DNA of 64,000 nucleotides. Origin: Anaerolineae bacterium (GTDB lineage Bacteria; Chloroflexota; Anaerolineae; UBA1429). Below the pieces are notes generated by a model. That model was not told the origin of the DNA. It searched no databases and saw nothing but the letters and a program-made list of their open reading frames with translations. The translations under genes and the position numbers were made by a program. The stretch lies in the NCBI GenBank assembly GCA_040766725.1, contig JAXGPZ010000001.1, positions 3,231,086 to 3,295,085 on the forward strand, in the 5' to 3' direction. Below are positions 1-64,000 of this stretch, in pieces (positions within the stretch are counted from its first letter, which is position 1; every line of letters starts with the position of its first letter).

Positions 1-791
1 GCCTGGCGCACCTCCAGGTCGTCGAACCAGCCGTTGCCGGGCTGCCAGTTGATGGGATGGTCCTCGTAGCGCGGCTCGGAATCGAGACAGGGCTTGGTGG
101 GCGCGAGGTCATAGTCATGGGCGATCATGGCATAATTCTCGTTGGCGCGCCGATCGTGGCCCGACTGCAGCGTGTTGAGATCGAGCCAGGGCTCGCCGTG
201 CAGCCAGCAAGAGGAAGAGTGCCGCCCATAGGGGTGGTAGGTGATCAACTGCTGGCCGCCGCCCGACTTGATGCCGGCCGCCATGGCACGCCAGACGTCT
301 TCGACACCGGTGGGCTGACGGTCGCCGCCCAGCATCCAGATGATGCCTGCGTCGGCATAGCGGCGCCCCAGGAACGCGCCATAGGCGCGAGCCTTCTCGG
401 GGTCAAAGATGATCTGCTCGGCGTCCCAGGCGTCGGGCTGAACGTACTTGCCCCAGGTGGGCAACAGCGCCACGTACATGCCCAGCGCGTTGGCGCGCTG
501 CACGATCCAGTCTACATGCGCAAAGTAGGCTTCGTTGGGCCGTGCCGGGTCCTTGTCGATCAGCGGCAGATGCCCATAGGCGTTGGGCACATCGAGGCCC
601 TCGACCTCGGCCAGGGCCACCGCCTGCACGGCCGTGAACCCCTTGGCGGCGCGGTTGGCCAGATACAGCCCGGCCTCTTCGCGGGTGGTGCGGTGAAAGA
701 GCTCCCAGGCGGTGTCGCCCAGGTAGAAAAAGGGCGTGCCGTCGTCATATACCAGAAAGCGGCGGTTGGGGCTGATAGCTAGCGCGCGCAT
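1..791 (-). CDS. Glycoside hydrolase family 140 (DUF4038, apiosidase-like); 3' end runs off window
   Basis: Hand translation from ATG at 791 (SD AGGAG): MRALAISPNRRFLVYDDGTPFFYLGDTAWELF...IIWMLGGDR...LQSGH...KPCLDSEPRYEDHP. Absent from the ORF track. Confidence 0.85.
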   Translation of the reverse strand, partial: MRALAISPNRRFLVYDDGTPFFYLGDTAWELFHRTTREEAGLYLANRAAKGFTAVQAVALAEVEGLDVPNAYGHLPLIDKDPARPNEAYFAHVDWIVQRANALGMYVALLPTWGKYVQPDAWDAEQIIFDPEKARAYGAFLGRRYADAGIIWMLGGDRQPTGVEDVWRAMAAGIKSGGGQQLITYHPYGRHSSSCWLHGEPWLDLNTLQSGHDRRANENYAMIAHDYDLAPTKPCLDSEPRYEDHPINWQPGNGWFDDLEVRQ

Positions 792-920
792 GGTCTCGCT
801 CCTACATGGCTCGATGGCCCCATTGTAGCCGCTGGCCAGGCGCCGAGGCAATCGCGCCGCGCTCATCTTGACGGCGCAGCCGCTAGGCCCTAGTATGCCC
901 AAAGCCAGAGCGAGGATCCG

Positions 921-1565
921 ATGGACAGCCGCAATACCGCGACAGTGTTCCTGAGTCTGCTGGCACTCGCAACGGGCGCCCTGGCCGTCCGCGCCCAGGC
1001 ACGACAACACCAGCATCGGTTCTACATTCTCAAGCCGCTGGCCACAGCGCTCATCGTCGCCGTGGCAGCTCTGCGAGCGCCGTTGCGCCCGCAGGTGGGG
1101 CTGTGGATTGTGGCGGGCCTGGTCCTGTCGTTGGCGGGCGATGTGCTGCTGATGTTGCCGCGCGATCGGTTTGTGGCCGGCCTGGCGAGCTTTATGGCAG
1201 CACAGGTCGCCTATACCGTGGCCTTTGTCAACGAGGTTGCCTGGCACGAGCCCGCGTGGGCGCTGCTGCCGAGCGCGGTGCTGCTGGTGGTGCTGGGGCT
1301 GACGATCCTGCCGCGGACCGGGTCGATGCGCGTGCCAGTGGCGGTCTATGGGCTGGTGATCGTGGCCATGGCCTGGCGCGCGCTGGTGCGGCACGTGGCC
1401 ATCGGCGAGACCCGCGCGCTGCTGGGGATGGTGGGGGCCTGGCTCTTTGTGGCGTCAGACCTGTCGCTGGCCTGGAGACGGTTTGTGCAGCGCACGGCCT
1501 GGCTGCCGGTGTTCTGCCTGAGCAGCTACTATCTGGCGCAGTTGTTGATCGCACTATCCATCTAG
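921..1565 (+). CDS. YhhN family membrane protein (lysoplasmalogenase-like)
   Basis: KPL, GDVLL, F..GL.SF..AQ..Y and LFVASDL motifs; multi-TM. Confidence 0.85.
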   Translation: MDSRNTATVFLSLLALATGALAVRAQARQHQHRFYILKPLATALIVAVAALRAPLRPQVGLWIVAGLVLSLAGDVLLMLPRDRFVAGLASFMAAQVAYTVAFVNEVAWHEPAWALLPSAVLLVVLGLTILPRTGSMRVPVAVYGLVIVAMAWRALVRHVAIGETRALLGMVGAWLFVASDLSLAWRRFVQRTAWLPVFCLSSYYLAQLLIALSI

Positions 1566-1577
1566 CGGAGGGTTCGC

Positions 1578-2558
1578 ATGTCAGACCGGTTCAACTGGGG
1601 CATTCTGGGGCCCGGGCGTATTGCCCATCGCTTTGCCACCGACCTACAGCGCCTGCCCGACGCCCGTCTGCTGGCGGTGGGCTCGCGCGACGCTGGGCGC
1701 GCTGAGGCTTTTGCGCGCGAGTATGGCGCGCCACGCGCCTATGATAGCTATGCGGCCCTGGCATCCGATCCAGACGTGCAGGCCATCTATGTGGCCACCC
1801 CGCACCCTCTGCACCTCGACACGGCCCGGCTTTGCCTGCAGCAGGGCAAAGCGGTGCTCTGCGAAAAGCCACTCACGGCCAACCTGGCGCAGGCCGAGGC
1901 GCTGGCGGCCAGCGCCAGGCAGCACGGCGCCTTTTTGATGGAGGCCATGTGGACGCGCTTTAACCCCGTCATGGTGCAGGTGCGGGCCTGGCTGGCCGAG
2001 GGGCGCATCGGCGAGCCGCGCATCGTGACCGCCGACTTTGGCTTTGCTGCGGCGGTGAACCCCGAGGCGCGCCTGTTCAACCGGGCGTTGGCCGGCGGCG
2101 CCTTGCTCGACGTGGGCGTGTATGTGGTGTCGTTGGCGCACATGGTCTATGGCTCGGCGCCCACGCGCATCGAGGCCACAGCGGCCGTCGGCGAGACGGG
2201 CGTCGACGAGCAGACGGCGCTCTCGCTGGCTTTTGCCGGGGGCGGGCTGGCATCGCTCACCTGCGCCATTCGCACCAACACGCCGCACCTGGCGCGTATC
2301 GATGGCACCGCGGGGCGCATTACCATCCCTGCGTTCTGGCATGCCACTGAGGCTACTCTCGAGCCCCACGATGGCGAGCCCGTCACCGTGCACGGCGACG
2401 CCAGCTACCACTATGAGGCCGCCGAGGTGATGGCCTGTGTGCGAGCAGGGCGCCTCGAAAGCGCCAGCATGCCGCTGGACGAGTCGGTTGCCATCGCCGC
2501 GACGCTGGATGCGGCCCGGCGCGCCGTAGGCGTGCGCTATCCCTTTGATCCGAGGTAG
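1578..2558 (+). CDS. Gfo/Idh/MocA oxidoreductase (aldose/dihydrodiol dehydrogenase-like)
   Basis: WGILGPGRIA, YVATPHPLH, LCEKP, MEAMWTRF, GGALLDVGVY. Confidence 0.9.
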   Translation: MSDRFNWGILGPGRIAHRFATDLQRLPDARLLAVGSRDAGRAEAFAREYGAPRAYDSYAALASDPDVQAIYVATPHPLHLDTARLCLQQGKAVLCEKPLTANLAQAEALAASARQHGAFLMEAMWTRFNPVMVQVRAWLAEGRIGEPRIVTADFGFAAAVNPEARLFNRALAGGALLDVGVYVVSLAHMVYGSAPTRIEATAAVGETGVDEQTALSLAFAGGGLASLTCAIRTNTPHLARIDGTAGRITIPAFWHATEATLEPHDGEPVTVHGDASYHYEAAEVMACVRAGRLESASMPLDESVAIAATLDAARRAVGVRYPFDPR

Positions 2559-2562
2559 TGCC

Positions 2563-3546
2563 ATGAACAGTGTGATGCGATACGGCCAGGTGGCCGGCGT
2601 CAAGGTGCCCGTGGCGCGGCTGGTGCTGGGCACGATGATCGTCAACATCCAGGAGCGCGAGCGCAGCTTTGAGCTGTTGGACGCGGTCTTTGGCCTGGGC
2701 GGCAACGCCTTTGACACCGCCCACGTGTATGCAGGCGGCCAGAGCGAGCGTTGTCTGGGCGCCTGGATGCAGGCGCGCGGCAATCGCGAGCAGGTGTTCA
2801 TCCTCAGCAAGGGCTGCCATCACAACCAGGACCGCAAGCGCGTGACGCCCTTTGATCTGACCGCCGATCTGTATGACTCGCTGGCGCGCCTGCAGACCGA
2901 CTATATCGACCTCTACCTGCTCCACCGTGACGACCCGACGGTGCCGGTGGGCGTCATCATGGATGTGCTCAACGAGCACCATGCGGCGGGTCGCATTCGC
3001 GCCTTTGGCGGCTCGAACTGGACGCACGAGCGCATCGCTGCCGCCAACGAGTATGCAGCCGCACACGGCCTGGCGCCCATGGCGGCCAGCAGCCCCAACT
3101 ATGGCCTGGCCGAGCAGGTGCTCGACCCCTGGGGGCCGGGGTGCGTGTCGATCAGCGGCCCCGCCAATCAGGAGGCGCGCGCCTGGTATGAGGCCAACCA
3201 GATGCCGGTCTTCGCCTATTCGTCGTTGGGGCGCGGGCTCTTTTCGGGGCGCCTGTCGCGGCAGAACCTCGCTGAGGCCGAGCAGTTGCTCGATGGCGCC
3301 GCCCGCACCGCCTATCTGCACGAGATCAACCTGCAACGCCTCGATCGTGTTGCGCAGTTGGCGGCCGAACGGGGCTGCACCATTCCACAGATGGCCCTGG
3401 CGTATGTGCTGCACGCGCCGCTCAATGTCTTTCCGTTGGTGGGCGCGGCCAACGGCGCCGAGTTCGCCGAGAACCTGCGCGCACTGGAGATCGCCCTGAC
3501 GCCCGCAGAGTGCGCCTGGCTCGATCTCGAGCAGGACGAACGCTAG
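2563..3546 (+). CDS. Aldo/keto reductase
   Basis: FDTAHVY, SKG, SLARLQTDYIDLYLLHRDD; start moved to ATG 2563, just after the upstream stop. Confidence 0.9.
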   Translation: MNSVMRYGQVAGVKVPVARLVLGTMIVNIQERERSFELLDAVFGLGGNAFDTAHVYAGGQSERCLGAWMQARGNREQVFILSKGCHHNQDRKRVTPFDLTADLYDSLARLQTDYIDLYLLHRDDPTVPVGVIMDVLNEHHAAGRIRAFGGSNWTHERIAAANEYAAAHGLAPMAASSPNYGLAEQVLDPWGPGCVSISGPANQEARAWYEANQMPVFAYSSLGRGLFSGRLSRQNLAEAEQLLDGAARTAYLHEINLQRLDRVAQLAAERGCTIPQMALAYVLHAPLNVFPLVGAANGAEFAENLRALEIALTPAECAWLDLEQDER

Positions 3547-3585
3547 AGGGCGCATCGGACGTATTTCTAAGCACGCCGGTCAACA

Positions 3586-3614
3586 TTGTTACCTCGTGAC
3601 CGGCGTGCTATAAT
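3586..3614 (+). promoter_or_regulatory. Sigma70-type promoter of the Lon-like gene
   Basis: TTGTTA-N17-TATAAT with extended -10 TG. Confidence 0.6.
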
Positions 3615-3647
3615 CGAGCCACGATTACCCATGCATGAGGTGACGCC

Positions 3648-6137
3648 ATGACCCATCGCCTCGAACTGACGCCAGAGCAACTGACCCGGCGTACCGACCC
3701 TGCGTTGTTCGACTTTGCCTCTACGGCCGAGCTGGCGCCGCTGCGGCGCGTCATCGGCCAGGACCGTGCGGTCAGCGCCATCGAGTTTGGCGTCGAGATG
3801 CCGGGCGACGGCTACAACATCTTTGCGGTTGGGCCGGCCGGCTCGGGCCGCACCACGGCCGTGAGGCAGTTTCTGGATCAGCATGCCGCCAAGCGGCCCG
3901 CGCCGCCCGAGTGGTGCTATGTGTACAACTTTGAAGATGCCCGCGCGCCCAGAGCCATCAGCCTGCCGCCCGGGCGTGCCGTCGAGCTGCGCAACCAGAT
4001 GGCGCGTCTGGTCGAGCGCCTGCGTGAAGAGATCCCTCGCACCTTTGAGGGCCAGCCCTACGAAGATCGTCGGCGGCAGCTCTTGCTGCAGATGCAGCAG
4101 CGACAGCAGGCTCTGTATGAAGAGCTCGAGCGCTACCTCAACGAGCGCAACTTTGCGTTGATCCGCTCGCAGGCCGGCCTGGCCATCGCGCCGATGCTCA
4201 ACGGCGAGGTGCTCACCGCCGAAGCCTATCAAAAGCTGGATCCCGAGATCAAGAAAAAGTACGAATCGTTCCGGCCAGAGCTACAGGAGCAGTTCGACCG
4301 GGCCATGCGCGAGGCGCGCGATCTCGACCGCGAGGGCCGCAAGGCCATCGACAACATCAACGGCGAGATCGCCGGCTTTGTCGTGGACAACCTGATCGCC
4401 GAGATGCTCGAGGCCTTTGCCGATTGCGAAAAGGTGGTCGTCTTTCTGCGCGCCGTGCGCGACGACGTGGTGGCCAACGTCGATCGCTTCATGGGGCGCG
4501 ACGAGGAGCCCATGCCGCTGCCCATACCGGGCAGAGATGGTGGCGAGCGCTGGTTCCGACGCTATGAGGTCAACGTGCTCTCGAATGTGCCGACCTGCAA
4601 TTGCGCGCCGGTGACTGTCGAGGACAACCCCACCTATCACCGCCTGGTGGGCCGCATCGAGCACCGCACCGAGTTTGGCACGATGGTCACCGATTTCACC
4701 CAGATCCGCGCAGGCGCGCTGCACGCCGCCAACGGTGGCTATCTGGTGCTCGACGCGCGCCAGGTGCTCACCAACCAGCTTTCGTGGGAGGCGCTCAAGC
4801 GCGCCTTGCGCAACCACGAGATCAAGATCGAGGAGATGGCCCAGTTCTATGGGCTGGTGGCCGCGTCGACACTCGAGCCCGAGCCGATCCCGCTCGATGT
4901 CAAGGTGGTGCTGATCGGCGACCCCGCCCTGTACCAGCTCTTGGCCGCCTACGATGAGGACCTGCGCGAGCTGTTCAAGATCAAGGCCGAGTTCGTCACG
5001 CTGATCGACCGCGAAGAGGACCACCTGCGCGACTATGCCCAGTTCGCGGGCGATCTCTGCCGTCGCGAGGGGCTGCGTCACCTGGACCCCAGCGGCGTGG
5101 CCCGCCTGGTGGACGAGGCCTCACGCCTGGTTTCCGATCAGGGGCGCATGACGACGCGCTTTTCGGCCGTGGCCGACATCGTGCGCGAGGCCTCGTTCTG
5201 GGCCGGACGCGCAGAACGGGAGCTGATCACCGCCGAGGACATCGTGAGCGCGGTCGAGGCAGGCCGCAAGCGACTGGACTATCTGGCCGAGCGCTATCGC
5301 CAGAGCATCACCGACGGCACGGTGCTGATCGACACCGAGGGCGCAGTGGTGGGGCAGATCAACGGCCTCTCGGTGGCGCAGACGGCCGAGTTTGCCTTTG
5401 GCATGCCCTCGCGTGTCACCGCTCGCACCTTTTTGGGGCGGGCGGGCGTGGCCAGCATCGACCGCGAGGTCAAGATGACCGGCCCCATCCACGACAAGGG
5501 GCAGCTCATCCTTTCGTCCTATCTGGCCAGCCGCTTTGCGCAGCGCCACAGCCTGTCAGTGGCGGCCAGCCTCACGTTCGAGCAATCGTACGGCGGCATC
5601 GAGGGCGACAGCGCCTCTTCGACGGAGCTGTACGCGCTGCTGTCGAGCCTGGCCGAAGCGCCCATCAAGCAGAGCCTGGCCGTCACCGGCTCGGTGAACC
5701 AGTTCGGCCAGGTGCAGGCCATCGGCGGCGTCAACGCCAAGATCGAGGGCTTTTTCGATCTCTGTCAGGAGCGCGGGCTGACCGGCGACCAGGGCGTGCT
5801 CATCCCCGCATCCAACGTGCGGCACCTGATGCTGCGTGACGACGTCACCGCGGCGGTGCGCGAGGGCCGGTTCCACATCCATGCCGTCTCGACCATCGAG
5901 GAGGGCATCGAGCTGCTCACCGGCGTGCCGGCGGGCGAGGCTGACGAGAACGGCGACTATCCCGAGGGGACCATCTATCACCGGGTGCAGCGCAAGCTGG
6001 ACGCCTACCGGGAGGCGCTCAAGGCCGAGGCCAAGCCCAGGGGCAACGGCAACGGCGCCGGCACTGCGCCAGACGAATCTCCGGCCGACAGCGAGGTGCC
6101 CCCCAAAGAGCCATCGGTTGACGATCTCGCCAGCTAA
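3648..6137 (+). CDS. Lon-family protease (LonB/LonC-type AAA_32 plus Lon protease domain)
   Basis: GQDRA, GALHAANGGYLVL, catalytic Ser in GDSASS and Lys in AKIEGF. Confidence 0.9.
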   Translation: MTHRLELTPEQLTRRTDPALFDFASTAELAPLRRVIGQDRAVSAIEFGVEMPGDGYNIFAVGPAGSGRTTAVRQFLDQHAAKRPAPPEWCYVYNFEDARAPRAISLPPGRAVELRNQMARLVERLREEIPRTFEGQPYEDRRRQLLLQMQQRQQALYEELERYLNERNFALIRSQAGLAIAPMLNGEVLTAEAYQKLDPEIKKKYESFRPELQEQFDRAMREARDLDREGRKAIDNINGEIAGFVVDNLIAEMLEAFADCEKVVVFLRAVRDDVVANVDRFMGRDEEPMPLPIPGRDGGERWFRRYEVNVLSNVPTCNCAPVTVEDNPTYHRLVGRIEHRTEFGTMVTDFTQIRAGALHAANGGYLVLDARQVLTNQLSWEALKRALRNHEIKIEEMAQFYGLVAASTLEPEPIPLDVKVVLIGDPALYQLLAAYDEDLRELFKIKAEFVTLIDREEDHLRDYAQFAGDLCRREGLRHLDPSGVARLVDEASRLVSDQGRMTTRFSAVADIVREASFWAGRAERELITAEDIVSAVEAGRKRLDYLAERYRQSITDGTVLIDTEGAVVGQINGLSVAQTAEFAFGMPSRVTARTFLGRAGVASIDREVKMTGPIHDKGQLILSSYLASRFAQRHSLSVAASLTFEQSYGGIEGDSASSTELYALLSSLAEAPIKQSLAVTGSVNQFGQVQAIGGVNAKIEGFFDLCQERGLTGDQGVLIPASNVRHLMLRDDVTAAVREGRFHIHAVSTIEEGIELLTGVPAGEADENGDYPEGTIYHRVQRKLDAYREALKAEAKPRGNGNGAGTAPDESPADSEVPPKEPSVDDLAS

Positions 6138-6143
6138 ACGACA

Positions 6144-6167
6144 GAGAGCCCGCCTGAGCGGGCTCTC
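6144..6167. terminator. Hairpin between convergent genes
   Basis: GAGAGCCCGC-ctga-GCGGGCTCTC, perfect 10-bp stem; weak U-tract. Confidence 0.6.
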
Positions 6168-6183
6168 ACCTTGCGTATCTGGG

Positions 6184-6534
6184 TCAGGACGACGGCTCCA
6201 TCACCTCGAAATAGCGGCGCACAAAGCGCAGCACCTGGTAATACTCGGCGTTGCCGACGCTGGCGAGGTTATCGTTGATGAACACCAGCGGATAGACGCA
6301 AAAGCCCTGCTCAGCCCGGGCGATCTTGTCGCGATGCCGTGCGTAGGCCTCGGGATCGGCCACATCGTCATAGTGCACGCTGACGCGGTCGCCGTAAAAG
6401 CGCTGCAGATAGTCGCGGGTAAAGGCTGCGGTCTCCGACGAAGACCGGCGCGGGCCTCAACCGCCGCGACAGGCGGCCTCGTTGCGACTGTTGCCCAGAA
6501 TGGTGACCACGAGCTGTGGTGACGATGCGGACAT
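6184..6534 (-). CDS. Candidate selenoprotein, thioredoxin-fold YuzD/DUF1462-like, 116 aa, UGA (Sec) at codon 26
   Basis: ATG 6534 with SD GAGGGAGG. MSASSPQLVVTILGNSRNEAACRGG-U(6457-6459)-GPRRSSSETAAFTRDYLQRFYGDRVSVHYDDVAD...YPLVFINDNLASVG; continues in frame into the 64-aa track ORF. Confidence 0.7.
6424..6456 (-). promoter_or_regulatory. Candidate bacterial SECIS hairpin immediately 3' of the UGA
   Basis: mRNA: UGA-GGCCCGCGC-CGGUCU-ucgucgg-AGACCG-CAGCC; 6-bp apical stem plus lower pairing, loop about 15 nt from the UGA. Confidence 0.6.
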
Positions 6535-6551
6535 GGCGCCCTCCCTCTCAG

Positions 6552-6574
6552 TATATACCCCGTTGGGGTATATA
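6552..6574. promoter_or_regulatory. CsoR/RcnR-family-like operator
   Basis: Perfect palindrome TATATACCCC-GTT-GGGGTATATA, i.e. TACC-N7-GGTA with C/G tracts and AT flanks. Confidence 0.65.
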
Positions 6575-6575
6575 T

Positions 6576-6604
6576 AGGTTAGCACGGGCATCGCGCGGTG
6601 TCAA
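6576..6604 (-). promoter_or_regulatory. Sigma70 promoter for the candidate selenoprotein
   Basis: Minus strand TTGACA-N17-TAACCT directly upstream of the operator. Confidence 0.65.
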
Positions 6605-6605
6605 C

Positions 6606-6633
6606 TTGCATCGGCGGGCCAAACGGTTATAAT
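6606..6633 (+). promoter_or_regulatory. Promoter for tRNA-Val
   Basis: TTGCAT-N16-TATAAT, 11 nt before the tRNA. Confidence 0.55.
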
Positions 6634-6644
6634 GACGGTCGTCC

Positions 6645-6721
6645 GGGCAGGTAGCCCAGCTGGTTAGAGCGCCACGTTGACATCGTGGAGGCCGTAGGTT
6701 CGAGTCCTATCCTGCCCACCA
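6645..6721 (+). tRNA. tRNA-Val(GAC)
   Basis: GGGCAGG acceptor stem, anticodon arm CCACG-TTGACAT-CGTGG, GGTTCGAGTCC T-arm, encoded CCA. Confidence 0.97.
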
Positions 6722-6725
6722 GCGC

Positions 6726-6760
6726 ACAGCCCGTCGGTCAGCCGACGGGCTGTTTGTTTT
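6726..6760 (+). terminator. Rho-independent terminator after the tRNA, overlapping the kinase stop codon
   Basis: ACAGCCCGTCGG-tcag-CCGACGGGCTGT followed by TTGTTTT. Confidence 0.8.
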
Positions 6761-7769
6761 GCAGCCTGACCGCGATGCGGTCATGGTCTTCGTCCAGGCA
6801 GACGCCTGGGCTGGGCTGCGGCCTAAAGATGCGTTCGCTGCCGGCCTGTTCAAAGGCGCGCTCCAGCACCTCGGGCTCGGGGTGCAGGGCAATGATGGTG
6901 CCGCCGCCGCCGGCGCCGGCCAGCTTGGCCCCCAGCGCGCCGGCATCGAGCGCCGCCTTGATCAGCCGCTCATTCGATTCGCCCGAGCCGCCCAGGTCGC
7001 GCTGGATGACGTGGTTGCGGTTCATCAGCAGGCCGAGCCGCGGCCAGTCGCGGGCCAGCAGGGCCTTTTTCCCCTCTTGCGCCAGGCGCGCGATCTCCTC
7101 ATAGCCCTGACGCACCTCAGGGTCGCCCTCGAGCCAGCGTTCGCGCAGGGGCTTGTGCACCGCGTCTGACGAGTGTTGCACGCCGGTGTGGGCCAGCACC
7201 AGGGGCAGCTCGGTCACAAACGAGGTCAGTGGCTCGATGGTGGCATACAGCTCTTCGGCCGCATGGCGATAGAACTGCTTGTTGCGAAAGTCCATATAGT
7301 TGAGCCCGCCAAAGGTGCACATGTAGGCATCTTGATAGCCGCACACCACGCGAAAGTGGTTCAGCTCGATGTAGCGGGCCACTTCGGCCACGGTATAAAG
7401 GTGGGCCTGGTTGCCCTGATAGCGCATCAGCCCGAACACCAGCGCCACCAGCAGCGCCGTAGAGCTCGACACGCCCGAGGAGATGGGCACGTCCGAGGCG
7501 TAGGTGATGCGACAGGTCAGGGTATCGTGGCGGAGATACCCCAGCACAGCCCGCGCCACGTCGAACAGATCGTCCTGCAGGTCGAGGTCGTCCCGAGTCT
7601 CAAAGCGCCTGGTTTGGCCGGCGGTGACCACCTCGATGCCATCGCAGGGCTCGACAGTGACATGGGCGCGAAACGGAATGGTGCACGAGATGACCGACCC
7701 GCCGTACATGTCGGTGGGGTTGCCGATGATACCACAGCGGCCCGGCGCCGAGCAGTGAACGGTCTTCAT
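6738..7769 (-). CDS. GHMP kinase, glucuronokinase-like
   Basis: GNPTD N-terminal motif, P..SGVSSS, GYQD..FGGLNYMDF, VH..LRERWLEGD, GAKLAGAGGGG. Confidence 0.8.
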   Translation of the reverse strand: MKTVHCSAPGRCGIIGNPTDMYGGSVISCTIPFRAHVTVEPCDGIEVVTAGQTRRFETRDDLDLQDDLFDVARAVLGYLRHDTLTCRITYASDVPISSGVSSSTALLVALVFGLMRYQGNQAHLYTVAEVARYIELNHFRVVCGYQDAYMCTFGGLNYMDFRNKQFYRHAAEELYATIEPLTSFVTELPLVLAHTGVQHSSDAVHKPLRERWLEGDPEVRQGYEEIARLAQEGKKALLARDWPRLGLLMNRNHVIQRDLGGSGESNERLIKAALDAGALGAKLAGAGGGGTIIALHPEPEVLERAFEQAGSERIFRPQPSPGVCLDEDHDRIAVRLQNKQPVG

Positions 7770-7772
7770 GGG

Positions 7773-8678
7773 CTAGAGATCGCGCGCCTTGCGCTTGACG
7801 TATTGCCGCACCATGTAGCCGTACTTTTCGTCGGCCAGGGCAAAGTCGATGAACGCCTTAAAGTAGCTCTCAAAGTTGCCGATGTCATAGCGGCGCTCGT
7901 CCTGGCGCAGGCGCACGGCGCGCACGTGGTGGCCGAGCTGAATGAGCAAGCGGATCGAATCGGTGAGCTGCAGCTCGCCTTTGCGGTCGGGCGCGGTGCG
8001 GCTGATGGCGTCAAAGATCAGCGGGCTGAACACGTAGCGGGCGGCGATGGCCAGGTTGCTCGGCGCCGTGCCGGGCTGTGGCTTTTCGATCAGATCGTCG
8101 ACCGCAAAATCGTCGGCGTCGCCCTGCCCCTCGGCCGGCTTGACGATGCCATAGCGGTAGGCGTCGTCAGGATCGACCTCTTCGACGGCCACGGTGCAGG
8201 CAGCGCCGCTGGCCAGGTGCGCATCGATCATCTTGTGCAAAAAGCTGCCGCCGTTGCTGTTCTTGATGATGGAATCGCCCAGCGCCACCACGAAATGATC
8301 CTGCCCTACGAACTCGCGTCCATGGTAGACCGCGTCGGCGAGGCCGCGCGGCTCACTCTGCCGCGTATAGTAAAAGCGCGCCTCGGTCTCGGTGTAGGCC
8401 AGCTCTTCGAGCAGGGTATAGCCGCCGCCCGACGAGAGCAGGCGCACCAGCTCGGGGTCGGTGTCAAAGTGATCCTCGATGGCCGTCTTTTTGCGGCCGG
8501 TGACAAAGAGGATCTGGTTGACCCCCGCCGCCTCCATCTCTTCGACGACGTATTGCACCACCGGGCGCCGCCCCACAGGCAGCATCTCTTTGGGCTGCGA
8601 CTTGGTGGCGGGCAGCAGGCGCGTGCCCATGCCGGCCACCGGCACCACGACCTTGTTGATCGTCTCGACCCGAGTCAT
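7773..8678 (-). CDS. UTP-sugar-1-phosphate uridylyltransferase (GalU-like)
   Basis: PVAGMGTRLLPATKSQPKEMLP, RQSEPRGLADAV, LIEKP, ELQLTDSI, RYDIG. Confidence 0.88.
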   Translation of the reverse strand: MTRVETINKVVVPVAGMGTRLLPATKSQPKEMLPVGRRPVVQYVVEEMEAAGVNQILFVTGRKKTAIEDHFDTDPELVRLLSSGGGYTLLEELAYTETEARFYYTRQSEPRGLADAVYHGREFVGQDHFVVALGDSIIKNSNGGSFLHKMIDAHLASGAACTVAVEEVDPDDAYRYGIVKPAEGQGDADDFAVDDLIEKPQPGTAPSNLAIAARYVFSPLIFDAISRTAPDRKGELQLTDSIRLLIQLGHHVRAVRLRQDERRYDIGNFESYFKAFIDFALADEKYGYMVRQYVKRKARDL

Positions 8679-9515
8679 CTAGCCCTCCCTCTGCGCCTCT
8701 TGCGCGCCGACCTGATGGAGCACATCGCGAAAAGCCCTCGTGGCCACCTCGAACAGCTCGGGCCCCGAGAACCCGCTAAAGGTGCCTGCGCTGGATAGGT
8801 GCGGCTCGAGCGACGCAAAGCCATCATAGCCGCGAGCGGCCAGCGCCGCAATCAGCTCGGGCAACTGACCATCGCCCTGGCCGGCCGGCACCACGCGCTG
8901 TTCGGCCAGCAGACCGTCTTTGATGTGCAGATAGTCGGTGTAGTCGGCCAGCAGCGCATAGCCTTCATCAAAGGGCCTGACGCCGCACATCACGAAATTG
9001 GCCGGATCAAAGGTAAAGCGCAGTTGCGGCGAGTCAAAGTGGGTCAGCAGGTCATGGCAGCGCCGGGGGATATCGCCATAGATGTGGCGCTCGTTTTCGT
9101 GCAGCAGCGTGACGGCGTGGCCAGAGGCGGCCTTCAAAAGCTGCTCCATGCGGCGCAACACGTCGCTACGACGTCGGTCGGCCTCGCCCTCGGCCACAAA
9201 GAAGGAAAAGAGACGGATGTACGGGCTCTGCAGATACTCGGCCACGTGCAGCGCCTGCTCAAAGGCCGCCAGATGGGGCTCCATGGGGGCGTCGATGTCG
9301 ATCTTGCCGATCGGCGAGCCGATGGCCGAAACGCCGATGCCAGCGGCCTGCAGCCCCTGGCCGACGCGCGCCAGCTCGTCGTCATCCAGCTGCAACACGT
9401 TCTTGCCCCACACGCCGCGCAGCTCCAGGTAGCGAATGCCGAGCCTGCCCAACACCTCGAGCTGCACTTCGAGCTGTGCATCGATCTCATCTGCAAAGCC
9501 GCTCAGTGTGAACAT
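8679..9515 (-). CDS. Sugar phosphate isomerase/epimerase (xylose isomerase-like TIM barrel)
   Basis: SGFADEI, IRLFSFF, HENE, FDPANF, LHIKD, SLEPHL. Confidence 0.85.
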   Translation of the reverse strand: MFTLSGFADEIDAQLEVQLEVLGRLGIRYLELRGVWGKNVLQLDDDELARVGQGLQAAGIGVSAIGSPIGKIDIDAPMEPHLAAFEQALHVAEYLQSPYIRLFSFFVAEGEADRRRSDVLRRMEQLLKAASGHAVTLLHENERHIYGDIPRRCHDLLTHFDSPQLRFTFDPANFVMCGVRPFDEGYALLADYTDYLHIKDGLLAEQRVVPAGQGDGQLPELIAALAARGYDGFASLEPHLSSAGTFSGFSGPELFEVATRAFRDVLHQVGAQEAQREG

Positions 9516-9541
9516 CCCGCCTCCTGCATCGATCTGGGCAT

Positions 9542-9581
9542 AAAGAGAGCCCGGCAGTCAGCAAGCTAGCCACTGCCGGGC
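9542..9581 (-). terminator. Probable terminator after the tatA genes
   Basis: GCCCGGCAGT/ACTGCCGGGC 10-bp stem followed by TCTCTTT on the minus strand. Confidence 0.55.
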
Positions 9582-9611
9582 GCATGAATCACAAACAGGG
9601 CAAAGCGTAGA

Positions 9612-9818
9612 CTAGGACTCTTTATCGGCGTCCTCTTTGGCCTCGTCGACGGCCTGCTTGACCTCTTCGGTGGCGTCTTCAGCCGTCTTGGTGGCCTGGC
9701 GGAACTCGCGGATGCCCTTGCCCAACGCGCCACCAAGCTCTGGCAGCTTGCCCACGCCAAAGATGATGATCACGATGACAAGGATGATGACGAGTTCCCA
9801 GATCCCGGGCTTCATCAT
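9612..9818 (-). CDS. tatA: Twin-arginine translocase TatA/TatE subunit
   Basis: [36 protein letters not shown]. Confidence 0.92.
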
Positions 9819-9875
9819 AGCGATCGCTCCTCTGTTGAATGCCGCCAGACATGCCGCAATGGCACGGCATTTGGG

Positions 9876-10067
9876 CTATGCGTCTGGCGATTCCTTCTTG
9901 TCATCCTTCTTTTCGTCGACGATGCCCTCTTGAGAGGCCTTGCGAAAGCCGGCAACAGCCTTGCCCACGGCGCCGCCCACGGTACTCAACTTGCCAGCGC
10001 CAAAGATCGCCAGCACGATGACCAGAATGATGACCAGTTCCCACACGCCAGGAAGCTTTGGAATCAT
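9876..10067 (-). CDS. tatA: TatA/TatE paralogue
   Basis: [37 protein letters not shown]. Confidence 0.88.
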   Translation of the reverse strand: MIPKLPGVWELVIILVIVLAIFGAGKLSTVGGAVGKAVAGFRKASQEGIVDEKKDDKKESPDA

Positions 10068-10143
10068 CTAACCCCTCCTTGGTGCTCCGATTTCATTGTA
10101 CCAGGCTGCAGGTCACCGTCAAATCAGACCGGCTCCCTTACGT

Positions 10144-11265
10144 CTAGTTGTAGGCGATATCATAGTCGGGCGGCACCAGCTCGATCCAGGTTTGGCCCGG
10201 CTTGAGCGGCACCAGCTCGTCGGCGGCGTCATAGTACTGGATCAGGCCGCCGTCTTGGGGGCGACGCCAGGTGCAGGGCACCATCACGCCATCGCGAAAG
10301 AGCCAGGCATCGCCTGCGCCGGTCAGCACGATGTCGATGGCCGTGCTGCCCAGGCTATCCTCGACGATGTCCGTCTTGTTGTGGTCGGCGAACAGAACGA
10401 TCACATTGGCAGCCGAAAGCTGTTCGCCACTCATGCCGTCCACATGCGGCTCGCCGGCGACGCTGCGCAAATAGACGCCCTTGACCGCATCATAGGACCA
10501 ATCCACCTTGCACACCTGGGGATAGGGCAAGGTGACTGCCGTGGCCGGCTGGCCCTCGGGTGGCTCTGGCGCAAAGTCGTAGCCCTTGACATGGTCATCG
10601 TGTTCGTCGCCCAACCCGAGCAGATACTCGTGCACTCGCTCGACCGAGGTGTACATGCGGCCACGCCAGTCATAGCCGGCCAAGATGGCATAGGGCTCGT
10701 CGTGGAAATACTGGTCGAGGTCGGTGAAATCCTTGGCCTGCGAGATGAACCAGCGGATGCGATCGCTGGCGCCGCTATGCACCAGGACGGCGCTATACTG
10801 GGGCGCAATGGCCAGGCTCGACAGGCGAGCGCTGCGGATGGGCCGCACGCGTTCGGGCTGGGCCGCCAGATAGATGGCGGTTAGGCGCGTCAGCGAATAG
10901 CCCTCCATCAGCTCCTCATAGACGATCTCGGCGTCGCCGAGCCCATCTTGTGGGCGGATGATGGGGTCGTTGCCCACCCGTATCGCCAACACCCGCCGTC
11001 GCAACAGCGTCGGATCGTCCACCGACAGCCCCGTCAATGGATTGACGTTGGGGTCGACAGTGGGCATGGGGGTCATGGTGGGCATGGGTGTGGCCGTGGG
11101 GGCAGGCGTCTCGCTGGGCGCCGGCGTAAAGGTGGGCCTGACCGTCCGAGTGGGCTCAACCTGGGCGGCTGTGGGTGTCGGCTTGGCCTCGCAGCCTGCC
11201 AGCAGCAACGCGATGGCCGTAGCGAACAGCAGCGGGAACCAGCAGCAACGAAGTCTCGTCATCAT
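10144..11265 (-). CDS. DUF3048-family lipoprotein with a Pro/Thr linker
   Basis: Lipobox LLAGC; NPLTG, PQDGLGDAEIVYE, TRLTAIY, PIRSAR. True start is well downstream of the track start. Confidence 0.8.
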   Translation of the reverse strand: MMTRLRCCWFPLLFATAIALLLAGCEAKPTPTAAQVEPTRTVRPTFTPAPSETPAPTATPMPTMTPMPTVDPNVNPLTGLSVDDPTLLRRRVLAIRVGNDPIIRPQDGLGDAEIVYEELMEGYSLTRLTAIYLAAQPERVRPIRSARLSSLAIAPQYSAVLVHSGASDRIRWFISQAKDFTDLDQYFHDEPYAILAGYDWRGRMYTSVERVHEYLLGLGDEHDDHVKGYDFAPEPPEGQPATAVTLPYPQVCKVDWSYDAVKGVYLRSVAGEPHVDGMSGEQLSAANVIVLFADHNKTDIVEDSLGSTAIDIVLTGAGDAWLFRDGVMVPCTWRRPQDGGLIQYYDAADELVPLKPGQTWIELVPPDYDIAYN

Positions 11266-11382
11266 GCGCGGTCGCACAGCTCCATCGCAGTATAATGCTC
11301 GGGTGAGGCTCGAGGCGCAGCGAGCGCCATTATAGCACAAGCGCCACAGACACAGAAAGCATCTGCAAGTGGGAGGCCGTCG

Positions 11383-11895
11383 ATGCGTTGGGAAGATCAG
11401 GGCGCCCTGCACAATGAACGCTATACCGTGGTGCCCCGCACGCTCATCTTTGTCAGCGCTGAGCGCCACCTCTTGTTGTTGCGCGGCTCGCCCCACAAGC
11501 GCATCTGGCCCAACCAGCTCAACGGCATCGGCGGCCACCTGGAGCCGGGCGAGCACCCTCTGGGGGGCGCGCTCCGCGAGCTGCGCGAAGAGGCCGGCCT
11601 GGATCTCCTCAGCCTCGACCTGCGCGGGCTGATCCACGTGGCAGGACGCCACCCCGACCCGGGCGTGTTGCTCTTTGTATTCACGGGCGAGGCGCTCTCG
11701 CGGCTCGTGAGGCCATCACACGAGGGCGCCCTGGAATGGCACCCCCTGGACGCCCTGCCCTACGACCAGATGGTGCCAGACCTGCCCCAACTGCTGCCGT
11801 TGCTCGTGGGCCCACAGCGCACGGCTGGGCTCGTCTATGGGCACTATGCCCTCGACGCCCACGGCGAGATGCACTACCGCTACCAGAGCGGCTAG
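11383..11895 (+). CDS. NUDIX hydrolase (MutT-like)
   Basis: Nudix box GGHLEPGEHPLGGALRELREEAG. Confidence 0.9.
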   Translation: MRWEDQGALHNERYTVVPRTLIFVSAERHLLLLRGSPHKRIWPNQLNGIGGHLEPGEHPLGGALRELREEAGLDLLSLDLRGLIHVAGRHPDPGVLLFVFTGEALSRLVRPSHEGALEWHPLDALPYDQMVPDLPQLLPLLVGPQRTAGLVYGHYALDAHGEMHYRYQSG

Positions 11896-11905
11896 CGCCG
11901 GCCGG

Positions 11906-12697
11906 TCAGCGCAGGTTGGGGCCATCGACAGCCAGCGGCCCCAGAGCCAGCAACGCCGCGTGGATGCGCCCATTGCTCACCAGCCAGTCGGGCGTGTCGA
12001 GCGTGGTGGGTTGGCCGCTCATGTCGGTGGCCGTTGCGCCCGCCTCGGCCAGGATCAGCGAGGCGGCGGCCGTATCCCACGACTTGAGCGTGTACTGATA
12101 GTAAGCGTCGGCCCAGCCCGCGGCCACATAGCACATGGCCAGAGCGGCGCTGCCGACACTGCGCGGCACAAAGATCTGTGGAGTGAGCCTGCCGAAAAAG
12201 CGGATGCCTTGCTCGCGCCAGGCCGAGTCGCGGGGCCAGTCCATCAACACAATGCAGTCGTCCAGACTGTCGCGCACGCTGACGCCGATGGGCGCGCCAT
12301 TGAGCCGCGCCCCCTGGCCGCGCACTGCCGTGAACAGCTCCTCGCTCACCGGGTCATAGATGACGCCACACACGACCTGCCCGGCCACAGCAGCGGCCAC
12401 CGACACGCACCAGCCACCCAGCCCGCGGGCATAGTTGGTGGTGCCGTCGAGAGGGTCGATGTACCACACCGGCTGTGTGGCGCTCTGCAGCGCCGCCTGG
12501 TTGCTCTCTTCAGAGACGAACAGGCTCTTGGGGCAGCCGCGGCGTATACAGCCGATGGATAGCGCCTCGGCCTCGAGATCGGCTTCGGTGGTGATGTCGC
12601 GGGCTCCCTTGACGATGACATCGTGGGGTTGACGATAGCGTGACAACAGGGCGCGGCCCGCCTCATGGGCCGCCTGGATGGCCAGGTCGAGGTACAT
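11906..12697 (-). CDS. Inositol monophosphatase family (SuhB-like)
   Basis: TEAD, VSEE, WYIDPLDGTTNY, GSAALAMCYVAAG, WDTAAA. Confidence 0.9.
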   Translation of the reverse strand: MYLDLAIQAAHEAGRALLSRYRQPHDVIVKGARDITTEADLEAEALSIGCIRRGCPKSLFVSEESNQAALQSATQPVWYIDPLDGTTNYARGLGGWCVSVAAAVAGQVVCGVIYDPVSEELFTAVRGQGARLNGAPIGVSVRDSLDDCIVLMDWPRDSAWREQGIRFFGRLTPQIFVPRSVGSAALAMCYVAAGWADAYYQYTLKSWDTAAASLILAEAGATATDMSGQPTTLDTPDWLVSNGRIHAALLALGPLAVDGPNLR

Positions 12698-12713
12698 GTT
12701 CCCTTCCAAACGG

Positions 12714-13823
12714 TTATTTGATGCCCGTACGGGCGATGCCTTCGATGAACTGCTCTTGCACAAACAGGAACAGCACGATCACCGGCACGATGGTGAACGA
12801 CGCTGCGGCCATGTACAGGTTGAACTGGGTGCCCGCCTCGGTGGAAAAGGACGCCAGGCCGAGCGCCAGGGGGCGCATCGTTTCTTCGTCGGTGACCAGC
12901 AGCGGCCAGAGCAACGAGTTCCAGGCGCTCAAAAAGTTGAACATGCCGGTGCTCACCAGCGCGGGCTGGGCCAGCGGCAGCGCGATGGACAGCAGAAAGC
13001 GAGTGTGTCCGCAGCCGTCGATGGTGGCGGCATCAAAGAGGTCGTCGGGGACACTCTTGAAGAACTGCCGCAGGAAAAAGATCGACAACACACTGACGGC
13101 GTAGGGCACCACCAGGGCGGCAAAGGTGTTCTTCCAACCCAACTGGCTGACGGTGATAAAGTTGGGGATGAGCACCACCTCAGAGGGCACCATCATCGTC
13201 GCCAGGAAGAGCATAAAGAGCAGGTTGGCCCCGGGAAAGCGCATCCGCGCAAAGGCATAGGCAGCGGGCGCCGAGGTGACCACGATCAGCAGCGGCGTGG
13301 CCACGCTCATAATGATCGAGTTGCGGAAATAGTAGGCGAATGGCGCGCGATCCCACGCCTCGACATAGTTGTCCCAGAAGGGCTTGAGCTGTGCGCCACG
13401 CTCGCCCACAGCGGCCTGCCAGGCAGCGGCCAGGCTTCGATCCCCCCAAAAGTCGAGCAGCCCCACCGCAAGGAACAGAGCGATATGGATCAGCAGGTAG
13501 AGGGCGCGCCAACGGCCATCACGGATGAGGCGCACGACCCAGATGCCCAGCGCCAGCCAGGCTGCGAATGCGATCATCCATATCGGACGCGACCAGAGCA
13601 TCGCGCCCAGTATGCCCAGGCGCACGCCCCACTCGGCCGGGAAGATGGTCGGCGGTGTGGCGATGGCCTCGGCATACGTCTTGAACGAGGTGAGGATCAT
13701 CCACACAAAGGGAAAGCAGGTCACCACGCCGCCGAGGCCCAGAAAGGCGTAGAGCAATCCGCGGTTGAGCTGTCGCCTGGCGTGCGGATCGAGCAGCATG
13801 GTGCGACGCGCTGATACTGCCAT
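12714..13823 (-). CDS. Carbohydrate ABC transporter permease (MalG/UgpE-like) with an N-terminal TM insert
   Basis: EAA loop DLFDAATIDGC, WNSLLWPL. Confidence 0.88.
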   Translation of the reverse strand: MAVSARRTMLLDPHARRQLNRGLLYAFLGLGGVVTCFPFVWMILTSFKTYAEAIATPPTIFPAEWGVRLGILGAMLWSRPIWMIAFAAWLALGIWVVRLIRDGRWRALYLLIHIALFLAVGLLDFWGDRSLAAAWQAAVGERGAQLKPFWDNYVEAWDRAPFAYYFRNSIIMSVATPLLIVVTSAPAAYAFARMRFPGANLLFMLFLATMMVPSEVVLIPNFITVSQLGWKNTFAALVVPYAVSVLSIFFLRQFFKSVPDDLFDAATIDGCGHTRFLLSIALPLAQPALVSTGMFNFLSAWNSLLWPLLVTDEETMRPLALGLASFSTEAGTQFNLYMAAASFTIVPVIVLFLFVQEQFIEGIARTGIK

Positions 13824-13833
13824 GGCGCCCTCC

Positions 13834-15039
13834 CTACTGGTAGATCACGCGGTTGCCCGCGAGGCGCTGGTTGATGAGGGTGAGGACCAGAATGCACACG
13901 AACAGTACGATGGCGATGGCCGAGGCATAGCCCCAACGGCTCGCATTGTAGAACTGCTCATAGATCATGAATGTCACCGAGGTGGTGGTGCGCAGGGGGC
14001 CGCCGTCGGTGAGCACATAGAACATGGTGAAGGAGCGAAAGGCGCCGATCGTCGAGGTGATCAGCAGGAAAAAAGTTGTGGGCGAGAGCAAGGGCAGCGT
14101 GATCTTCCAAAAGACCTGCCCCTCGGTGGCGCCGTCGATGCGCGCCGCCTCGTAGAGATCGGGCGGCACGTTGTAGAGCCCGGCCATATAGATCACCACA
14201 TCATAGCCGGTAAAGTGCCACATGCTCACCAGCGAGACCGCCAGCAAGGCCATGCTCGGGCCTTGCAGCCAGGTGGGGGGCGTGTAGCCGAACTGCTTGC
14301 CCAGATAGAGCAGGATGCCGCGCGGCTCTTGCAGCCAGCGCACGGGGAAGAAGGTGTTCATCACCTGCACGAGGTTGGCGTGCGCCGTGGGCCGCAGCAG
14401 CAGATAAAGCCCCGCCGCCAGCAACAGGGCGCCAACCACACACCATACTCGCGTGGCCAGGGCGGTCCGTTGCCGACAGGTCGCCAGTAGATACACCAGC
14501 CAGGCGCCGGCCAGCGCCACCCAGATGTAGATGCCGGGCGGGCTTCCGATCACGGTCAACACCGCGGCTGCGCCTTTGGACAGCCCCCCGGCGATATAGT
14601 TCAGCACGCCCGCCTGATAGTTGAAGATCCACTGCCACACCATGGCCGCGGGCACCAGCGAGGTGACATAGGGCAGGAAGTAGAGGGTGCGAAAGAGAGC
14701 GCGAAAGCGAATGGGGCGAAAGAGCAGATAGGCCAGCAGCAACGAGACCATCATGGTCACGGGCACCGTAGCCACCACATAGAACACCGTCACCTGAAAG
14801 GCCTTGCTCACGTTGGGGTCGCTCAGCAGGGTGCGGTAGTTCTCGGCGCCCACAAAGTCGCCTTTCACGATGCTCCACTCGTGTAAGCTGATGAAAAAGG
14901 CGCGGAACACGGGGTAGAGGCCAAAGACGATGGTGATGATCAGAGCCGGCAGAATGTAGAGATAGGCCAGTCCGGCCTCTCGGGCCAGGCGCAGAAAGCG
15001 GGAACCGCGAGCAACCCGGGGGCTGGCGAGCTGGTCCAT
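13834..15039 (-). CDS. Carbohydrate ABC transporter permease (MalF/UgpA-like) with an internal TM insert
   Basis: RTLYFLPYVTS, DLYEAARIDGA, GYASAIA; start at MDQLA with SD AAGGA. Confidence 0.88.
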   Translation of the reverse strand: MDQLASPRVARGSRFLRLAREAGLAYLYILPALIITIVFGLYPVFRAFFISLHEWSIVKGDFVGAENYRTLLSDPNVSKAFQVTVFYVVATVPVTMMVSLLLAYLLFRPIRFRALFRTLYFLPYVTSLVPAAMVWQWIFNYQAGVLNYIAGGLSKGAAAVLTVIGSPPGIYIWVALAGAWLVYLLATCRQRTALATRVWCVVGALLLAAGLYLLLRPTAHANLVQVMNTFFPVRWLQEPRGILLYLGKQFGYTPPTWLQGPSMALLAVSLVSMWHFTGYDVVIYMAGLYNVPPDLYEAARIDGATEGQVFWKITLPLLSPTTFFLLITSTIGAFRSFTMFYVLTDGGPLRTTTSVTFMIYEQFYNASRWGYASAIAIVLFVCILVLTLINQRLAGNRVIYQ

Positions 15040-15187
15040 GCTTGTTCCTTTCGCTTCCATTTCGACCTTGACTGGGATTCTATGGACAGGGCGCTCTGTG
15101 GTCAAGCTGCGTAGGGGCAGGCGCTTGGACTCGGCCCCGATCGACGCTATAATCGCTGGCAGTCGGCCTCACAAGGGAGGTGCCCGC

Positions 15188-15796
15188 ATGGACGATCTGC
15201 AAACGCTCGGCGCACAGGTGCGCGCCTGCCAGGCGTGCCGGCTGGCCCGCGGACGCACCCATGCGGTGCCCGGCAGCGGGTCGCCCCAGGCCGAGATCCT
15301 GTTCATCGGCGAGGCCCCCGGCTTTCACGAAGACCAGCAGGGCCTGCCCTTTGTGGGCGCCGCTGGCCAGTTTCTGGATCAACTGCTGCAGTCGATCAAT
15401 CTGACGCGGCAGCAGGTCTATATCGCCAACGTCATCAAGTGCCGACCGCCCAACAACCGCGATCCGCAGCCTGACGAGCTCGAGGCCTGCCGCCCCTATC
15501 TCGATCGCCAGATTGCGCTGATCAAACCCAAGATCATCGTCACGCTGGGCCGCATCTCGATGCAGCTCGCTTTTCCGGGCGCCAGCATCAGCCAGATCCA
15601 CGGCAACCCGCTGCGCATCGGCGATATCACCTACTTTCCGATGTTCCACCCGGCGGCAGCGTTGCATCAGCCACGCTATCGCACCATGATCGAACAGGAC
15701 ATGCTGCGCCTGCCCGGGCTCCTGGCCGAGATCAAGGCCGGGCAGCAGCCGCCCGCAGCCGAGCCCTCACAGCCCGAGCAACTCTCTCTCTTCTAG
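15188..15796 (+). CDS. Uracil-DNA glycosylase family 4
   Basis: C..C.L Fe-S motif, GEAPG, PFVG.AG, KCRPPNNRDP, HPAA. Confidence 0.93.
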   Translation: MDDLQTLGAQVRACQACRLARGRTHAVPGSGSPQAEILFIGEAPGFHEDQQGLPFVGAAGQFLDQLLQSINLTRQQVYIANVIKCRPPNNRDPQPDELEACRPYLDRQIALIKPKIIVTLGRISMQLAFPGASISQIHGNPLRIGDITYFPMFHPAAALHQPRYRTMIEQDMLRLPGLLAEIKAGQQPPAAEPSQPEQLSLF

Positions 15797-15811
15797 GAGC
15801 CCGCACACCCT

Positions 15812-17449
15812 ATGTCGTCCTTGCGTATCATCCCCCTCGGCGGTCTGGGCGAGATCGGCCGCAACATGCTGGTAGTCGAGTACGATGGCGAGCTGCTGAT
15901 CGTCGATGCCGGCATCATGTTCCCCGACAACGACATGCTGGGCATCGACGTGGTGATCCCCGACATGTCGTACGTGTTCGAGCGCGCCGACCGGGTGCGC
16001 GCCATCATCATCACCCATGGCCACGAGGACCACATCGGCGCGCTGCCCTATCTGCTGGAGCAGGTGTCGGCGCCGCTCTATGCCACCAAGCTGACCCTGG
16101 GGCTCATCAAGGTCAAGCTGCCGGCCGCCTTTGGCCATAGCGAAGACCTGCGCGTGATCGACCCCGACGAGCGGCTGGCGCTGGGGCCGTTTGGGGTGTC
16201 GTTCTTCCGCGTCAGCCACAGTATTCCCGACGGCGTGGGCCTGGCCATCGAGACGCCCGTAGGGTTGGTGGTGCACTCGGGCGATTTCAAGTTCGACCAC
16301 AGCCCCATCAACGGGCAGCGCACCGAGTTCACCAAACTGGCACAGCTCGGCGGGCAGGGCGTGCGACTGCTGCTTTCAGATAGCACCAACGCCGAGAGCC
16401 CAGGCTATACCCCCTCAGAGGCCGAGCTGGCCAAGACGCTGGCCCGCGTTTTCGGATCATCTCAGGGGCGCGTCATCGTGGCCACCTTTGCGTCCAACAT
16501 CTCGCGCATTCAGCAGGTGATCGACACCTCGCGCCTACACGGGCGGCGCGTAGCCATTGTGGGGCGCAGCATGTTGCAGAACGTGCGCGTGGCGCGAGAG
16601 CTGGGCTATCTGCAGGTGGAAGACGACGACCTGGTGCCGGTCGACCAGGTGGAGCATCTGCCCGAAGAGCGGGTGACGCTGATCTGCACCGGCAGTCAGG
16701 GCGAACCCACATCGGCGCTGGTGCGCCTGGGCCAGAGCAGCCTGCGCTCGGTGAGCATCACCCCCGGCGATACGGTCATCGTGTCAGCCTCGCCGATCCC
16801 CGGCAATGAAGAGTATGTCAACCGCACCCTCGACAACCTCTTTCGTCTGGGCGCGCGGGTGTTCTACGACGAGGTGCTCGACGTGCACGTATCGGGGCAT
16901 GCCAGCCAGGAAGAGCAAAAGATGCTCATCAACCTGGTGCAGCCCGAGTTCTTTGTGCCCATTCACGGCGAGTATCGCCACCTGGTGCTGCACCGTGAGC
17001 TAGCGCAGCGCTGCGACATTCCCCGCGAGAACACCTTTCTGCTCGAGACCGGCGACGTGCTCGAGCTCGACGGCCAGGGCGCCCGGGTCGTCGAGCACGT
17101 CTCGGGCGAGCGCGTGCTGGTGGACCGCCACGGCCTGGCAGAGGCCGACAACGGCGTGATGCAGCACCGCACCGAGATGGCCACCAACGGCGTGCTGGTG
17201 GCGGTGGTGCTCATCAACAAGTACACCGGCAGCCTGCTCGGCGAGCCACACCTCGAGATGCGCGGCTTTTGCTACCCCAGCGAGGAAGAGACGGTGCGGC
17301 GGCGCGCCCAAGAGGCCATCGCCCAGGTGGTGGCGCGTGGCGGCACCCGCGTCGAGCTGCTGGCGCGCCTCGAGCAAGAGCTGGCCCGCGTGGCCCATGG
17401 CGAGACCGGACGTCGGCCGGTGATCATCCCGGTACTGTCGAAAACATAG
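15812..17449 (+). CDS. rnj: Ribonuclease J
   Basis: PLGGLGEIGRNM, HGHEDHIG, GDFKFD, HVSGHA, PIHGEYRH. Confidence 0.95.
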   Translation: MSSLRIIPLGGLGEIGRNMLVVEYDGELLIVDAGIMFPDNDMLGIDVVIPDMSYVFERADRVRAIIITHGHEDHIGALPYLLEQVSAPLYATKLTLGLIKVKLPAAFGHSEDLRVIDPDERLALGPFGVSFFRVSHSIPDGVGLAIETPVGLVVHSGDFKFDHSPINGQRTEFTKLAQLGGQGVRLLLSDSTNAESPGYTPSEAELAKTLARVFGSSQGRVIVATFASNISRIQQVIDTSRLHGRRVAIVGRSMLQNVRVARELGYLQVEDDDLVPVDQVEHLPEERVTLICTGSQGEPTSALVRLGQSSLRSVSITPGDTVIVSASPIPGNEEYVNRTLDNLFRLGARVFYDEVLDVHVSGHASQEEQKMLINLVQPEFFVPIHGEYRHLVLHRELAQRCDIPRENTFLLETGDVLELDGQGARVVEHVSGERVLVDRHGLAEADNGVMQHRTEMATNGVLVAVVLINKYTGSLLGEPHLEMRGFCYPSEEETVRRRAQEAIAQVVARGGTRVELLARLEQELARVAHGETGRRPVIIPVLSKT

Positions 17450-17514
17450 TCGCTGCCGCGTGGTATAATGGGGCCAATGGCAGCGGCTGCAGTCACCAGC
17501 AAGAGGCTCCCGTC

Positions 17515-19896
17515 ATGACCAAACGCCCCACGGCGCCCCGCTCGACCGGCGCCAGACGCACGTCCACGGCGCGCGGCAACGCGTCGCGTGGCGGCGCTTC
17601 ACGCGTCAGCGCGTCTAAATCTGGCCGTAGCCGCACAACTCGTCGTCGCACCACCAGGCGACCGCCTGCGCGCCTGACGCCGGCGCAGCGCAACTGGATC
17701 CTGGGCACGATGTTGTTGACCGTTGCGCTGGTCACTTTCATCAGCCTGCTCTCGGTCAACCTGGGCACCCTCACCGGCGCCTGGGTGCAGCAGCTGCGTC
17801 GTGCCCTGGGCCGAGGAGCATGGGGCGTGCCGGTGTCGTTGGCGGTGGCGGGGGTGTGGGTCATCACGCGGTCGACCGCCCATCCCGTTACGCTGCCGGC
17901 GCTGCGGGTCACGGGGGCGTTGCTTCTCTTTGGGAGCTATCTGGCGCTGGCGCACCACTTTGCCAACGACCCGGTGCGAGCCCTGACCACCGGAACCAGC
18001 GGGGGCCTGGCCGGCCGCTGGCTCAGCGAGTCGCTCGCGCGCGCCCTGGGTTGGTGGGGCGCGGTCATCCTGCTGCTCGTGTCGACGCTGGTCGGCCTCA
18101 TCCTGACCTTTGACATCGCCATGAGCGAGCTGTTGGCCGAAGGCGCAGCCTGGCTGCGCGAGGTCGATACGCGGGCACGTGAGCGACGCGCTCTGCGCGC
18201 AGCCCAAGAGCCTGACGAGCCCCGACAGCGCGCGCCTGTTATCGGCGCCTCGTCGGAGCCAAAGGTCTCGGGCGCGCCCGTGCGGCTGCCCGATGAGGTG
18301 GTCACGCGCGAGCCGCCACGGCTGCCGGCCCAGCAGCGGGCGCCAGAAGTGGAAGAGGACATCGCTCCCGAGTTCGCCCTGGCCGCCAGCGGGCGCCGCT
18401 GGGCGTTGCCCGACATCACCGCGTTCCTGGGTGAGACGCAAGAAGTGCAGATGAGCCTGGCCGACATCCGCGAAAAGACGGCCATCATCGAAGAGACCCT
18501 CAACAGCCTGGGCGTGCCCGTCACAGTGGTCGAGGTGAACCCCGGGCCGGTGGTCACCCAGTTCGGGCTAGAGCCAGGCTATGTGGAACAGCGCGACCGC
18601 CAGGGGCGGGTGCGTCAGGCCAAGGTCAAGGTCAGCCGCATCGCCACTTTGTCGAACGACCTGGCGCTGGCGCTGGCTGCTTCGCCGATCCGCATCGAGG
18701 CGCCTGTGCCCGGCAAAGGCATCGTCGGCATCGAGGTGCCCAACCGCGAGAGCGCCATTGTGGGCCTGCGCGGCGTGATGGAGTCGGAGCAGTTTCGCAA
18801 GGTCGCCAGTTCGCATCTGGCGGTCTGCCTGGGGCGCGATGTCTCGGGGCAGGCGGTGGTGGCCGATCTGGGTCGCCTGCCACACCTGCTGATCGCCGGC
18901 GCCACCGGCACGGGCAAGAGCGTGTGCATCAACTCACTGGTGACCTGCCTGCTGAGCCGCAACACGCCCGACGACCTGCGGCTGCTGATGATCGACCCCA
19001 AGCGCGTCGAGCTGTCGAACTTTAACGGCATACCCCACCTGCTGGGGCCGGTGGTGGTCGAGCCGCAGCGCGCCGCGGCGGTGCTGCGCTATGTGTCGCG
19101 TGAGATGGATCGTCGCTACAAGGTGTTTGCCAGGGCCGGAGCGCGTAACATCCAGGTCTACAACCGCCAGGCCATTGAGCAGGGCGAAGCCAAGATGCCC
19201 TACATCGTCGTGTTCATCGACGAGTTGGCCGACCTGATGATGATCGCCTCAGAAGAGGTGGAAAAGCAGGTTTGCCGCATCGCACAATTGGCGCGCGCCA
19301 CCGGCATCCACCTGGTCATTGCCACGCAGCGTCCTTCGGTCGACGTGGTCACCGGCCTGATCAAAGCCAACTTTCCTGCGCGCGTGGCCTTTGCCGTCAC
19401 CTCGCTGGTCGACTCGCGCGTGATCATCGACGCCCCTGGCGCCGACAAGCTACTGGGGCGCGGCGACAGCCTGTACATGCCGCCCGATTCGCCCAAGCTC
19501 GAGCGCGTGCAGGGCTGTTGGGTGTCAGACAGCGAGATCAACAGCCTGGTTGGTTTCTGGCGGGCGCAAACGGGCGTTGCCGATGAGACGCCCGTGCTGG
19601 CCGAGTCTGCAACGGCCGAGCCGGTGCACGTGCAGCAACCGCCGCTGTGGCCCGCTGAGGAGCCCGAAGAGGAGAGTGGCGGCGAGGACCCGCTGCTGCA
19701 AGAGGCCATCGAGATTGTGGCGCGCGAGGGCAAGGCCTCGGTGTCGTACCTGCAGCGCCGGCTGCGCATCGGCTATACGCGTGCGGCGCGCCTGGTCGAC
19801 GCCATGGAAGATCGCAACATCGTGGGGCCGCCGACCGGCTCGAGCAAGCCGCGCGACGTTTATGTCAAGCCAAAAGACATTACAAGACAGGATTGA
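17515..19896 (+). CDS. ftsK: DNA translocase FtsK/SpoIIIE
   Basis: N-terminal TM domain, PHLLIAGATGTGKS, IDELADLMM, ATQRPSVDV, gamma domain LQRRLRIGYTRAARLVD. Confidence 0.95.
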   Translation: MTKRPTAPRSTGARRTSTARGNASRGGASRVSASKSGRSRTTRRRTTRRPPARLTPAQRNWILGTMLLTVALVTFISLLSVNLGTLTGAWVQQLRRALGRGAWGVPVSLAVAGVWVITRSTAHPVTLPALRVTGALLLFGSYLALAHHFANDPVRALTTGTSGGLAGRWLSESLARALGWWGAVILLLVSTLVGLILTFDIAMSELLAEGAAWLREVDTRARERRALRAAQEPDEPRQRAPVIGASSEPKVSGAPVRLPDEVVTREPPRLPAQQRAPEVEEDIAPEFALAASGRRWALPDITAFLGETQEVQMSLADIREKTAIIEETLNSLGVPVTVVEVNPGPVVTQFGLEPGYVEQRDRQGRVRQAKVKVSRIATLSNDLALALAASPIRIEAPVPGKGIVGIEVPNRESAIVGLRGVMESEQFRKVASSHLAVCLGRDVSGQAVVADLGRLPHLLIAGATGTGKSVCINSLVTCLLSRNTPDDLRLLMIDPKRVELSNFNGIPHLLGPVVVEPQRAAAVLRYVSREMDRRYKVFARAGARNIQVYNRQAIEQGEAKMPYIVVFIDELADLMMIASEEVEKQVCRIAQLARATGIHLVIATQRPSVDVVTGLIKANFPARVAFAVTSLVDSRVIIDAPGADKLLGRGDSLYMPPDSPKLERVQGCWVSDSEINSLVGFWRAQTGVADETPVLAESATAEPVHVQQPPLWPAEEPEEESGGEDPLLQEAIEIVAREGKASVSYLQRRLRIGYTRAARLVDAMEDRNIVGPPTGSSKPRDVYVKPKDITRQD

Positions 19897-19915
19897 ACCA
19901 TAGATAAGGAGCGTT

Positions 19916-21301
19916 ATGCCAGCCAGCGCCATGCCAGTTGAGGCACTGATCGCCATCGTCGGCCCAGATAGTGTCTCGGTGCGCGAAAGCGACCTCGAGG
20001 CGCACTCGATCGACGAGTCGCATATTGCGCCGCACCGCCCCGATGTGGTGGTGTGGCCTTCGAGCACCGAGCAAGTGGCCGCCATTGTGCGACTGGCCAA
20101 CGAGCACGAGATCCCGGTGGTGCCCTGGAGCGGCGGCTCGAGCCTCGAGGGCAACCCGGTGCCGGTGCGTGGCGGCATTCTGCTGGCGATGTACCGCATG
20201 GACCGCATCCTCGAGATTCGCGAGAACGACCTGCAGGTGGTGGTGCAACCGGGCATCGTCTATGACGCCCTCAATGCCAAGCTACGCCGGCTGGGCCTGT
20301 TCTTTCCGCCGGCACCGGGCAGCGCCGCCGTCGCCACCATCGGCGGCATGGTGTCCAACAACTCGAGCGGCATGCGCGCCGTGCGGTACGGCGTCACGCG
20401 CAACTATGTGCTCAAGCTCAAGGTGGTGCTCCCCAGCGGCGACGTGATCGACGTGGGCAGCGCCGCCAAAAAGAGCACCAGCGGATATGACCTGGTGGGC
20501 CTGTTCATCGGCTCTGAGGGCACCCTGGGCGTGGTCACCGAGATCACCCTGCGCCTGCTGGGCCTGCCCGAGGCGACGGCCTCGGTGGTCGCCGGCTTTG
20601 GCAGCCTGCGCGACGCCACCCAGGCTGTGTATGAGAGCGTGCGCTATGGCCTCGAGCCCTCGGCTCTCGAGATCCTCGACGCCAACACGGTGCGGGCCTC
20701 GAACCGGCAGCACAACCTGGGGCTGCGCGAAACGCCCACGCTGTTCGTCGAGTTCCATGGGCCCAGGTCGGGCGTCGAGGACCAGCTCGCCTATCTCAGG
20801 CAGATCTGCGATGACAACCATTGTGAGGGGTACGACGTCTCGTTCGATGCCGAAAAGCGCGAAGAGCTGTGGCGGGCGCGCAGCGAGGCCCGTGACTCGA
20901 TCAAGTTCGCGCATCCGGGCAAGGCGATGATCTCGGGCGACGTGTGCGTGCCCATCTCGCGCTTTGGCGAGGTGGTCGAGTATACGCAAGAGGTGAGCGC
21001 CGAGATCGGACTGCCGATCTATGCCTTTGGGCATGCTGGCGATGGCAACATCCACACCGAGGTGATCGCCGACCGCGGCGTGCCCGGCGAGCTGGAGCGG
21101 GCTGTGGCGGGCAGCGATGCGGTGGTGCGGCGTTCGCTCGAGGTGGGCGGCACCATCGCCGGCGAGCACGGCATCGGCGTGGCCAAGGCCGAGTTCATGG
21201 CCGCTGAGCACGGCCCGGCGCTGGCGTTGATGCGCCAGATCAAGGCCCTGATCGATCCCAAGAACATCATGAACCCGGGCAAGATCTTTTTGCCGGCATG
21301 A
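19916..21301 (+). CDS. FAD-linked oxidase (GlcD / D-2-hydroxyacid dehydrogenase family)
   Basis: GGSSLEG, TIGGM, GSEGTLGVVTE, HAGDGNIH, GEHGIG, NIMNPGK. Confidence 0.88.
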   Translation: MPASAMPVEALIAIVGPDSVSVRESDLEAHSIDESHIAPHRPDVVVWPSSTEQVAAIVRLANEHEIPVVPWSGGSSLEGNPVPVRGGILLAMYRMDRILEIRENDLQVVVQPGIVYDALNAKLRRLGLFFPPAPGSAAVATIGGMVSNNSSGMRAVRYGVTRNYVLKLKVVLPSGDVIDVGSAAKKSTSGYDLVGLFIGSEGTLGVVTEITLRLLGLPEATASVVAGFGSLRDATQAVYESVRYGLEPSALEILDANTVRASNRQHNLGLRETPTLFVEFHGPRSGVEDQLAYLRQICDDNHCEGYDVSFDAEKREELWRARSEARDSIKFAHPGKAMISGDVCVPISRFGEVVEYTQEVSAEIGLPIYAFGHAGDGNIHTEVIADRGVPGELERAVAGSDAVVRRSLEVGGTIAGEHGIGVAKAEFMAAEHGPALALMRQIKALIDPKNIMNPGKIFLPA

Positions 21302-22077
21302 TGGAGCTGCTGGCCAAAGGCGCCGCCCAGCTCGGGTTTGCGCTCGACAGCAGCCACCTGGCGCAGTTCGAGCGCTACTATCGCGAACTGGTGACCTGGA
21401 ACCGGCGGTTCAACCTCACCGCTGTCACCGCCTACGATGAGGTGCAGCGGCGCCACTTTGTCGATTCACTGACCTGCATGCTGGCCATGCCCAGTGGCCA
21501 GGGCGGCGATGTGCCCAACCATCTGCCGTTGCAGCGCACAGGGCAGCCGCTGCGCTGCGCCGATGTGGGCAGCGGCGCCGGCTTTCCGGGCATCCCGCTC
21601 GCCATCTTGCTGAACGACGCCCCGTTTGTGCTGATCGAATCGATCCAGAAAAAGGCCGGCTTTCTCGAGCACATCGTGCGCACGCTGGGGCTGGGCAACG
21701 TGACGGTGGTGTGCGCGCGCGCTGAGGATGTGGGCCGTTCGCCCGAGCACCGTGAGCACCATGACGTGGTGCTGGCGCGAGCGGTGTCGGCCTGCAGCAC
21801 GCTCGCCGAGTACTGCCTGCCGCTGTGCCGCCTGGGCGGCCGCATGATCGCCCCCAAGGGGCGCGAGGTGGCCGCCGAGCTCGACGAAGCAGCCTATGCC
21901 ATCGAGGTGCTGGGCGGGCGCCTGCTGTGCAACAAGCCGATCGCCATTGCCGACGAAGAGGAGCGCCGCCTGGTGGTCATCGAGAAGGTGGCGCACACGC
22001 CCGAAAGGTATCCTCGCAACGCGGGCATTCCAGCCAAGCGTCCGCTGCAGGCGCCGAAGGCCGCTACAACGGACTGA
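21298..22077 (+). CDS. rsmG: 16S rRNA m7G527 methyltransferase
   Basis: WNRRFNLTA, HFVDSL, DVGSGAGFPGIPL, RAE, ARAV. Confidence 0.93.
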   Translation: MMELLAKGAAQLGFALDSSHLAQFERYYRELVTWNRRFNLTAVTAYDEVQRRHFVDSLTCMLAMPSGQGGDVPNHLPLQRTGQPLRCADVGSGAGFPGIPLAILLNDAPFVLIESIQKKAGFLEHIVRTLGLGNVTVVCARAEDVGRSPEHREHHDVVLARAVSACSTLAEYCLPLCRLGGRMIAPKGREVAAELDEAAYAIEVLGGRLLCNKPIAIADEEERRLVVIEKVAHTPERYPRNAGIPAKRPLQAPKAATTD

Positions 22078-23242
22078 CCGTGCCGCCCTCGACATGCCAG
22101 ATCTGCCCACGCTCGCGAAAGGCCGGCGGCAGGTGGTGCAGGTCAGTGGTGGTCAGCAGCACCTGCTCGGCCCGGTCCAGCGCCTCGACGAGGCAATCGC
22201 TGCGCAGGCGATCCAGCTCTGAGACGACATCGTCGAGCAGTAACACCGGCGGCTCGCCCACACGGGCCGCCATCAGCTCCACCTCGGCCAGCTTGAGCGC
22301 CAACGCCACGGTGCGCTGTTGCCCGCGCGAGCCATAGATGGTGACGTCGTGGCCGTTGATCTCAAAGCGCAGGTCGTCGCGATGCGGCCCCACCTGGGTG
22401 ACACCGCGGCCGCGATCATCGCGCAGGCTGCGTTTGAGGGCCTGGGCGAGCACATCCTTCTGAGCCTCGGCCGTCGTGTCGTGCGAGGTCGCGACGCCCA
22501 TGGCCACTGCAGCCGCCGAGCTCTCGTAACGTAGCGCCAACGCCTCGCGGCCCGCCGTAAGCTGCCGTTGATAGCTGGCCGCGTGCTCGGCCAGGGCCAC
22601 GCAAGCCTCGTGCCGACGGCTCAACACCACCGCGCCCAGCGTGGACAGTTGCTCATCCCAATAGGGCAGTTCGGCCTGCCCCACTGTGCCCTCGCGCATC
22701 TGTTTGAGCAGGGCGTTGCGCTGGGCCAGCACACGGTTGTAGCGAGACAACGTGCGGCAGTAGACCGGGTCGATCTGGCAGAGGAGTACGTCGAGGTAGC
22801 GCCGTCGGCCGCCCGGGGCGCCGCCCACCAGATCGATATCTTCCGGCAAAAACAGCACCACGTTGAGCTGCCCGACGACATCGATGGCCCGCCGCACCGC
22901 GCCGTCCAGCTTGATCTGCCGGCGAAACACCGACTCGCCATCGCCATTGGGGGCCGGCTCCTTGACCAGCGTCACCTCGAGGGTGCGCTCTTGCTGGCGC
23001 CGCACAAAGCGCCCCACCACATAACTGTGAGGCAACACATCCTCGTCGGCCTCCCAACGCATCAGTTCGCGGTCGAGGCTGGCCAGCGGGCTTTTGGTGG
23101 TGGCGAGATAGTAGATGGCCTCGAGCAGATTGGTCTTGCCCTGCGCGTTCTCGCCCTGGAACAGATGGATGCGCGCCGGGAGTTCGAGCTCCAGGCGCGC
23201 ATAGTTGCGAAACTCTGTCAGCGACAGATGGCTGACGTACAT
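22064..23242 (-). CDS. recF: DNA replication/repair protein RecF
   Basis: FRNY, GENAQGKTNLLEAIY, GPHRDDL, GSRGQQR, LLDDVVSELD. Confidence 0.95.
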   Translation of the reverse strand: MYVSHLSLTEFRNYARLELELPARIHLFQGENAQGKTNLLEAIYYLATTKSPLASLDRELMRWEADEDVLPHSYVVGRFVRRQQERTLEVTLVKEPAPNGDGESVFRRQIKLDGAVRRAIDVVGQLNVVLFLPEDIDLVGGAPGGRRRYLDVLLCQIDPVYCRTLSRYNRVLAQRNALLKQMREGTVGQAELPYWDEQLSTLGAVVLSRRHEACVALAEHAASYQRQLTAGREALALRYESSAAAVAMGVATSHDTTAEAQKDVLAQALKRSLRDDRGRGVTQVGPHRDDLRFEINGHDVTIYGSRGQQRTVALALKLAEVELMAARVGEPPVLLLDDVVSELDRLRSDCLVEALDRAEQVLLTTTDLHHLPPAFRERGQIWHVEGGTVSPL

Positions 23243-23248
23243 GCCACC

Positions 23249-24379
23249 TCAGCGAGCGATGTGCATCGGCATGACGATATGCACGAAATCGGGATCGCCC
23301 ACCGGTTTGAGCACGCCCGGGCTCGAGGGATCGCGCGTCTCGAGCTGCACCTGCGCCGAGGTGATCACGTTGAGGGCGTCGACGAGATAGCGCGCGTTGA
23401 AGGCGATCTCGATGGGCGCGCCCTCGACCTGCACATCCAGCCCGCTAACGTTGTCGCCCTGCTCCGACGAGGTGGCCGACAAGATCATCTGGCTGCTGGC
23501 GCCATCGCCTCCAGGGACGATGTTCAGCCGCGCGATGTTGGCCGCATCGCGGGCAAAGATGGCCGCCATGCGCGCCGCCTGCAGGAATTCGGCAGTGTTG
23601 ACGATCGTCTTGGTGTTCGAGGTGGTCGGGATGATCTGTCGATAGTTGGGGAAGGTGCCCTCGATGAGCTGCGACACGAGGTCGATGTCGTCAAAGTGGA
23701 AGAACACCTGACTATGGTTGGGCGCCACCCGCATCTCGATGGTGTCACCCTCGGTGCTGATGCGCCGCAGTTCTTGCAGGGCGCGCGCGGGGATGATGAT
23801 GTTGATCGGGTTGGCGGGCCCCTGCCTGAGCGGCGCGCTGGCCACCGAGAGCCGGTAACTGTCGGCGGCGGCAAATGTCAGGCGATCGGTGGCGAGCTCG
23901 GCGAGCACGCCGGTGAGCACGGGGCGGCTCTCATCGGTGGCAGCGGCAAAGGCGACTCGATCGATCACCACGCGCAAGTCGTCGGCATCGCAGATGATGT
24001 TGCCATCCTCATCGGGCATGCCCACCGCAGGAAAGTCCTGCGCGTCGATGCCGCGGATGTTGGCCTCGAACCGTCCGCACTTGAGGTTGAGCGTCTGCGT
24101 GCGGGCGATGAGCTCCAGGTCGATGCGCTCGGCCGGCAGGGAGTTGACGAAATCCTGCAGCAACCGGGCGGGGATGGTGATAGCGCCTTCCTGTTCGACC
24201 TTGGCGCCCACCCGGCAATTGATGCCGATCTCGAGGTTGGTGGCCGAGAGCTTGAGCCGGCCCTCATCGGTGGCCAGCATGATGTTGCCGAGCACCGGCA
24301 AGGTGCTGCGCGCGGCCACCGCGCGCCCGACGACCGCCAGCCCCCTGGCGAGGTTTTCTTGCAGACATGATACCTTCAT
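23249..24379 (-). CDS. dnaN: DNA polymerase III beta clamp
   Basis: LSATNLEIGI, RPVLTGV, AADSYRL, LIEGTFPNY, IAFNARYL, VMPMH. Confidence 0.96.
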   Translation of the reverse strand: MKVSCLQENLARGLAVVGRAVAARSTLPVLGNIMLATDEGRLKLSATNLEIGINCRVGAKVEQEGAITIPARLLQDFVNSLPAERIDLELIARTQTLNLKCGRFEANIRGIDAQDFPAVGMPDEDGNIICDADDLRVVIDRVAFAAATDESRPVLTGVLAELATDRLTFAAADSYRLSVASAPLRQGPANPINIIIPARALQELRRISTEGDTIEMRVAPNHSQVFFHFDDIDLVSQLIEGTFPNYRQIIPTTSNTKTIVNTAEFLQAARMAAIFARDAANIARLNIVPGGDGASSQMILSATSSEQGDNVSGLDVQVEGAPIEIAFNARYLVDALNVITSAQVQLETRDPSSPGVLKPVGDPDFVHIVMPMHIAR

Positions 24380-24474
24380 CGCACCCTCCCATATCGATGA
24401 ATCGTGCCAAGTATAGGGTCAGGCCAGAGCGGCGTCAAAGGGCACGTGGCGCCGACCGGCCAGCACCCTCGTAG

Positions 24475-25356
24475 TCAGCCCTTGAACGAATAGACGCCGT
24501 TGATCAGCGGCCAGAGCCGCCCGCAAGAGGTGCACCGCGCCCCCTCGGCCACCAGCGCCAGGGGCTGCGCGCCACAGTCTGGGCAGCGAAATAGCCCCGA
24601 GCGTGGCGGCAGCGTCGGCGGCGGCGTGCCGGGCTTGCGGCTGGCCACAAACACGCTGGGGGCCAGATAGGCGCGCGCCAGCAGCCGTTGCTGCGCCGCA
24701 TCGAGGGCGGCCAGCGTGCGCGCCGGCACATGCCGCTTGAGCCAGCCAGAGCGCAACAGTGAGACCGAACGCCGCGCCACCACCGTCAACCCCTGCGCCT
24801 CGAGGTGCTCGCACACCCAGCGAGGATGAAAATCATAGTGCAGGTTGGCGAACTGCAGCGGCTTGGGCGTGAATGGATTGCCGCCGCGGCCCAGCATCCA
24901 GCGCATGATGTTCTTGAGGTGGCGCTTGTTGGCGAACTCGAGCACAAAGGCGCCGTCGGGGGCCAGCACGCGAGCCAGATGCACCAAGGCGGCCGGCACG
25001 TCTTCGAGGTGGTGCAACACGCGCACCATCACCACGGCATCGGCCACGGCATCGGCCAGCGGCAGCCGGTAGATGTCGGCGGCGACATAAACAAAGCGCT
25101 CGGCGCCGAGCTGCTGACGCGCATACTCGAGCTGCGACTGAGAATAGTCCAGCAGCACCACCTCATCATAGCCCTGGTAGAGGCCCGCCAGCCGTCCAAA
25201 CCCAGCGCCCACATCGACGACGCGCCGCCCGCGTGGCGGCAGCATGGCGCCGATGGCAACCCGCTCGGCCAGGTCTTCATACTCGCGGCCCCGGCCCTCC
25301 CAAAAGTCGGTGCGATAGGTGCTGCCTTCATAGTCACAGATGCGCGGCTCGGGCAA
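24475..25356 (-). CDS. Class I SAM-dependent methyltransferase with a C-terminal Trm112-like Zn ribbon
   Basis: VDVGAGFGRL motif I; C-terminal CPDC...CTSC.R.WP...G. TTG start at 25356 preferred (SD GGAGG). Confidence 0.75.
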   Translation of the reverse strand: MPEPRICDYEGSTYRTDFWEGRGREYEDLAERVAIGAMLPPRGRRVVDVGAGFGRLAGLYQGYDEVVLLDYSQSQLEYARQQLGAERFVYVAADIYRLPLADAVADAVVMVRVLHHLEDVPAALVHLARVLAPDGAFVLEFANKRHLKNIMRWMLGRGGNPFTPKPLQFANLHYDFHPRWVCEHLEAQGLTVVARRSVSLLRSGWLKRHVPARTLAALDAAQQRLLARAYLAPSVFVASRKPGTPPPTLPPRSGLFRCPDCGAQPLALVAEGARCTSCGRLWPLINGVYSFKG

Positions 25357-25372
25357 GGGTTCCTCCCGGGAT

Positions 25373-25388
25373 TGTTTCACGTGAAACA
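25373..25388. other. parS: parS centromere-like site
   Basis: Perfect TGTTTCACGTGAAACA (palindrome extends to 20 bp, 25371-25390); intergenic, near dnaN/recF/rsmG. Confidence 0.88.
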
Positions 25389-25468
25389 ATGATTATGTCA
25401 AGTGCTGCATCTCTGGCGCCAGCCGATGATAGCGTCGCCTGAGACTACCGTCAAAGTGCCGCCGGCGG

Positions 25469-25497
25469 TTGACAACGCAAGGCGAGCGTGCTATTGT
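25469..25497 (+). promoter_or_regulatory. Promoter of the aro leader/operon
   Basis: TTGACA-N17-TATTGT with extended TG. Confidence 0.65.
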
Positions 25498-25515
25498 TGC
25501 CTGCAAGGAGATGAA

Positions 25516-25668
25516 ATGCGACGGCTGAACGTAGAGCACCGCCACCATTTCAGCCCCGGCCTTTGGGCCTGGGGCCACCGGCGTGTGCGCCAGCAGCAGT
25601 TCATCTTTGACGGCTACTATTATCCTGTCACGTTCAGGCAACCCTGCGCTGCACGGGACCGACGGTAG
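25516..25668 (+). CDS. Putative attenuation leader peptide (50 aa; WAW, FIF, YYY)
   Basis: SD AAGGAG 5 nt before ATG; [50 protein letters not shown]. Confidence 0.75.
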
Positions 25669-25691
25669 CCAACCAGCAACCAACCGACAGC

Positions 25692-25728
25692 AAGAGCGTG
25701 AGGCGCAGGCCCCACGCTCTTTTTTGTT
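25692..25728 (+). terminator. Attenuator terminator upstream of aroH
   Basis: AAGAGCGTG-A-GGC-gcag-GCC-C-CACGCTCTT followed by TTTTGTT. Confidence 0.8.
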
Positions 25729-25743
25729 CCCAAGGAGGAGATC

Positions 25744-26130
25744 ATGGCCCTACGCGGCATCCGAGGCGCCACCACCGTGGCCGAGAACAGCGCCGACGCG
25801 ATCATCGCCGCCACTGCCGAGCTCTTGCGCGCCCTCGTCGGGGCCAATGGCCTGGCCCCCGAGGACCTGGCCTGCGTCACTTTTACGGTGACGCCCGACC
25901 TGGACGCCGCCTTTCCGGCGCGTGCAGCGCGCGAACTCGGCTGGCAGCAGGTGCCCCTGCTCGACGCTTGCGAGATCCCCGTGCCCGGCAGCCTGCCACG
26001 CTGCATCAGGGCGCTGCTGCTCTGGAACACCCCCACCCCCCAGAACGAGATCGTGCACGTCTACCTGCGCGATGCGCAGGTGCTACGGCCCGACCTCGCC
26101 ACCGGCCCGCACAAGGAGCCACGATCATGA
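25744..26130 (+). CDS. aroH: Chorismate mutase, AroH class
   Basis: [44 protein letters not shown]. Confidence 0.95.
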
Positions 26131-27143
26131 TCATTGTGATGAAGCAGGGTGCAGCGCCTGACCAGTTGCAGGCCGTCATCGGCCGCATCAGCGAGCTCGG
26201 CTTTCGCTCGCATGTGTCGCAGGGCGCCGAGACGACCATCGTCGGCGTCATCGGCGACGAACGCCGCGTGAGTGAGAACGTCTTTCGGATGATGCCCGGC
26301 GTCGACACCGTCGTGCGAGTGCTCAAGCCATACAAGCTTGCCAGCCGCGAGTTCCAGCCCGAGGACACTGTCGTGCCCATCAACGGCATCTGCCTGGGCG
26401 CGCGCAGCGTGGCGATCATCGCCGGGCCGTGCGCTGTCGAGAGCCGCGAGCAGATCATCGAGTCAGCCTGGGCCGTCAAAGAGGCGGGCGGGCGCATCTT
26501 TCGCGCCGGCGCCTTCAAGCCGCGCACCTCACCCTACAGCTTTCAGGGCCTGGGCCTCGAGGGGCTTGCGCTGCTGGCCGAGGTGCGCGAGCTGACCGGC
26601 CTGGCGATCATCACCGAGGTGATGGCCCCCGAGCAGGTGCCCGACGTAGCCGCTGCCGCCGACATCCTGCAGATAGGCACGCGCAACATGCAGAACTATA
26701 ATCTGCTGCATGCCGTGGGCGCCAGCCTCAAACCGGCGCTGCTGAAACGCGGCATGATGTCGACCATGGAAGAGCTGCTGATGTCGGCCGAGTACATCCT
26801 GTCGCACGACAACCCCAACGTCATGCTGTGCGAGCGCGGCATCCGCACCTTTGAGCGCTACACGCGCAACACGCTGGATATCAGCGCCGTGCCGGTGCTC
26901 AAAGAGCTGACCCATCTGCCGGTGCTGATCGACCCCAGCCACGCCTGCGGCAAAGCCGGTTGGGTCAACGCCCTGGCGCGCGCAGCAGTTGCGGCCGGCG
27001 CCGATGGGTTGCTCGTCGAGGCCCACCCACACCCCGAGCTGGCGCTATCCGACGGCCCGCAATCCCTCACGCCCGAGCAGTTGAGCGACCTGGTGCGCGA
27101 TGTGCGTCAGATCGCCGCGGCCGTGGGCCGCGACGTGATCTAG
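26127..27143 (+). CDS. aroF: DAHP synthase type I-beta with N-terminal ferredoxin-like regulatory domain
   Basis: [36 protein letters not shown]; ATGA overlap with aroH. Confidence 0.95.
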
Positions 27144-27152
27144 GCGGGCGCC

Positions 27153-28022
27153 ATGGCATTGCCTCTGCGCGAAGCGCGTGTGGCCATCGTGGGCCTCGGC
27201 CTGATGGGCGGATCACTGGCCGCCGCCCTGAAGGCGGCTCGGGCCTGTCGCGAGGTGATCGGCATTGCGCGCCGGCCCAACAGCATCACGATGGCCCTGA
27301 CCTTTGGGTTCATCGACCGCGGCGCCCTCGACCTGGCCGAGGGGGTGGCCGACGCTGACGTCGTCGTGCTGTGCACGCCGGTGGGCGACATCCTGGACAA
27401 GATCGCCACCATCGGCCCGCTGCTCAAGCCGGGCTGCGTGCTGCTCGACATCGGCAGCACCAAGGCGGCCATCTGTGAGGCGATGGCCGCCATGCCGGCC
27501 CATGTGCAACCGCTGGGCGGGCACCCCATGTGCGGCAAAGAGTCCTCGGGCCTGAACGTGGCCGAGGCGGGCCTCTACCGCGGGCGTGTCTTTGTGCTCA
27601 TCCCCTTGGAGCGCACCTCGCCTGAAGCGCAACGGCTCGCAGGCGAGTTGATCGCCGCCATCGGCGCCCGCGAGCTGCGGCTCGACGCCGCACACCATGA
27701 TCGGGTGGTAGCGTTGATCTCACACCTGCCCTATATGCTCTCAGTGACGCTGGTCAACGCCGCCGCCCGCCTGGCGGGCGATGATGCCACGCCCTGGCGG
27801 CTGGCAGCCAACGGCTTTCGCGACACCAGCCGAGTGGCGGCTGGCGACCTGGCGATGATGATGGACATCATGACCACGAACCGCGCGCCGATTCTGGCGG
27901 CCGTGCGCGGCGCCCAGCAAGAGCTGGACGAGCTCGAAAAACTGCTGGCCACCGGCGACGACGACGCCCTGCAGGCGCATCTGCGCACGGCCCGTCAGCG
28001 CCGTAGAGAGGTGTTCCCATGA
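27153..28022 (+). CDS. tyrA: Prephenate/arogenate dehydrogenase (no ACT domain)
   Basis: GLGLMGGSLA, DIGSTK, GHPMCGKE, HDRVVALISHLP, GFRDTSRVA. Confidence 0.92.
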   Translation: MALPLREARVAIVGLGLMGGSLAAALKAARACREVIGIARRPNSITMALTFGFIDRGALDLAEGVADADVVVLCTPVGDILDKIATIGPLLKPGCVLLDIGSTKAAICEAMAAMPAHVQPLGGHPMCGKESSGLNVAEAGLYRGRVFVLIPLERTSPEAQRLAGELIAAIGARELRLDAAHHDRVVALISHLPYMLSVTLVNAAARLAGDDATPWRLAANGFRDTSRVAAGDLAMMMDIMTTNRAPILAAVRGAQQELDELEKLLATGDDDALQAHLRTARQRRREVFP

Positions 28023-29317
28023 ACCTGACCGTCACACCGCGTGGGCCGTTGCGCGGCGAGGCTCGCGTGCCCGGGGACAAGTCGATCACTCACCGCGCAC
28101 TGCTGCTCGCCGCTCTGGGCGATGGGCCCGCACGGGTGCGCAACCATCTGGATGGCGGCGACTGTCGCGCCACCATCGGCTGCCTGCGGGGCCTGGGGGT
28201 CGCCATCGACGACACTACTCCGGGCGAGCTGCAGGTCGAGGGCGTGGGCCTGCGCGGGCTGGTCGAGCCGGCCGGCGTGCTCGATTGTGTGCGCTCGGGC
28301 ACGGCCATGCGACTGCTGGCCGGCCTCCTGGCGGGCCAGCCTCTGTTCACGGTGCTCTCAGGCGATGATCAACTGCTGCGACGGCCCATGGGCCGCGTGG
28401 TGCAGCCGCTGACGGCCATGGGCGCACACGTCTGGGGCCGCGACGGCAACCGCTATGCACCGCTGGCCATCCAGGGCGCCACACTGCAGGGCGCCACCCA
28501 CCATCTGGCGGTGGCCAGCGCCCAGGTCAAGTCGGCCATTCTGCTGGCCGGTCTCTATGCCCAGGGAGAGACGGCGGTCGTCGAGCCGGGCCCCTCGCGC
28601 GACCACACCGAGCGCATGTTGCGTGGCCGCGGCGTGGCTCTGGCCAGCGAGGGCCTCACGCACCGTGTGCAGGGGCCGGTCGAGGCGCTGGGCAGCCTCG
28701 ACGTCGACGTGCCCGGCGACCTTTCCTCGGCCGCGTTCCTGATCGGCGCAGCACTGCTGACGCCCGGCTCGCGGCTGGTGCTGCGCGATGTCAACCTTAA
28801 CCCCACCCGCACCGGCCTGCTCGACGCCATCGCACTGATGGGCGGTCAAGTCGCGGTGCTCGACGAGCGCGACGCTGCCGGCGAGCCGCTGGGCGACCTG
28901 GCCATCGAGGCGCAACCACTGCACGGGGCCACCATCGGCGGGGCGCTGGTGCCGCGCATGATCGACGAGTTCCCCCTGCTGGCGCTGTTGGCCTCGCAGG
29001 CACAGGGCGTCACCACCGTGACCGATGCCGCCGACCTGCACGTCAAAGAGACCGACCGCATCGTCACCACGGTGGCGGCCCTGCGCGGCCTGGGCGCCCA
29101 CATCGAGCCCACTGCCGACGGCTTTGTGATCGAGGGCCCCACGCCGCTCACGGGCGCGGCCATCGACAGCTTCGGCGACCATCGCCTGGCGATGACGCTG
29201 GCCGTGGCCGGGCTCATCGCGCGCGGCGAAACGGCCATCGGGCGCGCCGAGTGCATGGGCGATTCCTTTCCCGGGTTCGCGCCGCTGCTGCTATCGCTCT
29301 GCGGGGGGGCGGCATGA
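28019..29317 (+). CDS. aroA: EPSP synthase
   Basis: PGDKSITHRA, LLRRPMGRV, SAQVKSA, SRDHTERM, KETDRI, DHRLAM. Confidence 0.96.
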   Translation: MNLTVTPRGPLRGEARVPGDKSITHRALLLAALGDGPARVRNHLDGGDCRATIGCLRGLGVAIDDTTPGELQVEGVGLRGLVEPAGVLDCVRSGTAMRLLAGLLAGQPLFTVLSGDDQLLRRPMGRVVQPLTAMGAHVWGRDGNRYAPLAIQGATLQGATHHLAVASAQVKSAILLAGLYAQGETAVVEPGPSRDHTERMLRGRGVALASEGLTHRVQGPVEALGSLDVDVPGDLSSAAFLIGAALLTPGSRLVLRDVNLNPTRTGLLDAIALMGGQVAVLDERDAAGEPLGDLAIEAQPLHGATIGGALVPRMIDEFPLLALLASQAQGVTTVTDAADLHVKETDRIVTTVAALRGLGAHIEPTADGFVIEGPTPLTGAAIDSFGDHRLAMTLAVAGLIARGETAIGRAECMGDSFPGFAPLLLSLCGGAA

Positions 29318-30198
29318 TGCCCACCCTGGACTATGCCGTGCCCATCGACGGCCACACGCGACTGGTGGGCCTCTTTGGCTGGCCGGTGGAACACAGCGTA
29401 TCGCCGCCCATGCACAACGCCGCTTTTCGAGTGCTGGGCCTGCCCTGGTGCTATGTGCCCTTTGCGGTGCACCCCGACGACCTCGCCGCGGCTCTGGCCG
29501 GCGCGCGCGCCCTGGGGCTGCGTGGCATCAACGCCACCGTGCCTCACAAGCAGGCGCTCTTGCCCCTGATGGACGCACTGACGCCCGCCGCCCGCGCCAT
29601 TCAGGCGGTCAACACGGTGCTGTTCGAGCCGGGCCGCACGCGGGGCCACAACACCGACGCCGAGGGCTTTGCGCGCGCGCTGCGCGACGAGGGACTCGCT
29701 CTGCAGGGCGCCCACGCGCTGGTGCTGGGCGCCGGCGGCGCCGCGCGGGCAGTATGCTACGCCCTGGCAACGGCCGGCGCCCGGGTGACGGTGCTCAACC
29801 GCACGCCCGAGCGCGCCACGTCTCTGGCGGCCACGATCAGCGCCGAGGTGGACGGCGCCCAGCTTTCGGGCGGCCCCCTCAACGCTGACGCCCTGCGCGC
29901 CAGCCCTGCGCCTGACCTGGTGGTGAACGCCACCAATGTGGGCATGTGGCCGCGAGTCGACGCCTCGCCGTGGCCCGACGGCGTGCCCTTTCCGCGGCAA
30001 GCGCTGGCCTATGATCTGATCTACAACCCCCGCGAGACGCGCTGGATGGCGACCGCGCGCGCGGCCGGCGCGCGCGCCGCCAATGGGTTGCGCATGTTGG
30101 TGCACCAGGGCGCGGCTTCGTTTACCGTGTGGACCGGCATCGAGCCGCCCACCGACGTCATGCTCGCCGCCTGCCTGCAGGCGCTGGGAGGAGGCTGA
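29314..30198 (+). CDS. aroE: Shikimate dehydrogenase
   Basis: HSVSPPMHN, NATVPHKQ, AVNT, NTDAEGF, GAGGAAR, DLIYNP. Confidence 0.94.
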   Translation: MMPTLDYAVPIDGHTRLVGLFGWPVEHSVSPPMHNAAFRVLGLPWCYVPFAVHPDDLAAALAGARALGLRGINATVPHKQALLPLMDALTPAARAIQAVNTVLFEPGRTRGHNTDAEGFARALRDEGLALQGAHALVLGAGGAARAVCYALATAGARVTVLNRTPERATSLAATISAEVDGAQLSGGPLNADALRASPAPDLVVNATNVGMWPRVDASPWPDGVPFPRQALAYDLIYNPRETRWMATARAAGARAANGLRMLVHQGAASFTVWTGIEPPTDVMLAACLQALGGG

Positions 30199-30199
30199 T

Positions 30200-31321
30200 A
30201 TGCTGCGATTCATCACTGCGGGCGAGTCTCACGGCCCCGGGCTGGTGGCGCTGCTGGAGGGCATTCCGGCGGGGCTGCCGCTGAGCGCCGACGACCTGCT
30301 GCCGATGCTGGCCCGCCGCCAGCAAGGCTATGGCCGCGGCCAACGCCAGCAGATCGAGCAGGACCATGCCGAGATCATCGCTGGCGTGGTGGATGGCCGC
30401 ACCATCGGCTCGCCGCTGGCGCTGCTGGTGCCCAACCGCGACTATGCCAACTGGCGCGACCGCAAGACGCCGCCCTGGCGTCGCCCCAGGCCGGGCCATG
30501 CCGACCTGGCCGGCGCCATCAAGTACGGCCTCGACGACCTGCGGCTGGTGGCCGAGCGCGCCAGCGCCCGCGAGACGGCCGCGCGCGTCGCGGCGGGGGC
30601 CGTGGCCGTGAGGCTGTTGGCGCAGGTCGGCGTGCAGGTGGGCAGCTATGTGCGCGCCATCGGCCCAGTGCGAGCCGACGTAGAGACGCTGCCGGTGCCC
30701 CAGCGAGTGGAGCGAGCGCGGGCCTCTAACGTGGCCTGCCCCGACGAGGCCGCCGCTGAGCGCATGCGCGCCGCCATCGATGCGGCGCAGGCCGCTGGCG
30801 ATTCGCTGGGCGGCCTGTTCGATGTGGTGGCCTGGGGCTTGCCGGTGGGGCTGGGCAGCTACGTGCAGTGGGATCGACGCCTCGACGCCCGTCTGGCGGC
30901 CGCGGTGATGAGCATTCAGGCGGTCAAGGGCGTCGAGATCGGCCCGGCCTTTGCCAACGCCCGCCTGCCCGGCACCGCCGTGCACGACGCCCTCTATCCG
31001 GGCGACGCCGGCCTGCAGCGCCGCACCAACCGCGCCGGAGGCCTCGAGGGCGGCATGACCAACGGCGAGCCGCTGATCCTCACCGCGGCGATAAAGCCCA
31101 TCCCCACCACGTTGACGCCGCAACCAACCGTCGACCTGGACACCGGTCAGCCGGTGCACACCGAGTACCAGCGCTCTGACGGTTGCGCCGTGCCAGCCGC
31201 GGCCGTCGTGGGCGAGGCGATGGTGGCGTTGACGTTGGCCGAGGCGATCATCGAGCGCTATGGCGGCGACAGCCTGGCCGCACTGCAGCACCGCATGGGG
31301 GGCGCCCATGTCCACCCCTAG
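30200..31321 (+). CDS. aroC: Chorismate synthase
   Basis: TAGESHG, RQQGYGRG, PRPGHAD, ERASARETAARVA, GGLEGGMTNG, KPIPT. Confidence 0.96.
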   Translation: MLRFITAGESHGPGLVALLEGIPAGLPLSADDLLPMLARRQQGYGRGQRQQIEQDHAEIIAGVVDGRTIGSPLALLVPNRDYANWRDRKTPPWRRPRPGHADLAGAIKYGLDDLRLVAERASARETAARVAAGAVAVRLLAQVGVQVGSYVRAIGPVRADVETLPVPQRVERARASNVACPDEAAAERMRAAIDAAQAAGDSLGGLFDVVAWGLPVGLGSYVQWDRRLDARLAAAVMSIQAVKGVEIGPAFANARLPGTAVHDALYPGDAGLQRRTNRAGGLEGGMTNGEPLILTAAIKPIPTTLTPQPTVDLDTGQPVHTEYQRSDGCAVPAAAVVGEAMVALTLAEAIIERYGGDSLAALQHRMGGAHVHP

Positions 31322-32873
31322 TCTGGTGCTCACGGGCTTTATGGGCACTGGCAAGAGCACGGTGGGCCAGGCCGTCGCTGACCGGCTGGGCTTGCGCTTT
31401 GTCGACATGGATCAGGTCATCGCCCAGCGCATGGGCAAGACGATCCCCGAGATCTTTGAGCAGTTCGGCGAGGCCGCCTTTCGGGCGCTCGAGCGCGCCC
31501 TGTGCCTCGAGCTGGCCCAGCAGCAGGGCCTGGTCATCGCCACGGGCGGTGGCGCCCTGGTGGACGAGCGCAACCGCGAGGCGTTGGCCAGAGCGGGCCT
31601 GCTGATCTGCCTGGACTGCGCCCCCGAGGAGATCGTGCAGCGCATCGGCGCCGACGCCAACCGGCCCATGTTGCGCGGTGATGCGCCCGAGCGCCGCATC
31701 GAGGCGCTGCTGCAGGCGCGCCAGGAGGCGTACCGACACATCGCCTATCACATCGACACGACCCGCCTCACGCCCGAGCAGGTGCTCGACGCGGTGCTCG
31801 CGCTCTACCGGGCCGAACCCGAGCCGCTGGAGGTGCGCACACCCGACGGCAGCTATCGCGTGCACATCTACCCGCACGGCGCCGCCCACCTCGGCCCTTT
31901 GATCCAGCACGAGCTGGCGCCGAGCAGCGTCGTCGTGATCGCTGACGAGACCGCCTGGCGCCTGCACGGCGAGCGCGTGGCCGCCGGGCTCGAGGGCAGC
32001 GTGCGCTGGAGCCTGCTGACCGTGCCCTCGGGCGAGGAGCACAAGCGCCTCGAGACGGTGCGCGAGCTCTATGACGGCCTGTTGGCGGCCGGGCTCGATC
32101 GCCAGGGGCTCATCGTGGCGCTGGGCGGCGGCGTGACCACCGACATGGCCGGCTTTGCCGCGGCCACCTACCTGCGCGGCGTGCGCCTGGCGCAGGCGCC
32201 CACCACGCTGCTTGCGATGGTGGATGCCAGCGTGGGCGGCAAGGTGGCCGTGGATCTGCCGCAGGGCAAGAACCTGGTGGGCGCCTTTAAGCAGGCCGAG
32301 CTGGTGCTGCTCGACCCCGAGTTCCTGGGCACGCTGCCGCGCCAGGCGTTGCTCTCGGGGCTGGCCGAGATCATCAAGCATGGGGTCATCGGCGATGTCG
32401 AGCTCTTCGCGCGGCTGGCGCCGGGCGGCGAGTGGCCCGCCATGCGCTGGCTGCTCAAGCGTGCGCTGCAGGTCAAGATCGATATCGTGCAGCAAGACCC
32501 CTTTGAGCAGGGCCTGCGCGCCGTGCTCAACCTGGGCCACACCTTTGCCCATGCCTTTGAGGTGCTGGCCGACTATGCCCTGCCTCACGGCCTGGCCGTC
32601 GGCCAGGGCCTGGCGGCGGCGGCCGACCTCTCGGCGCGTATGGAGCTGTGCAGCGCGGCCACACGCGACCGCATCATCGCGGCGCTGGCGGCCAACGGCC
32701 TGCCCACCCGTCACGGCTGCGACGCTGATGCGGCCATGGCGGCCATGCAGCGCGACAAGAAACGGGTCGCCGACCGGCTCCGTTTCGTGCTGATTCAGGA
32801 TGTGGGGCGTGTCATGGTGCGCGACGACGTGCCCGTAGCGCTCTTGCGCCAAACTCTGGAGGCCTGCCGATGA
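31308..32873 (+). CDS. aroKB: Bifunctional shikimate kinase / 3-dehydroquinate synthase
   Basis: GFMGTGKST (AroK); [36 protein letters not shown] (AroB). Confidence 0.94.
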
Positions 32874-33310
32874 AACTGCTGCTGCTCAACGGCCCCAACC
32901 TGAACCTGCTGGGCACGCGCGAGCCTGACGTCTATGGGCGCGACACGCTGCAAGAGATCGTGGCGCGCGCCACCGCTCACGCCGAGCGGCTGGGCGTCGA
33001 GCTGTACTGCTGGCAATCGAATCACGAGGGGGCGCTGATCGATGCCCTACACGAGGCGCGCGGCTGGGCCGAGGGCATCATCATCAACCCGGGCGCTCTG
33101 ACCCACTACTCGTATGCCCTGCGCGACGCCCTGGCGAGCGTCGCCCTGCCCGCCATCGAGGTGCACCTGTCCAACATCCACGCCCGTGAAGAGTTTCGGC
33201 ACACGTCGGTGACGGCGCCGGTCTGCCGCGGGCAAATCGTGGGGCTGGGCTGGCGAGGCTATCTGCTGGCCATCGAGTGGTTCGCGGCCGGGGGCGCCAC
33301 GGCGGGTTGA
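32870..33310 (+). CDS. aroQ: Type II 3-dehydroquinate dehydratase
   Basis: [37 protein letters not shown]. Confidence 0.96.
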
Positions 33311-33315
33311 GAGGG

Positions 33316-33346
33316 AAAAAGCGGGCCCGGTAGTTCGGGCCCGCTT
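33316..33346 (-). terminator. Terminator between convergent aroQ and ftsZ
   Basis: AAGCGGGCCCG-gtagtt-CGGGCCCGCTT, with a U-tract on the minus strand. Confidence 0.75.
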
Positions 33347-33352
33347 GGCGTC

Positions 33353-34432
33353 TCACTTGCGCAAGAACGGCGGAATATCGACGTCCGGATCCTCGAACAC
33401 CACGCCGCCAGGCCAGCCGGCCGGTTCGCTGGGCTGCTTCTCGGGCAGGCCGGGTGCAGGCGGCGTCGCAGGCTCTGCAGCGGCGCTCTCGATGCCAAAG
33501 CCGGTGGCAATCAGCGTGATCTGCACCGTGTCCTTCATCGCCGGGTCAACCATGGCGCCAAAGATGATGTTGGCGTCGGGCGCCGCGCTCTTGCGGATGA
33601 TCTCGGCCGCCTCAGAGGCCTCAAAGAGGCCCAGGTCATCGCCGCCCTTGACGTTGAACAGCACGCCCTTGGCGTCGTTCAGGGTCAGATTCAGCAGCGG
33701 GCTGGTGACGGCCTGGCGCGCAGCCGTTGCGGCACGGTCTTCGCCGGCGCCGATGCCGATGGTCATCATCGCCGTGCCGCCGTTGCGCATGACCGCGTTC
33801 ACATCGGCAAAGTCGGTGTTGATGAGCCCCACAATGGTGATCAGGTCGGTGATGCCCTGAATGCCCTGGCGCAGCATCTCGTCGGCCACCATAAAGGCCT
33901 GCTTGAAGGGCGCTTTGGGGTCCACCAGGTTCTTGAGGCGGTCGTTCTGGATCTCGATCAGGGTGTCGCTTTCCTTCTTGAGGGCGGCGAGCCCTTCTTT
34001 AGCCAGGCGCATACGGTGCGAGCCCTCAAAGCCAAACGGCATGGTGACGATACTCACGGTGAGCGCGCCCAACTCGCGCGCCAGCGAGGCCACGATCGGC
34101 GCAGCGCCGGTGCCTGTGCCACCGCCCAGGCCCGAGGCCACAAAGACCATGTCGGCGCCCTCGAGGTGCTCTCGGATCTCGGCGCGACTCTTTTCAGCGG
34201 CGCTGCGGCCCACCTCGGGCCTGCCGCCGGCGCCGCGTCCGTCCTCGCCGATGGTCACCTTGTTGGGCGCTGCAGAGTGCGACAGAGCCATGCCGTCGGT
34301 GTTCACAGCGATGAACTCTACCCCATCGACGCCCGCCTCGATCATGCGGTCGACGGCATTGCAGCCACCGCCTCCCACGCCGATGACCTTGATCTTGGCA
34401 TACTGTGGCCGCAATTGCATTGACCGGTCCAT
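33353..34432 (-). CDS. ftsZ: Cell division protein FtsZ
   Basis: IKVIGVGGGGCNAV, GLGGGTGTGAAP, NTDFADV, C-terminal DIPPFLRK; exact start uncertain. Confidence 0.95.
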   Translation of the reverse strand: MDRSMQLRPQYAKIKVIGVGGGGCNAVDRMIEAGVDGVEFIAVNTDGMALSHSAAPNKVTIGEDGRGAGGRPEVGRSAAEKSRAEIREHLEGADMVFVASGLGGGTGTGAAPIVASLARELGALTVSIVTMPFGFEGSHRMRLAKEGLAALKKESDTLIEIQNDRLKNLVDPKAPFKQAFMVADEMLRQGIQGITDLITIVGLINTDFADVNAVMRNGGTAMMTIGIGAGEDRAATAARQAVTSPLLNLTLNDAKGVLFNVKGGDDLGLFEASEAAEIIRKSAAPDANIIFGAMVDPAMKDTVQITLIATGFGIESAAAEPATPPAPGLPEKQPSEPAGWPGGVVFEDPDVDIPPFLRK

Positions 34433-34531
34433 CGCGTCCCCTTCTCGGGGCTGGCCTTCCCAGAGTGTAGCCATGTTCAGCTCGTTCACCACCCTGCGGC
34501 GTTCTGCCCCTGATGTGCGTGTCATGTTTCC

Positions 34532-34560
34532 ATAGTACAGAGCCCAGACCCAGGTGTCAA
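34532..34560 (-). promoter_or_regulatory. ftsZ promoter
   Basis: Minus strand TTGACA-N17-TACTAT. Confidence 0.65.
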
Positions 34561-34608
34561 CAGTCATCGGCCACCTGGTGAACATGATGAACAGGGCACA
34601 TGAACGGT

Positions 34609-34637
34609 TTGCCGGCCGACCCGTTGCGGTGTATGAT
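34609..34637 (+). promoter_or_regulatory. Promoter of the thiamine operon
   Basis: TTGCCG-N17-TATGAT just before the riboswitch. Confidence 0.55.
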
Positions 34638-34645
34638 TGCTGCAG

Positions 34646-34734
34646 ATGCTGGGGGAGCTCCATGCGGGCTGAGAGGATGGCGGCAGCCATCGACCCCTTC
34701 ACCTGAACTGGGTAATGCCAGCGTAGGGAAGCGT
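34646..34734 (+). promoter_or_regulatory. TPP riboswitch (THI box)
   Basis: GGGG...GGCTGAGAGG...GACCC..ACCTGAACTGGGTAATGCCAGCGTAGGGAA; P1 ATGCT/AGCGT. Confidence 0.95.
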
Positions 34735-34741
34735 GATGCGC

Positions 34742-34774
34742 ACAGACCGCTGGCATGGCGGTCTGTTTGTTTTT
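34742..34774 (+). terminator. Riboswitch expression-platform terminator
   Basis: ACAGACCGC-tggcatg-GCGGTCTGT followed by TTGTTTTT. Confidence 0.75.
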
Positions 34775-34797
34775 GTGCGCACAGGAGTCGAGCATCC

Positions 34798-35475
34798 ATG
34801 CATATCGTCGTTGTGGCCAACGGCGCGTTGACCAGCGCCCACCGGCTGCTAGGCCTGGTTCGTGGCGCCGACCTGGTGGTGGCCGCCGACGGCGGCGCCA
34901 ACTGGCTGTGGCGGCATGGGCTCTCGCCGGCGGTGCTGATCGGCGACCTGGACTCGGTCACACCGACGGTGCTGGCCGCGCTCGAGGCGGCCGGCTGCAC
35001 GGTGTTGCGACACCCCACCGCCAAAGACGAGACCGATGCCGAGTTGGCACTGCTCTATGCCGCGCAGCGAGCGCCCAGCCGTATCACCCTGATAGGCGCG
35101 CTGGGCGGGCGCATCGATCACGAGCTGGCCAACCTGATGCTGCTGGCCCTGCCCGAGCTGCAGGGGCTCCAGGCGGCCATCTATGATGGCGCCACCTGGG
35201 TGCGGCTGCTGCCCGAGGGGCCGTCGGAGCTGGCCGGCGCCGCCGGCGACACCGTGTCGTTGCTGCCTCTGGGCGGCGATTGTCACGGCATCACCACCAG
35301 CGGGCTGGCCTACCCTTTGTGCGACGAATCGCTCTATGTGGGGGCTGCGCGTGGCGTCAGCAACGTCATGCTGGGTTGCACGGCGCGCATCACGGTGCGT
35401 AGTGGGCGGCTGCTGCTGGTGCACACCCCGTCTGAGGCCAGCGAGGCGGCAGGTGCGCAGGAGGTCTCGCCATGA
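34798..35475 (+). CDS. thiN: Thiamine pyrophosphokinase
   Basis: AADGGA, IGDLDS, KDETDAELA, GALGGRIDHELAN, GLAYPL, GVSN. Confidence 0.93.
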   Translation: MHIVVVANGALTSAHRLLGLVRGADLVVAADGGANWLWRHGLSPAVLIGDLDSVTPTVLAALEAAGCTVLRHPTAKDETDAELALLYAAQRAPSRITLIGALGGRIDHELANLMLLALPELQGLQAAIYDGATWVRLLPEGPSELAGAAGDTVSLLPLGGDCHGITTSGLAYPLCDESLYVGAARGVSNVMLGCTARITVRSGRLLLVHTPSEASEAAGAQEVSP

Positions 35476-36260
35476 GAGTGCGTCTGCGTCGCAGCGCAGC
35501 CCAGGCCCTGCCGGCCGCCGCCCTCATTGTGGGGCTGTTGGCGCTCTGGGAGGTGCTGGCCCTCGCGCTCGACATTCAGGACTGGCTGCTGCCGGCGCCC
35601 AGCACAGTGTGGCGTGCAGGCATCGCCTCGGCGGGCCTGCTGTGGCCACACGTCGCGCGCACGCTGCTCGAGACCCTGCTGGGCTTTGCAGCCGCGCTGG
35701 CCCTGGGCCTCGGGCTGGGCATCGCTCTCGACCTGTCGCCGCTGCTGCGCCGCGCCCTCTATCCCCTGTTGGTGGCCTCGCAGACGGTGCCGACCATCGC
35801 CATCGCGCCTCTGCTGGTCATCTGGTTCGGCTATGGGCTGTTGCCCAAGATCATCGTCGTGGGGCTGGTCTGCTTTTTCCCGGTGGTGGTGAACACGGCC
35901 GATGGCCTGCGCTCGGCCAGTGGCGACCTGTTGGCCCTGTTGCGCACCATGGGCGCCAGCCGCAGCGACCTCTTTTTCAAGGTGCGGCTCCCCTCGGCGC
36001 TGCCGATGATCTTTACCGGCATCAAAGTGGCCATCACCTACAGTGTGGTGGGGGCCATCTTGGGCGAATGGGTGGGCGCCAGCCGTGGACTGGGCATTTT
36101 CATGCTGCGCGCCACCAACTCGTTCCGCACCGACTGGGTGTTTGTGAGCATCTTTATCAGTGCCGTGCTGAGCCTGGGGCTGTTTGGCCTGGTCAACCTG
36201 GTCGAACGGCTGTTGCAGCCCTGGCGCTTTGGCCGGCAGGAGCATTGGGAGGAGCTATAG
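35472..36260 (+). CDS. ABC permease (ThiX/SsuC-like)
   Basis: LLPAPS, P..VASQTVP.IAIAPL, LPSALP, GAILGEW. Confidence 0.88.
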   Translation: MRVRLRRSAAQALPAAALIVGLLALWEVLALALDIQDWLLPAPSTVWRAGIASAGLLWPHVARTLLETLLGFAAALALGLGLGIALDLSPLLRRALYPLLVASQTVPTIAIAPLLVIWFGYGLLPKIIVVGLVCFFPVVVNTADGLRSASGDLLALLRTMGASRSDLFFKVRLPSALPMIFTGIKVAITYSVVGAILGEWVGASRGLGIFMLRATNSFRTDWVFVSIFISAVLSLGLFGLVNLVERLLQPWRFGRQEHWEEL

Positions 36261-36262
36261 AG

Positions 36263-37246
36263 ATGACCAAGGAATTGACATGGCATCGTCTGGCGGTGCT
36301 GGCGGCCATCGTACTGGTGCTGCTGGCTGGCTGTGCGCGCCCGCAGGAGCTCGAGCCGGTGGTGTTGTCGCTCGACTGGGTGCCCAACACCAACCACACC
36401 GGCTTTTACGTGGCCCTCGAAAAGGGCTGGTATGCTGACGAGGGGCTCGACGTTGACATTCAGGTGCCTTCCGATCCGTCGGCGGCGCTAAAACAGGTCG
36501 CAGCCGGCAATACGCCCTTTGGCGTCAGCTTTCAGGATGAGGTCACCGTGGCCAGGGCCAGCGGCATTCCGGTGGTCTCTATCGCCGCCCTCATCCAGCA
36601 CAACACCTCGGCGATCGCCTCGCTGGCCTCGGCGGGCATCGAGAGCGCGGCCGACTTTGAAGGCAAGACCTATGCGTCCTTTGGGCTGCCCATCGAGCGC
36701 CCGCTGCTGCAAGGCCTGATGCAATGCGAGGGCGCCGACATCGACAAGCTCGAGTTCGTGGATGTGGGCTATGACACCTTTCCCGCGCTGGTGGCCGGAC
36801 GGGCTGATCTGATCTGGATCTTTTTGGGGTGGGACGGTGTGCACGCCGACCTGATGGGCGTGGAGCTGAACGCCGTGCCCCTGTATGGCGACTGCGTGCC
36901 CGACTATTACACGCCGGTGATCATCGCCGGCGAGGATACGCTGGCCCAGCGCCCCGAACTGGCGCGCCGCTTTTTGGCCGCCACTGCGCGCGGCTATGCC
37001 TACGCCATCGAGCACCCGGTCGAAGCGGCCGATATCCTGCTCAAGCACTCACCCGAGAGCGACCCCGAGCTGGTGCGCGCCAGCCAGGCGTGGCTGGGCG
37101 CTCAGTATCAGGCCGATGCCCCTCGCTGGGGCGTACAAAGGGCCGAAGTGTGGCAAGAGTTCGCCGACTGGATGTACGAGCATGGCCTGCTGGCCGCTGA
37201 GATCGACGCTGGCGCCGCCTATACCAACGACTATCTGCCCGAGTAG
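36263..37246 (+). CDS. ABC substrate-binding lipoprotein, NMT1/THI5 (ThiY-like)
   Basis: Lipobox LLAGC; LDWVPNTNHTGFYVA..KGWY, PDYYTPV. Confidence 0.88.
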   Translation: MTKELTWHRLAVLAAIVLVLLAGCARPQELEPVVLSLDWVPNTNHTGFYVALEKGWYADEGLDVDIQVPSDPSAALKQVAAGNTPFGVSFQDEVTVARASGIPVVSIAALIQHNTSAIASLASAGIESAADFEGKTYASFGLPIERPLLQGLMQCEGADIDKLEFVDVGYDTFPALVAGRADLIWIFLGWDGVHADLMGVELNAVPLYGDCVPDYYTPVIIAGEDTLAQRPELARRFLAATARGYAYAIEHPVEAADILLKHSPESDPELVRASQAWLGAQYQADAPRWGVQRAEVWQEFADWMYEHGLLAAEIDAGAAYTNDYLPE

Positions 37247-37255
37247 ACTGCGCCT

Positions 37256-38011
37256 GTGAACCACTTTGCGGTCGAGGTCGAGCAGGTCAGCAAGCTGTTT
37301 CGGGTAGATGGGCGCGTCGTCCACGCGCTCGATGACGTGACCCTGCACGCGGCTGAGGGCGAGTTCGTCTCACTGGTGGGGCCAAGCGGTTGCGGCAAGA
37401 GCACGCTGCTCAACCTGATCTGTGGCCTGATGGAGCCCGATAGCGGCTCTATCAGGCTGCAGGGCGATGCGCTGCCGCGCCTGGGCCGCGTGGGGTTGAT
37501 GCCGCAGCAAGACCTGCTGATGCCCTGGCGGCGGGTGATGGATAACCTGCTGCTCGGCCCCGAGATCCAGCGCCGCGATCGCACCGAGGCCCTGCAAGAG
37601 GCCCTGGCGCTGTTGCCTCTATTCGGGCTGCAGGGGTTTGAGGAGAGCTATCCTTCGCAGCTCTCGGGGGGCATGCGCCAACGGGCCGCCCTGCTGCGCA
37701 CCATGCTCACCCACCCCACCGTGCTGGCGCTCGACGAGCCCTTTGGCGCTCTCGACGCCCTCACGCGCCGCAGCATGCGAGACTGGCTGCTGCAGGTGTG
37801 GGAGCGGTTCGGGCAGACGGTGCTCTTTGTGACCCATGACGTCGACGAGGCCATCTACCTGTCCGAACGTGTGCTGGTCATGTCGCCCCGACCAGGCACC
37901 ATCGCCCTTGCGCTGGACGTGCCCCTGCCGCGGCCGCGTGAGCAGACACAACTGGATACGCCCGAGGCGGCAGGCATCCGTCAGCGCCTGTTGACAGCGC
38001 TGGGGCTGTGA
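37256..38011 (+). CDS. ABC ATP-binding protein (ThiZ/TauB-like)
   Basis: GPSGCGKST, LSGGMRQR, LDEPFGALD, VTHD. Confidence 0.92.
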   Translation: MNHFAVEVEQVSKLFRVDGRVVHALDDVTLHAAEGEFVSLVGPSGCGKSTLLNLICGLMEPDSGSIRLQGDALPRLGRVGLMPQQDLLMPWRRVMDNLLLGPEIQRRDRTEALQEALALLPLFGLQGFEESYPSQLSGGMRQRAALLRTMLTHPTVLALDEPFGALDALTRRSMRDWLLQVWERFGQTVLFVTHDVDEAIYLSERVLVMSPRPGTIALALDVPLPRPREQTQLDTPEAAGIRQRLLTALGL

Positions 38012-38493
38012 TGGGTGCACAGTTCGCCATCACCAAGCTTGACTATGAGGGGCGCGAGCGGCTGACCTATGAGGGCGAGTGCGTCTATGCCGACGCGCAG
38101 GTGGTGGTGGTGCGCTGCCTGTGGCAGGCGCCCAAGCCGTTTGCCATCGGCTCCTTTGTGCTCGAGGCAGGCGACCTGTTCATGGAGCACTACTACCGGG
38201 GCGAGCCGTTCAACATCATGGCGGTGTACAGCCCCGATGGCCGCTTCAAGGGCCTCTACTGCAACATCACCGCGCCTGCCGAGATCGCCGACGCCACCAT
38301 CCGTTGGCGCGACTGGCTGCTGGACCTGCTGGTGCTGCCCGAAGGCGCGGCCATTGAGCTGGACCGCGACGAGCTCGAGGCGCTGCCCGCCGGCGACCCG
38401 CTGCGCACCGCAGCCAACAGCGCCATGCAGCGCCTGCGCGCCTGGCTGGGAACACACCGTTGGCCGCTGGACAGCAGGGGCCTCATTCCATAG
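38011..38493 (+). CDS. DUF402 family protein (nucleotide phosphatase-like)
   Basis: FNI..VY..DG.FKG.YCNI, W.D..LD...LPEG...LD.DE; TGATG coupling to the upstream gene. Confidence 0.75.
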   Translation: MGAQFAITKLDYEGRERLTYEGECVYADAQVVVVRCLWQAPKPFAIGSFVLEAGDLFMEHYYRGEPFNIMAVYSPDGRFKGLYCNITAPAEIADATIRWRDWLLDLLVLPEGAAIELDRDELEALPAGDPLRTAANSAMQRLRAWLGTHRWPLDSRGLIP

Positions 38494-38502
38494 AATGGCC
38501 CC

Positions 38503-39120
38503 ATGCCGACGCCACCCTACAGCGCCCCACGCAGCCGCTATCTGCTCATGGTCCGCCTGCCGCGCGCTGTGGAGGTGCGCATCGAGGACCGCTTCTTGCC
38601 GAGCATCGGCGCCACGCGCCCGGCCATGGGCTATCATGTCTCTATCGTGGGGCCGTTCTACTGGGCCGTTGACGACCAGCAAGCCCCTCTGGCCCGCCTG
38701 CGACACGCCTGTGCCCATGCCAGGCCACTGTTGCTGAGGATACGCGGCATCGACGTCTTTGAGAACGCGCCCGATGATTGCGGCGTGTTTCTGGGCGTCG
38801 GGCCGGTGCGCCCCCTGCAGGCGCTGCGTCAGCAGTTGCTCATGGCGCTCGGCGAGGCCATCACGCCGCAGTACCAGCGTAGCGGGCCATTTCGCCCCCA
38901 CGTGACCATCGGCCTCAACCTGCCTTCGCAGGTAGGGCGGACGTTGCTGCAGAGCGGCAGGGCGCCTTTCCGAGCGCATTTCGAGGCGCGCGAGATCTGG
39001 CTGCTGGAGCAGCGCCCTCAGAATCCCTGGCGCCCCTTGCTGGCCTTTGGCCTGGGCCTCGCCGCCGATGGCAGCACGCCGGCGCCCCGCGAGCTGGGCA
39101 GGGAAGAGACCGACGGCTAG
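38503..39120 (+). CDS. 2H phosphoesterase / 2'-5' RNA ligase family
   Basis: Two Hx(S/T) motifs: YHVSI and PHVTI. Confidence 0.75.
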   Translation: MPTPPYSAPRSRYLLMVRLPRAVEVRIEDRFLPSIGATRPAMGYHVSIVGPFYWAVDDQQAPLARLRHACAHARPLLLRIRGIDVFENAPDDCGVFLGVGPVRPLQALRQQLLMALGEAITPQYQRSGPFRPHVTIGLNLPSQVGRTLLQSGRAPFRAHFEAREIWLLEQRPQNPWRPLLAFGLGLAADGSTPAPRELGREETDG

Positions 39121-40511
39121 ATGTCGAACGCCTGGCCCTCTTCAGGGATGTGCGTACTGCGCACGCCCAGGCCATCGAGCCCGCTGGCCACGGCCTGGCA
39201 GGCCTCGAGATCGCCATGGACTGCAAAGGCCTTTTGGATGTTGCGCGGCTCCAGGCGTCGCATGTAGCCTAACAGCTCCTTCTCGTCGGCGTGGGCGCTA
39301 TAGCCGTCGATCGACTCGATGTGCGCCTGCACCCTATAGCGCCCGCCGAGGATCGGCACCTCTTCGGCGCCATCCAGAATGCGCCGCCCCAGGGTGTGCT
39401 CGGCCTGAAAGCCCACGAATAGGATGGTGTTGCGCGGCGATTCGATGTTGTTCTTGAGATGGTGCAGGATGCGGCCCGCCTCGCACATGCCCGAGGCGCT
39501 GATGATCACCGCCGGCCCCTCGAGAGAGTTGAGCTGCTTGCTCTCCTCGACCCACCGCGTGTAGTGCAGCCGTCCAAAGCCGAACGGGTCGCGCACCTCT
39601 TGCATAAAGTCGCGCGTCTCGCGGTCATAGCAGTCGGGGTGCAGACGAAAGATCTCGGTGACGTCGATGGCCAGGGGCGAGTCGACAAAGATGGGCACAT
39701 CGGGGATGGCGCTGCTGTTGGTCAGGCGATGCAGCCCATAGACGATCTCTTGCGTGCGGCCCACAGCAAAGGCAGGGATGATGACCTTGCCGCCCCGCTC
39801 CACCGTCTCGTTGATCACCCGCATCAGCTTGGCCTCGGCGTTCTGCGGCGTATCGTGCTGGCGCCCGCCATAGGTGCTCTCGGTGATGAGATAGTCGACG
39901 CCGGGCACCACCTGCGGGTCTCGCAAGATGGGCAGGTCGACACGGCCGACGTCGCCGGTGAACATGAGGCGGTAGGCGCGGCCATCCTCTTGCACGTCGA
40001 GCGCCACAAAGGCCGCGCCCAAGATGTGCCCGGCGTCATAGAAGGTCAGGCCCACTCCCGGGCTGATCGGCAGGCGGCGCTCGTAGCCCACGGACACAAA
40101 ATGGCTGAGGCTGCGGGTGGCGTCCTGCTGGGTGTAGATCGGCTGGATGGCGTCGTCGCCGCGCAGGCCCTGCTTGCGGTTGAGGTAGGTGGCGTCTGAT
40201 TCCATGATGTGGGCGCAGTCTCGCAGCATGCTGCTGCACAGGTCTCGGGTGGCGTGGGTGGCATAGATAGGCCCCTGGAACCCCGAGCGCACCAGGTTGG
40301 GGATGTTGCCACTGTGGTCGATGTGTGCATGCGACAGCACCATGGCATCCACATGGCGCACGTCAAAGGGCAGCTCGCGGTTGCGTCTGTACGCTTCGGC
40401 GCGGTGGCCTTGATAGAGGCCGCATTCCAGCAGAATGCGTTTGCCGTTGACCTCTAGCAGGTGCATCGAACCGGTAACCGTGCGTGCTGCGCCATAGAAG
40501 TGTATCTTCAT
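39117..40511 (-). CDS. MBL-fold beta-CASP ribonuclease (YSH1-like)
   Basis: SHAHIDHSG, AGHILG, ESTYG, PAFAVGRTQE, SGMCEAGRILHH, SAHAD. Confidence 0.9.
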   Translation of the reverse strand: MKIHFYGAARTVTGSMHLLEVNGKRILLECGLYQGHRAEAYRRNRELPFDVRHVDAMVLSHAHIDHSGNIPNLVRSGFQGPIYATHATRDLCSSMLRDCAHIMESDATYLNRKQGLRGDDAIQPIYTQQDATRSLSHFVSVGYERRLPISPGVGLTFYDAGHILGAAFVALDVQEDGRAYRLMFTGDVGRVDLPILRDPQVVPGVDYLITESTYGGRQHDTPQNAEAKLMRVINETVERGGKVIIPAFAVGRTQEIVYGLHRLTNSSAIPDVPIFVDSPLAIDVTEIFRLHPDCYDRETRDFMQEVRDPFGFGRLHYTRWVEESKQLNSLEGPAVIISASGMCEAGRILHHLKNNIESPRNTILFVGFQAEHTLGRRILDGAEEVPILGGRYRVQAHIESIDGYSAHADEKELLGYMRRLEPRNIQKAFAVHGDLEACQAVASGLDGLGVRSTHIPEEGQAFDI

Positions 40512-40655
40512 GACAACCTCGCCTGCTGGATGGGGTCATTATCGACCCGGCGCGCCTGGCGTCAAGCCAGAGATTACCCAATCCGCGCCGTTTCGCGTAT
40601 CCTCTGATCTTGAGTGGGTTTATGCACAGTGTGGCAGATGGGCCTTAGGGGGTGA

Positions 40656-41816
40656 ATGGTGGCCGAGAGTATCGTCATCGAGCCGGTCAGCACCAGGAAA
40701 CAACTGCGCGAGTTTGTACTGTTTCCCTTTCAGGTCTACCGCGGCGACCCTAACTGGGTGCCACCCCTCATCAGCGACCGTATGGCGCACTTTGACCCCC
40801 GCCACAATCCTTTCTATCAGCATGCCGCTGTGCAGCTCTTTGTGGCGCGGCGCAACGGCCGCATCGTGGGCACCATCGCCGCCACCGACGATGAGGCGCA
40901 CAAAGCCACCTGGAATGAATCGGTCGGGTTTTGGGGCGCGCTCGAGGTGCTGCCCGACTATGAGGCCGCTGCAGCCCTGTTCGACGCGGCACGCGCCTGG
41001 CTGGCGGCACGGGGCGTCGAGACCATGCGCGGCCCATTCGACCTGAACGTCAACGACGAGATCGGCCTGCTCATCGAAGGCCGTGATAGCCCTCCCGTGG
41101 TCATGATGACCTACTGCCCGGCCTACTATCAAGAGTTCGTCGAGCGGTATGGCATGGTCAAGGCCAAGGATATCCTCGCGTTCAAGACGGCCATCTACGA
41201 GTTTGGGCCCGACGTCAAAGGCCTGCCCGAGCGCCTGGCACGTTTTGCCAGGATCGCCAGTGAGCGTCACCGCGTCACCATGCGCACGATCGATTTCAGC
41301 CGGCTCGACGAAGAGATCGAGCTGGTCAAGCCGATCCACCGCGCTGCCTGGTCCAAGAACTGGGGCGCGGTGCCCATGACCGATGCCGAGTATAGCTACC
41401 TGGCCAACGGGCTCAAGACCATCGCCGACCATGACATGTGCTACCTGGCTTTCATCGACGACAAGCCGGTGGGCGTGTTCGTGGTGCTGCCCGACTATTG
41501 CCAGCCCCTGCGCCATATGAGGGGCCGTATGCTGCCTCTGGGCTGGATCAAGTTCCTCTGGCACCGTCGCAAGATCGATGGCATTCGCGTGCTGATCATG
41601 GGCGTGCTCGAGGAGCACCGTCTGAAGGGCATCGAGGCTCTCTTTTACAAGGCCGCCTGTGAAGAAGCGGCTCGCAAGGGCTATGGATGGGCCGAGATGT
41701 CCTGGATCCTCGAGGACAACTACAAGGTGATCCGAGGCATCGAGGGCATGGGAGGCGAGGTGTACAAACGCTACCGCATCTATGACGTGCCCACGAGAGG
41801 AGAGCATGACGCCTAG
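40656..41816 (+). CDS. Tandem-GNAT acyltransferase (YghO / bacterial ceramide synthase-like family)
   Basis: DPNWVPPL, NPF, GP..LNVNDEIGLL.EG, W..NWG.VP, EMSWILEDN. Confidence 0.7.
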   Translation: MVAESIVIEPVSTRKQLREFVLFPFQVYRGDPNWVPPLISDRMAHFDPRHNPFYQHAAVQLFVARRNGRIVGTIAATDDEAHKATWNESVGFWGALEVLPDYEAAAALFDAARAWLAARGVETMRGPFDLNVNDEIGLLIEGRDSPPVVMMTYCPAYYQEFVERYGMVKAKDILAFKTAIYEFGPDVKGLPERLARFARIASERHRVTMRTIDFSRLDEEIELVKPIHRAAWSKNWGAVPMTDAEYSYLANGLKTIADHDMCYLAFIDDKPVGVFVVLPDYCQPLRHMRGRMLPLGWIKFLWHRRKIDGIRVLIMGVLEEHRLKGIEALFYKAACEEAARKGYGWAEMSWILEDNYKVIRGIEGMGGEVYKRYRIYDVPTRGEHDA

Positions 41817-42663
41817 CTCCAGACCGATACGCATCGTCACCGATAGTGCCAGCGACATTCCGCGAGATATTGCCAGGCGCCTGCAGGTCACCGTGGTGCC
41901 CATGGCCATCTCGTTCGGCGAACAGACTTTTAGCGATCAAGAGCTGACCCCCGACGATTTCTGGCGGCGCGCCCATGGCGCCGCGCCCCCCAAGACCTCA
42001 CAGCCACCCACCGGCGCCTTTATTGCGGTCTTTGAGGAGTTGATCGACGCAGGCTTTGACGTGATCTGCATCACCCTCACCAGCGTCCACTCGGGCACCT
42101 ACAACTCGGCTTGGAGCGCTGCCAGCCGCTTTGCCGGGCAGGTCACGGTGCTCGACTCGCGCTCGATCTCGCTGGCGATGGGCTGGCAGGTGATGCGAGC
42201 CGCCGAAATGGCGCTGGCAGGCGCCTCGCGCGAGGAGATCGTTGCCATGGTTATGTCGATGCGGTCGAGGATGCGCCTGTTTGTGCAACTCGACTCGATC
42301 GAGTTCATCCGCCGCGGCGGGCGGTTGAACATGGTGATGCCGGCCATCGACCGCATGGTGCGCGCGCTCAACATCAAGCCGATCCTGAACATGGCTGAGG
42401 GGCAGCTGCGCCTGTTGGGGGCGGCAAGGTCCACCGGCAAAGGTCTGGCTCGCATGGCGTCAGAGCTGAGCGCTCTCGGGGCCCTGGAGATGGTGCAGGT
42501 CATGCACATCCGGGCCGCCAAGGCGGCCGCTGCACTGGTCACCGAGATCATCACCGCCACCCAGATGACCATCGACCGCATCAGCGTGGGCGAGGCAGGC
42601 CAGGTGCTGGCGTGCCACGGCGGCGAGGGCGTGGTGGGCGTGATGGCGCTGATCGCAGGCTAG
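41806..42663 (+). CDS. DegV family fatty-acid-binding protein (FakB-like)
   Basis: IVTDSASDIP, KTSQP, SGTYNSA, DSRSIS, IKPIL, HGG.G; overlaps the GNAT stop. Confidence 0.9.
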   Translation: MTPSSRPIRIVTDSASDIPRDIARRLQVTVVPMAISFGEQTFSDQELTPDDFWRRAHGAAPPKTSQPPTGAFIAVFEELIDAGFDVICITLTSVHSGTYNSAWSAASRFAGQVTVLDSRSISLAMGWQVMRAAEMALAGASREEIVAMVMSMRSRMRLFVQLDSIEFIRRGGRLNMVMPAIDRMVRALNIKPILNMAEGQLRLLGAARSTGKGLARMASELSALGALEMVQVMHIRAAKAAAALVTEIITATQMTIDRISVGEAGQVLACHGGEGVVGVMALIAG

Positions 42664-42675
42664 GCGCGCCGGGCT

Positions 42676-45120
42676 CTAGCGAAAGATCCTGACGCGCCGC
42701 AACAGGTTGGCGTTGGTCACCACCGTGATAGAGCTGCTGGCCATGGCCACCTCGGCCAGCGCCGGGTGCATCAGCCCCAGCATGGCCAGCGGCAGCATCA
42801 CCAGGTTGTAGAAGAACGCCCAGAAGAGGTTCTGCTTGATCTTGCGGAAGGTGGCCCGCGAGAGCCGCACCGCATCCACCAGCGCCCACAGGTCACTGCG
42901 CACCAGAGTGACGTCGGCAGCCTCGATGGCGATATCGGTGCCGGTGCCCACTGCCACGCCCACCGCGGCCGCCGTCAGGGCGGGCGCATCGTTGATGCCG
43001 TCGCCCACCATGATGGTGGCCCCCCGCTCGGCCTGCAGCCGCTCCACCTCGGCCACCTTGCCCGCGGGCAGCACCCCTGCCAGCACATGGTCGATGCCGG
43101 CCTGCCTGGCGATGGCCGCCGCCGTGCGCTCGTTGTCGCCGGTGAGCAGCGTCGTCTGCAGGCCCAGCGAGGCCAGCGCCTGCACCACCTCGCGCGCTTC
43201 GGGCTTGATGGGATCGGCCAGCGCCAGCAGGCCCAGCGCCTGCCCGTCTGCTGCCACGTGCACCACCGTCATGGCCTGCGCCTCGAGTTCATCGGCGCTG
43301 GCCTCCAGCAGCGAGGTGTCGACGCCCACCTCTTGCAGCCAGCGGGCGCTGCCCACCAGCACCTCACGGCCCTCTACGCGGCCCCGCATGCCACGGCCTC
43401 GCTCGGCGGTGACCCCGCTTACCTCGGGCACAGTCAGCGCGCGGCGCTCGGCATAGGCCGCCACAGCGCGGCCCAGCGGGTGTTCGCTGCCCCACTCGAC
43501 GGCTGCGGCCAGGCGCACGAGTTCTTCCTGACTGCCTCGCGCAGCCACCACCTGCATCACCTCGGGGCGCCCCAGCGTGAGGGTGCCGGTCTTGTCGAAC
43601 ACCACCTGACGCGCCTGCCCCATCGTCTGGATGGCGGCTCCGTCGCGGATGAGGATGCCGTGCTCGGCGCCCAGGCCGCTGCCCACCATCAGCGCTGTGG
43701 GCGTGGCCAGGCCGAGCGCGCAGGGGCAGGCGATCACCAGCGTGGCGATGGTGGCCACCATCGCCAGCGTCACCGGCGCCAGCCCGGGATCGACCCACGG
43801 CAAGAGACGCTGCGCCCAGGCCAACATCGGCTGCAGGCTCGCGCCGAACAGCAACCAGGCGAGCATCGTCAGCAGCGCCAGCCCCAGGATGACCGGCACA
43901 AAGACGGCCGTCACCCGGTCGGCAAAGGCCTGAATGGGCACCCGGCTGCCCTGGGCCGCCTCGACGAGCTTGACCACCTGCGACAGGAACGTGTCGGCCC
44001 CCACGCGCGTGGCCTGCACCTGCAACAGGCCCTCCTGGTTGAGCGTCGCGCCGATCACAGCGTCACCCACCTGCTTGGCGACCGGTAGCGACTCGCCGGT
44101 GGCCATCGATTCGTCCACGCTGCTCTCGCCCCACACCACCACGGCGTCGGTGGGCAGCTTTTCGCCCGGCCGCACCACCAGCACATCGCCCACCCGCACC
44201 TGCGAGATGGGCACCTCGTACTCCTGGCCATCCACCAGCAGCCGCGCGGTTTTGGCGCCCAGCTGCGCCAGCTTGCGAATGGCCTGCGAGGCCCGCCCCT
44301 TGGCGCTGGCCTCGATGTAACGCCCCGTCAGATGGATGGCCATGATCATGGCCGCGACAGCGCTATAGCTCGACAGCGCTGTGAACAACGACAGCGGGCC
44401 GCTGATCCACGAGGCGGTGGTGCCCACAGCGATGAGCACATCCATGTTGGCGCCGCCATGGGTGATCGACTTGAGGGCCGAGCGGAAGGTGGCGCCGCCA
44501 GGCCAGACCAGCACCGGCAGGGCCAGCAGCGACAGAGCCACCTCGATGGCCGTCATGCTGGGCCACATGAACCCGAACGCCATGTGCGCCAGCATCAGCA
44601 ACATCACCGGCACGGTAAAGACCCAGGCGATCACCATGCGGCGGCGGGCGGCCTGCATCTTGAGGGCGTCCAGGTCTGGCCCCTGGGCGATAAGGTCTTC
44701 TTCGAGGGGCAGCAGCTCATAGCCCGCCCCCGTGATGGCCTGCCGCAGCGTGTCGAGGGTGACCAGCTCGGGCAGATACTCTACGGTGGCACGTTCGGTG
44801 GCCAGGTTGGCCTGGGCGCTCAGCACGCCGTCGACGCGTGAAAGGGCGCGCTCGACGTGGCGCACGCACGCCGCGCAGGTCATGCCGCCGATGGGCAGCG
44901 CCTGCTTGACGGTGCGGACGTCATAGCCTGCATCGCGCACAGCCGCCACCAGGCCGGCGCCAGTGATCACTGTCGGATCATAGGTTACTGCGGCCTGTTC
45001 GGTGGCGATGTTGACGGCGGCGTCGGTTACCCCCGTCGCGCGGCTCAAGCTCCGCTCGACCGTGCGCGAACAGGCGGCGCAGGTCATGCCCAGGACATCG
45101 AGTTGTACGTGGTGCGTCAT
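42676..45120 (-). CDS. copA: Cu(I)-translocating P1B-type ATPase
   Basis: Two GMTCAAC HMA domains, TGES, CPC, DKTGT, GDGIND, YN and M..SS TM ligands. Confidence 0.93.
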
Positions 45121-45138
45121 GGTCTATTCCTCACTCAC

Positions 45139-45170
45139 ATTCTACAATAGTTGAGTGTATTAGTCAACTA
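45139..45170 (-). promoter_or_regulatory. copA promoter with an overlapping inverted repeat
   Basis: Minus strand TTGACT-N17-TAGAAT; TAGTTGA-N9-TCAACTA (45148-45170) overlaps the -35 and spacer. Confidence 0.6.
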
Positions 45171-45204
45171 AGGAGAGGCGAGCGGAGGCTGGCCGCACAG
45201 AGGC

Positions 45205-45966
45205 TCAGAGGGTGCGCTTGCGTCGGGCGGCCCAGCGATCCCAGGGGAGGCGGGTGAACTTGAGGCGGAAGACGGTGTAGATGGAGCGCCAGATCTCGGC
45301 GCGCGAGATCTTGGAGGCGCCCGCTTCGCGATCGCGAAAGATGATGGGCAGCTCGTCGACCCGAAAGCCATGGCGCTCACAGCGTGTGAGCATCTCAACC
45401 AGGAAAGAGTAGCCGCTGGAAAAGATCGTCTCGAGTTCGATTCTCTCGAGCACCTGGCGGCGGTAGCAGCGAAAGCCAGCGGTGCAGTCGTGGGCCTGCA
45501 GGCCCAACAGGGTGCGCGCAAAGGCGTTGGCGCCGCTGCTGAGGACACGCCGTCTGAGCGGCCAGCCCTCGGTGCCGCCGCCGGGCACATAGCGCGAGCC
45601 GATGGCCAGGTCGCAGCCCGGCATCAGCGCGAGCAGGCCGGGCAGGTAGCGCGGATGGTGCGAAAAGTCGGCGTCCATGGTGATGGCATAGCCATAGCCG
45701 AGCGACAGGGCGCGCTGAAAGCCGGCGATGTAGGCGGTGCCCAGGCCCAGCTTGCCGCTGCGGTGGATGACGGCGACGCGGGGGTCGCGGGCGGCGAGGC
45801 GATCGGCGAGCTCGCCGGTGCCGTCGGGCGAGTTGTCATCGACCACCACCACGTGCAGCGGCGCATCCTGCTGCAGGATCAGCTCAACGAGCCGCTCGAT
45901 GTTCTCGGCCTCGTTGTAGGTGGGCAACACCACGAGCGCGGTGTCAGCGAGGGCTTGGTGCAGCAT
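45205..45966 (-). CDS. Polyprenol-monophosphomannose synthase-like GT2
   Basis: PTYNEAENI, DDNSPDGT, GLGTAYIAGF, MDADFSHHP, GSRYVPGG. Confidence 0.9.
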   Translation of the reverse strand: MLHQALADTALVVLPTYNEAENIERLVELILQQDAPLHVVVVDDNSPDGTGELADRLAARDPRVAVIHRSGKLGLGTAYIAGFQRALSLGYGYAITMDADFSHHPRYLPGLLALMPGCDLAIGSRYVPGGGTEGWPLRRRVLSSGANAFARTLLGLQAHDCTAGFRCYRRQVLERIELETIFSSGYSFLVEMLTRCERHGFRVDELPIIFRDREAGASKISRAEIWRSIYTVFRLKFTRLPWDRWAARRKRTL

Positions 45967-45975
45967 GCTTGGCCT

Positions 45976-46650
45976 CTAGGCAGCGGGCTTCCAGGTGCGG
46001 TAGCGCAGCAGAGCGCGCACGGCCGGCAGGCCATCGCGCCACGGCGAGAGCTTTTTGGCCTCGCGCGGCCAATACGAGATGGGCACCTCGACGATGCGCT
46101 GGCCCATGCGCGCCACTTTGGCGGTGATCTCGGGCTCGAGATCAAAGCGGTTGCATTCCAGATCGAGGCGGCGCGCCACGTCGATGGTCATCACCTTGTA
46201 GCAGGTCTCCATGTCGTGCAGGCGCGTGCCATAGAGCAGATTGGTGAGCCAGGTGAGAAACTGGTTGCCCAGACGCATCATCGGCTTTTGCGACGACAGA
46301 TCGCGCACGCCATAGACCACCTGGGCCTCTCCACGGATGATGGGCGCCAGCAGCGCACCATAGTCGGCGGGATCGTATTCCAGGTCGGCATCCTGGATGA
46401 TGACGGCATCGCCGCTGGCCGCCGCCAGGGCGGTGCGAATGCCGGCGCCCTTGCCCCGGTTGACAGCATGGCGCTCGACGCGCAGGTTGGGCAGGTCGAG
46501 CCTGGCCAGGATCTCGGGCGTGGCGTCGTTGGAGCAGTCGTCCACCACGATGATCTCTTTGTCCACCTCGACGGCGGCCACCCGCCGCAAGATCGTCTCG
46601 AGGCCGTGTTCCTCATTGTAAACGGGCATCAGCACAGAGAGCTTGATCAA
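45976..46650 (-). CDS. GT2 glycosyltransferase (DPM-synthase-like)
   Basis: PVYNE, VDDCSND, NRGKGA, IQDADLEYDP, DMETCYK, FDLEPEITAK; TTG start. Confidence 0.9.
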   Translation of the reverse strand: MIKLSVLMPVYNEEHGLETILRRVAAVEVDKEIIVVDDCSNDATPEILARLDLPNLRVERHAVNRGKGAGIRTALAAASGDAVIIQDADLEYDPADYGALLAPIIRGEAQVVYGVRDLSSQKPMMRLGNQFLTWLTNLLYGTRLHDMETCYKVMTIDVARRLDLECNRFDLEPEITAKVARMGQRIVEVPISYWPREAKKLSPWRDGLPAVRALLRYRTWKPAA

Positions 46651-46699
46651 GTCGCGTGTCCTTTGGCCAAACCGTACTACATGCTCAGAGGCCTGACGA

Positions 46700-46765
46700 T
46701 CCCCAGGATCGTTTCGATCCTCAGGACCGCGCCGGTCCTCAGGACCGCGCCGGTCCTCAGGACCG
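46700..46765. repeat. 18-bp tandem repeat (TCCTCAGGACCGCGCCGG)
   Basis: Two exact units 46718-46753, a 12-nt partial unit to 46765, and a degenerate unit 46700-46717. Confidence 0.85.
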
Positions 46766-46877
46766 GGGCCATGATAGACGCTACGCTGCCAGGTGTCAAA
46801 GCCCGGGCGCTTTGTCGTACCGAGGGCCCGATGCTAGACTGGTGTAGGCGACGCGCGCATCGGCGTCAGGAGGGCAT

Positions 46878-47825
46878 TTGGGCGCTACTTTGAGCGGTTT
46901 GGTGGTGCGCACCCATGGCGGCCACTATTACGTGCAAACCGACCCACAGGCGACCGGCAGGCAGGCCGAGCCGGTCGACTGCGGCGTGCGCGGCCGCCTC
47001 AAGAAGGAGCGACAGCAGGCCGATCTGGTGGTGATCGGCGACCAGGTCCTGTTTGAGATGAACCCCGACGGCACCGGCACCATCACCGAGGTGTTGCCAC
47101 GTCACAGCGTGCTCTCACGGCGCACCCCGCCGCCGCGGCCGGGCACGCGCTCTGATCGCGAACAGGTCATCGTGGCCAACCCCGACCAGGTGCTGGTGGT
47201 GTTTGCGCTGGGCAGCCCGCCGCTCAACCCCCTCACCCTCGACCGCTACCTGGTGGCCTGCGAGGCCGCCGGCCTGCCCGCCGTGATCGTGGCCAACAAG
47301 ACCGACATGCCCCTGGTGGATGAAGAGCGCGAGCTGCTGGGTCGCTATCGCGACCTCGGCTACACGGTCATCTTTACCAGCGCCGAGACGGGCGAGAACC
47401 TCGAGACGCTGCGCGCGCTGTTGCGGGGCAAGCTGTCGGCCCTCACCGGGCCGTCGGGGGTGGGCAAATCGAGCCTGCTCAACGCCCTGTGGCCCGGGCT
47501 GAATCTGGCCGTGGGCGAGGTCAGCGCCTACCACGACAAGGGCAAGCACACCACCGTGGTGGCGCAACTGCTCAACCCCGAGCCCGACATCCTGGTGGCC
47601 GATACCCCTGGCCTGCGTGTGTTCTACTTTTGGGATATCGACAGCGAACAGCTCGACGCCTTCTTCCCCGAGTTCAGGCCGCATCTGGGACATTGCCACT
47701 TTCAGCCCTGCACCCATATGCACGAGCCGGGTTGCGCCGTGATGGCTGCCACTGAACGGGGCGAGATCGACCCGTTGCGCTATGAGAGCTATCGCCGCAT
47801 GTTCGACATTCAGCAGGAGTCCTGA
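46878..47825 (+). CDS. rsgA: Ribosome small subunit-dependent GTPase A
   Basis: ANPDQ, NKTD, GPSGVGKSSLLN, GKHTT, DTPG, C.F..C.H.HEPGC. Confidence 0.93.
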   Translation: MGATLSGLVVRTHGGHYYVQTDPQATGRQAEPVDCGVRGRLKKERQQADLVVIGDQVLFEMNPDGTGTITEVLPRHSVLSRRTPPPRPGTRSDREQVIVANPDQVLVVFALGSPPLNPLTLDRYLVACEAAGLPAVIVANKTDMPLVDEERELLGRYRDLGYTVIFTSAETGENLETLRALLRGKLSALTGPSGVGKSSLLNALWPGLNLAVGEVSAYHDKGKHTTVVAQLLNPEPDILVADTPGLRVFYFWDIDSEQLDAFFPEFRPHLGHCHFQPCTHMHEPGCAVMAATERGEIDPLRYESYRRMFDIQQES

Positions 47826-47828
47826 GCC

Positions 47829-48803
47829 ATGCCCTATCCTGTGTTCGATCGGTCGCGCCTGGCGCTGCGCCCCCTGGCCGAGCGCACCCACGACTATGAC
47901 ATAGCCATGCTCGCCCACCTGAGCGATCCCCTGCCAGAGTATGACGACCCGCGGCTGACGGTGTTGGCCGAGCGGATCGCGGCGGCCCGACGCCGGGGCA
48001 GCGCCGTGATCCTGATGATGGGCGCCCACCTGATCAAGTATGGGCTGTCGCGCTACATCATCGACCTGCTGCGTGGGGGCGCCATCAGTTGCGTGGGGGT
48101 GAATGGCGCGTGCGCCATCCACGACTATGAGCTGGCCCTGATCGGCGCCACGTCTGAGAGTGTGGCGCGCTACATCCGACAGGGCGAGTTCGGCCTGTGG
48201 CGCGAGACGGGTCGTCTCAACGACCTGGCGCGGCTGGCCGCCGACGAGGGGCTCGGCCTGGGCGAGGCCATCGGCCGCGCCATCTGGGGCGAGCGGCTGC
48301 CGCACCGTGAGGTCAGCATCCTCGGACAGGCCTATGGCCTCGGCGTGCCGGTGACGGTGCACGTGGGCATCGGCAACGACATCGTGCACGAGCACCCCAA
48401 CTGCGATGGCGCCGCCTGGGGCGCTGCTTCGTACACCGATTTCCTGGTGCTGGCCGAACAGGTGCGGCGGCTGGAGGGCGGCGTGTTGCTCAATGTGGGC
48501 ACGGCGGTGATGGGTCCCGAGGTGTACCTCAAGGCGCTCTCGATGGCCCGCAACGTCGAGCGGCAGGACGGTCGTGAGATCCGCCATCTGACCACCGCCG
48601 TGTTCGATCTGCAGCCGCTGGGCGAGGACCTGGCCCACGAGCCGGGCAAAGATGACGCCCGCTACTACTTTAGGCCCTACAAGACCATTCTGGTGCGTAC
48701 TGTGGCCGATGGCGGCGAGAGCCTCTACTTTCAGGCGCCACACCAGCACACCATCCCTGTGCTGCACCACCGCATCATGCAGGCCATGGGGGCAGGCGCA
48801 TGA
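47829..48803 (+). CDS. Conserved protein, deoxyhypusine-synthase-like fold (GSU2086-like), function unknown
   Basis: MMGAHLIK.G, NGA.AIHDYE, G.FG.W.ETG, GLGEA.G, IG.DIVH.HP, VMGPEVYLKAL. Confidence 0.55.
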   Translation: MPYPVFDRSRLALRPLAERTHDYDIAMLAHLSDPLPEYDDPRLTVLAERIAAARRRGSAVILMMGAHLIKYGLSRYIIDLLRGGAISCVGVNGACAIHDYELALIGATSESVARYIRQGEFGLWRETGRLNDLARLAADEGLGLGEAIGRAIWGERLPHREVSILGQAYGLGVPVTVHVGIGNDIVHEHPNCDGAAWGAASYTDFLVLAEQVRRLEGGVLLNVGTAVMGPEVYLKALSMARNVERQDGREIRHLTTAVFDLQPLGEDLAHEPGKDDARYYFRPYKTILVRTVADGGESLYFQAPHQHTIPVLHHRIMQAMGAGA

Positions 48804-49825
48804 ACCGCGAACGGCTACAAACGCTCCTCAGCGCCATGGCGGGCCGACGCCTGCTCATCATCGGCGACTATTTCCTCGATCTCTACCTGGAGATCGACCA
48901 GCGCCTGGCCGAGACCTCGCTGGAGACCGGCCTCGAAGCGCATCAGGTGGTGGCGCGGCGCGCCAGCCCGGGCGCGGCCGGCAACGTGGCCGCCAACGCG
49001 CGGGCGTTGGGCGTCGAGGTGGTGGCCCTGGGCGCCATCGGCGACGACGGCAACGGCTATGACCTGCTGCGCGCGCTAGCGGCCCAAGGCGTGCACGCTG
49101 ACGCCCTGGTGCGCGCTGAGGCGCTCGTCACGCCCACTTACACCAAGCCGCTGCTGCGCGCCGTTGACGGCACGGTGCGCGAGCTGAGCCGGCTGGACAT
49201 CAAGAACCGCCAGCCCCTGCCCGCGTCAATCGAGATCGAGCTGCTGCAGCGTCTCGCTGCCCTCGTCGGCACCGTCGATGGCATCATCGTCAATGACCAG
49301 GTGCCCGAGGCCGACCACGGCGCCATCACCACGCGGGTGCGCGCGGCCCTGGCCGCCCTGGGCGCGGCCCGGCGCGAGCTGCCCATCACGGTGGATTCGC
49401 GCCGGCGTATCGGCCTGTTTAGTCAGATGATGCTCAAGCCCAACGAGCACGAGACGTTGAACGCCTTGGGCTGGCCCGAGTGCGACGATCTGGAGCGCAT
49501 TGCGGCGGCGGGACAGGCGTTGGCGCAGCGCGCCGGGCGGACCGTGTTCTGCACGGTGGGGGCGCGCGGCTGCCTGGTGTGCACCGCTGAGAGCGCCCGG
49601 CTGGCGCCGGCTGTGCCCGTGCACGGCGAGATCGACATCGTGGGGGCGGGCGATACAGCGCTGGCGGCCATCACTGCGGGGCTGTGTGCGGGGGCCAGCG
49701 CATTCGAGGCGGCGCTGTTGGGCAACCTGGCGGCCTCGGTGACCATCCAGTGCCTGGGCACCACCGGCACCGCGTCGCCTGCTGAGATCATGGCGGCCTA
49801 TGAGGCCTGGGGCGAGCGCCCCTAG
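48800..49825 (+). CDS. PfkB sugar kinase, RfaE/HldE domain I-like
   Basis: IIGD..LD.Y, PGAAGNVAAN..ALG, KPNEHE, DIVGAGDT. Confidence 0.8.
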   Translation: MNRERLQTLLSAMAGRRLLIIGDYFLDLYLEIDQRLAETSLETGLEAHQVVARRASPGAAGNVAANARALGVEVVALGAIGDDGNGYDLLRALAAQGVHADALVRAEALVTPTYTKPLLRAVDGTVRELSRLDIKNRQPLPASIEIELLQRLAALVGTVDGIIVNDQVPEADHGAITTRVRAALAALGAARRELPITVDSRRRIGLFSQMMLKPNEHETLNALGWPECDDLERIAAAGQALAQRAGRTVFCTVGARGCLVCTAESARLAPAVPVHGEIDIVGAGDTALAAITAGLCAGASAFEAALLGNLAASVTIQCLGTTGTASPAEIMAAYEAWGERP

Positions 49826-50484
49826 TCAAAGATCGGCAGTGGCCCGCCCATCACGGGCAGCGGTCGAGCGATCCTGACATCCCACCAGGCCTTGGCGGTG
49901 GCCAGGACGTCACGCCACCAATAGGCCTGCACGAGGGTATAGTCGCGGCGGTCGGCGGCGACGCCGATCACGTCGAGCCCGAGGCTGTCGGCCGTAAAGA
50001 GCGCCCGGTCGAGGTGGTAGGCCTGCGTCACCAGGATGGCGTCGTCCACCATAAAGATGTGCTTGGCGCGATAGCAGCTATCGTAGGTGCGCCGTCCAGC
50101 ATAGTCGAGCACGATATCGTCACGCGGCACGCCCAGCGCCACAGCATGCTCGAGCATACGGCCCGGCTCGTTATAGTCCACCGTGCGGTTGTCGCCGGTC
50201 ATGAGCAGCTTGGATGCTTTGCCGGCGTGGTACAGGTCGACGGCCGTCTCGACGCGGTCGGCGAGGATGTCGCTGAGGCGCCCACCGGGCCAGTAGCCGG
50301 CGCCAAAGACGATGGCCACGCTGCGCGGCGGTGCGCTCTCGAGATCATAGATATGGCCGCTATAGTGCCGATCGGTCCACCAGCGCAGCCCCACCAGAAA
50401 GACGAGCGCCGCGACGCTTAGCCCCACGGCCAGGGCAACGAGCCATCGGCACCTCTGGACTGTATTGCGTTTGATGTGTGCCAT
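49822..50484 (-). CDS. SanA/YdcF (DUF218) family protein
   Basis: VFGAG, L.DRVETA..LY, GDN, LDYAGRRTYDSC.RA, VTQAYHL.RA. Confidence 0.85.
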   Translation of the reverse strand: MAHIKRNTVQRCRWLVALAVGLSVAALVFLVGLRWWTDRHYSGHIYDLESAPPRSVAIVFGAGYWPGGRLSDILADRVETAVDLYHAGKASKLLMTGDNRTVDYNEPGRMLEHAVALGVPRDDIVLDYAGRRTYDSCYRAKHIFMVDDAILVTQAYHLDRALFTADSLGLDVIGVAADRRDYTLVQAYWWRDVLATAKAWWDVRIARPLPVMGGPLPIFD

Positions 50485-50533
50485 GCTGTCGATAGTATAG
50501 CATCCGGCTGCGACCCAGCCGAAAGCGACGGAC

Positions 50534-51490
50534 ATGATGGACGCCAAAGAGAACCTGCTACGCGCCATACACTATGACAACCCGGCCTATGTGCCCCGCT
50601 CTGATGAGGCGCTGTTCGCCGGCTTGCAGCTCAAGGGCAACTTTCGGCATGGCAACTGGGTCGATGCCTGGGGCGTGCGCTGGGAGGCGACGCTGGCCCA
50701 GTTTGTGCCCTTTCCCAAGGGCAACCCGCTGCCCAGCCTCGACCTGCTGGACGCGTATCGCCTGCCCGACCCGGCCGCGCTGCTGGCCGACGATGAGGTG
50801 CTGGCGCCCTTGCGGCGCAGCGATCGCGGACGTCTCTTTGTCACCGGCAACCTCACCTACCTGCTCTTTGAGCGCGCCTGGGCGCTGATGGGCATGGACA
50901 ACTTTATGCTGGCGTTGCGCACCCATCCCGCCGAGATGCACGCCCTGCTGGACGCCATCGCCGACTATGACGTCCAGGTGTTCGACCGGTACCTCGAGCT
51001 GGGCGTCGATGCCATCTCGTTCTCCGAGGACCTGGGCTCGCAACGCGCCCTGCTCGTCTCGCCGCAAGACCTGCGCACCTTTTTTGTGCCGCGCTACCAA
51101 CGCATCTTTGCCCATGCTGTGCAGGCCGGCGCGGTGGTGCGCTTTCACTCCTGCGGCTGCGTTCAGGCGATCGCTCAAGACCTGGCCGGGGCAGGCGCCA
51201 CCGTGCTCAACCCGGTGCAGGCGCGCGCCAACGATCTCGAGCGTCTCAAGGCCGATGCTTCGTCCGTCGGGCTGGCGCTCGAGGGCGGCATCGACTCGCA
51301 CCTGCTCACCCTCGGCTCGCCTGCCGAGGTGCGCGCCGAGACGCTGCGCGTGCTCAGGCTGCTGGCGCCGGGCGGGGGCTATGTCGCCGGGCCCGACCAG
51401 GCCATGCCCTGGCCGCAAGCCAATTACGACGCGATGATGGCAACCGTGCAGGCCTACGGCCGCTATCCTCTCGTACTCCCGGCGGCTTGA
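50534..51490 (+). CDS. Uroporphyrinogen decarboxylase family (MtaA/CmuA methyltransferase-like)
   Basis: D.WGVRW, FERAWALMGMDNF, EDLGSQ, HSCG, GGIDSH, GGGYV. Confidence 0.75.
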   Translation: MMDAKENLLRAIHYDNPAYVPRSDEALFAGLQLKGNFRHGNWVDAWGVRWEATLAQFVPFPKGNPLPSLDLLDAYRLPDPAALLADDEVLAPLRRSDRGRLFVTGNLTYLLFERAWALMGMDNFMLALRTHPAEMHALLDAIADYDVQVFDRYLELGVDAISFSEDLGSQRALLVSPQDLRTFFVPRYQRIFAHAVQAGAVVRFHSCGCVQAIAQDLAGAGATVLNPVQARANDLERLKADASSVGLALEGGIDSHLLTLGSPAEVRAETLRVLRLLAPGGGYVAGPDQAMPWPQANYDAMMATVQAYGRYPLVLPAA

Positions 51491-51554
51491 GAGCGGCGCA
51501 ACTCGACAGCGCAGCGCGGGTTCTCAGGCCAGACACCATCTAGGAGGCGCTAAC

Positions 51555-52013
51555 ATGACCCAGGCGAAAGAGGGGGTCTTCTTGGAGGACCTGGCCGTCG
51601 GACAGGTGCTGCACGGCCCCTCCAGGACGGTCACCGAGGCCGACATCATGGCCTTTGCCACGTTGACGGGCGATGACAACCTTCTGCACACCGACGAGGC
51701 GTATGCCAGCCAGACCAGGTTCGGCCAGCGAATCGCCCATGGCCTGCTGGGGCTGTCGTTGGCCGCCGGGCTGGCCTGCCAGGCGGGCCTGACCGACAAC
51801 ACGCTAGCATTCACCAGCCTCGGCTGGAAGTTCAGGGCCCCTGTGTTCATCGGCGACACCATCAGTTATCGCGCCACCGTCGCCAGAATCCGCCCCATGC
51901 GCGCGACGGGCGGCGGCATGGTGTCCGTCGATATGGACCTGCTCAACCAGCATGGCCAGGTGGTGCAGGCCGGCCAGTGGTCGTTGCTGATCAAGAGCCG
52001 GCCAGCCGAGTAA
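51555..52013 (+). CDS. MaoC-like hotdog-fold dehydratase
   Basis: RTVTEADI..FA.LTGDDN.LH.D, IAHG, F.APVFIGDTI. Confidence 0.88.
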   Translation: MTQAKEGVFLEDLAVGQVLHGPSRTVTEADIMAFATLTGDDNLLHTDEAYASQTRFGQRIAHGLLGLSLAAGLACQAGLTDNTLAFTSLGWKFRAPVFIGDTISYRATVARIRPMRATGGGMVSVDMDLLNQHGQVVQAGQWSLLIKSRPAE

Positions 52014-52045
52014 CGCTGCCGGCAGGCAGCGTGCGTCGGCAGGGC

Positions 52046-53185
52046 TCATTCGCCACGCTTGCGTCGACGCCAGAGCGTGCTCAGCCTGCCCACGAGGCGG
52101 TTGATGCCCCGCACCAGCCCGGTGCGCAGCCCCGCCCAGCGATACAGCAGTTCGCGCCAGAGGCGGTGCAACGTTGCTCGCTGCACCTCGGGCTTGACGG
52201 CGGCCCAGCGCACGGCGGCTGCCGCCCAGGTGAGCCCTGCGCCAAAGCCCACCAGCACCACGTGCTGCCCCGGCTGAAGGCGGCCGTCGTCGGCCGCCTC
52301 GCAGAGCGCGATGGGCACCGAGGCCGCCGAAGTGTTGCCATAGGCATCCACATTGATCACAAAGCGCTCCAGCGGCATTTGCAGGCGTTGCGCTGCCGCC
52401 TCGATGATGCGGGCGTTGGCCTGGTGAGGAATGATCCAGTCCACGTCATCGAGGCTCAGACCGGCGTCGCTGGCTACCGCCTCGGCGGCCTCGGGCAAGA
52501 CGCGCGCCGCAAAGCGATAGACCTGCCGGCCGTTCATCTGCAGGGTGTGCAGGCCAGCCGCCACCGTCTCGGGCGAGGCGCGCTGGGCGCTGCCGCCAGC
52601 GGGGATCATCAGCAGTTCGTCGCCAGCGCCGTCGGCGCCCAGCCGCGAGGCAAGGACGCCGTGTTCCTCGTCGGTGGCGCGTAGCAGCACGGCGCCGGCC
52701 CCATCGCCAAAGAGCACCGCCGTGGCGCGATCCTGCCAGTTCACCACTGCGCTCATCGTATCGGCGCCGATGACCAGCACCGACCGATAGCTGCCGGCCT
52801 CGATGGCCGCCTGCCCCATCGCCAGCGCATAAACGAACCCTGAACAACCGGCGTTGAGATCAAAGGCGCCGGCGCGAGCGGCGCCCAGCGCATTCTGCAC
52901 CTGGCAGGCGGCCGCCGGCATGGGGTGGTCGGGCGTCATGGTCGCCACGATGATCAGATCCAGATCGCGCGGATCGGCGTCGGCTCGCTCCAAGGCTGCA
53001 CGGGCGGCGCCCAGCGCCAGCGATGCGGTCGCCTGGCCATCGGCGGCGATGTGGCGCTGACGGATGCCCGTGCGCTCGACGATCCACGCGTCGGACGTGT
53101 CGAGCACGGCGGCGAGGTCGTCGTTGGTGACCACCTTTTCGGGGACGCACTTGCCCCAGCCGGCGATCGCAGCGCGCGGGCTCAG
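52046..53185 (-). CDS. fabH: 3-oxoacyl-ACP synthase III; probable CTG start; basic C-terminal extension
   Basis: WIVERTGI, catalytic AGCSGF, HQAN, GNTSAAS. Frame extends 17 codons past the track GTG to CTG 53185 (SD GGGAGG). Confidence 0.88.
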   Translation of the reverse strand: MSPRAAIAGWGKCVPEKVVTNDDLAAVLDTSDAWIVERTGIRQRHIAADGQATASLALGAARAALERADADPRDLDLIIVATMTPDHPMPAAACQVQNALGAARAGAFDLNAGCSGFVYALAMGQAAIEAGSYRSVLVIGADTMSAVVNWQDRATAVLFGDGAGAVLLRATDEEHGVLASRLGADGAGDELLMIPAGGSAQRASPETVAAGLHTLQMNGRQVYRFAARVLPEAAEAVASDAGLSLDDVDWIIPHQANARIIEAAAQRLQMPLERFVINVDAYGNTSAASVPIALCEAADDGRLQPGQHVVLVGFGAGLTWAAAAVRWAAVKPEVQRATLHRLWRELLYRWAGLRTGLVRGINRLVGRLSTLWRRRKRGE

Positions 53186-54432
53186 CGACGGCCTCCCTGC
53201 GGCGCGCCCAGGATCAGGCAGGCGTTGTGGCCGCCAAAACCGAACGAGTTTGAGAGCACGACCTGCACCTGCGCCTGGCGCGCAGCGTTGGGCACATAGT
53301 CCAGGTCACACTCGGGATCGCGATGCTGCAGATTCATGGTGGGCGGGATGATGCCCGTCTCGATAGCCTTGATGCACAAGGCCGCCTCCAGCGCCCCTGC
53401 GGCGCCCAACAGGTGCCCGGTCATCGATTTAGTCGACGACACCGGCACGCGGTAGGCGTGCTCGCCCAGGGCCCGCTTGATGGCGCGCGTCTCGGTGGCA
53501 TCGTTCAGCGGGGTGCTGGTGCCGTGGGCGTTGATATAGCCGATCTGCTGAGGCTGCAGGTCGGCGTCGCGCAGGGCGAGCTGCATACAGGCCGCCGCGC
53601 CGGCGCCATCCTCTGTCGGCGCGGTGATGTGAAAGGCGTCGTCGTTGCTGCCATAGCCCAGCAGCTCGGCATAGATGTGGGCGCCACGCGCCTGAGCATG
53701 CTCCAGCGTTTCAATGATCAGGATGGCGGCGCCCTCGCCCACCACAAAGCCATCGCGGTCGCGGTCGAACGGCCGCGAGGCGCTGGCGGGGTCGTCGTTG
53801 CGCGTCGAGAGGGCCTTCATGGCGCTGAACCCGGCCAGGGCGATCTCGATGACGCCGTTCTCGGCGCCGCCGCAGAGGGCCACATCGGCCAGCCCGTGAC
53901 GCAGCATGTTGGCCGCCTCGCCGATGGCGTTGGCGCCTGAGGCGCAGGCTGAGGTCACGGCAAAGTTGGGCCCGGTGAGGCCGAACTCGATGGCGGCCAT
54001 GCTGGCCGGCGTCTCGGGCAAGATCATGGGGATGAGAAAGGGGCTGACCCGCGAAGGCCCGCGCTCGGTGAGGGTGCGCACCTCGCGCGTGACCGTATCC
54101 ATGCCGCCGATGCCCGAGCCGATGATCACCGCTGCGCGCTGCTTGAGCTCGTCATCGAACGCGATGCCGGCGTCGGCCACCGCCTCGCGCGCGGCCACCA
54201 GCGCGAACTGCACCACGGGGTCCATGCGGCGCAGATCTTTGGCCTCAAAGTGCGCGCTCGGATCGAACCCTCGCGCCTCGGCCGCGATGCGGGCGCGATA
54301 GCCCGAGGCGTCGAATTTGGTCACGGGGGCCACGCCCGAGCGGCCGTTGACGATCCCGTCCCAGGTCGAGTTGACATCGTTGCCCAACGGCGAGACCGCG
54401 CCCAGACCCGTCACCACCACGCGTTTTCTCAT
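53182..54432 (-). CDS. fabF: 3-oxoacyl-ACP synthase II
   Basis: RVVVTGLG, SACASGA, DAFHIT, NAHGTST, KSMTGHLLG, SNSFGFGGHN. Confidence 0.96.
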   Translation of the reverse strand: MRKRVVVTGLGAVSPLGNDVNSTWDGIVNGRSGVAPVTKFDASGYRARIAAEARGFDPSAHFEAKDLRRMDPVVQFALVAAREAVADAGIAFDDELKQRAAVIIGSGIGGMDTVTREVRTLTERGPSRVSPFLIPMILPETPASMAAIEFGLTGPNFAVTSACASGANAIGEAANMLRHGLADVALCGGAENGVIEIALAGFSAMKALSTRNDDPASASRPFDRDRDGFVVGEGAAILIIETLEHAQARGAHIYAELLGYGSNDDAFHITAPTEDGAGAAACMQLALRDADLQPQQIGYINAHGTSTPLNDATETRAIKRALGEHAYRVPVSSTKSMTGHLLGAAGALEAALCIKAIETGIIPPTMNLQHRDPECDLDYVPNAARQAQVQVVLSNSFGFGGHNACLILGAPQGGRR

Positions 54433-54609
54433 GGCCACAACACCTCGAATCCAGTTTGCCGGTTTGCCGCCTCGGCGGCAAGGGGTAGAGTCAATGCATC
54501 TAACACAATGCCCGGTCGATGGTTGCACCATCACGGCGGCGCACCAAAGCGCAACCGCCGGCGCGTCTCTGTGTTATAGTGCTCGACACTCTGGACCGGA
54601 GGGGGCTCG

Positions 54610-55584
54610 ATGCTCAAGACACCACTGACCGAGTTGCTGCACATCGAATATCCGATCTTGCAGGGCGGCATGGCCTGGGTGGGCACCTGGGAGCTGGTGA
54701 CGGCCGTCTCGGAAGGCGGAGGTCTGGGCATTCTGGGGGCGGGAAGCGCCCCGTTGAGCTGGGTGGCCGAGCAACTGGCGCACATTCGCGCCCACACCGA
54801 CAGGCCCTTTGGCGTGAACGTGCCTCTGTTCAACACGGTGGCCGATGAGCTCATCGCCTACTGTCTCGAGCAGCGCGTGCCGGTGCTCACCACCGGCGCA
54901 GGCAACCCGGCCCCTTACGTCGAGCCCGCCAAGGCCGCCGGCGTCACCTTTATCCCCGTGGTGGCTTCGGTGCAACTGGCCCGTCGGCTCGAGCGCGCCG
55001 GCGTCGACGCCATCATCGCCGAGGGCGAAGAGTCGGGCGGCCACATCGGCAGCGTGACCACCATGGCGTTGCTGCCACAGGTCGTCGACGCGGTCAGCAT
55101 CCCCGTGATCGCTGCGGGCGGCATCGGCGACGGGCGCGGGCTGGCGGCGGCGCTGGCCCTGGGCGCCGCTGGCGTGCAGATGGGCACGCGCTTTGTGTGC
55201 ACCACCGAGTGCATCGCCCACGACAACTACAAACAGGCCATCCTCAAGGCCAACGAACGCTCGACCATGGTCACGGGAGCATCGCTGGGACACCCGGTGC
55301 GCTGCCTGCGCAACCCCATGGCGCGCGACTATGAAGAGCTGGAGCGACGTGGCGCCAGCGAACAGGAGCTGGTCGAGTTCGGCACAGGGCGGCTGCGCAA
55401 CGCCGTCATGTTGGGCGACGTGATCCACGGCTCGGTGATGGCCGGGCAGATTTCGGGGCTGGTGCGCGATATCGTGCCGGCCGCCGAGGTGCTGAGGCGC
55501 ACCGTGGCCGAGGCCGAGCAGGTCTTGGGCCGGCTGGGCGCCATGGTGCGCGCACCGGCAACCGAGGCCATCCATGAGTGCTGA
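54610..55584 (+). CDS. fabK: Enoyl-ACP reductase II (FMN-dependent)
   Basis: YPILQGGMAW, AEGEESGGHIG, AAGGIGDGRG, QMGTRF, MAGQI. Confidence 0.9.
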   Translation: MLKTPLTELLHIEYPILQGGMAWVGTWELVTAVSEGGGLGILGAGSAPLSWVAEQLAHIRAHTDRPFGVNVPLFNTVADELIAYCLEQRVPVLTTGAGNPAPYVEPAKAAGVTFIPVVASVQLARRLERAGVDAIIAEGEESGGHIGSVTTMALLPQVVDAVSIPVIAAGGIGDGRGLAAALALGAAGVQMGTRFVCTTECIAHDNYKQAILKANERSTMVTGASLGHPVRCLRNPMARDYEELERRGASEQELVEFGTGRLRNAVMLGDVIHGSVMAGQISGLVRDIVPAAEVLRRTVAEAEQVLGRLGAMVRAPATEAIHEC

Positions 55585-56533
55585 GCGCAACATCGCGCTG
55601 GTGTTCCCCGGTCAGGGTTGCCAGCATGTGGGCATGGGGACGGCGCTGTACGCGCGCTATCCTGAGGCGCGCGCCGTCTATCAAGAGGCCGATGATGCCG
55701 TGGGCTGCGCGCTTTCGAGGCTCTGCTTTGAGGGGCCCGAGGCCGAGTTGAACGACACGGCCAACACGCAGCCGGCCATCGTGGCCACGTCACTGGCGCT
55801 GTGGGCCGCCCTAAAGCCGCGACTGAACGGCACCGCCGACGCAGTGGGTTTTGTGGCCGGCCATAGCCTGGGCGAATTCTCGGCGCTGGCCGCAGCGGGG
55901 GCGCTCTCGACGGCCGATGCCATCCGCCTGGTGCGTTGCAGAGGCCTGGCCATGCGCCAGGCGGGCGAGCGACACCCCGGCGGCATGGCAGCCATCATCG
56001 GGCTGGATGACGATGCCGTGCGGCAGCTCGCGGGCGAGGCTTGCGGCGACGATGGCGATTGTTGGGTGGCCAACTATAACTCGCCGGGGCAGGTGGTCAT
56101 CGCGGGCGCAGCGCCGGCTCTGGAGCGCGCCATGGCTCTCGCCAGAGAGCGTCGGGCGCGGCGCGCGCTGCCGTTGGCCGTGAGTGTGGCTTGCCACACG
56201 GCCTACATGCACGACGCCGCCGAAGAGCTCAACGCGGCGCTGGAGGACACCTCGTTTCGGCGCCCCTGGGCGCCGGTGGTCAGCAATGTGACGGCCTCGG
56301 CCCTGTCAGAGCCCAAAGAGATCAAGAGCGCACTGCTGCAGCAGTTGACCTCGCCCGTGCGCTGGGTAGAGGGCGTGCGCTATCTCGCAGCCGAGGGGGT
56401 GACGGCCGCGCTCGAGATCGGCCCCAGGGCGGTGGTCTCGGGACTGATGGCGCGTATCAGCGACGCCATCCGCACCAGCGGCATCACCGACCCCGACACT
56501 CTCGAGGCATTTGTGGGCGAGGTGGAGCGATGA
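55574..56533 (+). CDS. fabD: Malonyl-CoA:ACP transacylase
   Basis: FPGQG, TQPAI, GHSLGE, ANYNSPGQVVI, QLTSPVRW. Confidence 0.95.
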   Translation: MSAERNIALVFPGQGCQHVGMGTALYARYPEARAVYQEADDAVGCALSRLCFEGPEAELNDTANTQPAIVATSLALWAALKPRLNGTADAVGFVAGHSLGEFSALAAAGALSTADAIRLVRCRGLAMRQAGERHPGGMAAIIGLDDDAVRQLAGEACGDDGDCWVANYNSPGQVVIAGAAPALERAMALARERRARRALPLAVSVACHTAYMHDAAEELNAALEDTSFRRPWAPVVSNVTASALSEPKEIKSALLQQLTSPVRWVEGVRYLAAEGVTAALEIGPRAVVSGLMARISDAIRTSGITDPDTLEAFVGEVER

Positions 56534-57279
56534 GCAGCCCTCTGGACGACCGCGTAGCCATCGTCACTGGCAGCTCGCGAGGCATCGGGCGGGCCATCGC
56601 GCTCGAACTCGCCCGTCGCGGCGCCAGCCTGGTGATCAACTATCACCGCGACGCCGTTGCCGCCGACGGCGTGGTGCGTGAGATCGAGGCGCTGGGCGCG
56701 CGGGCACTGGCCGTGCAGGCTGACGTGAGCACCCCCGCCGGCGCCGAGGCGTTGGCCCGTGCCGCCTTGGAGACCTATGGCCGCATCGACATCCTGGTGA
56801 GCAACGCCGGCATCGTGCGCGACACCTTGCTGCTGCGCATGTCGCCCGACGACTGGGATGCGGTGATCCAGACCAATCTCACCGGCGCCTTTCACTGCGC
56901 CAAGGCGGTGCAGCGCACCATGCTCAAGCAGCGCTCAGGGCGCATCATCCATATCAGCTCGGTGTCGGGCCTGGTGGGCAACGCCGGGCAGGCCAACTAC
57001 TCAGCAGCCAAGGCTGGCCTCATCGGGCTGACCAAGGCGCTGGCGCGCGAGCTGGGCAGCCGCAACATCACCGTCAATGCAGTGGCGCCGGGCTATATCG
57101 CCACCGATATGACGGCCAACCTGGCGCCGCAACTGGTCGAGGCAGCGCGCCAGCAGATTCCGTTGGGGCGCCTGGGCCAGCCCGAAGATGTGGCCTGCGC
57201 TGTCGCCTTCTTGGCCTCTGATGACGCCGCCTATATCACCGGCCACGTGCTGGTGGTCGATGGCGGCATGGCCATGTGA
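56530..57279 (+). CDS. fabG: 3-oxoacyl-ACP reductase
   Basis: TGSSRGIG, NAGIVRD, NYSAAKAG, NAVAPGYI, VDGGM. Confidence 0.95.
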   Translation: MSSPLDDRVAIVTGSSRGIGRAIALELARRGASLVINYHRDAVAADGVVREIEALGARALAVQADVSTPAGAEALARAALETYGRIDILVSNAGIVRDTLLLRMSPDDWDAVIQTNLTGAFHCAKAVQRTMLKQRSGRIIHISSVSGLVGNAGQANYSAAKAGLIGLTKALARELGSRNITVNAVAPGYIATDMTANLAPQLVEAARQQIPLGRLGQPEDVACAVAFLASDDAAYITGHVLVVDGGMAM

Positions 57280-57379
57280 CCGTCACGCGCCGCTGCATGC
57301 GAGCAGTCAGAGCTGGTGTTGGTAAACTGCGGCTCGGCGCTATAATGCCTCTGCGTATCCATCTCGTCGGGAGGTAGCG

Positions 57380-58276
57380 ATGGCCCCCAACCCCGTCCTG
57401 TTCCGGCTCGGCCCGCTCACCGTCTACTGGTATGGCGTGTTGATCGTCTCTGGCGCCATGCTGGCCGCGCAGATCGCCAGCTGGCTTTCGCGCCGCAACG
57501 GCCACAACCCCGAGATCGCCTGGAACATGCTGCTGGCGCTGCTGGTGGCGGGCATTCTGGGGGGGCGCATCTATCATATCCTCTCGAGCTGGGACTATTA
57601 CCGGCTGCACCCCGGCGAGATGTTCGGCATCCAGATGAGCGGCTTTGGCATCTATGGCTCGGTCATCGGGGGCCTGGTGGCGCTATGGATCTTTTGCCGC
57701 GTCCACAAGCTGCGCTTTTTGGAGTGGACCGACTATGTGGCGCCAGGCCTGTTGCTGGCGCAGGCCATCGGTCGCCTGGGCAACTATTTCAACTCGGAGC
57801 TGTACGGCGCCTGCACCGACCTGCCCTGGGGCGTATACATCCCCCCTGCCAACCGGCTCGAGTGGCTGGCCGACTGCGAGCGCTTTCACCCCACCTTTTT
57901 CTACGAGGCGGCGCTCAACCTGATCGGCGCCATGGTCCTGTTCTATCTCGCCGCCCGCTGGCGCAAAGGGCGACTGTGGGGCGACATCTTTTTCCTGTAC
58001 GGCCTCATCTATCCGGTGATCCGCTTTTTCATCGAGCAAGAAGTCTTTAGGCCCGATGCCTACCGGATGGCGAACTGGATGGTGGCCGGACTGCCCATGG
58101 CGCGGCTGATCTCGATCGTGGCCTTTGCCTTTTTCGCCGCGCTGCTGGCGGTGCGGCATCGCCTGCGCCGGCCCGGCATGATCTATGCGCCCGGCGAGCC
58201 CTGGCAGCCGCCGCAGCCGGCCCTGGCTGAGGACGAGGCCCCCGAGGCCCACGGTTCATCGCACGACGACGCCTAG
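57380..58276 (+). CDS. lgt: Prolipoprotein diacylglyceryl transferase
   Basis: WYGVLI, GGRIYH, QAIGRLGNYFN.E.YG, HPTF.YE, RFFIE. Confidence 0.92.
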   Translation: MAPNPVLFRLGPLTVYWYGVLIVSGAMLAAQIASWLSRRNGHNPEIAWNMLLALLVAGILGGRIYHILSSWDYYRLHPGEMFGIQMSGFGIYGSVIGGLVALWIFCRVHKLRFLEWTDYVAPGLLLAQAIGRLGNYFNSELYGACTDLPWGVYIPPANRLEWLADCERFHPTFFYEAALNLIGAMVLFYLAARWRKGRLWGDIFFLYGLIYPVIRFFIEQEVFRPDAYRMANWMVAGLPMARLISIVAFAFFAALLAVRHRLRRPGMIYAPGEPWQPPQPALAEDEAPEAHGSSHDDA

Positions 58277-58306
58277 CCGGCGCGCCCAGTCTCGTACGAC
58301 TGCAGC

Positions 58307-58339
58307 AGGGCGACGCCTCACGGCGTCGTCCTTGTTTCT
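58307..58339 (+). terminator. Terminator after lgt
   Basis: AGGGCGACGCC-tcac-GGCGTCGTCCT followed by TGTTTCT. Confidence 0.6.
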
Positions 58340-58405
58340 ATCTGCCATACCGGCTCTGACGTGCATAGACCCGGTCGGCGATGCCGTCGGGGCAGCGCTC
58401 TCCCG

Positions 58406-58819
58406 TCAGCCCCCGCTGCGGCCATACTCCTGGTCGGTCACCGGCTCGAGCCACTGTGCCTCGCCCCTATCGATGTGGGTGCTGATGGCGAGGTGGCTGA
58501 ACCAGCAATCAGGCGTGGCGCCGTGCCAGTGCTCCACGCCGGGCGAGATTTCGACCACATCGCCCGCCTGCAACATCCGCGCCGGCTGGCCCCGCTCCTG
58601 ATAGCAGCCAGAGCCCCCTGTGACCAGCAGAATCTGGCCGCCGGGATGCCTGTGCCAGCTGTTGCGCGCACCTGGCGCAAAGGTCACATGGCCGATCATG
58701 CAGCCAAACACGCCGTCGGTCACGAGACGCGCGAGCCAGACCTTGCCGGCAAAGTTGTTGCTGGCGATCTCAGAGCCTCGGGGAAAGACCACGCTTGCCA
58801 GCTCGTCGCTCTTGGTCAT
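58406..58819 (-). CDS. Cupin domain protein
   Basis: VTFAPGARNSWHRHPGGQIL, GVEHWHGA, SHLAI. Confidence 0.88.
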   Translation of the reverse strand: MTKSDELASVVFPRGSEIASNNFAGKVWLARLVTDGVFGCMIGHVTFAPGARNSWHRHPGGQILLVTGGSGCYQERGQPARMLQAGDVVEISPGVEHWHGATPDCWFSHLAISTHIDRGEAQWLEPVTDQEYGRSGG

Positions 58820-58857
58820 CGCGCACGCTCCTTGCGTTGGCTCTGGCAGGTCGTCCG

Positions 58858-60015
58858 TCAGGCGCCCGGGGCTCGATAGACGACGTCGCCACCCACTATT
58901 GTCAGGTAGACGTTGACATCACGGTCGATGACGATCAGGTCGGCGTCATATCCCGCGGCAATGGTCCCCTTGCGCCCTGCCAGGCCCAGCGACGCCGCTG
59001 GCACGCGCGTGGCCATGGGCAGCGCCCCTTCGAGCCCCAGGCCGCAGGCCGCCATGATGTTGCGCACGGCGCGATCCATGGTGAGGGTGCTGCCCGCCAG
59101 AGCGCCGTTCTCGAGCCGGCACTCGCCATCGCGCACGATGACGTGTTGGCCGCCCAGATCATAGTCGCCATCGGGCATGCCGGCGCCGCTCATGGCATCG
59201 GTGACCAGCAAGATGCCCTCGACGCCCTTGGCGCGCACCGCGAGCTTGAGCACGCCAGGGTGCAGGTGGATGTTGTCGGCGATGAGCTGGCAGCGGATGG
59301 CATCCAGCGACAGGGCGGCGCCCACGGCCCCCGGCTGGCGGTGATGCAGCGGCTCCATGCCGTTGAACAGATGCGTCACCTGCGATAGACCGCACAGGGC
59401 GGCCCGCCGCATCTGCTCATAGGTGGCCGTGGTGTGCCCGGCCGCCACAGCCACGCCACGGCTCGCTGCCACGCGGATGAGCTCCAGGTTCTCGGGATAC
59501 TCGGGCGCCACCGTGATGAGCTTGGCCATGCCGGTGCCGAGGATTTGCTCGTACTCGTCGCGCTGTGCCAGGCGAATCTGCCCGTCGATCTGCGCGCCAC
59601 GCTTGTCGCGGTTGAGGTAGGGGCCTTCGACGTGCGCCCCCAACACCTGCGCACCGCCTGTGCCCTGTTCCGCCGCCTGGCGCACGGCCGTCAGCGCGGC
59701 CATGATCTCAGCATGAGGCGCCGTCATGGTGGTGGGCAGAAAGGCGGTGACGCCATGAGAGGCGTAATAGCCGGCCATCTGACGCAACGATGCGGGGTTT
59801 GCATCCATCGCATCGCAGCCCAGCGCGCCGTGGGCGTGGACGTCGATCATGCCGGGAGCCAGCAAGCGCCCCTGCAGGTCGGTTCGTCGGGGGATGGCCG
59901 TGGGCATGCCACCCGTGCCGAGGTCGGCGATGCGGCCGCCCTCTACCAACACCCAGCCGCGCAGGGTGCCGGCTTCCGTCACGATGTCGCCATTGTAAAA
60001 GAGATGCGTCGTCAT
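58858..60015 (-). CDS. nagA: N-acetylglucosamine-6-phosphate deacetylase
   Basis: PGMIDVHAHG, HVEGPY, GHT, THLFNGM, IAD.IH, VTDAM, LAGSTLTM. Confidence 0.92.
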   Translation of the reverse strand: MTTHLFYNGDIVTEAGTLRGWVLVEGGRIADLGTGGMPTAIPRRTDLQGRLLAPGMIDVHAHGALGCDAMDANPASLRQMAGYYASHGVTAFLPTTMTAPHAEIMAALTAVRQAAEQGTGGAQVLGAHVEGPYLNRDKRGAQIDGQIRLAQRDEYEQILGTGMAKLITVAPEYPENLELIRVAASRGVAVAAGHTTATYEQMRRAALCGLSQVTHLFNGMEPLHHRQPGAVGAALSLDAIRCQLIADNIHLHPGVLKLAVRAKGVEGILLVTDAMSGAGMPDGDYDLGGQHVIVRDGECRLENGALAGSTLTMDRAVRNIMAACGLGLEGALPMATRVPAASLGLAGRKGTIAAGYDADLIVIDRDVNVYLTIVGGDVVYRAPGA

Positions 60016-61499
60016 ACGCTGTGCTCCAATAGGTGTTGAAAGCGGCCATAGGCCTCGTCCCAGGGGGTGGCTGGGCCGGGCTCGTAGGTGACGAGAGCGA
60101 ACGAGTTGCGCACCACCTCACGCGCCTCGGCGAGCGAGGACAGCTCGCCACGCGAGATGGCCTGCAGCAGCAAGTTGCCGGTGGCGGTCGCCTCGATGGG
60201 CCCGGCCACCACCAGGCGCTGCGTGGCGTCGGCGGTGAACTGGCAGAGCAGCCCGTTCTGCGAGCCGCCGCCTACCACGTGGATGGTGTCGAGTCGCCGC
60301 CCCTGCATGCGCTCCAGCTTGTCCAGCGTCCAGCGGTACTTGAGCGCCAGGCTCTCGAGGATGCAGCGCACGATCTGGCCTTCAGAGCCGGGCGCCTGCT
60401 GACCGGTGCGCCGGCAAGCCTCACAGAGCAAGGTGGGCATGTCTGCCGGCCGCAGGAAATCATGGTGATCGGGGTCGACCAACGGGCCAAAGGCAGGCGC
60501 TGCCGACGCGAGCTGGGTCAGGTCGTCATAGCTCCACTCGTGGCCCTGAACGGCCCAGGTACGGCGGCATTCCTGCAGTAGCCACAGCCCCATGATGTTC
60601 TTGAGCAGGCGGATGGTGCCAAAGACGCCGCCCTCGTTCGTAAAGTTGAACGCCAGGCTCTCGTCGTCGATGACCGGCTCGAGGGTCTCGACGCCCATCA
60701 ACGACCAGGTGCCCGAGCTGAGATAGGCAAAGCTATCGCTGATGGCGGGCACCGCGGCCACCGCCGACCCGGTGTCGTGGCAGGCCGGCGCAATCACCGG
60801 CGCCGCGCCCAGGCCCAGCTCGGCGGCGACCGACGGATGCAGCGGGCCCAGTTGCCCGCCCGGCTGGATCACCGGCTGCAGAATGTCGGTGGGCAGGTCA
60901 AGCCGTGCGAGCAGCCCACGCGCCCAGTCGCCGGCCCGGGGATCGTAGAACTGGCTGGTGGTGGCGATCGAGAACTCGGAAGTCTTGACACCGGTGAGCC
61001 AGTAGTTGAGCAGGTCGGGGATCATCAGCAGCGACCTGGCCGCATCGAGCAGAGGACTGCCCTGCTGGCGCATGGCCAGCAGTTGATAGAGGGTGTTGAT
61101 CTCCATGAACTGGATGCCCGTGGCCGCAAAGATCTCGGCGCGCGGCACGCGCTCCAGCGCCACGGCCATCATGCCCTCAGTGCGGGCATCGCGATAGTGA
61201 TAGGGGGTGCCCAGCAGCTCGTCATGTGCATCGAGCAGGGCATAGTCGACGCCCCAGGTGTCGAGCCCAATGCCGTCGAGATCGGCGCCAAAAGCAGCGC
61301 GGTAGGCCGACAGGCCCGCCTTCAGCTCGGCCCAGAGCCGCAGCACGTCCCAATGCAGATGGTCAAAGATGCGCACCGGCCCGTTGGCGAAGCGATGCAG
61401 GGTCTCGAGCTGCACCGTACGACCATCGAACCGCCCGACCACAGCGCGGCCGCTCTCTGCCCCCAGATCAAAGGCCAGGTAGTTGCTCGTGTGGGCCAT
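60012..61499 (-). CDS. Rhamnulokinase-family (FGGY) sugar kinase
   Basis: AFDLGAESGR, DTWGVDY, YRDART, HDTGSAV, SSGTWSL, GGGSQN, EATATGN. Confidence 0.88.
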   Translation of the reverse strand: MAHTSNYLAFDLGAESGRAVVGRFDGRTVQLETLHRFANGPVRIFDHLHWDVLRLWAELKAGLSAYRAAFGADLDGIGLDTWGVDYALLDAHDELLGTPYHYRDARTEGMMAVALERVPRAEIFAATGIQFMEINTLYQLLAMRQQGSPLLDAARSLLMIPDLLNYWLTGVKTSEFSIATTSQFYDPRAGDWARGLLARLDLPTDILQPVIQPGGQLGPLHPSVAAELGLGAAPVIAPACHDTGSAVAAVPAISDSFAYLSSGTWSLMGVETLEPVIDDESLAFNFTNEGGVFGTIRLLKNIMGLWLLQECRRTWAVQGHEWSYDDLTQLASAAPAFGPLVDPDHHDFLRPADMPTLLCEACRRTGQQAPGSEGQIVRCILESLALKYRWTLDKLERMQGRRLDTIHVVGGGSQNGLLCQFTADATQRLVVAGPIEATATGNLLLQAISRGELSSLAEAREVVRNSFALVTYEPGPATPWDEAYGRFQHLLEHSV

Positions 61500-61560
61500 G
61501 CCATCCCCCTGCGTGATGTGTGGCGGGAGTATACCGCCCGCACCGGCCAGGGACAAGGCA

Positions 61561-62058
61561 TCAGCGCCGGGGGCGCAGCGCCTCGGCGAGCTCGCGCAGC
61601 GTGGCCAGCAGCGGCACAGCCAGGTAGGCGCCCGCCACACCCGCCAGCGCGGCGCCCGCGATCACTGCCACGAACACCAGCAGCGGCGGCAGTTGCAGGC
61701 GCTCACTCAGCACCCGGGGCTGGATGATGAGGTTGCCGATCTGCTGCACGGCGGCATAGGCGCCCACCACGATCAGCGCAAAGACCCAGCTATGCACGGG
61801 GATGACGCTCGAGCCCTTCCACAAGGCCATCGCCACGGCGGGCACCATGGCCACCAGCGGCCCCAGCCCGGGGATGCTCTCAAAGATGCCGGCCAGTGCG
61901 CCCATGATGGCCGCGCCCTCGAGCCCGATGCCAGCGCTGACCACCCAGGTGAGCAGGCCGATCAGCAGGGCGATCAGCAACTGCCCCTTGATGTAGGCCA
62001 CCCAGAGGCCCAGTATCCGCGCCCACAGAGAGGGTGACTCTTCCACGCGACCGTCCAT
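61561..62058 (-). CDS. Short AI-2E family membrane protein (C-terminal half only)
   Basis: YIKGQL, IP.LGP, QQIGN.IIQP, GA...GVAG..LAVP; 165 aa. Confidence 0.7.
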   Translation of the reverse strand: MDGRVEESPSLWARILGLWVAYIKGQLLIALLIGLLTWVVSAGIGLEGAAIMGALAGIFESIPGLGPLVAMVPAVAMALWKGSSVIPVHSWVFALIVVGAYAAVQQIGNLIIQPRVLSERLQLPPLLVFVAVIAGAALAGVAGAYLAVPLLATLRELAEALRPRR

Positions 62059-62970
62059 TCAGCTCTCCTGAGCCAGCCGCGCCTGCGCCGGCTGCGTCGC
62101 CGCCGCGGGGCGGCTATTGACCAGCACCATGCCTGCCACCACCAGCGCCAACGCCACAAAGGCCGTCCAGTGTAGCCGCTCACGCAACACGGCCCATCCC
62201 CAGAACACGCCCACCGCAGGGATGAGATAAGAGACCAGCGATGTCGCCGTCACGCCGATGTCACGCATCAGCTTGTAATAGATGAGGTAGGCTACGCCGG
62301 TGCCCAGCCCACCCAGCACCAGCAGCGCCACGAGGCTGGCAAGCCCGGGCCATCGAGCGGGCAGCCCCTCGAGCAGGGCCAGGGGGATAAAGAGCGCCAG
62401 CGCCCAGGTCACCTGGCCAGTGCCGATGAGGATCGAGGGCAAGCCTTGCAGCCTAAAGCGGGCAAAGGTGATGCTGATGGCATAGCTGATCGAGGCGCCC
62501 ACGATGGCCAGCTCGCCCCACAGCGCCATGCGGCCGCCGGCGCCACTCAGCTCGGGCAGTACCAGCACCACGATCCCGCCAAAGCCCACCAGAATGCCCA
62601 GCGCCCGACGGCCGGTCAGCCGCTCTGCACCCACCAGCAATACGATCAGGTAGGTAAAGATGGGCATCACCGCGGCGAGGATAGCCGACATGCCCGAGGC
62701 GATGTACTGGGTTCCCCAGGCAATGGCCGTGAACGGCACGACGATGCCGACAGCGCCCACAAAGGCCAGCCGGGCCCACGCCTGTCGGCTTTGCGGCAGA
62801 GGCACACGGCGAGAGAGCACCACCGCCCAGAGCACCACCGCCCCCACCAGGCAGCGGGCGGCGTTAAGAGCCAGCGGGCCCAGGTCAGCGAGGATGAGCT
62901 TGATGAACAGGTACGAGGCGCCCCAGATTGCGGCCAGGGCGGCCATGAGCAGTATGGATGCCAGGGGCAT
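62059..62970 (-). CDS. EamA/DMT family transporter
   Basis: IWGASYLFIK, duplicated EamA repeats, LGTGVAY..YY. Confidence 0.9.
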   Translation of the reverse strand: MPLASILLMAALAAIWGASYLFIKLILADLGPLALNAARCLVGAVVLWAVVLSRRVPLPQSRQAWARLAFVGAVGIVVPFTAIAWGTQYIASGMSAILAAVMPIFTYLIVLLVGAERLTGRRALGILVGFGGIVVLVLPELSGAGGRMALWGELAIVGASISYAISITFARFRLQGLPSILIGTGQVTWALALFIPLALLEGLPARWPGLASLVALLVLGGLGTGVAYLIYYKLMRDIGVTATSLVSYLIPAVGVFWGWAVLRERLHWTAFVALALVVAGMVLVNSRPAAATQPAQARLAQES

Positions 62971-63153
62971 GGTGCACCGTGCCTCAACGCTGTGATAGTG
63001 TAGACGGGATTATAGGCCACGGGGCAGCGTGAACCAAGGGCAGAGGCGCGCATCATACCGGGCGGCCGGCGTAGCCCGTCGGCGGTGAGGCCGCCGTGGC
63101 GCCGAGCGCTGCCTTGGGGCCACAAGCCGATTGCGTCATCAGCACAGAGTTGG

Positions 63154-63182
63154 TTTACGATATCCGATGCATGTGCTATAAT
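63154..63182 (+). promoter_or_regulatory. Promoter of the amino-acid ABC operon
   Basis: TTTACG-N17-TATAAT with extended TG. Confidence 0.6.
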
Positions 63183-63372
63183 ATTCAACAACCTTTAGGA
63201 TTCCTCAGGAGGCTCAGCTAGCCGCGTCGTCAATACAAGCGAGCGACGGTGCTCCTGCCCAGAGTTGGGGTGAAGGGGGTTGGCAGCCCCTCTTGTGCGC
63301 CGAGTCGAGGCGTGCCTGCCCGGCCGGCGAACGGCGTCTCATCCACTTTGGTATTCCAGGAGGAGCACTGTC

Positions 63373-64000
63373 ATGAAGTCCAGATTGGGCGCTGTACTGG
63401 CCGCCACCCTGGCCATCGCCCTGGTTCTCTCTGGGTGCACCGCGCCTGCGCCTGCTGCCCCCGCCGAATCAGGAGCTGCGGCGGCCCCCGCTGCGCCTGC
63501 TGTCGAGGCCAAGACCTATGTCGTTGCCACTGACGCCGCCTTCCCGCCCATGGAATTCGTGGACGAGAACAAGAACCTCGCTGGCTTTGACATCGACCTG
63601 CTGAACGCCATCGCTGCCGAGATGGGCTTTGAGGTCGAGTTCAAGAACACGGCCTGGGACGGCATCTTCGCCGGCCTCGAGAGTGGCGACTATGATGCCA
63701 TCATCTCCGCCGTGACCATCCGCGAAGACCGCCAGGCCAAGTACGACTTTAGCGAGCCGTACGTGAACGCCGGTCAGGCCATCGTGGTCACCATCGACGA
63801 CGATGCCATCGCCGGCAAGGCCGACCTCGAAGGCAAGGTCATCGGCACGCAGATCGGCACCACCGGTGCGTTCACCGCGCAAGAGATCCCCGGCGCCACC
63901 GTCAAAGAATACGACACCATCGACCTGGCCTTTATGGACCTGCTGGCCGGGGCCAATGAGGTCGTGATCGTCGACACCCCCGTGGCTGCCGACTTTGCGT
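63373..64000 (+). CDS. Polar/basic amino-acid ABC substrate-binding lipoprotein (family 3); runs off window
   Basis: Hand translation: SD AGGAGG, MKSRLGAVLAATLAIALVLSGC...ATDAAFPPME...GFDIDL...WDGIFAGL...DAIISAVTI. Confidence 0.9.
   Translation, partial: MKSRLGAVLAATLAIALVLSGCTAPAPAAPAESGAAAAPAAPAVEAKTYVVATDAAFPPMEFVDENKNLAGFDIDLLNAIAAEMGFEVEFKNTAWDGIFAGLESGDYDAIISAVTIREDRQAKYDFSEPYVNAGQAIVVTIDDDAIAGKADLEGKVIGTQIGTTGAFTAQEIPGATVKEYDTIDLAFMDLLAGANEVVIVDTPVAADFA

Follow-up and report, generated by a model that had tools for sequence, protein, structure and literature searches.

A gene of 116 codons on the minus strand (positions 6184-6534) of the window, i.e. the whole 64-kb stretch of DNA analysed here, most probably encodes a 116-residue cytoplasmic selenoprotein of the YuzD/DUF1462 family, with a thioredoxin fold, selenocysteine (Sec) at position 26 and a promoter carrying a CsoR-family operator, from which it would be induced by stress. 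It is very probably the first selenoprotein seen in this uncharacterised family. A hidden YuzD-type selenoprotein had been proposed in a preliminary description of this DNA. The proposal is supported by the conservation of the UGA codon, by coding conservation on both sides of it, by homologues with Cys, by a covarying hairpin and by the use of UGA as a stop codon.

Reading frame and conservation of the in-frame UGA

Translation of the minus strand from 6534 to 6184 gives a single frame of 116 codons, the sole interruption of which is a TGA at 6459-6457. The frame starts with ATG (6534-6532, minus strand) and reaches the TGA after 25 sense codons, the start included. A Shine-Dalgarno sequence (GAGGGAGG, 6540-6547, minus strand) lies 5 nt ahead of the ATG and is conserved in relatives as a purine-rich element. 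The earlier proposal that the frame extends past one TGA to an upstream ATG with a strong Shine-Dalgarno sequence was thus confirmed on the sequence. The N-terminal 25 codons (MSASSPQLVVTILGNSRNEAACRGG, 6460-6534, minus strand) would form strand β1 and the loop bearing Cys22, which is encoded by TGT (6471-6469, minus strand); the peptide SASSPQLVVTILGNSR is an example from this part of the frame. The in-frame TGA (6457-6459, minus strand), the proposed codon for Sec26, is retained in each family locus that was read. The C-terminal 90 codons (6187-6456, minus strand) are predicted to provide helix α1 and the remainder of the thioredoxin-like fold, including a conserved YPLV stretch that, by analogy, may correspond to the cis-Pro loop of thioredoxin. 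The genuine stop is likewise TGA (6184-6186, minus strand), and no SECIS-type hairpin lies behind it.

Mechanical listing of open reading frames yielded just a 64-aa ORF with a GTG start (6184-6378) and, upstream of it, one of 44 aa that terminates at the TGA. Truncation of the gene by annotation, as had been anticipated, is also found in the public protein entries, which are either truncated products of 57-88 aa or show a W where the DNA has the TGA. In the latter the underlying codon is TGA, not TGG, and the W results from translation of short contigs with table 4. Trp homologues, or a code in which UGA specifies Trp, were considered and rejected, as the DNA shows TGA and UGA predominates as a stop codon: among the long coding-like ORFs of the window 24 of 44 terminate with TGA, as do 23 of 55 family genes and the present gene. 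UGA is the normal and the commonest stop codon here.

The in-frame TGA is retained in 16 loci of three lineages (72-99% identity), in a GTDB genome with 66% identity, in 51 species-level Chloroflexota genomes and about ten metagenome lineages, and in divergent members found by protein similarity (L018, L019, L075, L076, L078 and L079; roughly 30-47% identity). Overall, the protein identity of the relatives with the TGA goes down to about 31%. The genomes were searched with a 30-nt DNA pattern of 21 fixed bases (the TGA plus the hairpin described below), which matched 51 genomes, all Chloroflexota, versus less than one expected. Genome contigs were also scanned with protein patterns from a single protein and from alignment A2, with L017 among the matches listed; alignment A1 was too diverse. 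In 19 close pairs the pN/pS ratio was 0.225 for the 20 codons preceding the UGA versus 0.190 for the 70 codons following the hairpin; judged by these ratios, purifying selection on the 20 codons before the UGA is the same as on the part behind it. The N-terminal part is conserved as protein across all relatives. Both features to be sought in homologues according to the preliminary description, Cys or a conserved UGA in the Sec column and coding conservation of the N-terminus, are present in relatives. A scan of the window for other selenoprotein candidates, with an in-frame TGA flanked by coding-like segments, gave nothing but neighbouring genes and an artefact at 11718.

A conserved hairpin behind the UGA

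The core of the minimum free energy structure predicted by RNAfold is the hairpin CGGUCUUC-GUC-GGAGACCG (6429-6447, minus strand). Its conserved core is a 7-bp stem (6446-6440 paired with 6436-6430) that begins 10 nt past the UGA and carries a G-N-N triloop. A hairpin directly after the UGA (CGGUCU/AGACCG), as noted previously, lies at the core of the energy minimum, and it is kept in register with compensatory changes; the lower GGC/GCC pairing noted at the same time is predicted by RNAfold but is not conserved among relatives. The folding energy is unexceptional for this G+C content (z = -1.0).

Covariation was counted solely on the ten members found by protein similarity, because the DNA pattern fixes the stem and would bias the stem statistics. 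Among these ten, the stem is paired in 98.6% of the cells, a level reached in 0 of 500 shuffles, and slid controls pair at 43-56%. Double compensatory changes occur in three of the seven pairs and are contributed by three of the ten sequences. The first base of the loop, which falls on a four-fold degenerate third codon position, is G in 54 of 54 sequences, and the synonymous divergence is 0.14 over the hairpin versus 0.37-0.43 in the flanks. The stem is also retained in L076 and L079, in which the encoded residues are changed (QSQAEI and QSSVKT). As the stretch encodes conserved residues and folds as RNA, the hairpin represents a double constraint on one and the same sequence. A Cys-containing form of the gene (P0051, see below) is without the hairpin.

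The bSECISearch rules (Zhang and Gladyshev 2005) place the apical loop of a bacterial SECIS element 16-37 nt from the UGA. The distance found here, counted from the U of the UGA, is 20 nt and falls within this range, and the element resembles the SECIS of the E. coli fdhF type in that the stem-loop starts about 10-11 nt after the UGA, the loop begins with G and the element lies inside the ORF and is also protein-coding. It differs in having a triloop on a perfect stem of 7-8 bp, with the bulged U absent. No covariance model of the Rfam SECIS families matched the region 6150-6650 at E-values up to 10.

Homologues, gene neighbours and readings of the UGA

The read-through protein, with Sec written as Cys, matched Pfam PF07315 (DUF1462) with a score of 30.1 bits (cut-off 25, E 5.9e-7), and the family profile matched 1XG8 (S. 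aureus SA0798, a YuzD homologue), the top match by sequence, with an E-value of 6.8e-9. In the latter alignment the Sec column coincides with the second Cys of the C-A-S-C (CxxC) motif of 1XG8, and the YuzD/DUF1462 alignment of the preliminary description, with the UGA at the second Cys, was right in this respect. The representative search and the structure prediction were run with the 90 residues following the UGA and with the database protein P0011. The AF2 model of this relative (47% identical) has a pLDDT of 88 and a pTM of 0.82, and the part preceding the UGA corresponds in it to a predicted strand β1; Foldseek with the model returned 1XG8 as top match, followed by thioredoxins. The fold as modelled is thioredoxin-like. 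The protein has the same length as 1XG8 and the same β-α-β ... β-β-α arrangement, and in both the active-site loop is equally placed and is followed by an S-S/T-x-D/E motif and a conserved YPL stretch. The differences are that UGA/Sec replaces the second Cys of the CxxC and that the first Cys is shifted; furthermore, unlike the YuzD proteins of Bacillota, the Sec branch is restricted to Chloroflexota and is accompanied by the SECIS-like hairpin and a CsoR-type operator.

Uninterrupted homologues have Cys in the Sec column every time, and none has Trp or Gly. P0051 has it as a TGC codon in the sequence E-C-D-A-T-C-G-T-D-W-S-S-A-E, i.e. a CxxxC, and P0022 has a single Cys, which is in the Sec column. 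The C-x-x-x-U motif proposed at the outset is true of the gene in the window, which reads C-R-G-G-U, but it is not a fixed motif of the family, as relatives have the Cys 0-5 residues before the Sec. There is accordingly no CxxC at the start of helix α1, and only the second position is equivalent. Such a variable Cys-Sec distance is unusual for a redox site of the CxxC type. The data are best explained by a new selenoprotein family in which Cys-x(0-5)-Sec forms a redox or metal-binding site. Several known types of selenoprotein (thioredoxin, glutaredoxin/Uxx-star, Prx-like, DsbA-like and SelW-like) similarly combine a small thioredoxin fold with Sec in a CxxC-equivalent motif, have Cys homologues and, in bacteria, carry the hairpin within the coding sequence just past the UGA. 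The family described here is distinct from these in belonging to a different Pfam family, in the position of Sec as the C-terminal member of the pair and in the variable spacing of the Cys.

The gene neighbours of the family include selenoproteins of known types. In seven loci the gene directly upstream is thioredoxin-like and its UxxC active site contains TGA, and five loci contain a glutaredoxin-PDZ gene with U-P-Y-C that scores above the cut-off of NCBIfam NF041212 ('Uxx-star (seleno)protein'); orthologues of the latter in two further loci carry Cys. In total, selenoprotein genes of known type adjoin the family gene in at least 12 genomes. The Sec forms are co-operonic with CoA_binding_2 genes (15 loci) and with genes for a PDO/glutaredoxin-like protein (11 loci), and the Cys form is flanked by a thioredoxin gene on one side and a thioredoxin-reductase-like gene on the other. 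Motif and ARAGORN scans found no SelA, SelB, SelD or tRNA-Sec (selC) in the window or in the family loci. SelB genes are reported from Anaerolineales single-cell genomes and from A. thermophila, Sec-type formate dehydrogenases from some Anaerolineales genomes (PMC4959059), and the Sec trait has been recorded in Chloroflexi (PMC5322559). From these relatives and reports we infer that the organism is Sec-competent.

A conserved UGA with coding conservation and a hairpin would suit any hairpin-stimulated recoding equally well. The codon could be read by a near-cognate tRNA (Trp, Cys, Arg or Gly) with stimulation by the hairpin, or Cys could be inserted in a SelB-dependent manner via a tRNA-Sec-like tRNA(Cys), and W at this position is already present in public databases. 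These W entries are, however, the table-4 translations mentioned above, and the Cys in the column of each uninterrupted homologue constitutes a Sec/Cys signature. Moreover, the position and size of the hairpin and its G-first loop agree with the rules for bacterial SECIS elements, and the neighbouring selenoproteins of known families have their active-site TGA in the same clusters. We consider decoding as an amino acid other than Sec unlikely.

Termination at the UGA would leave a leader peptide of 25 residues and a separate protein of 64-84 residues, with the hairpin acting in translational coupling or attenuation. This would accord with the truncated protein produced by gene callers and with the prevalence of UGA among the stop codons of the window. 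Yet no start is conserved past the UGA (GAG-ACC is preceded by TCG, TTG, GAG or GCG), the called starts vary between members, and the 20 upstream codons evolve like the remaining protein. Without the upstream part the protein would lose strand β1, the active-site loop, the thioredoxin-like fold and the site equivalent to CxxC, and the Cys homologues span the same length in one uninterrupted ORF each; a true stop is in our view very improbable. The one TGA in an otherwise intact frame might also be the mark of a nonsense pseudogene or an assembly error. It is not an assembly error, as four independent metagenome assemblies contain the same sequence, with 0-1 differences and none reported at the TGA. 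The TGA is moreover retained in more than 55 lineages with purifying selection on both sides, the gene is transcribed (see below), and the range of identities (30-99%) excludes contaminating copies of one sequence, which leaves this explanation with a negligible probability.

Promoter, operator and possible function

The promoter noted earlier, TTGACA-N17-TAACCT, was read in place. The -35 hexamer TTGACA (6599-6604, minus strand) is conserved in stand-alone family loci, and the -10 hexamer TAACCT (6576-6581, minus strand), 17 nt past the -35, corresponds to TAACCT, TAATCT, TATCCT, TATACT or TATAAT in relatives. A consensus scanner misses this promoter because the -10 matches at three of six positions only. 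At the other end of the gene, a terminator scan identified an intrinsic terminator, GAGAGCCCG-CTCAGG-CGGGCTCTC with a T-rich tail (6144-6167, minus strand), which is conserved among relatives with compensatory changes. Metatranscriptome contigs span 6150-6567 and take in both the upstream ORF and the UGA; the contig ends are at 6567 and 6150, and none of these contigs contains anything beyond promoter or terminator.

Right behind the -10, across the likely transcription start, lies the pseudo-palindrome ATATACCCCAACGGGGTATAT (6553-6573), a TAC-N9-GTA element of the CsoR/CstR operator type. This operator had been missed in the preliminary description and is the strongest clue to function. It is present in one copy in the 64 kb versus 0.01 expected. 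Of 55 family loci, 45 contain a single TACCC-N5-GGGTA, in each case within the promoter of the unit, with a chance expectation estimated at about 0.4 in the 391 kb scanned. Type-2 CsoR operators follow the consensus ATATACCCCTNAGGGGTATAT with a TAC-N9-GTA rule, from which consensus ATATACCCCAACGGGGTATAT differs at two spacer positions only (PMC3902906), and the element is similar to the S. mitis cst (CstR) operator ATATACCCTTATGGGGTATAT (PMC8643695). Like repressor sites, it overlaps the promoter. The known targets of CsoR are copZA and csoR, and those of CstR are genes for sulfide oxidation and CoA-persulfide genes, whereas here the operator precedes a YuzD-like gene; a YuzD-like selenoprotein is not among the CsoR/CstR targets named in PMC3902906 and PMC8643695.

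Genes of the CsoR family (PF02583) are found at most 2 kb from the family gene in three loci (L035, L040 and L057), and none is present within the window. As read from the sequences of these nearby proteins, the residue four positions before the second Cys is His in L035 and Gln in L040 and L057. An interpretation of the operator as specific to copper alone was rejected, as the persulfide sensor CstR uses the same form of site and the CopA-like gene of the window is without the operator. The element points to induction by copper or persulfide.

Taken together, the data suggest the following sequence of events. Transcription would proceed from a sigma-70-type promoter overlapping the CsoR-family operator, with a start at about 6567-6569, and yield a monocistronic mRNA ending at the terminator (6167-6144). 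Upon translation from the ATG at 6534, SelB with Sec-tRNA(Sec) would bind the GUC-loop hairpin of 7-8 bp located 10 nt past the UGA, Sec would be inserted at the UGA (6459-6457), and reading would continue to the genuine UGA stop (6186-6184). Sec26 would then occupy the second-Cys position of the YuzD CxxC, in the loop between strand β1 and helix α1, and could form with Cys22 a selenenylsulfide redox pair or a pair binding a soft metal. Repression by a CsoR-family protein would be lifted by its effector, which may be Cu(I) for CsoR proper and persulfide or reactive sulfur species for CstR. The product would in that case act either as a thiol/selenol oxidoreductase induced by stress or in the handling of Cu(I).

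More tentatively, the Sec YuzD-like protein may be the principal target of CsoR-family sensors in Anaerolineae, induced by copper or persulfide, with a flexible Cys-x(0-5)-Sec loop that binds Cu(I) or resolves persulfides or copper-damaged thiols. It might then act as a module with the neighbouring Sec-thioredoxin-like, Sec-glutaredoxin-PDZ, PDO and CoA-binding proteins.

The literature searches returned no report of a DUF1462/YuzD selenoprotein, no NCBIfam model matches the YuzD-like Sec family, and the family is absent from the table of prokaryotic selenoprotein families in a 2026 review. A well-supported family is added to the bacterial selenoproteome, from the class Anaerolineae of the phylum Chloroflexota, a group abundant in digesters and sludge for which few selenoprotein reports were found. 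The entries seen for this family are all truncated or contain a false table-4 Trp, which constitutes a systematic database error, and models of the PF07315 type probably under-represent the Sec branch for this reason. The hairpin is a clean example of dual coding. For DUF1462/YuzD, of which a structure has been solved since 2004 and which has no known role, the close association of the gene with a CsoR/CstR-type operator and with further (seleno)proteins of thiol-redox type offers a testable hypothesis of function. If the family is indeed the principal target of CsoR-family sensors, it would together with the neighbouring proteins represent an unrecognised selenium-based module for thiol stress and provide the first functional handle on YuzD/DUF1462.

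A reading frame with one internal TGA and its relatives

The family gene, a YuzD/DUF1462-like frame of 116 codons on the minus strand, runs from an ATG (6534-6532) to a TGA (6186-6184), and its sole interruption is the TGA at 6459-6457 (MSASSPQLVVTILGNSRNEAAC-RGG-*-GPRRSSSETAAFTRDYLQRFYGDRV...YPLVFINDNLASVGNAEYYQVLRFVRRYFEVMEPSS; the asterisk marks the internal TGA). A ribosome-binding site (GAGGGAGG) is located 5 nt before the ATG, and an intrinsic terminator follows (6167-6144). The promoter (TTGACA-17 nt-TAACCT, 6604-6576), of which the -35 and -10 hexamers are both kept in relatives, was not called in the consensus promoter scan because its -10 is weak. The single broken frame, the SD, the promoter and a hairpin after the UGA, all listed in the preliminary description, were read in the window. 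Metatranscriptome contigs (activated sludge and biogas fermenter) span 6150-6567; one end falls shortly inside the terminator and the other at the start site expected 7-9 nt past the -10, and RNA coverage is absent at 6590-6621 and below 6142. The upstream ORF and the UGA are thus both on the mRNA; the transcript ends are only indicative, since the depth was low.

Annotation truncates the protein, as had been predicted. The mechanical ORF list holds only a 64-aa GTG ORF (6184-6378) and a 44-aa ORF ending at the TGA, and protein-database relatives were only 73-84 aa long, all starting just past the TGA column. An exhaustive search of the post-TGA part against 1.8 billion representatives yielded 29 hits, nearly all of 57-88 aa and starting at or after this column, and a few 'full-length' proteins with W there (P0011, P0029, P0032, P0036, P0037 and P0038; loci L018 and L019). 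A true Trp was rejected, as the W codon in the DNA of P0011 and P0032 is TGA, on contigs of ~550 bp translated with genetic code table 4. Such translation may be an artefact that hides selenoproteins on short metagenome contigs in general. Two long proteins, P0010 (950 aa, 9 matched stretches) and P0024 (869 aa, 4 stretches), matched the middle of the query repeatedly, which could be due to DUF1462-like segment repeats or to a compositional artefact.

The in-frame TGA and the upstream frame were kept in every one of 16 loci (three lineages, 72-99% identity; consensus ...QLVVTILGNSR[NS]E[AI]ACR[GS]G*GPRRSSLETA), and in a GTDB genome at 66% identity. A DNA pattern of TGA plus hairpin (30 nt, 21 fixed bases; by our estimate <1 hit expected) matched 51 species-level genomes, all Chloroflexota (Anaerolineae, Anaerolineales, Caldilineae, unclassified), each with a read-through ORF whose N-terminal part has 20-27 residues (V.V.V[LF]GN...E.C..G-U-GP.[RW]SS.ET). 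Four metagenome assemblies, independent of one another and drawn from anaerobic digester, wastewater, sludge and soil, contain the window sequence at 0-1 differences, with no difference reported at the TGA. In metagenome runs X10 and X17, contigs belonging to other organisms match only 6430-6472, the UGA plus hairpin (33-43 nt, 90-95% identity), so that DNA conservation of this core reaches past the rest of the gene. At L059 (CAVVMX010000002.1) the family ORF continues into a PDO gene and there is a frameshift in a glutaredoxin-PDZ gene; both suggest indel errors in the assembly, not real fusions.

Coding upstream of the UGA and the proposed Cys-Sec pair

Substitutions were compared in 19 close pairs. 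The 20 codons before the TGA (pS 0.37, pN 0.083, pN/pS 0.225) are constrained much like the 70 codons after the hairpin (pS 0.43, pN 0.081, pN/pS 0.190), and no start codon after the TGA is conserved among family members. The part upstream of the TGA is protein. With Sec taken as Cys, the read-through protein matched Pfam DUF1462/YuzD (30.1 bits; cut-off 25) and no NCBIfam model. The AlphaFold2 model of P0011, a 47% identical relative (pLDDT 88, pTM 0.82), predicts that the N-terminal residues form strand beta-1, with both Cys and Sec on the loop that leads into helix alpha-1. Foldseek ranked 1XG8, the solved S. aureus homologue (SA0798), first, followed by thioredoxins; the thioredoxin-fold metallochaperone ArsD was also found.

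In the alignment of the family profile to 1XG8 (E 6.8e-9), the Sec column falls on the second Cys of the C-A-S-C motif, in agreement with the YuzD alignment put forward in the preliminary description. UGA is conserved at this column in relatives, and Cys stands there in 1XG8, in P0022 (a single Cys) and in P0051, whose E-C-D-A-T-C-G-T-D-W-S-S-A-E is a CxxxC in register with the CxxxU of the window. The P0051 gene is flanked by thioredoxin and thioredoxin-reductase-like genes, and the hairpin is not kept in this Cys form. The CxxxU motif holds for the window gene and not as a fixed spacing, as the position of the Cys varies among members from 0 to 5 residues ahead of Sec. This variation points to a flexible loop, not a rigid CxxC helix cap, and such a loop suits metal binding or a selenenylsulfide alike.

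The hairpin and the meaning of the UGA

RNAfold predicts the hairpin CGGUCUUC[GUC]GGAGACCG at 6447-6429, directly after the TGA, with a folding energy unremarkable for 67% G+C (z = -1.0). Its stem starts 10 nt past the UGA and its loop lies 20 nt from the U of UGA, spacings typical of a bacterial SECIS element (bSECISearch rules; fdhF of E. coli). The Rfam search gave no matching family. Since genome hits had been selected with a fixed stem, pairs were counted only on the ten protein-found members (window, L007, L012, L017, L018, L019, L075, L076, L078 and L079). Of the cells, 98.6% were paired, a value reached by 0/500 shuffles; sliding the 3' arm by 1-3 columns left 43-56% paired. Double compensatory changes occur in 3/7 pairs (G-C to A-U; C-G to A-U and U-A), bearing out the SECIS-like hairpin proposed earlier. 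The stem stays in register in L076 (AUCUCA[GGC]UGAGAU) and L079 (AGUCUUC[GGU]GAAGACU), where the encoded residues are now QSQAEI and QSSVKT, respectively. All 54 sequences begin the loop with G, even though this base is the third, free position of a Ser codon, and other four-fold sites near the hairpin vary freely. Over the hairpin's ten codons, synonymous divergence in the four close relatives found by protein similarity was 0.11-0.31 vs 0.39-0.70 in the flanks. On these sequence comparisons, the hairpin shows the behaviour of a functional RNA.

A reassigned UGA was ruled out, as TGA is the stop of 24/44 long coding-like ORFs in the window and of 23/55 family genes, the window gene included. 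No sel genes or tRNA-Sec were found in the 64-kb window or the examined family loci. The Sec trait (PMC5322559) and tRNA-Sec (PMC5389517) have been reported in Chloroflexi. SelB genes are reported for Anaerolineales single-cell genomes and A. thermophila, along with Sec-type formate dehydrogenases for some of these single-cell genomes (PMC4959059).

Seven family loci (L027, L040, L045, L050, L057, L062 and L071) have, directly upstream (~-590 to -70 nt from the family-gene TGA), a membrane-anchored thioredoxin-like gene with an active-site TGA (UxxC; ...VEFYSNT-U-SACL.AKP), of which only a C-terminal fragment of 71-79 aa is called. A hairpin (CCCAUC[GUG]GAUGGG) follows ~24 nt on, and in L050 one of its pairs is G-C instead of A-U, a compensatory change. 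This gene appears to encode another selenoprotein within the operon. Five loci (L032, L033, L038, L042 and L047) have a glutaredoxin-PDZ gene ~1.3-3.4 kb downstream, clustered with PDO and a 4Fe-4S protein, with a TGA (...YTTPT-U-PYC...) and, after it, the conserved hairpin GCGAAAG-AGUUY-CUUUCGC. This gene product scored 68.4 bits (cut-off 66) with NCBIfam NF041212 ('Uxx-star family glutaredoxin-like (seleno)protein'), and orthologues in L049 and L055 have Cys at the U position. Every feature by which bacterial selenoproteins are computationally recognized as standard is present for the family gene, with the machinery in its own genome supported indirectly, by these neighbouring genes and the published reports, and we consider it quite probable that its UGA is read as Sec.

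Regulation, neighbours and place of the family

A putative operator, ATATACCCCAACGGGGTATAT (6573-6553), lies between the -10 and the SD. It fits the type-2 CsoR consensus ATATACCCCTNAGGGGTATAT and the TAC-N9-GTA rule (PMC3902906) as well as ATATACCCTTATGGGGTATAT, the operator of CstR, which senses persulfide (PMC8643695). ATACCC-N5-GGGTAT has a single match in 64 kb vs 0.01 expected, and TACCC-N5-GGGTA occurs exactly once in 45/55 family loci and nowhere else (391 kb; by our estimate ~0.4 expected by chance), always in the promoter of the transcription unit containing the family gene. It lies at -93 to -130 from the TGA of stand-alone genes and at ~-530 to -560 in loci with a CoA_binding_2 gene ahead of the family gene. 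In L019 it falls between -35 and -10, which argues for a DNA site, not an RNA element. CsoR-family genes (PF02583) are present within 2 kb in L035, L040 and L057, and in the latter two the operator adjoins the divergent CsoR-family gene. By our reading, the residue four positions before the second Cys, where CsoR has its Cu(I)-ligating His, is a His at L035 and a Gln at both L040 and L057; from this difference, the effector may differ between lineages.

CoA_binding_2 is upstream on the same strand in 15 loci. Downstream are a PDO/glutaredoxin-like two-domain protein (same strand, 11 loci), a small 4Fe-4S protein (8 loci) and an ECF sigma/anti-sigma pair (6-7 loci). A LonC-like protease is convergent in 21/54 loci, including the window (829 aa; LonC_helical, AAA_32, Lon_C; 3648-6137 (+)), where the two genes have a common terminator region. 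A tRNA-Val(GAC) (6645-6721 (+)), divergent from the family-gene promoter and highly abundant in one of the metatranscriptomes, where its depth reaches 174, is also present in the closest relatives L001 and L007 and absent at L012 and L017. The window further contains a TPP riboswitch (34641-34746 (+); 67 bits, gathering score 54.3) and a CopA-like P-type ATPase (42676-45120 (-); GMTCAAC and CPC motifs) without a CsoR-type operator. The promoter of the latter (45130-45180; TTGACT-17-TAGAAT) has a different inverted repeat, TAGTTGA-N9-TCAACTA, so copper export seems to be under another regulator.

In a full-text literature search for DUF1462 the only mention found was in a single paper, unrelated to selenium; a 2026 review table of prokaryotic selenoprotein families holds no PF07315, '1462' or CxxxU, the deep-Sep paper supplements do not mention the family, and NCBIfam has no model for a YuzD-like Sec family. 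YuzD-like selenoproteins are a new family using the known Sec mechanism, with no new mechanism. The protein would be a stress-induced thiol/selenol oxidoreductase or a soft-metal-binding protein, in which Sec26 would act with the nearby Cys and whose gene may be controlled by a CsoR-family repressor sensing Cu(I) or persulfide.

Follow-up and report, generated by a model that had tools for sequence, protein, structure and literature searches.

The textbook bacterial route to UDP-glucuronate (UDP-GlcA) is the oxidation of UDP-glucose by the dehydrogenase Ugd. To our knowledge, only plants and some lower animals have an established salvage route through a kinase and a pyrophosphorylase. Two sugar kinases of the GHMP superfamily, HddA and the glucuronokinases (GlcAK), act on sugars bearing a distal anionic group. 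In Arabidopsis, the GHMP anomeric kinase GlcAK1 (At3g01640, EC 2.7.1.43) is followed by a UDP-sugar pyrophosphorylase (USP), without Ugd (PMC2823444); this USP is a eukaryotic enzyme of 600 aa, and the glucuronate is supplied by MIOX. In zebrafish GKUP, which serves UDP-GlcA salvage, a glucuronokinase is joined to a putative uridyl pyrophosphorylase in one protein; the study reported pyrophosphorylase activity that was barely detectable (PMC3938481). In the HddA/GmhB/HddC pathway to GDP-D-glycero-alpha-D-manno-heptose, an anomeric kinase is likewise followed by a nucleotidyltransferase, in this case a GTP-using enzyme of the HddC type, and a phosphatase is required. Bacterial GlcAK homologues were first noted in 2010 as occurring in 'a few bacteria' (PMC2823444), and any suggestion from the original prediction for this locus that bacteria lack the route is thus too strong. 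In our literature search, no bacterial glucuronokinase or UDP-GlcA pyrophosphorylase of the type described below turned up with an enzyme assay.

We analyzed a stretch of 64,000 nucleotides (hereafter the window) from an uncultured Chloroflexota bacterium, in which three tightly packed genes look co-transcribed. The features of the locus are the following.

6738..7769, minus strand: putative GHMP-superfamily anomeric sugar kinase (P0001, 343 aa), with GHMP_kinases_N and GHMP_kinases_C domains
7773..8678, minus strand: predicted GalU-derived UTP:sugar-1-phosphate uridylyltransferase of a 'kinase-linked' subfamily (P0002, 301 aa), PF00483
8679..9515, minus strand: xylose-isomerase-like (AP_endonuc_2) TIM-barrel metalloenzyme (P0003, 278 aa), PF01261
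9876-10067 and 9612-9818, minus strand: two tatA-like genes, preceding the TIM-barrel gene
10095..10122, minus strand: sigma-70-like promoter match (10/12), upstream of the two tatA-like genes
6726..6753, plus strand: hairpin with a 12-bp stem followed by a T-run, overlapping the kinase stop codon

The stop codon of the TIM-barrel gene abuts the transferase ATG (0-nt gap) and the kinase ATG lies 3 nt past the transferase stop; the arrangement first described for these three minus-strand genes is borne out by the ORF coordinates. A tRNA-Val gene (6645-6721), convergent to the kinase gene, lies just before the hairpin, which is probably the end of both transcription units, while the promoter match possibly marks the start of the unit that carries the module. 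The same order (tatA-tatA-TIM barrel-transferase-kinase) is found in a relative. In the 64-kb window, we found no second copy of the kinase, transferase or TIM-barrel gene, and neither uxaC nor uxaE. An IMPase-family gene is present at 11906-12763.

With slightly better than even confidence, we read the module as a bacterial salvage system made of a hexuronate 1-kinase and a UDP-uronate pyrophosphorylase. The assignment draws on gene order, conservation, family placements and signatures, all of which are directly observed; the substrate, phosphorylation at the anomeric position, the use of UTP and the part played by the TIM barrel are inferred from them. The substrate of the GHMP kinase would be a free acidic hexose, most likely D-glucuronate but possibly D-galacturonate, and the phosphate would go onto its anomeric C1 hydroxyl. 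The GalU-derived transferase would then join the sugar-1-phosphate to UTP, giving a UDP-uronate with UDP-glucose dehydrogenase bypassed. The TIM-barrel enzyme, translationally coupled upstream in the window's clade, may isomerize or epimerize a related sugar acid for the kinase; in another Chloroflexota clade, uxaC-uxaE take its position and would feed the kinase instead. The scheme follows that of Arabidopsis, but the partner in the window is a GalU-type enzyme of 300 aa encoded in the same operon, and the source of glucuronate is not MIOX. Kinase and transferase are separate genes, in contrast to zebrafish GKUP. The N-terminal domains of eukaryotic GKUP proteins were also considered as counterparts of P0002 and rejected: they are not GalU-like, with a best E-value to P0002 of about 1e-7.

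The kinase belongs to the GHMP superfamily. It has the N- and C-terminal domains (PF00288, 47 bits; PF08544, 52.8 bits; PF10509, 28.5 bits), and motif II (P.GSG..SS), motif III (G.GGGG) and the catalytic Asp can be read in the alignment as VPISSGVSSSTA, AGAGGGGT and GYQD. The four motifs that had suggested a 'plant-type glucuronokinase' are all present (GNPTD, GYQDAYMCTFGGLNYMDF, VHKPLRERWLEGD and LAQEGKKALLARDWPRLGLLMNRN) and align with the corresponding stretches of Arabidopsis GlcAK1, for which the query used is 99% identical to database sequence P0125. One of them, G.QD...FGG..YM[DE]F, is equally present in HddA (PDB 4n3o, 3k85) and hence is not GlcAK-specific, FGG.NYM[DE]F being common to the kinase family and HddA; by contrast, GNP[ST]D and H..R.RW..G[DE] are common to the kinase and GlcAK only in our alignment of the compared GHMP families. 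The third GlcAK signature, a deletion in motif III (GS--GGA), is absent from the kinase, which has the canonical AGAGGGG. Also absent is the 6-residue insertion that follows motif I in HddA, where GGG[ST]D stands in place of GNPTD. The kinase is collinear with AtGlcAK1 over its full length (29% identity, 106 bits) and 26-31% identical to GlcAK family members. Among the latter, for which the best 150 of the 484 cluster representatives at E<=1e-30 were taken, identity to AtGlcAK is 38-78%. What holds of the 'plant-type' label is thus a relationship to GlcAK, not membership of that family. No GlcAK structure was found in the PDB, and the IMG product name of the window's kinase family reads only 'galactokinase/mevalonate kinase-like'.

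No NCBIfam equivalog cut-off is reached by the kinase. It scores 80 bits against the HddA model NF049969 (cut-off 600), at most 78 bits against galactokinase (GalK) models (cut-offs 226-509), and 111 and 105 bits against mevalonate kinase (MVK) models (cut-offs 403 and 163). As to diagnostic residues, GalK was judged by GEHTDY and MVK by the Lys of PGK...GEHAV; the kinase retains the PGR..G Arg and the GYQD Asp that mark sugar anomeric kinases, not the MVK Lys. Raw BLAST scores are of no help here, the P0001 family being about equally close to MVK and GlcAK (median 94 versus 95 bits). Seen from the GlcAK side, the P0001 family comes first among the outgroups by a wide margin, with a median of 89 bits versus 44 for HddA, 34 for MVK and 24 for GalK. 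In a tree with thin outgroups (a single MVK sequence and two each of HddA and GalK, all reconstructed from PDB alignments), the kinase family groups with GlcAK and HddA at 99/96, away from MVK, and is split from GalK at 100/99, while the GlcAK clade (100/100) leaves out the P0001 family. E. coli GalK and GalU and S. enterica RmlA served as reference sequences; the GalK sequence matched PDB galactokinases at the level of the family (290 bits to human GALK1). The kinase was rejected as a mevalonate kinase because of the Arg in place of the catalytic Lys, the scores below cut-off, the tree split and the constant linkage to a transferase. The GHMP phylogeny suggested with the original prediction sets the kinase apart from GalK but does not order it against GlcAK and HddA: without constraint, HddA falls with GlcAK (83/75), and AU tests reject neither the P0001 family with GlcAK (p 0.36) nor the P0001 family with HddA (p 0.19). 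As judged from these sequence comparisons, the kinase is a separate, slowly evolving GHMP lineage at sister level to GlcAK and HddA and outside the GlcAK family.

The closeness to HddA raises another possibility, that of a C1 kinase acting on a sugar phosphate, followed by a separate phosphatase that takes off the distal phosphate and by the formation of an NDP-sugar, as happens in GDP-heptose synthesis, with the TIM barrel as a ketose-phosphate to aldose-phosphate isomerase. Besides the AU value for HddA as sister group and the shared FGG.NYM[DE]F, such a route could account for the HAD phosphatase gene that follows the kinase in Latescibacterota, for a 335-aa HAD gene near the pair in about 10 Chloroflexota loci and for the IMPase-family gene of the window. 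We nevertheless consider it very unlikely: the conserved core has no phosphatase; the Latescibacterota protein is a HAD-IA enzyme and not the GmhB equivalog (34 bits versus a cut-off of 178); the partner is of the GalU type (UTP), not of the HddC type (28 bits); and motif I, the missing insertion and the NF049969 score all separate the kinase itself from HddA.

The transferase P0002 shares 41-45% identity with solved GalUs. Its alignment with 8f73, YngB, 5i1f and E. coli GalU shows the catalytic and uridine-binding residues of GalU in place: G.GTR, K, Q, the Mg-binding Asp and the EK of VEKP. The fold and the G.GTR..P.TK stretch are likewise those of GalU (TIGR01099; PDB 8f73, 7o2n, 5i1f). Yet P0002 scores 275 bits against TIGR01099, below the cut-off of 326.8 and outside the GalU equivalog, as do seven other kinase-linked transferases (262-287 bits), whereas the characterized enzymes pass it (YngB, 409 bits; Burkholderia GalU, 385 bits). 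P0002 also has a 2-residue insertion relative to GalU, and the subfamily is marked by LGD[S/T] and RYD[IV]GNF.S (RRYD[IV]GNFESYF in the P0002 family). Canonical GalU has Asp or Val directly after the Mg-binding Asp; at this position, Ser or Thr stands in 72/72 and 65/66 kinase-linked transferases. In PaUGP (D131) and YngB (D134), the Asp found there is reported to coordinate the glucose moiety (PMC11796359; bioRxiv 10.1101/2020.11.30.405621). P0002 may be described as a GalU-derived sugar-1-phosphate uridylyltransferase that is predicted to use UTP.

A simpler view would be that the transferase is housekeeping GalU, with the kinase feeding the same pool (in a Leloir-like manner or as a glucose or galactose 1-kinase) or acting independently. 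Canonical GalU nests in the transferase tree as sister of the GlcAK-type enzymes, so that the subfamily could simply be the GalU of these phyla; the residues shared with GalU and the lack of a second galU in the 64-kb window would agree with this. Against it stand the TIGR01099 scores of all eight kinase-linked transferases checked, the replaced sugar-pocket Asp, the specificity of canonical UGPases for Glc-1-P reported in the literature (PMC12203929), and a near-obligate linkage to two kinase lineages across at least six bacterial phyla, including one fusion protein. We hold housekeeping GalU to be quite unlikely.

This linkage appears in a survey of 80 loci with kinase orthologues (57-93% identical), spanning Chloroflexota classes, Latescibacterota and Terriglobia. 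The transferase gene lies directly upstream of the kinase gene in 78 of them, a recurrence that argues against a chance arrangement. Genes of the true bacterial GlcAK family, named 'glucuronokinase' in IMG and encoding proteins 40-46% identical to AtGlcAK, have a transferase of the same subfamily directly upstream in 67/80 loci (median 52% identity to P0002). These modules occur in Planctomycetota, Verrucomicrobiota, Acidobacteriota and Chloroflexota. Their two genes are ordered as in the window's pair, the LGD[S/T] and GNF.S signatures recur, and in one protein (P0390) a transferase of the kinase-linked type is fused to a true GlcAK-family kinase. Their kinase lineage differs from that of the window (26-31% identity). 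The three-gene operon of the original prediction hence reduces to a conserved core of two genes, as the TIM barrel is present in only 27-29 of the 80 loci.

In one Chloroflexota clade, the genes upstream of the pair point to hexuronates. Products of uxaC and uxaE interconvert galacturonate, tagaturonate, fructuronate and glucuronate. In related Chloroflexota loci (Anaerolineae, Ardenticatenia, Chloroflexia), these genes lie directly upstream of the pair (uxaC in 18, uxaE in 23), mostly with gaps of at most 60 nt, and a gene for an SDR and one for a LarA 'hexonate epimerase'-like protein lie downstream. Their identity is supported by NF002794 for the glucuronate isomerase UxaC (529 bits, cut-off 387) and by PF16257 for the tagaturonate epimerase UxaE (495 bits). 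Thermotoga has enzymes of the same families, which feed catabolism via mannonate and KDG (Rodionova et al. 2012, cited by PMC7583248); in the Chloroflexota loci they are operonic with the kinase-transferase pair, and in the window an unrelated TIM barrel takes their place. That either set occupies the same upstream position suggests that the upstream enzymes probably feed the kinase. The uxaC-uxaE linkage is limited to one Chloroflexota clade and absent from the window's clade, and may therefore partly reflect inherited gene order.

Substrates other than a hexuronate must be weighed here. The pair could be an anomeric kinase and UDP-sugar pyrophosphorylase for another acidic or rare sugar, or for a neutral one such as xylose, arabinose or galactose, with the uronate genes as mere neighbors. 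The kinase family stands apart from GlcAK; about 29 loci lacking both TIM barrel and uxaE have heterogeneous, unrelated and uninformative neighbors; in Latescibacterota, the pair lies between kdsA and the HAD phosphatase gene, an envelope-sugar context; and promiscuous bacterial GalK/uridyltransferase pairs that salvage xylose exist (PMC11267548). We still regard a non-hexuronate sugar as unlikely, given the transferase subfamily and pocket signature common to true GlcAK modules, the two GlcAK-only kinase motifs and the tight coupling of uxaC-uxaE in 18-23 loci. The same three lines of evidence favor uronate activation as first proposed, even with a kinase outside the GlcAK family, and we predict a hexuronate as its substrate, D-glucuronate being the likeliest.

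The TIM-barrel enzyme is a xylose-isomerase-like protein by domain (PF01261, 79 bits), by its (beta/alpha)8 fold and by its Glu-Asp-His-Glu metal ligands (E140, D170, H197 and E237, invariant across 28 orthologues). With an AF2 model of pLDDT 93.5, the best Foldseek matches were Art22 isomerase, 3tva, UlaE, a DTE-like protein and IolI (TM 0.73-0.78, at most 19% identity), a generic fold that assigns no specific subfamily; a PDB sequence search returned 3tva alone (E 2e-4). It was also compared with UxaE (PF16257) as a possible miniature form, which was rejected (hhalign probability 0.2%). Its proposed identity as a uronate epimerase is thus not supported: the fold is generic, the gene is restricted to the window's clade and there is no similarity to the UxaE profile.

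Taken jointly, these observations allow a wider reading, which we offer tentatively and regard as doubtful as a whole. A single dedicated, GalU-derived subfamily of 'UDP-uronate pyrophosphorylase', widespread in at least six bacterial phyla, would be served by two kinase lineages that look unrelated, true GlcAK and P0001, and in Chloroflexota the module would be connected to enzymes that remodel free sugar acids. Where uxaC-uxaE are present, galacturonate from pectin would be converted to UDP-glucuronate in four steps, with enzymes of the Ashwell pathway put to anabolic use. A new xylose-isomerase-like enzyme would act instead in the window's clade; its sugar-acid isomerase or epimerase activity would be one not described so far, and the product might be a UDP-sugar acid different from UDP-GlcA.

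If the salvage reading is correct, hundreds of mostly uncultured bacterial species would have a Ugd-independent and NAD-independent route to UDP-glucuronate. It would draw on either of two kinases and on a compact pyrophosphorylase (300 aa) dedicated to UDP-uronates. Small bacterial enzymes would become available for the one-pot synthesis of UDP-GlcA, at present dependent on the Arabidopsis kinase and USP (PMC6604206). Genome-based reconstruction of nucleotide-sugar metabolism would change for Chloroflexota, Planctomycetota, Verrucomicrobiota and Acidobacteriota, and the orphan TIM-barrel and LarA-like neighbors would acquire a testable substrate class.

On the reverse strand of the window, the TIM-barrel, transferase and kinase genes follow one another as originally predicted. 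ORF calls and domain searches bear out the tight junctions: the ATG of the transferase gene abuts the stop codon of the TIM-barrel gene, and the kinase ATG lies 3 nt past the transferase stop. The locus comprises the following features.

6645-6721, forward strand: tRNA-Val(GAC), downstream of the kinase gene and convergent with it
6726-6753: strong hairpin, 12-bp stem with a T-run, overlapping the kinase stop codon
6738-7769, reverse strand: GHMP kinase P0001, 343 aa (GHMP_kinases_N and GHMP_kinases_C domains)
7773-8678, reverse strand: nucleotidyltransferase P0002, 301 aa (PF00483; top NCBIfam model GalU TIGR01099, 275 bits, cut-off 326.8)
8679-9515, reverse strand: xylose-isomerase-like TIM barrel P0003, 278 aa (PF01261)
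9612-9818 and 9876-10067, reverse strand: tandem pair of tatA/tatE-like genes, 68 and 63 aa, between a DUF3048 gene and the TIM-barrel gene
10122-10095, reverse strand: promoter-like match upstream of the tatA-like genes

Since the hairpin overlaps the kinase stop codon and the tRNA gene is convergent, a single terminator may serve both directions. The order tatA-tatA-TIM barrel-transferase-kinase is also found in locus L081, whose kinase is 70% identical to P0001. Downstream of the operon and oriented toward it, with other features between 6138 and 6737, lies a gene for an 829-aa LonC/LonB-like AAA+ protease homologue (3648-6137, forward strand; AAA_32, LonC_helical and Lon_C domains). A sugar-redox pair without conserved linkage to the operon, a Gfo/Idh/MocA oxidoreductase gene and an aldo/keto reductase gene overlapping by 14 nt, is present 3 kb away (1578-3546, forward strand). 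The G+C content of the window is about 66%, with 72% at 28001-32000 vs about 66% in the rest.

The kinase had been proposed to resemble plant glucuronokinase (GlcAK), and all four motifs put forward for this are found in it when it is compared with the real Arabidopsis GlcAK1 sequence. The AtGlcAK1 query is 99% identical to the database entry it retrieved, P0125 ('putative glucuronokinase [Arabidopsis thaliana]'); P0001 aligns with the query over its full length (29% identity, 106 bits). None of the NCBIfam equivalog models recognizes the kinase: scores are 111 and 105 bits with the mevalonate kinase (MVK) models, 80 with HddA and at most 78 with GalK, all far under the respective cut-offs. 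At E<=1e-30, an exhaustive HMMER search with AtGlcAK in 1.84 billion cluster representatives yielded 484 proteins; identity to AtGlcAK is 38-78% among the best 150. Many matches are fusions of about 600 aa with an N-terminal transferase domain, the GKUP architecture (PMC3938481). P0001 is 26-31% identical to proteins of this set (100-129 bits), and IMG names the bacterial members 'glucuronokinase' but the relatives of P0001 only 'galactokinase/mevalonate kinase-like predicted kinase'.

The kinase tree (IQ-TREE, LG+C20) had 57 rows: 17 from the P0001 family, 35 from the GlcAK family, and MVK, HddA and human GalK, rebuilt from PDB alignments, together with E. coli GalK. From the GalK outgroup (100/99), MVK branches next, followed by a clade of the P0001 family, HddA and GlcAK (99/96). 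Support within this clade is 86/84 for monophyly of the P0001 family but only 83/75 for HddA plus GlcAK, the latter with a long-branch warning, and AU tests reject neither a P0001 family-GlcAK grouping (p 0.36) nor a P0001 family-HddA grouping (p 0.19). In like-for-like BLAST comparisons, GlcAK has the P0001 family as its closest outgroup (median 89 bits; HddA 44, MVK 34, GalK 24), and so do HddA and MVK. This ranking shows the P0001 family to be slow-evolving and 'central' in position.

The motif comparison adds qualitative characters. GNP[ST]D (motif I) and H..R.RW..G[DE] are common to the P0001 family and GlcAK only, G.QD.Y...FGG.NYM[DE]F to the P0001 family and HddA. The P0001 family has neither GlcAK's two-residue deletion in motif III nor HddA's six-residue insertion after motif I, and at MVK's Lys position it carries Arg (PGR), as sugar anomeric kinases do. 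Membership of the GlcAK family is thus rejected by identity (26-31% vs 38-78% within the best 150) and tree; the tree places the kinase away from GalK and in a shared clade with GlcAK and HddA. On tree, BLAST and motif comparison together, the kinase belongs to a third, uncharacterised lineage next to GlcAK and HddA, two enzymes that each phosphorylate C1 of sugars with a distal anionic group. The motif shared with HddA would suit an HddA-like route through a bisphosphate; the kinase has GNPTD in place of HddA's GGG[ST]D and lacks the HddA insertion, and we consider such a route improbable, the least probable of the alternatives weighed here.

When one genome per species was scanned, 236 relatives emerged, of which the best 80 were analyzed. 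Their kinases are 57-93% identical to P0001 and all come from MAGs (Anaerolineae, Caldilineae, Chloroflexia, Ardenticatenia, Latescibacterota and one Terriglobia). An orthologue of P0002 (55-95% identical) ends directly before the kinase start in 78 of the 80 loci, whereas the TIM barrel occurs only in the window's own clade, the 27-29 loci in which kinase identity to P0001 is about 65% or higher. The core is therefore a two-gene transferase-kinase module; of the three-gene operon initially envisaged, the pair is conserved and the TIM barrel is confined to one clade.

All ORFs in the 80 loci were then sorted into clusters, whose representatives we scanned. In the clade with kinases of about 60% identity to P0001, the slot upstream of the transferase is occupied by uxaE (tagaturonate epimerase; PF16257, 495 bits, 23 loci), preceded by uxaC (glucuronate isomerase; NF002794, 529 bits vs a cut-off of 387, 18 loci). 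The spacing from uxaE to the transferase gene is in most cases no more than 60 nt, and the loci span three Chloroflexota classes. Together, UxaC and UxaE are known to interconvert galacturonate, tagaturonate, fructuronate and glucuronate (Rodionova et al. 2012, cited in PMC7583248). Their linkage is independent context evidence for uronates. In 22 loci an SDR gene comes immediately after the kinase. Furthermore, 12 loci (L037, L041, L043, L045, L047, L049, L050, L054, L056, L065, L070 and L077) contain a LarA homologue beside uxaC-uxaE-transferase-kinase operons, some 2-6 kb past the kinase gene (at a greater distance in L077) and often accompanied by an SDR and a 335-aa HAD, the latter found near the module in about 10 loci. 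The closest model for the LarA homologue (178 bits vs a cut-off of 500) is NF052594, LarA 'group 18 putative hexonate epimerase', nickel-dependent (PMC7583248).

The other 29 loci have heterogeneous neighbors. Latescibacterota (L038:1992-7020, L064:2055-7162) show the order pyrG - kdsA - transferase - kinase - HAD-IA phosphatase, with kdsA (KDO-8-P synthase) recognized at equivalog level (NF003543, 395 bits); the phosphatase of these two loci is not GmhB. Here the pair lies in an envelope-sugar context, unlike in Chloroflexota. A sugar other than a hexuronate would fit such a setting; with uxaC-uxaE beside the pair in three Chloroflexota classes, we hold it to be unlikely, though the least unlikely of the alternatives.

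The TIM barrel modeled with AF2 from a 28-sequence alignment (pLDDT 93.5) has as its best Foldseek matches Art22 isomerase, 3tva, SCO6571, a D-tagatose-3-epimerase-like protein, UlaE and IolI, all at TM 0.73-0.78 and at most 19% identity. Glu-Asp-His-Glu metal ligands are invariant across the alignment, and profile comparison of the window's barrel with UxaE gave no similarity (probability 0.2%). The model points to a barrel of the keto-sugar isomerase/epimerase type. Translational coupling to the transferase, and a slot held elsewhere by uxaC-uxaE, hint that it might prepare the kinase substrate.

P0002 resembles solved GalU enzymes (41-45% identity), with catalytic and uridine-binding residues kept. 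However, in 72 family members the Mg-binding Asp is followed by Ser (67; Ser135 in P0002) or Thr (5), where the four GalUs aligned from PDB entries (8f73, YngB 7o2n, Burkholderia 5i1f and 5vct) and, as reported, PaUGP have Asp, and the enteric enzymes Val. That Asp reportedly coordinates the glucose moiety (PaUGP D131, YngB D134; PMC11796359, bioRxiv 10.1101/2020.11.30.405621), and the canonical UGPases assayed are Glc-1-P-specific (PMC12203929). The P0002 family further differs from GalU by a two-residue insertion followed by RRYD[IV]GNFESYF. TIGR01099 gives 262-287 bits for all eight kinase-linked transferases tested, YngB scoring 409 and Burkholderia GalU 385. When a tree of 46 rows is rooted on RmlA, the GlcAK-type transferases (98/94) have canonical GalU (100/100) as their sister group, and those of the P0001-type are paraphyletic, so the kinase-linked transferases are a set defined by signatures and linkage, not a clean clade. 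They may double as GalU in these organisms. That P0002 is a housekeeping GalU beside an unrelated kinase would agree with its conserved residues; the altered residue and the linkage in 78 of 80 loci speak for a dedicated partner, and we give this alternative little credence.

The comparison with true bacterial GlcAK modules is the decisive one for the transferase. A second genome scan gave at least 568 matches, the best 80 of which, from MAGs of Planctomycetota, Verrucomicrobiota, Acidobacteriota, Balneolota, Chloroflexota and others, were examined. In 67 of these loci the kinase is directly preceded by a transferase that shares 45-61% identity with P0002 (median 52%), and 9 of the other 13 loci are truncated at the contig start. 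LGDS (63) or LGDT (2) occurs in these transferases, as does the GNF.S motif of the P0002 family. Furthermore, P0390, a 626-aa protein on a 2.2-kb JGI metagenome contig, fuses a GalU-like transferase to a true GlcAK-family kinase; its N-domain is 40% identical to P0002 and scores a median 187 bits to the P0002 family vs 120-134 to canonical GalU. It is a prokaryote-style counterpart of eukaryotic GKUP, but with a different transferase domain. A true GlcAK-type module on the ENA metagenome contig L085 has two divergent AP_endonuc_2 TIM-barrel genes (L085:946-1746 and L085:7291-8166) on its flanks, along with two Gfo/Idh/MocA genes; TIM barrels may thus accompany both module types.

Judged from sequence, the conserved pair would very probably be an anomeric sugar kinase with a UDP-sugar pyrophosphorylase. 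We lean somewhat toward a hexuronate as the sugar; glucuronate is favored over galacturonate, as the transferase subfamily serves true GlcAK-family kinases too and two kinase motifs are shared with GlcAK only.

GlcAK homologues in bacteria have been on record since 2010 (PMC2823444), and lower-animal fusions of kinase and transferase since 2014 (PMC3938481). In the literature searched, we found no assay of a bacterial GlcAK-type member or P0001-type kinase, nor an account of this second lineage of kinases, of the transferase subfamily dedicated to them or of their linkage to uxaC-uxaE. True bacterial GlcAK-family genes, seemingly uncharacterised so far, are themselves common and almost always follow a GalU-like transferase gene.

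Follow-up and report, generated by a model that had tools for sequence, protein, structure and literature searches.

The region 5′ of aroH in the genome of an Anaerolineae bacterium most probably encodes a ribosome-mediated transcription attenuator that senses tyrosine and/or phenylalanine and gates an eight-gene operon, aroH-aroF-tyrA-aroA-aroE-aroC-aroKB-aroQ. A leader-peptide attenuator in front of a common-pathway operon was the core of the original prediction for this DNA, and it is supported by Phe/Tyr codon clusters conserved across a family of related leaders. The antiterminator of this family covaries, and RNA contigs confined to the leader occur in metatranscriptomes. Throughout, the window is the whole 64,000-nucleotide stretch of DNA that was analysed (GCA_040766725.1 JAXGPZ010000001.1:3231086-3295085); positions are counted from its first letter, and all features of the leader and operon lie on the + strand.

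Leader and operon in the window

The leader region sits between divergent genes, with a methyltransferase gene, dnaN and recF upstream on the minus strand. It begins with a promoter-like site at 25469-25497 comprising a -35 box TTGACA (25469-25474), a 17-nt spacer and a TG-extended -10 box TATTGT (25492-25497), from which transcription is predicted to start at about 25504. Three promoter-like matches were found in the 2.5 kb scanned where 0.2 were expected. The -35 box is unchanged in two loci of the window's subclade, L001 (the nearest relative, with 85% AroH identity) and L077, and the -10 box is the same in the window and L001. A Shine-Dalgarno sequence AAGGAG (25506-25511) lies 4 nt 5′ of the leader ATG, and both are kept in L001; that it stands so near the ATG, and just 1-2 nt or so from where transcription is predicted to start, counts against the attenuator model. 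The leader reading frame (25516-25668) has 50 codons plus TAG, with its ATG at 25516 and its stop at 25666-25668. Codons 2-28 (25519-25599) form a variable N-terminal spacer that holds an HRHH motif and W17-A-W19; its length is kept and its sequence is not, with about 50% identity to L001 and no indel between nearly invariant flanks. From F29 to the aroH ATG, alignments of the window, L001 and L077 are nearly invariant.

The conserved sensing element within this invariant part is the regulatory codon cluster F29-I-F31-D-G-Y34-Y35-Y36 (25600-25623), with Phe codons TTC/TTT at 25600-25602 and 25606-25608 and Tyr codons TAC-TAT-TAT at 25615-25623. FIFDGYYY is the sole eight-codon stretch with at least five Phe/Tyr codons in all six frames of the 64 kb (1 of 127,996 positions), and dinucleotide shuffling of the region seldom yields a cluster this strong (p = 0.006).

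Downstream of the cluster lie segments that can pair in mutually competing ways. The terminator hairpin (25692-25721), with the core GAGCGTG.GGC/GCC.CACGCTC, folds at -17.8 kcal/mol, or -19.7 kcal/mol with an A:U extension, and the T6 tract behind it ends 18 nt 5′ of aroH. Its 5′ arm and loop constitute region 3 (25692-25708), of which 25696-25708 pairs alternatively with region 2; region 4 (25709-25725), as defined by folding, consists of the 3′ arm (25709 to 25719 or 25721) and the T6 tract at 25720-25725, and an RNA contig from run X25 ends at 25730. A simple terminator scan overlooked 25692-25725 because of the bulged stem, and the hairpin was found by folding instead. Region 2, the 5′ strand of the antiterminator (CCTGCGCTGCACGG, 25643-25656), is unchanged in L001 and L077. 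The antiterminator in the window thus joins 25643-25656 with 25696-25708, and an independent repeat search gives 25643-25655 with 25697-25709. Region 2 can alternatively be sequestered in an anti-antiterminator hairpin of regions 1 and 2 (25612-25670; -24.4 kcal/mol by folding), whose 5′ strand (25612-25638) carries the Tyr codons and the next 15 nt; region 2 and the stop codon lie on its other strand. The stretch from the leader stop to the terminator (25669-25691) is a C/A-rich, G-poor spacer, nearly invariant in the window, L001 and L077, that would form part of the loop in the antiterminated state. Promoter, Shine-Dalgarno sequence, 50-codon reading frame, Trp, Phe and Tyr codons, U-tailed hairpin and aroH all lie where the original prediction had put them.

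The operon starts with aroH (25744-26130; Shine-Dalgarno sequence AAGGAGGAG at 25733-25741), which encodes an AroH-type chorismate mutase. By Pfam assignment it is followed by genes for DAHP synthase with a ferredoxin-like domain (26127-27143), prephenate dehydrogenase (tyrA, 27153-28022), EPSP synthase (aroA, 28019-29317), shikimate dehydrogenase (aroE, 29314-30198), chorismate synthase (aroC, 30200-31321), a shikimate kinase-dehydroquinate synthase fusion (aroK-aroB, 31308-32873) and type II dehydroquinase (aroQ, 32870-33310); the assignment of aroH likewise rests on Pfam. Neighbouring genes overlap in ATGA or are separated by 1-9 nt, and a hairpin (33317-33347), with ftsZ converging on it from the other side, closes the operon. 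A scan of the + strand of the operon (26127-33310) gave no internal terminator, one weak promoter-like match lies inside it at 26674-26702, and there is no promoter-like site in the 18 nt between the terminator and aroH. Since the upstream genes are divergent, the terminator cannot belong to an upstream gene. Given the contiguous eight-gene layout and the hairpin at its end, the earlier wording that the leader controls the whole shikimate operon is fair as a description of gene layout. Relatives have an AroH-PDT-ACT fusion as their first gene, so that their operon also includes prephenate dehydratase. Chorismate mutase and prephenate dehydrogenase in the window operon, and AroH-PDT-ACT in the relatives, join the Phe/Tyr branch to the common pathway.

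The organism is found in anaerobic-digester and sludge metagenomes, and RNA runs include the leader. Leader-only contigs were obtained in four independent RNA runs, spanning 25529-25730 (X25), 25525-25688 (X31), 25513-25688 (X33) and 25522-25685 (X34). No RNA-run contig extends 5′ of 25513, and three of the four runs with a leader contig gave no aroH signal in the 1-kb stretch. Operon RNA is present in X25, X26 and X27, the latter two being without a leader contig. DNA-run contigs span 25250-26250 unbroken, so the boundaries of the RNA contigs are not assembly artefacts of the sequence. These boundaries, which are those of low-depth assembled contigs and not read ends, fit a promoter near 25504 and a terminated leader RNA.

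A leader family with a covarying antiterminator

Scans with the AroH protein of one-genome-per-species contigs and metagenome contigs gave 155 loci, among which the leader family comprises 44 instances (39 non-redundant), almost all from Anaerolineae. Of the 18 loci assigned by label to Anaerolineae or to one of its orders or families, 17 have the leader, as do L001 and L007; the loci scanned from Limnocylindria, Dehalococcoidia, cyanobacteria and spirochaetes are without it. Family loci share a terminator near aroH, a short upstream reading frame and a dense Phe/Tyr cluster in that frame. The terminator lies 14-136 nt from aroH in every family locus, and the F/Y-rich short frame 80-122 nt 5′ of the terminator in each. 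These frames have 20-61 codons in all 39 loci, with a Shine-Dalgarno match in only about half. The distance from cluster end to stop codon is 15-57 nt, and that from stop codon to terminator 18-44 nt.

The best eight-codon stretch holds at least five aromatic codons in 35 of the 39 loci, and 31 of the 39 exceed shuffles at p ≤ 0.01. Clusters such as FSGYYYYYYY, AFYYFYF, FAFYYYFYF and YYWWFYYF are found, and their size in relatives ranges from 3 to 12 aromatic residues, compared with five in the window. In total, the family clusters contain 102 Phe, 145 Tyr and 8 Trp codons (n = 255), with the U-ending codons TTT and TAT enriched relative to the first gene. Conservation in the 5′ half of the leader is one of codon identity in a single frame (U[UA]Y triplets, Phe and Tyr replacing one another) and not of nucleotides, and the peptide sequence outside the F/Y cluster is unconserved across the family. 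In the comparison with relatives that the original prediction had called for, Phe/Tyr codons and covarying helices are conserved, and the Trp codon cluster is not.

The position of the antiterminator relative to the cluster is a family trait. In almost all loci, the terminator 5′ arm and loop find their best partner inside the reading frame, +12 to +35 nt after the cluster. Among 20 representatives (one per sequence cluster), the midpoint of the partner falls at +18 to +30 in 16, compared with 23% in shuffles (binomial p = 1e-7), and region 2 of the window, at +20 to +33, agrees with the family. Cognate arms also outpair non-cognate arms, with a median fractional rank of 0.065 over all loci (p = 6e-6) and of 0.175 over the 20 representatives (p = 0.007). 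In a MAFFT alignment of regions 2 and 3, 75.5% of cells pair in register, a figure that falls to 33-55% on sliding, and 19 cells are doubly changed, a number reached by 0 of 500 shuffles. As region 2 was chosen by complementarity, this pair count is inflated, whereas the position and cognate tests are free of that bias; MAFFT moreover sets region 2 of the window subclade two columns off, so pairing is understated for the window, L001 and L077. Lineage-specific changes in arm and partner include GCAGCC with GGCTGC, GCATC with GATGC, GGAGGCC with GGTCTCC, GCAACC with GGTTGC, GGGATTCC with GAATC-GTCAC, and GGCGAC with GTCGC. The terminator itself is 92.9% paired across the family, with 22 compensatory cells. 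Across the family, no significant signal emerged for a shared region 1 lying 5′ of region 2 (mean z = -0.19), and the partner that sequesters region 2 differs between lineages. Five loci, namely L039 (Bipolaricaulia), L021, L026, L096 and L121, have the cluster and terminator but no convincing antiterminator.

The roles of the individual pairings differ from those first proposed. Pairing of TCACGTTC (25628-25635) with GAGCGTGA (25694-25701) had been put forward as the main antiterminator, and it is present and can form in the window, but it is weakened in L001 and absent in L077; being unconserved, it was set aside as a general antiterminator and is regarded as a window-specific alternative. 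The pairing of CCTGCGC with the terminator loop, also present and likewise recovered by the repeat search, had been given a minor part; it belongs to the 25643-25656 pairing, which is the covarying antiterminator of the whole family.

Proposed mechanism and alternative readings

From this arrangement a classical attenuation mechanism can be proposed, in which charged tRNA-Phe and tRNA-Tyr would be sensed. Transcription would begin at about 25504, and the 50-codon leader would be translated from the ATG at 25516. When Phe and Tyr are plentiful, the ribosome would pass the cluster and reach the TAG at 25666, where it would cover region 2, or region 2 would return to its pairing with region 1 (hairpin 25612-25670). 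Formation of the terminator (25692-25721 plus T6) would follow, with release of a leader RNA of about 225 nt. When Tyr, and probably also Phe, is scarce, the ribosome would stall in the cluster with its footprint over region 1; the freed region 2 would pair with 25696-25708 once that segment is made, the terminator would be blocked and RNA polymerase would enter the operon. A ribosome standing at the stop codon would lie over part of region 2 and so favour termination.

Folding calculations are largely consistent with this scheme. Without a ribosome, region 2 of the window is buried in the -24.4 kcal/mol hairpin. When only the RNA 3′ of a stalled ribosome was folded, before the terminator 3′ arm exists, an A site on Y35 or Y36 allowed the 25643-25656:25696-25709 antiterminator to form (-23.5 kcal/mol), and an A site on F29, F31 or Y34 gave the 25628-25635:25694-25701 pairing as the minimum free energy (MFE) structure (-27.6 kcal/mol). 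In these folding models both pairings would block the terminator, and only that of 25643-25656 is conserved. As a ribosome stalled at F29 or F31 would leave region 1 largely exposed, the Tyr run would be better placed kinetically. For the relatives L004, L005, L024, L038, L042 and L077, the MFE structure is the region 2:3 antiterminator at nearly every ribosome position within the cluster. An initial ribosome walk counted every pairing of the 5′ arm and was obscured by spurious long-range helices; specific scoring of region 2:3 took its place, together with folding of the RNA 3′ of the ribosome alone. Across the family, the median antiterminator probability in a masked partition-function scan is 0.01 for ribosome-free RNA, 0.88 for a ribosome at the most favourable position in the cluster and 0.00 for one at the stop codon. 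The same scan of the window with its upstream RNA is ambiguous, with a low antiterminator probability for a ribosome on Y34-Y36, because GC-rich upstream segments compete for pairing. At equilibrium with the full terminator, the terminator always wins whatever the position of the ribosome, so the model, like that of classical attenuators, is a kinetic one.

The original prediction had envisaged a tri-aromatic OR gate, in which a stall at W17/W19, F29/F31 or Y34-36 would each relieve termination. The three codon groups do occur in this order in the window leader, and since the common pathway also supplies Trp, sensing it would be physiologically sensible. Relatives provide some parallels: in L077, AWRLW places two Trp codons 5-8 codons ahead of the cluster, one of them aligned with W19, and Trp occurs inside the cluster in L005 (YYYWFYFF), L083/L089 (YYWWFYYF) and L042 (WFYFYYF). 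Against this, W17-A-W19 (TGG codons at 25564-25566 and 25570-25572) falls within codons 2-28, which are unconstrained and, in the closest relative L001, free of Trp codons, and Trp accounts for 8 of the 255 cluster codons of the family. The window DNA is 66.8% GC, and in 26 such codons about 0.026 W-x-W motifs and about 0.08 Trp pairs within three residues are expected; Trp-codon pairs are common here, and W-x-W is within chance for this GC-rich DNA. A ribosome on W17/W19 would moreover cover about 25549-25584 and spare the 25612-25670 hairpin, so Trp starvation would be expected to lead to termination, if it had any effect. The helper pairing on which the OR gate drew, between CTGAACGT (25525-25532) and ACGTTCAG (25630-25637), is present in the window, but CTGAACGT, proposed as the sequestering strand, is not conserved. 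Sensing of Trp is thus unsupported in the window, and the OR gate is improbable. The HRHH cluster falls in the same unconstrained codons, and the Trp and His codons of this spacer are most likely incidental; CTGAACGT and HRHH, both unconserved, were dropped as functional elements. It is unlikely, if conceivable, that the Anaerolineae aro leader family includes three-amino-acid sensors, the candidates being L083/L089, L005 and L042 with Trp in the stalling zone. On the same unlikely reading, the Trp pair in the long N-terminal extension of the window and L077 could act as an upstream checkpoint, either through a change in ribosome spacing or through pairing across the ribosome, such as that of 25525-25532 with 25630-25637. 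Such a sensor, if real, would allow one leader to integrate three aromatic end products for a whole-pathway operon.

Two further readings dispense with the stalled ribosome. The switch might be run by a trans-acting factor (an RNA-binding protein, a tRNA or a small molecule), with the reading frame incidental or serving transcription-translation coupling. A HutP-family gene before orthologous operons in Bacillota indicates that protein control of aro operons may exist elsewhere, the spacer at 25669-25691 is conserved without an assigned role, and region 1 is variable across the family. This reading is nevertheless very improbable, as conservation is by codon in one frame, within a reading frame at a fixed distance from the switch, and no regulator gene is linked in the window, where the neighbours are the methyltransferase gene, dnaN, recF and ftsZ. 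Nor did any T-box, riboswitch or known leader match: an Rfam covariance scan of 24500-27000 at E ≤ 10 returned only a chance miRNA match, with no Phe_leader, Trp_leader or T-box, and one of the whole window at the gathering threshold returned only a TPP riboswitch and tRNA. Leader-only RNA contigs in several runs, together with aroH RNA lacking a leader contig in others, would also be compatible with a stand-alone small RNA or small-protein gene without conditional control, aroH being expressed by leaky read-through or from another promoter. With an 18-nt terminator-aroH gap devoid of a promoter-like site, a covarying pairing that competes with the terminator and would be purposeless in a plain one, and a peptide unconserved outside the F/Y cluster, such a gene is extremely unlikely.

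Relation to other aromatic leaders

Read as a ribosome-mediated Phe/Tyr attenuator, the window leader resembles Escherichia coli pheL-pheA and trpL-trpEDCBA in having a run of regulatory codons, a predicted 1:2 hairpin, a 2:3 antiterminator and a 3:4 terminator followed by U residues, and the chorismate mutase-prephenate dehydratase fusion that is the first gene in relatives is analogous to E. coli pheA. Unlike the window leader, pheL and trpL each respond to one amino acid and regulate a branch pathway; furthermore, in the window the leader stop codon comes after region 2, and lineages differ in the strand that sequesters region 2. Leaders that terminate transcription conditionally 5′ of clustered aromatic genes, including AroH-type chorismate mutase, are also found in the TRAP-controlled aro/trp supraoperon of Bacillus subtilis and among T-box-controlled aromatic genes of Firmicutes, but there the sensor is a protein or an uncharged tRNA and not a translating ribosome.

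A close functional precedent is aroR of Corynebacterium glutamicum, a Phe-Tyr-Phe leader that attenuates aroF (DAHP synthase) (Neshat et al., 2014, according to the accounts in PMC11802643 and PMC4046766). As described there, it is likewise ribosome-mediated, uses mixed Phe/Tyr codons and controls the entry enzyme of the common pathway. It belongs to another phylum with no sequence relationship detected, and has three regulatory codons where the window has five. The unit in the window is an operon of eight genes that encode chorismate mutase, prephenate dehydrogenase and the enzymes of all seven shikimate steps. In these accounts, aroR responded to Phe limitation and not to Tyr limitation (PMC11802643; PMC4046766), so dual sensing cannot be assumed for the window, whereas Tyr codons dominate the Anaerolineae family (145 Tyr to 102 Phe). 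A second precedent is the uORFC-13-1 motif, found exclusively 5′ of aroF (DAHP synthase) in Acholeplasma (Brewer et al., 2021, PMC8632094). It is a candidate uORF attenuator beside an intrinsic terminator and a proposed sensor of phenylalanine incorporation, but it is a computational prediction for Acholeplasma and unassigned environmental sequences, concerns Phe only and has another RNA structure (PMC8632094); no relation to the Anaerolineae family was detected. The premise of the original prediction that common-pathway genes are without aromatic leaders is contradicted by uORFC-13-1 and by aroR as reported in the accounts cited.

No earlier description of such an attenuator in Chloroflexota or Anaerolineae was found in Rfam or the searchable literature, and the broad attenuator surveys PMC2965389, PMC1262725, PMC4833913 and PMC9413887 yielded nothing on aro leaders in Chloroflexi. 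The present leader would therefore extend classical ribosome-mediated attenuation to Chloroflexota (class Anaerolineae) without overturning a principle, since aroR, in the accounts cited above, already represents a mixed Phe/Tyr leader on a DAHP-synthase gene. A single leader would here gate the complete shikimate pathway together with Phe/Tyr branch enzymes, with Tyr codons dominant, and Tyr-sensing leaders are rare. The family is well populated and covarying, making it suited to a curated RNA or leader model, and it provides a practical annotation rule for the aro operons of abundant anaerobic-digester bacteria. It also brings out a contrast among lineages. In Limnocylindria, aroH-aroF-tyrA directly follows trpA without a leader, so that the same operon is joined to the trp operon, and in Bacillota the gene for a HutP-family RNA-binding protein lies directly 5′ of the orthologous operons.

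Aromatic codons in the leader clusters

Upstream of aroH, 39 non-redundant loci, almost all from Anaerolineae, carry a Phe/Tyr-rich leader and a terminator. Trp codons are found within the aromatic cluster proper of six loci (L083, L089, L005, L042, L096 and L039), where the Trp-bearing clusters read YYWWFYYF, YYYWFYFF, WFYFYYF, YYYYFYAW and FFWHYF. If any leader senses three amino acids, the best candidates are these six loci and not the window, for which the original prediction had proposed it. Across the 39 loci, the cluster codons are richer in U-ending codons than the first structural gene. The TTT:TTC ratio is 72:30 in the clusters versus 66:89 in the first structural gene (Fisher p = 1e-5), and TAT:TAC is 74:71 versus 51:99 (Fisher p = 0.003), both from counts that are phylogenetically non-independent.

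Leader RNA and the region upstream of the promoter

The Shine-Dalgarno and start region of the window leader, AGATGAAATGC (25507-25519), is complementary to the surroundings of the Phe codons, GCAGTTCATCT (25596-25606), over 11 nt at 91%. This pairing could occlude the ribosome-binding site of the leader when the RNA is untranslated. In the closest relative (L001), the sole relative compared, the match is a weaker, purine:pyrimidine one. Between the leader stop codon and the terminator lies a C/A-rich, G-poor spacer, CCAACCAGCAACCAACCGACAGC (25669-25691), which is almost unchanged among the window and the aroH loci L001 and L077; the equivalent spacers of L004-L007, L053 and L079, which belong to other lineages, have a similar composition. 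The spacer may be a stretch kept free of structure; alternatively, it may serve as a binding site or a rut-like element.

Between the aro promoter and a divergently oriented gene for a methyltransferase, approximately 80 nt 5' of the aro -35 element, there is a perfect 20-bp palindrome (halves ATTGTTTCAC and GTGAAACAAT; 25371-25390). It looks like a transcription-factor operator, occurs as a single copy in the window and is present in only two of the 155 fetched aroH loci, L001 and L076. A strain variant in DNA sequencing run X7 differs from the window at 25404, 25408, 25409 and 25869, with zero differences across 25469-25743.

Gene arrangement around aroH in relatives and other lineages

In many members of the leader family, the first gene is a fusion of an AroH-type chorismate mutase, prephenate dehydratase and an ACT domain (L005, 4001-5314; also L004, L006, L007, L014, L024, L042 and L053). 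This fusion is a P-protein analogue on the AroH fold. The window aroH is an unfused, stand-alone gene, and prephenate dehydratase is absent from the window operon.

In seven Bacillota loci (L011, L015, L017, L023, L040, L045 and L066), the gene directly 5' of aroH encodes an RNA-binding protein of the HutP family (PF09021; in L017, E = 3e-50), which suggests that the same operon is under protein-mediated antitermination in another phylum. In Limnocylindria (e.g. L013, L016, L020, L025), trpA is followed by aroH-aroF-tyrA with overlapping stop and start codons (TGATG) and without a leader; here, aroH-aroF-tyrA is an appendage of the trp operon.

A TPP riboswitch elsewhere in the window

A TPP riboswitch on the forward strand (34641-34746; 67 bits) lies upstream of genes for thiamin pyrophosphokinase (TPK), an NMT1/THI5-like protein and an ABC transporter. 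Since the TPK reading frame as listed, from the ATG at 34600, overlaps the aptamer, the real TPK start is probably further downstream.
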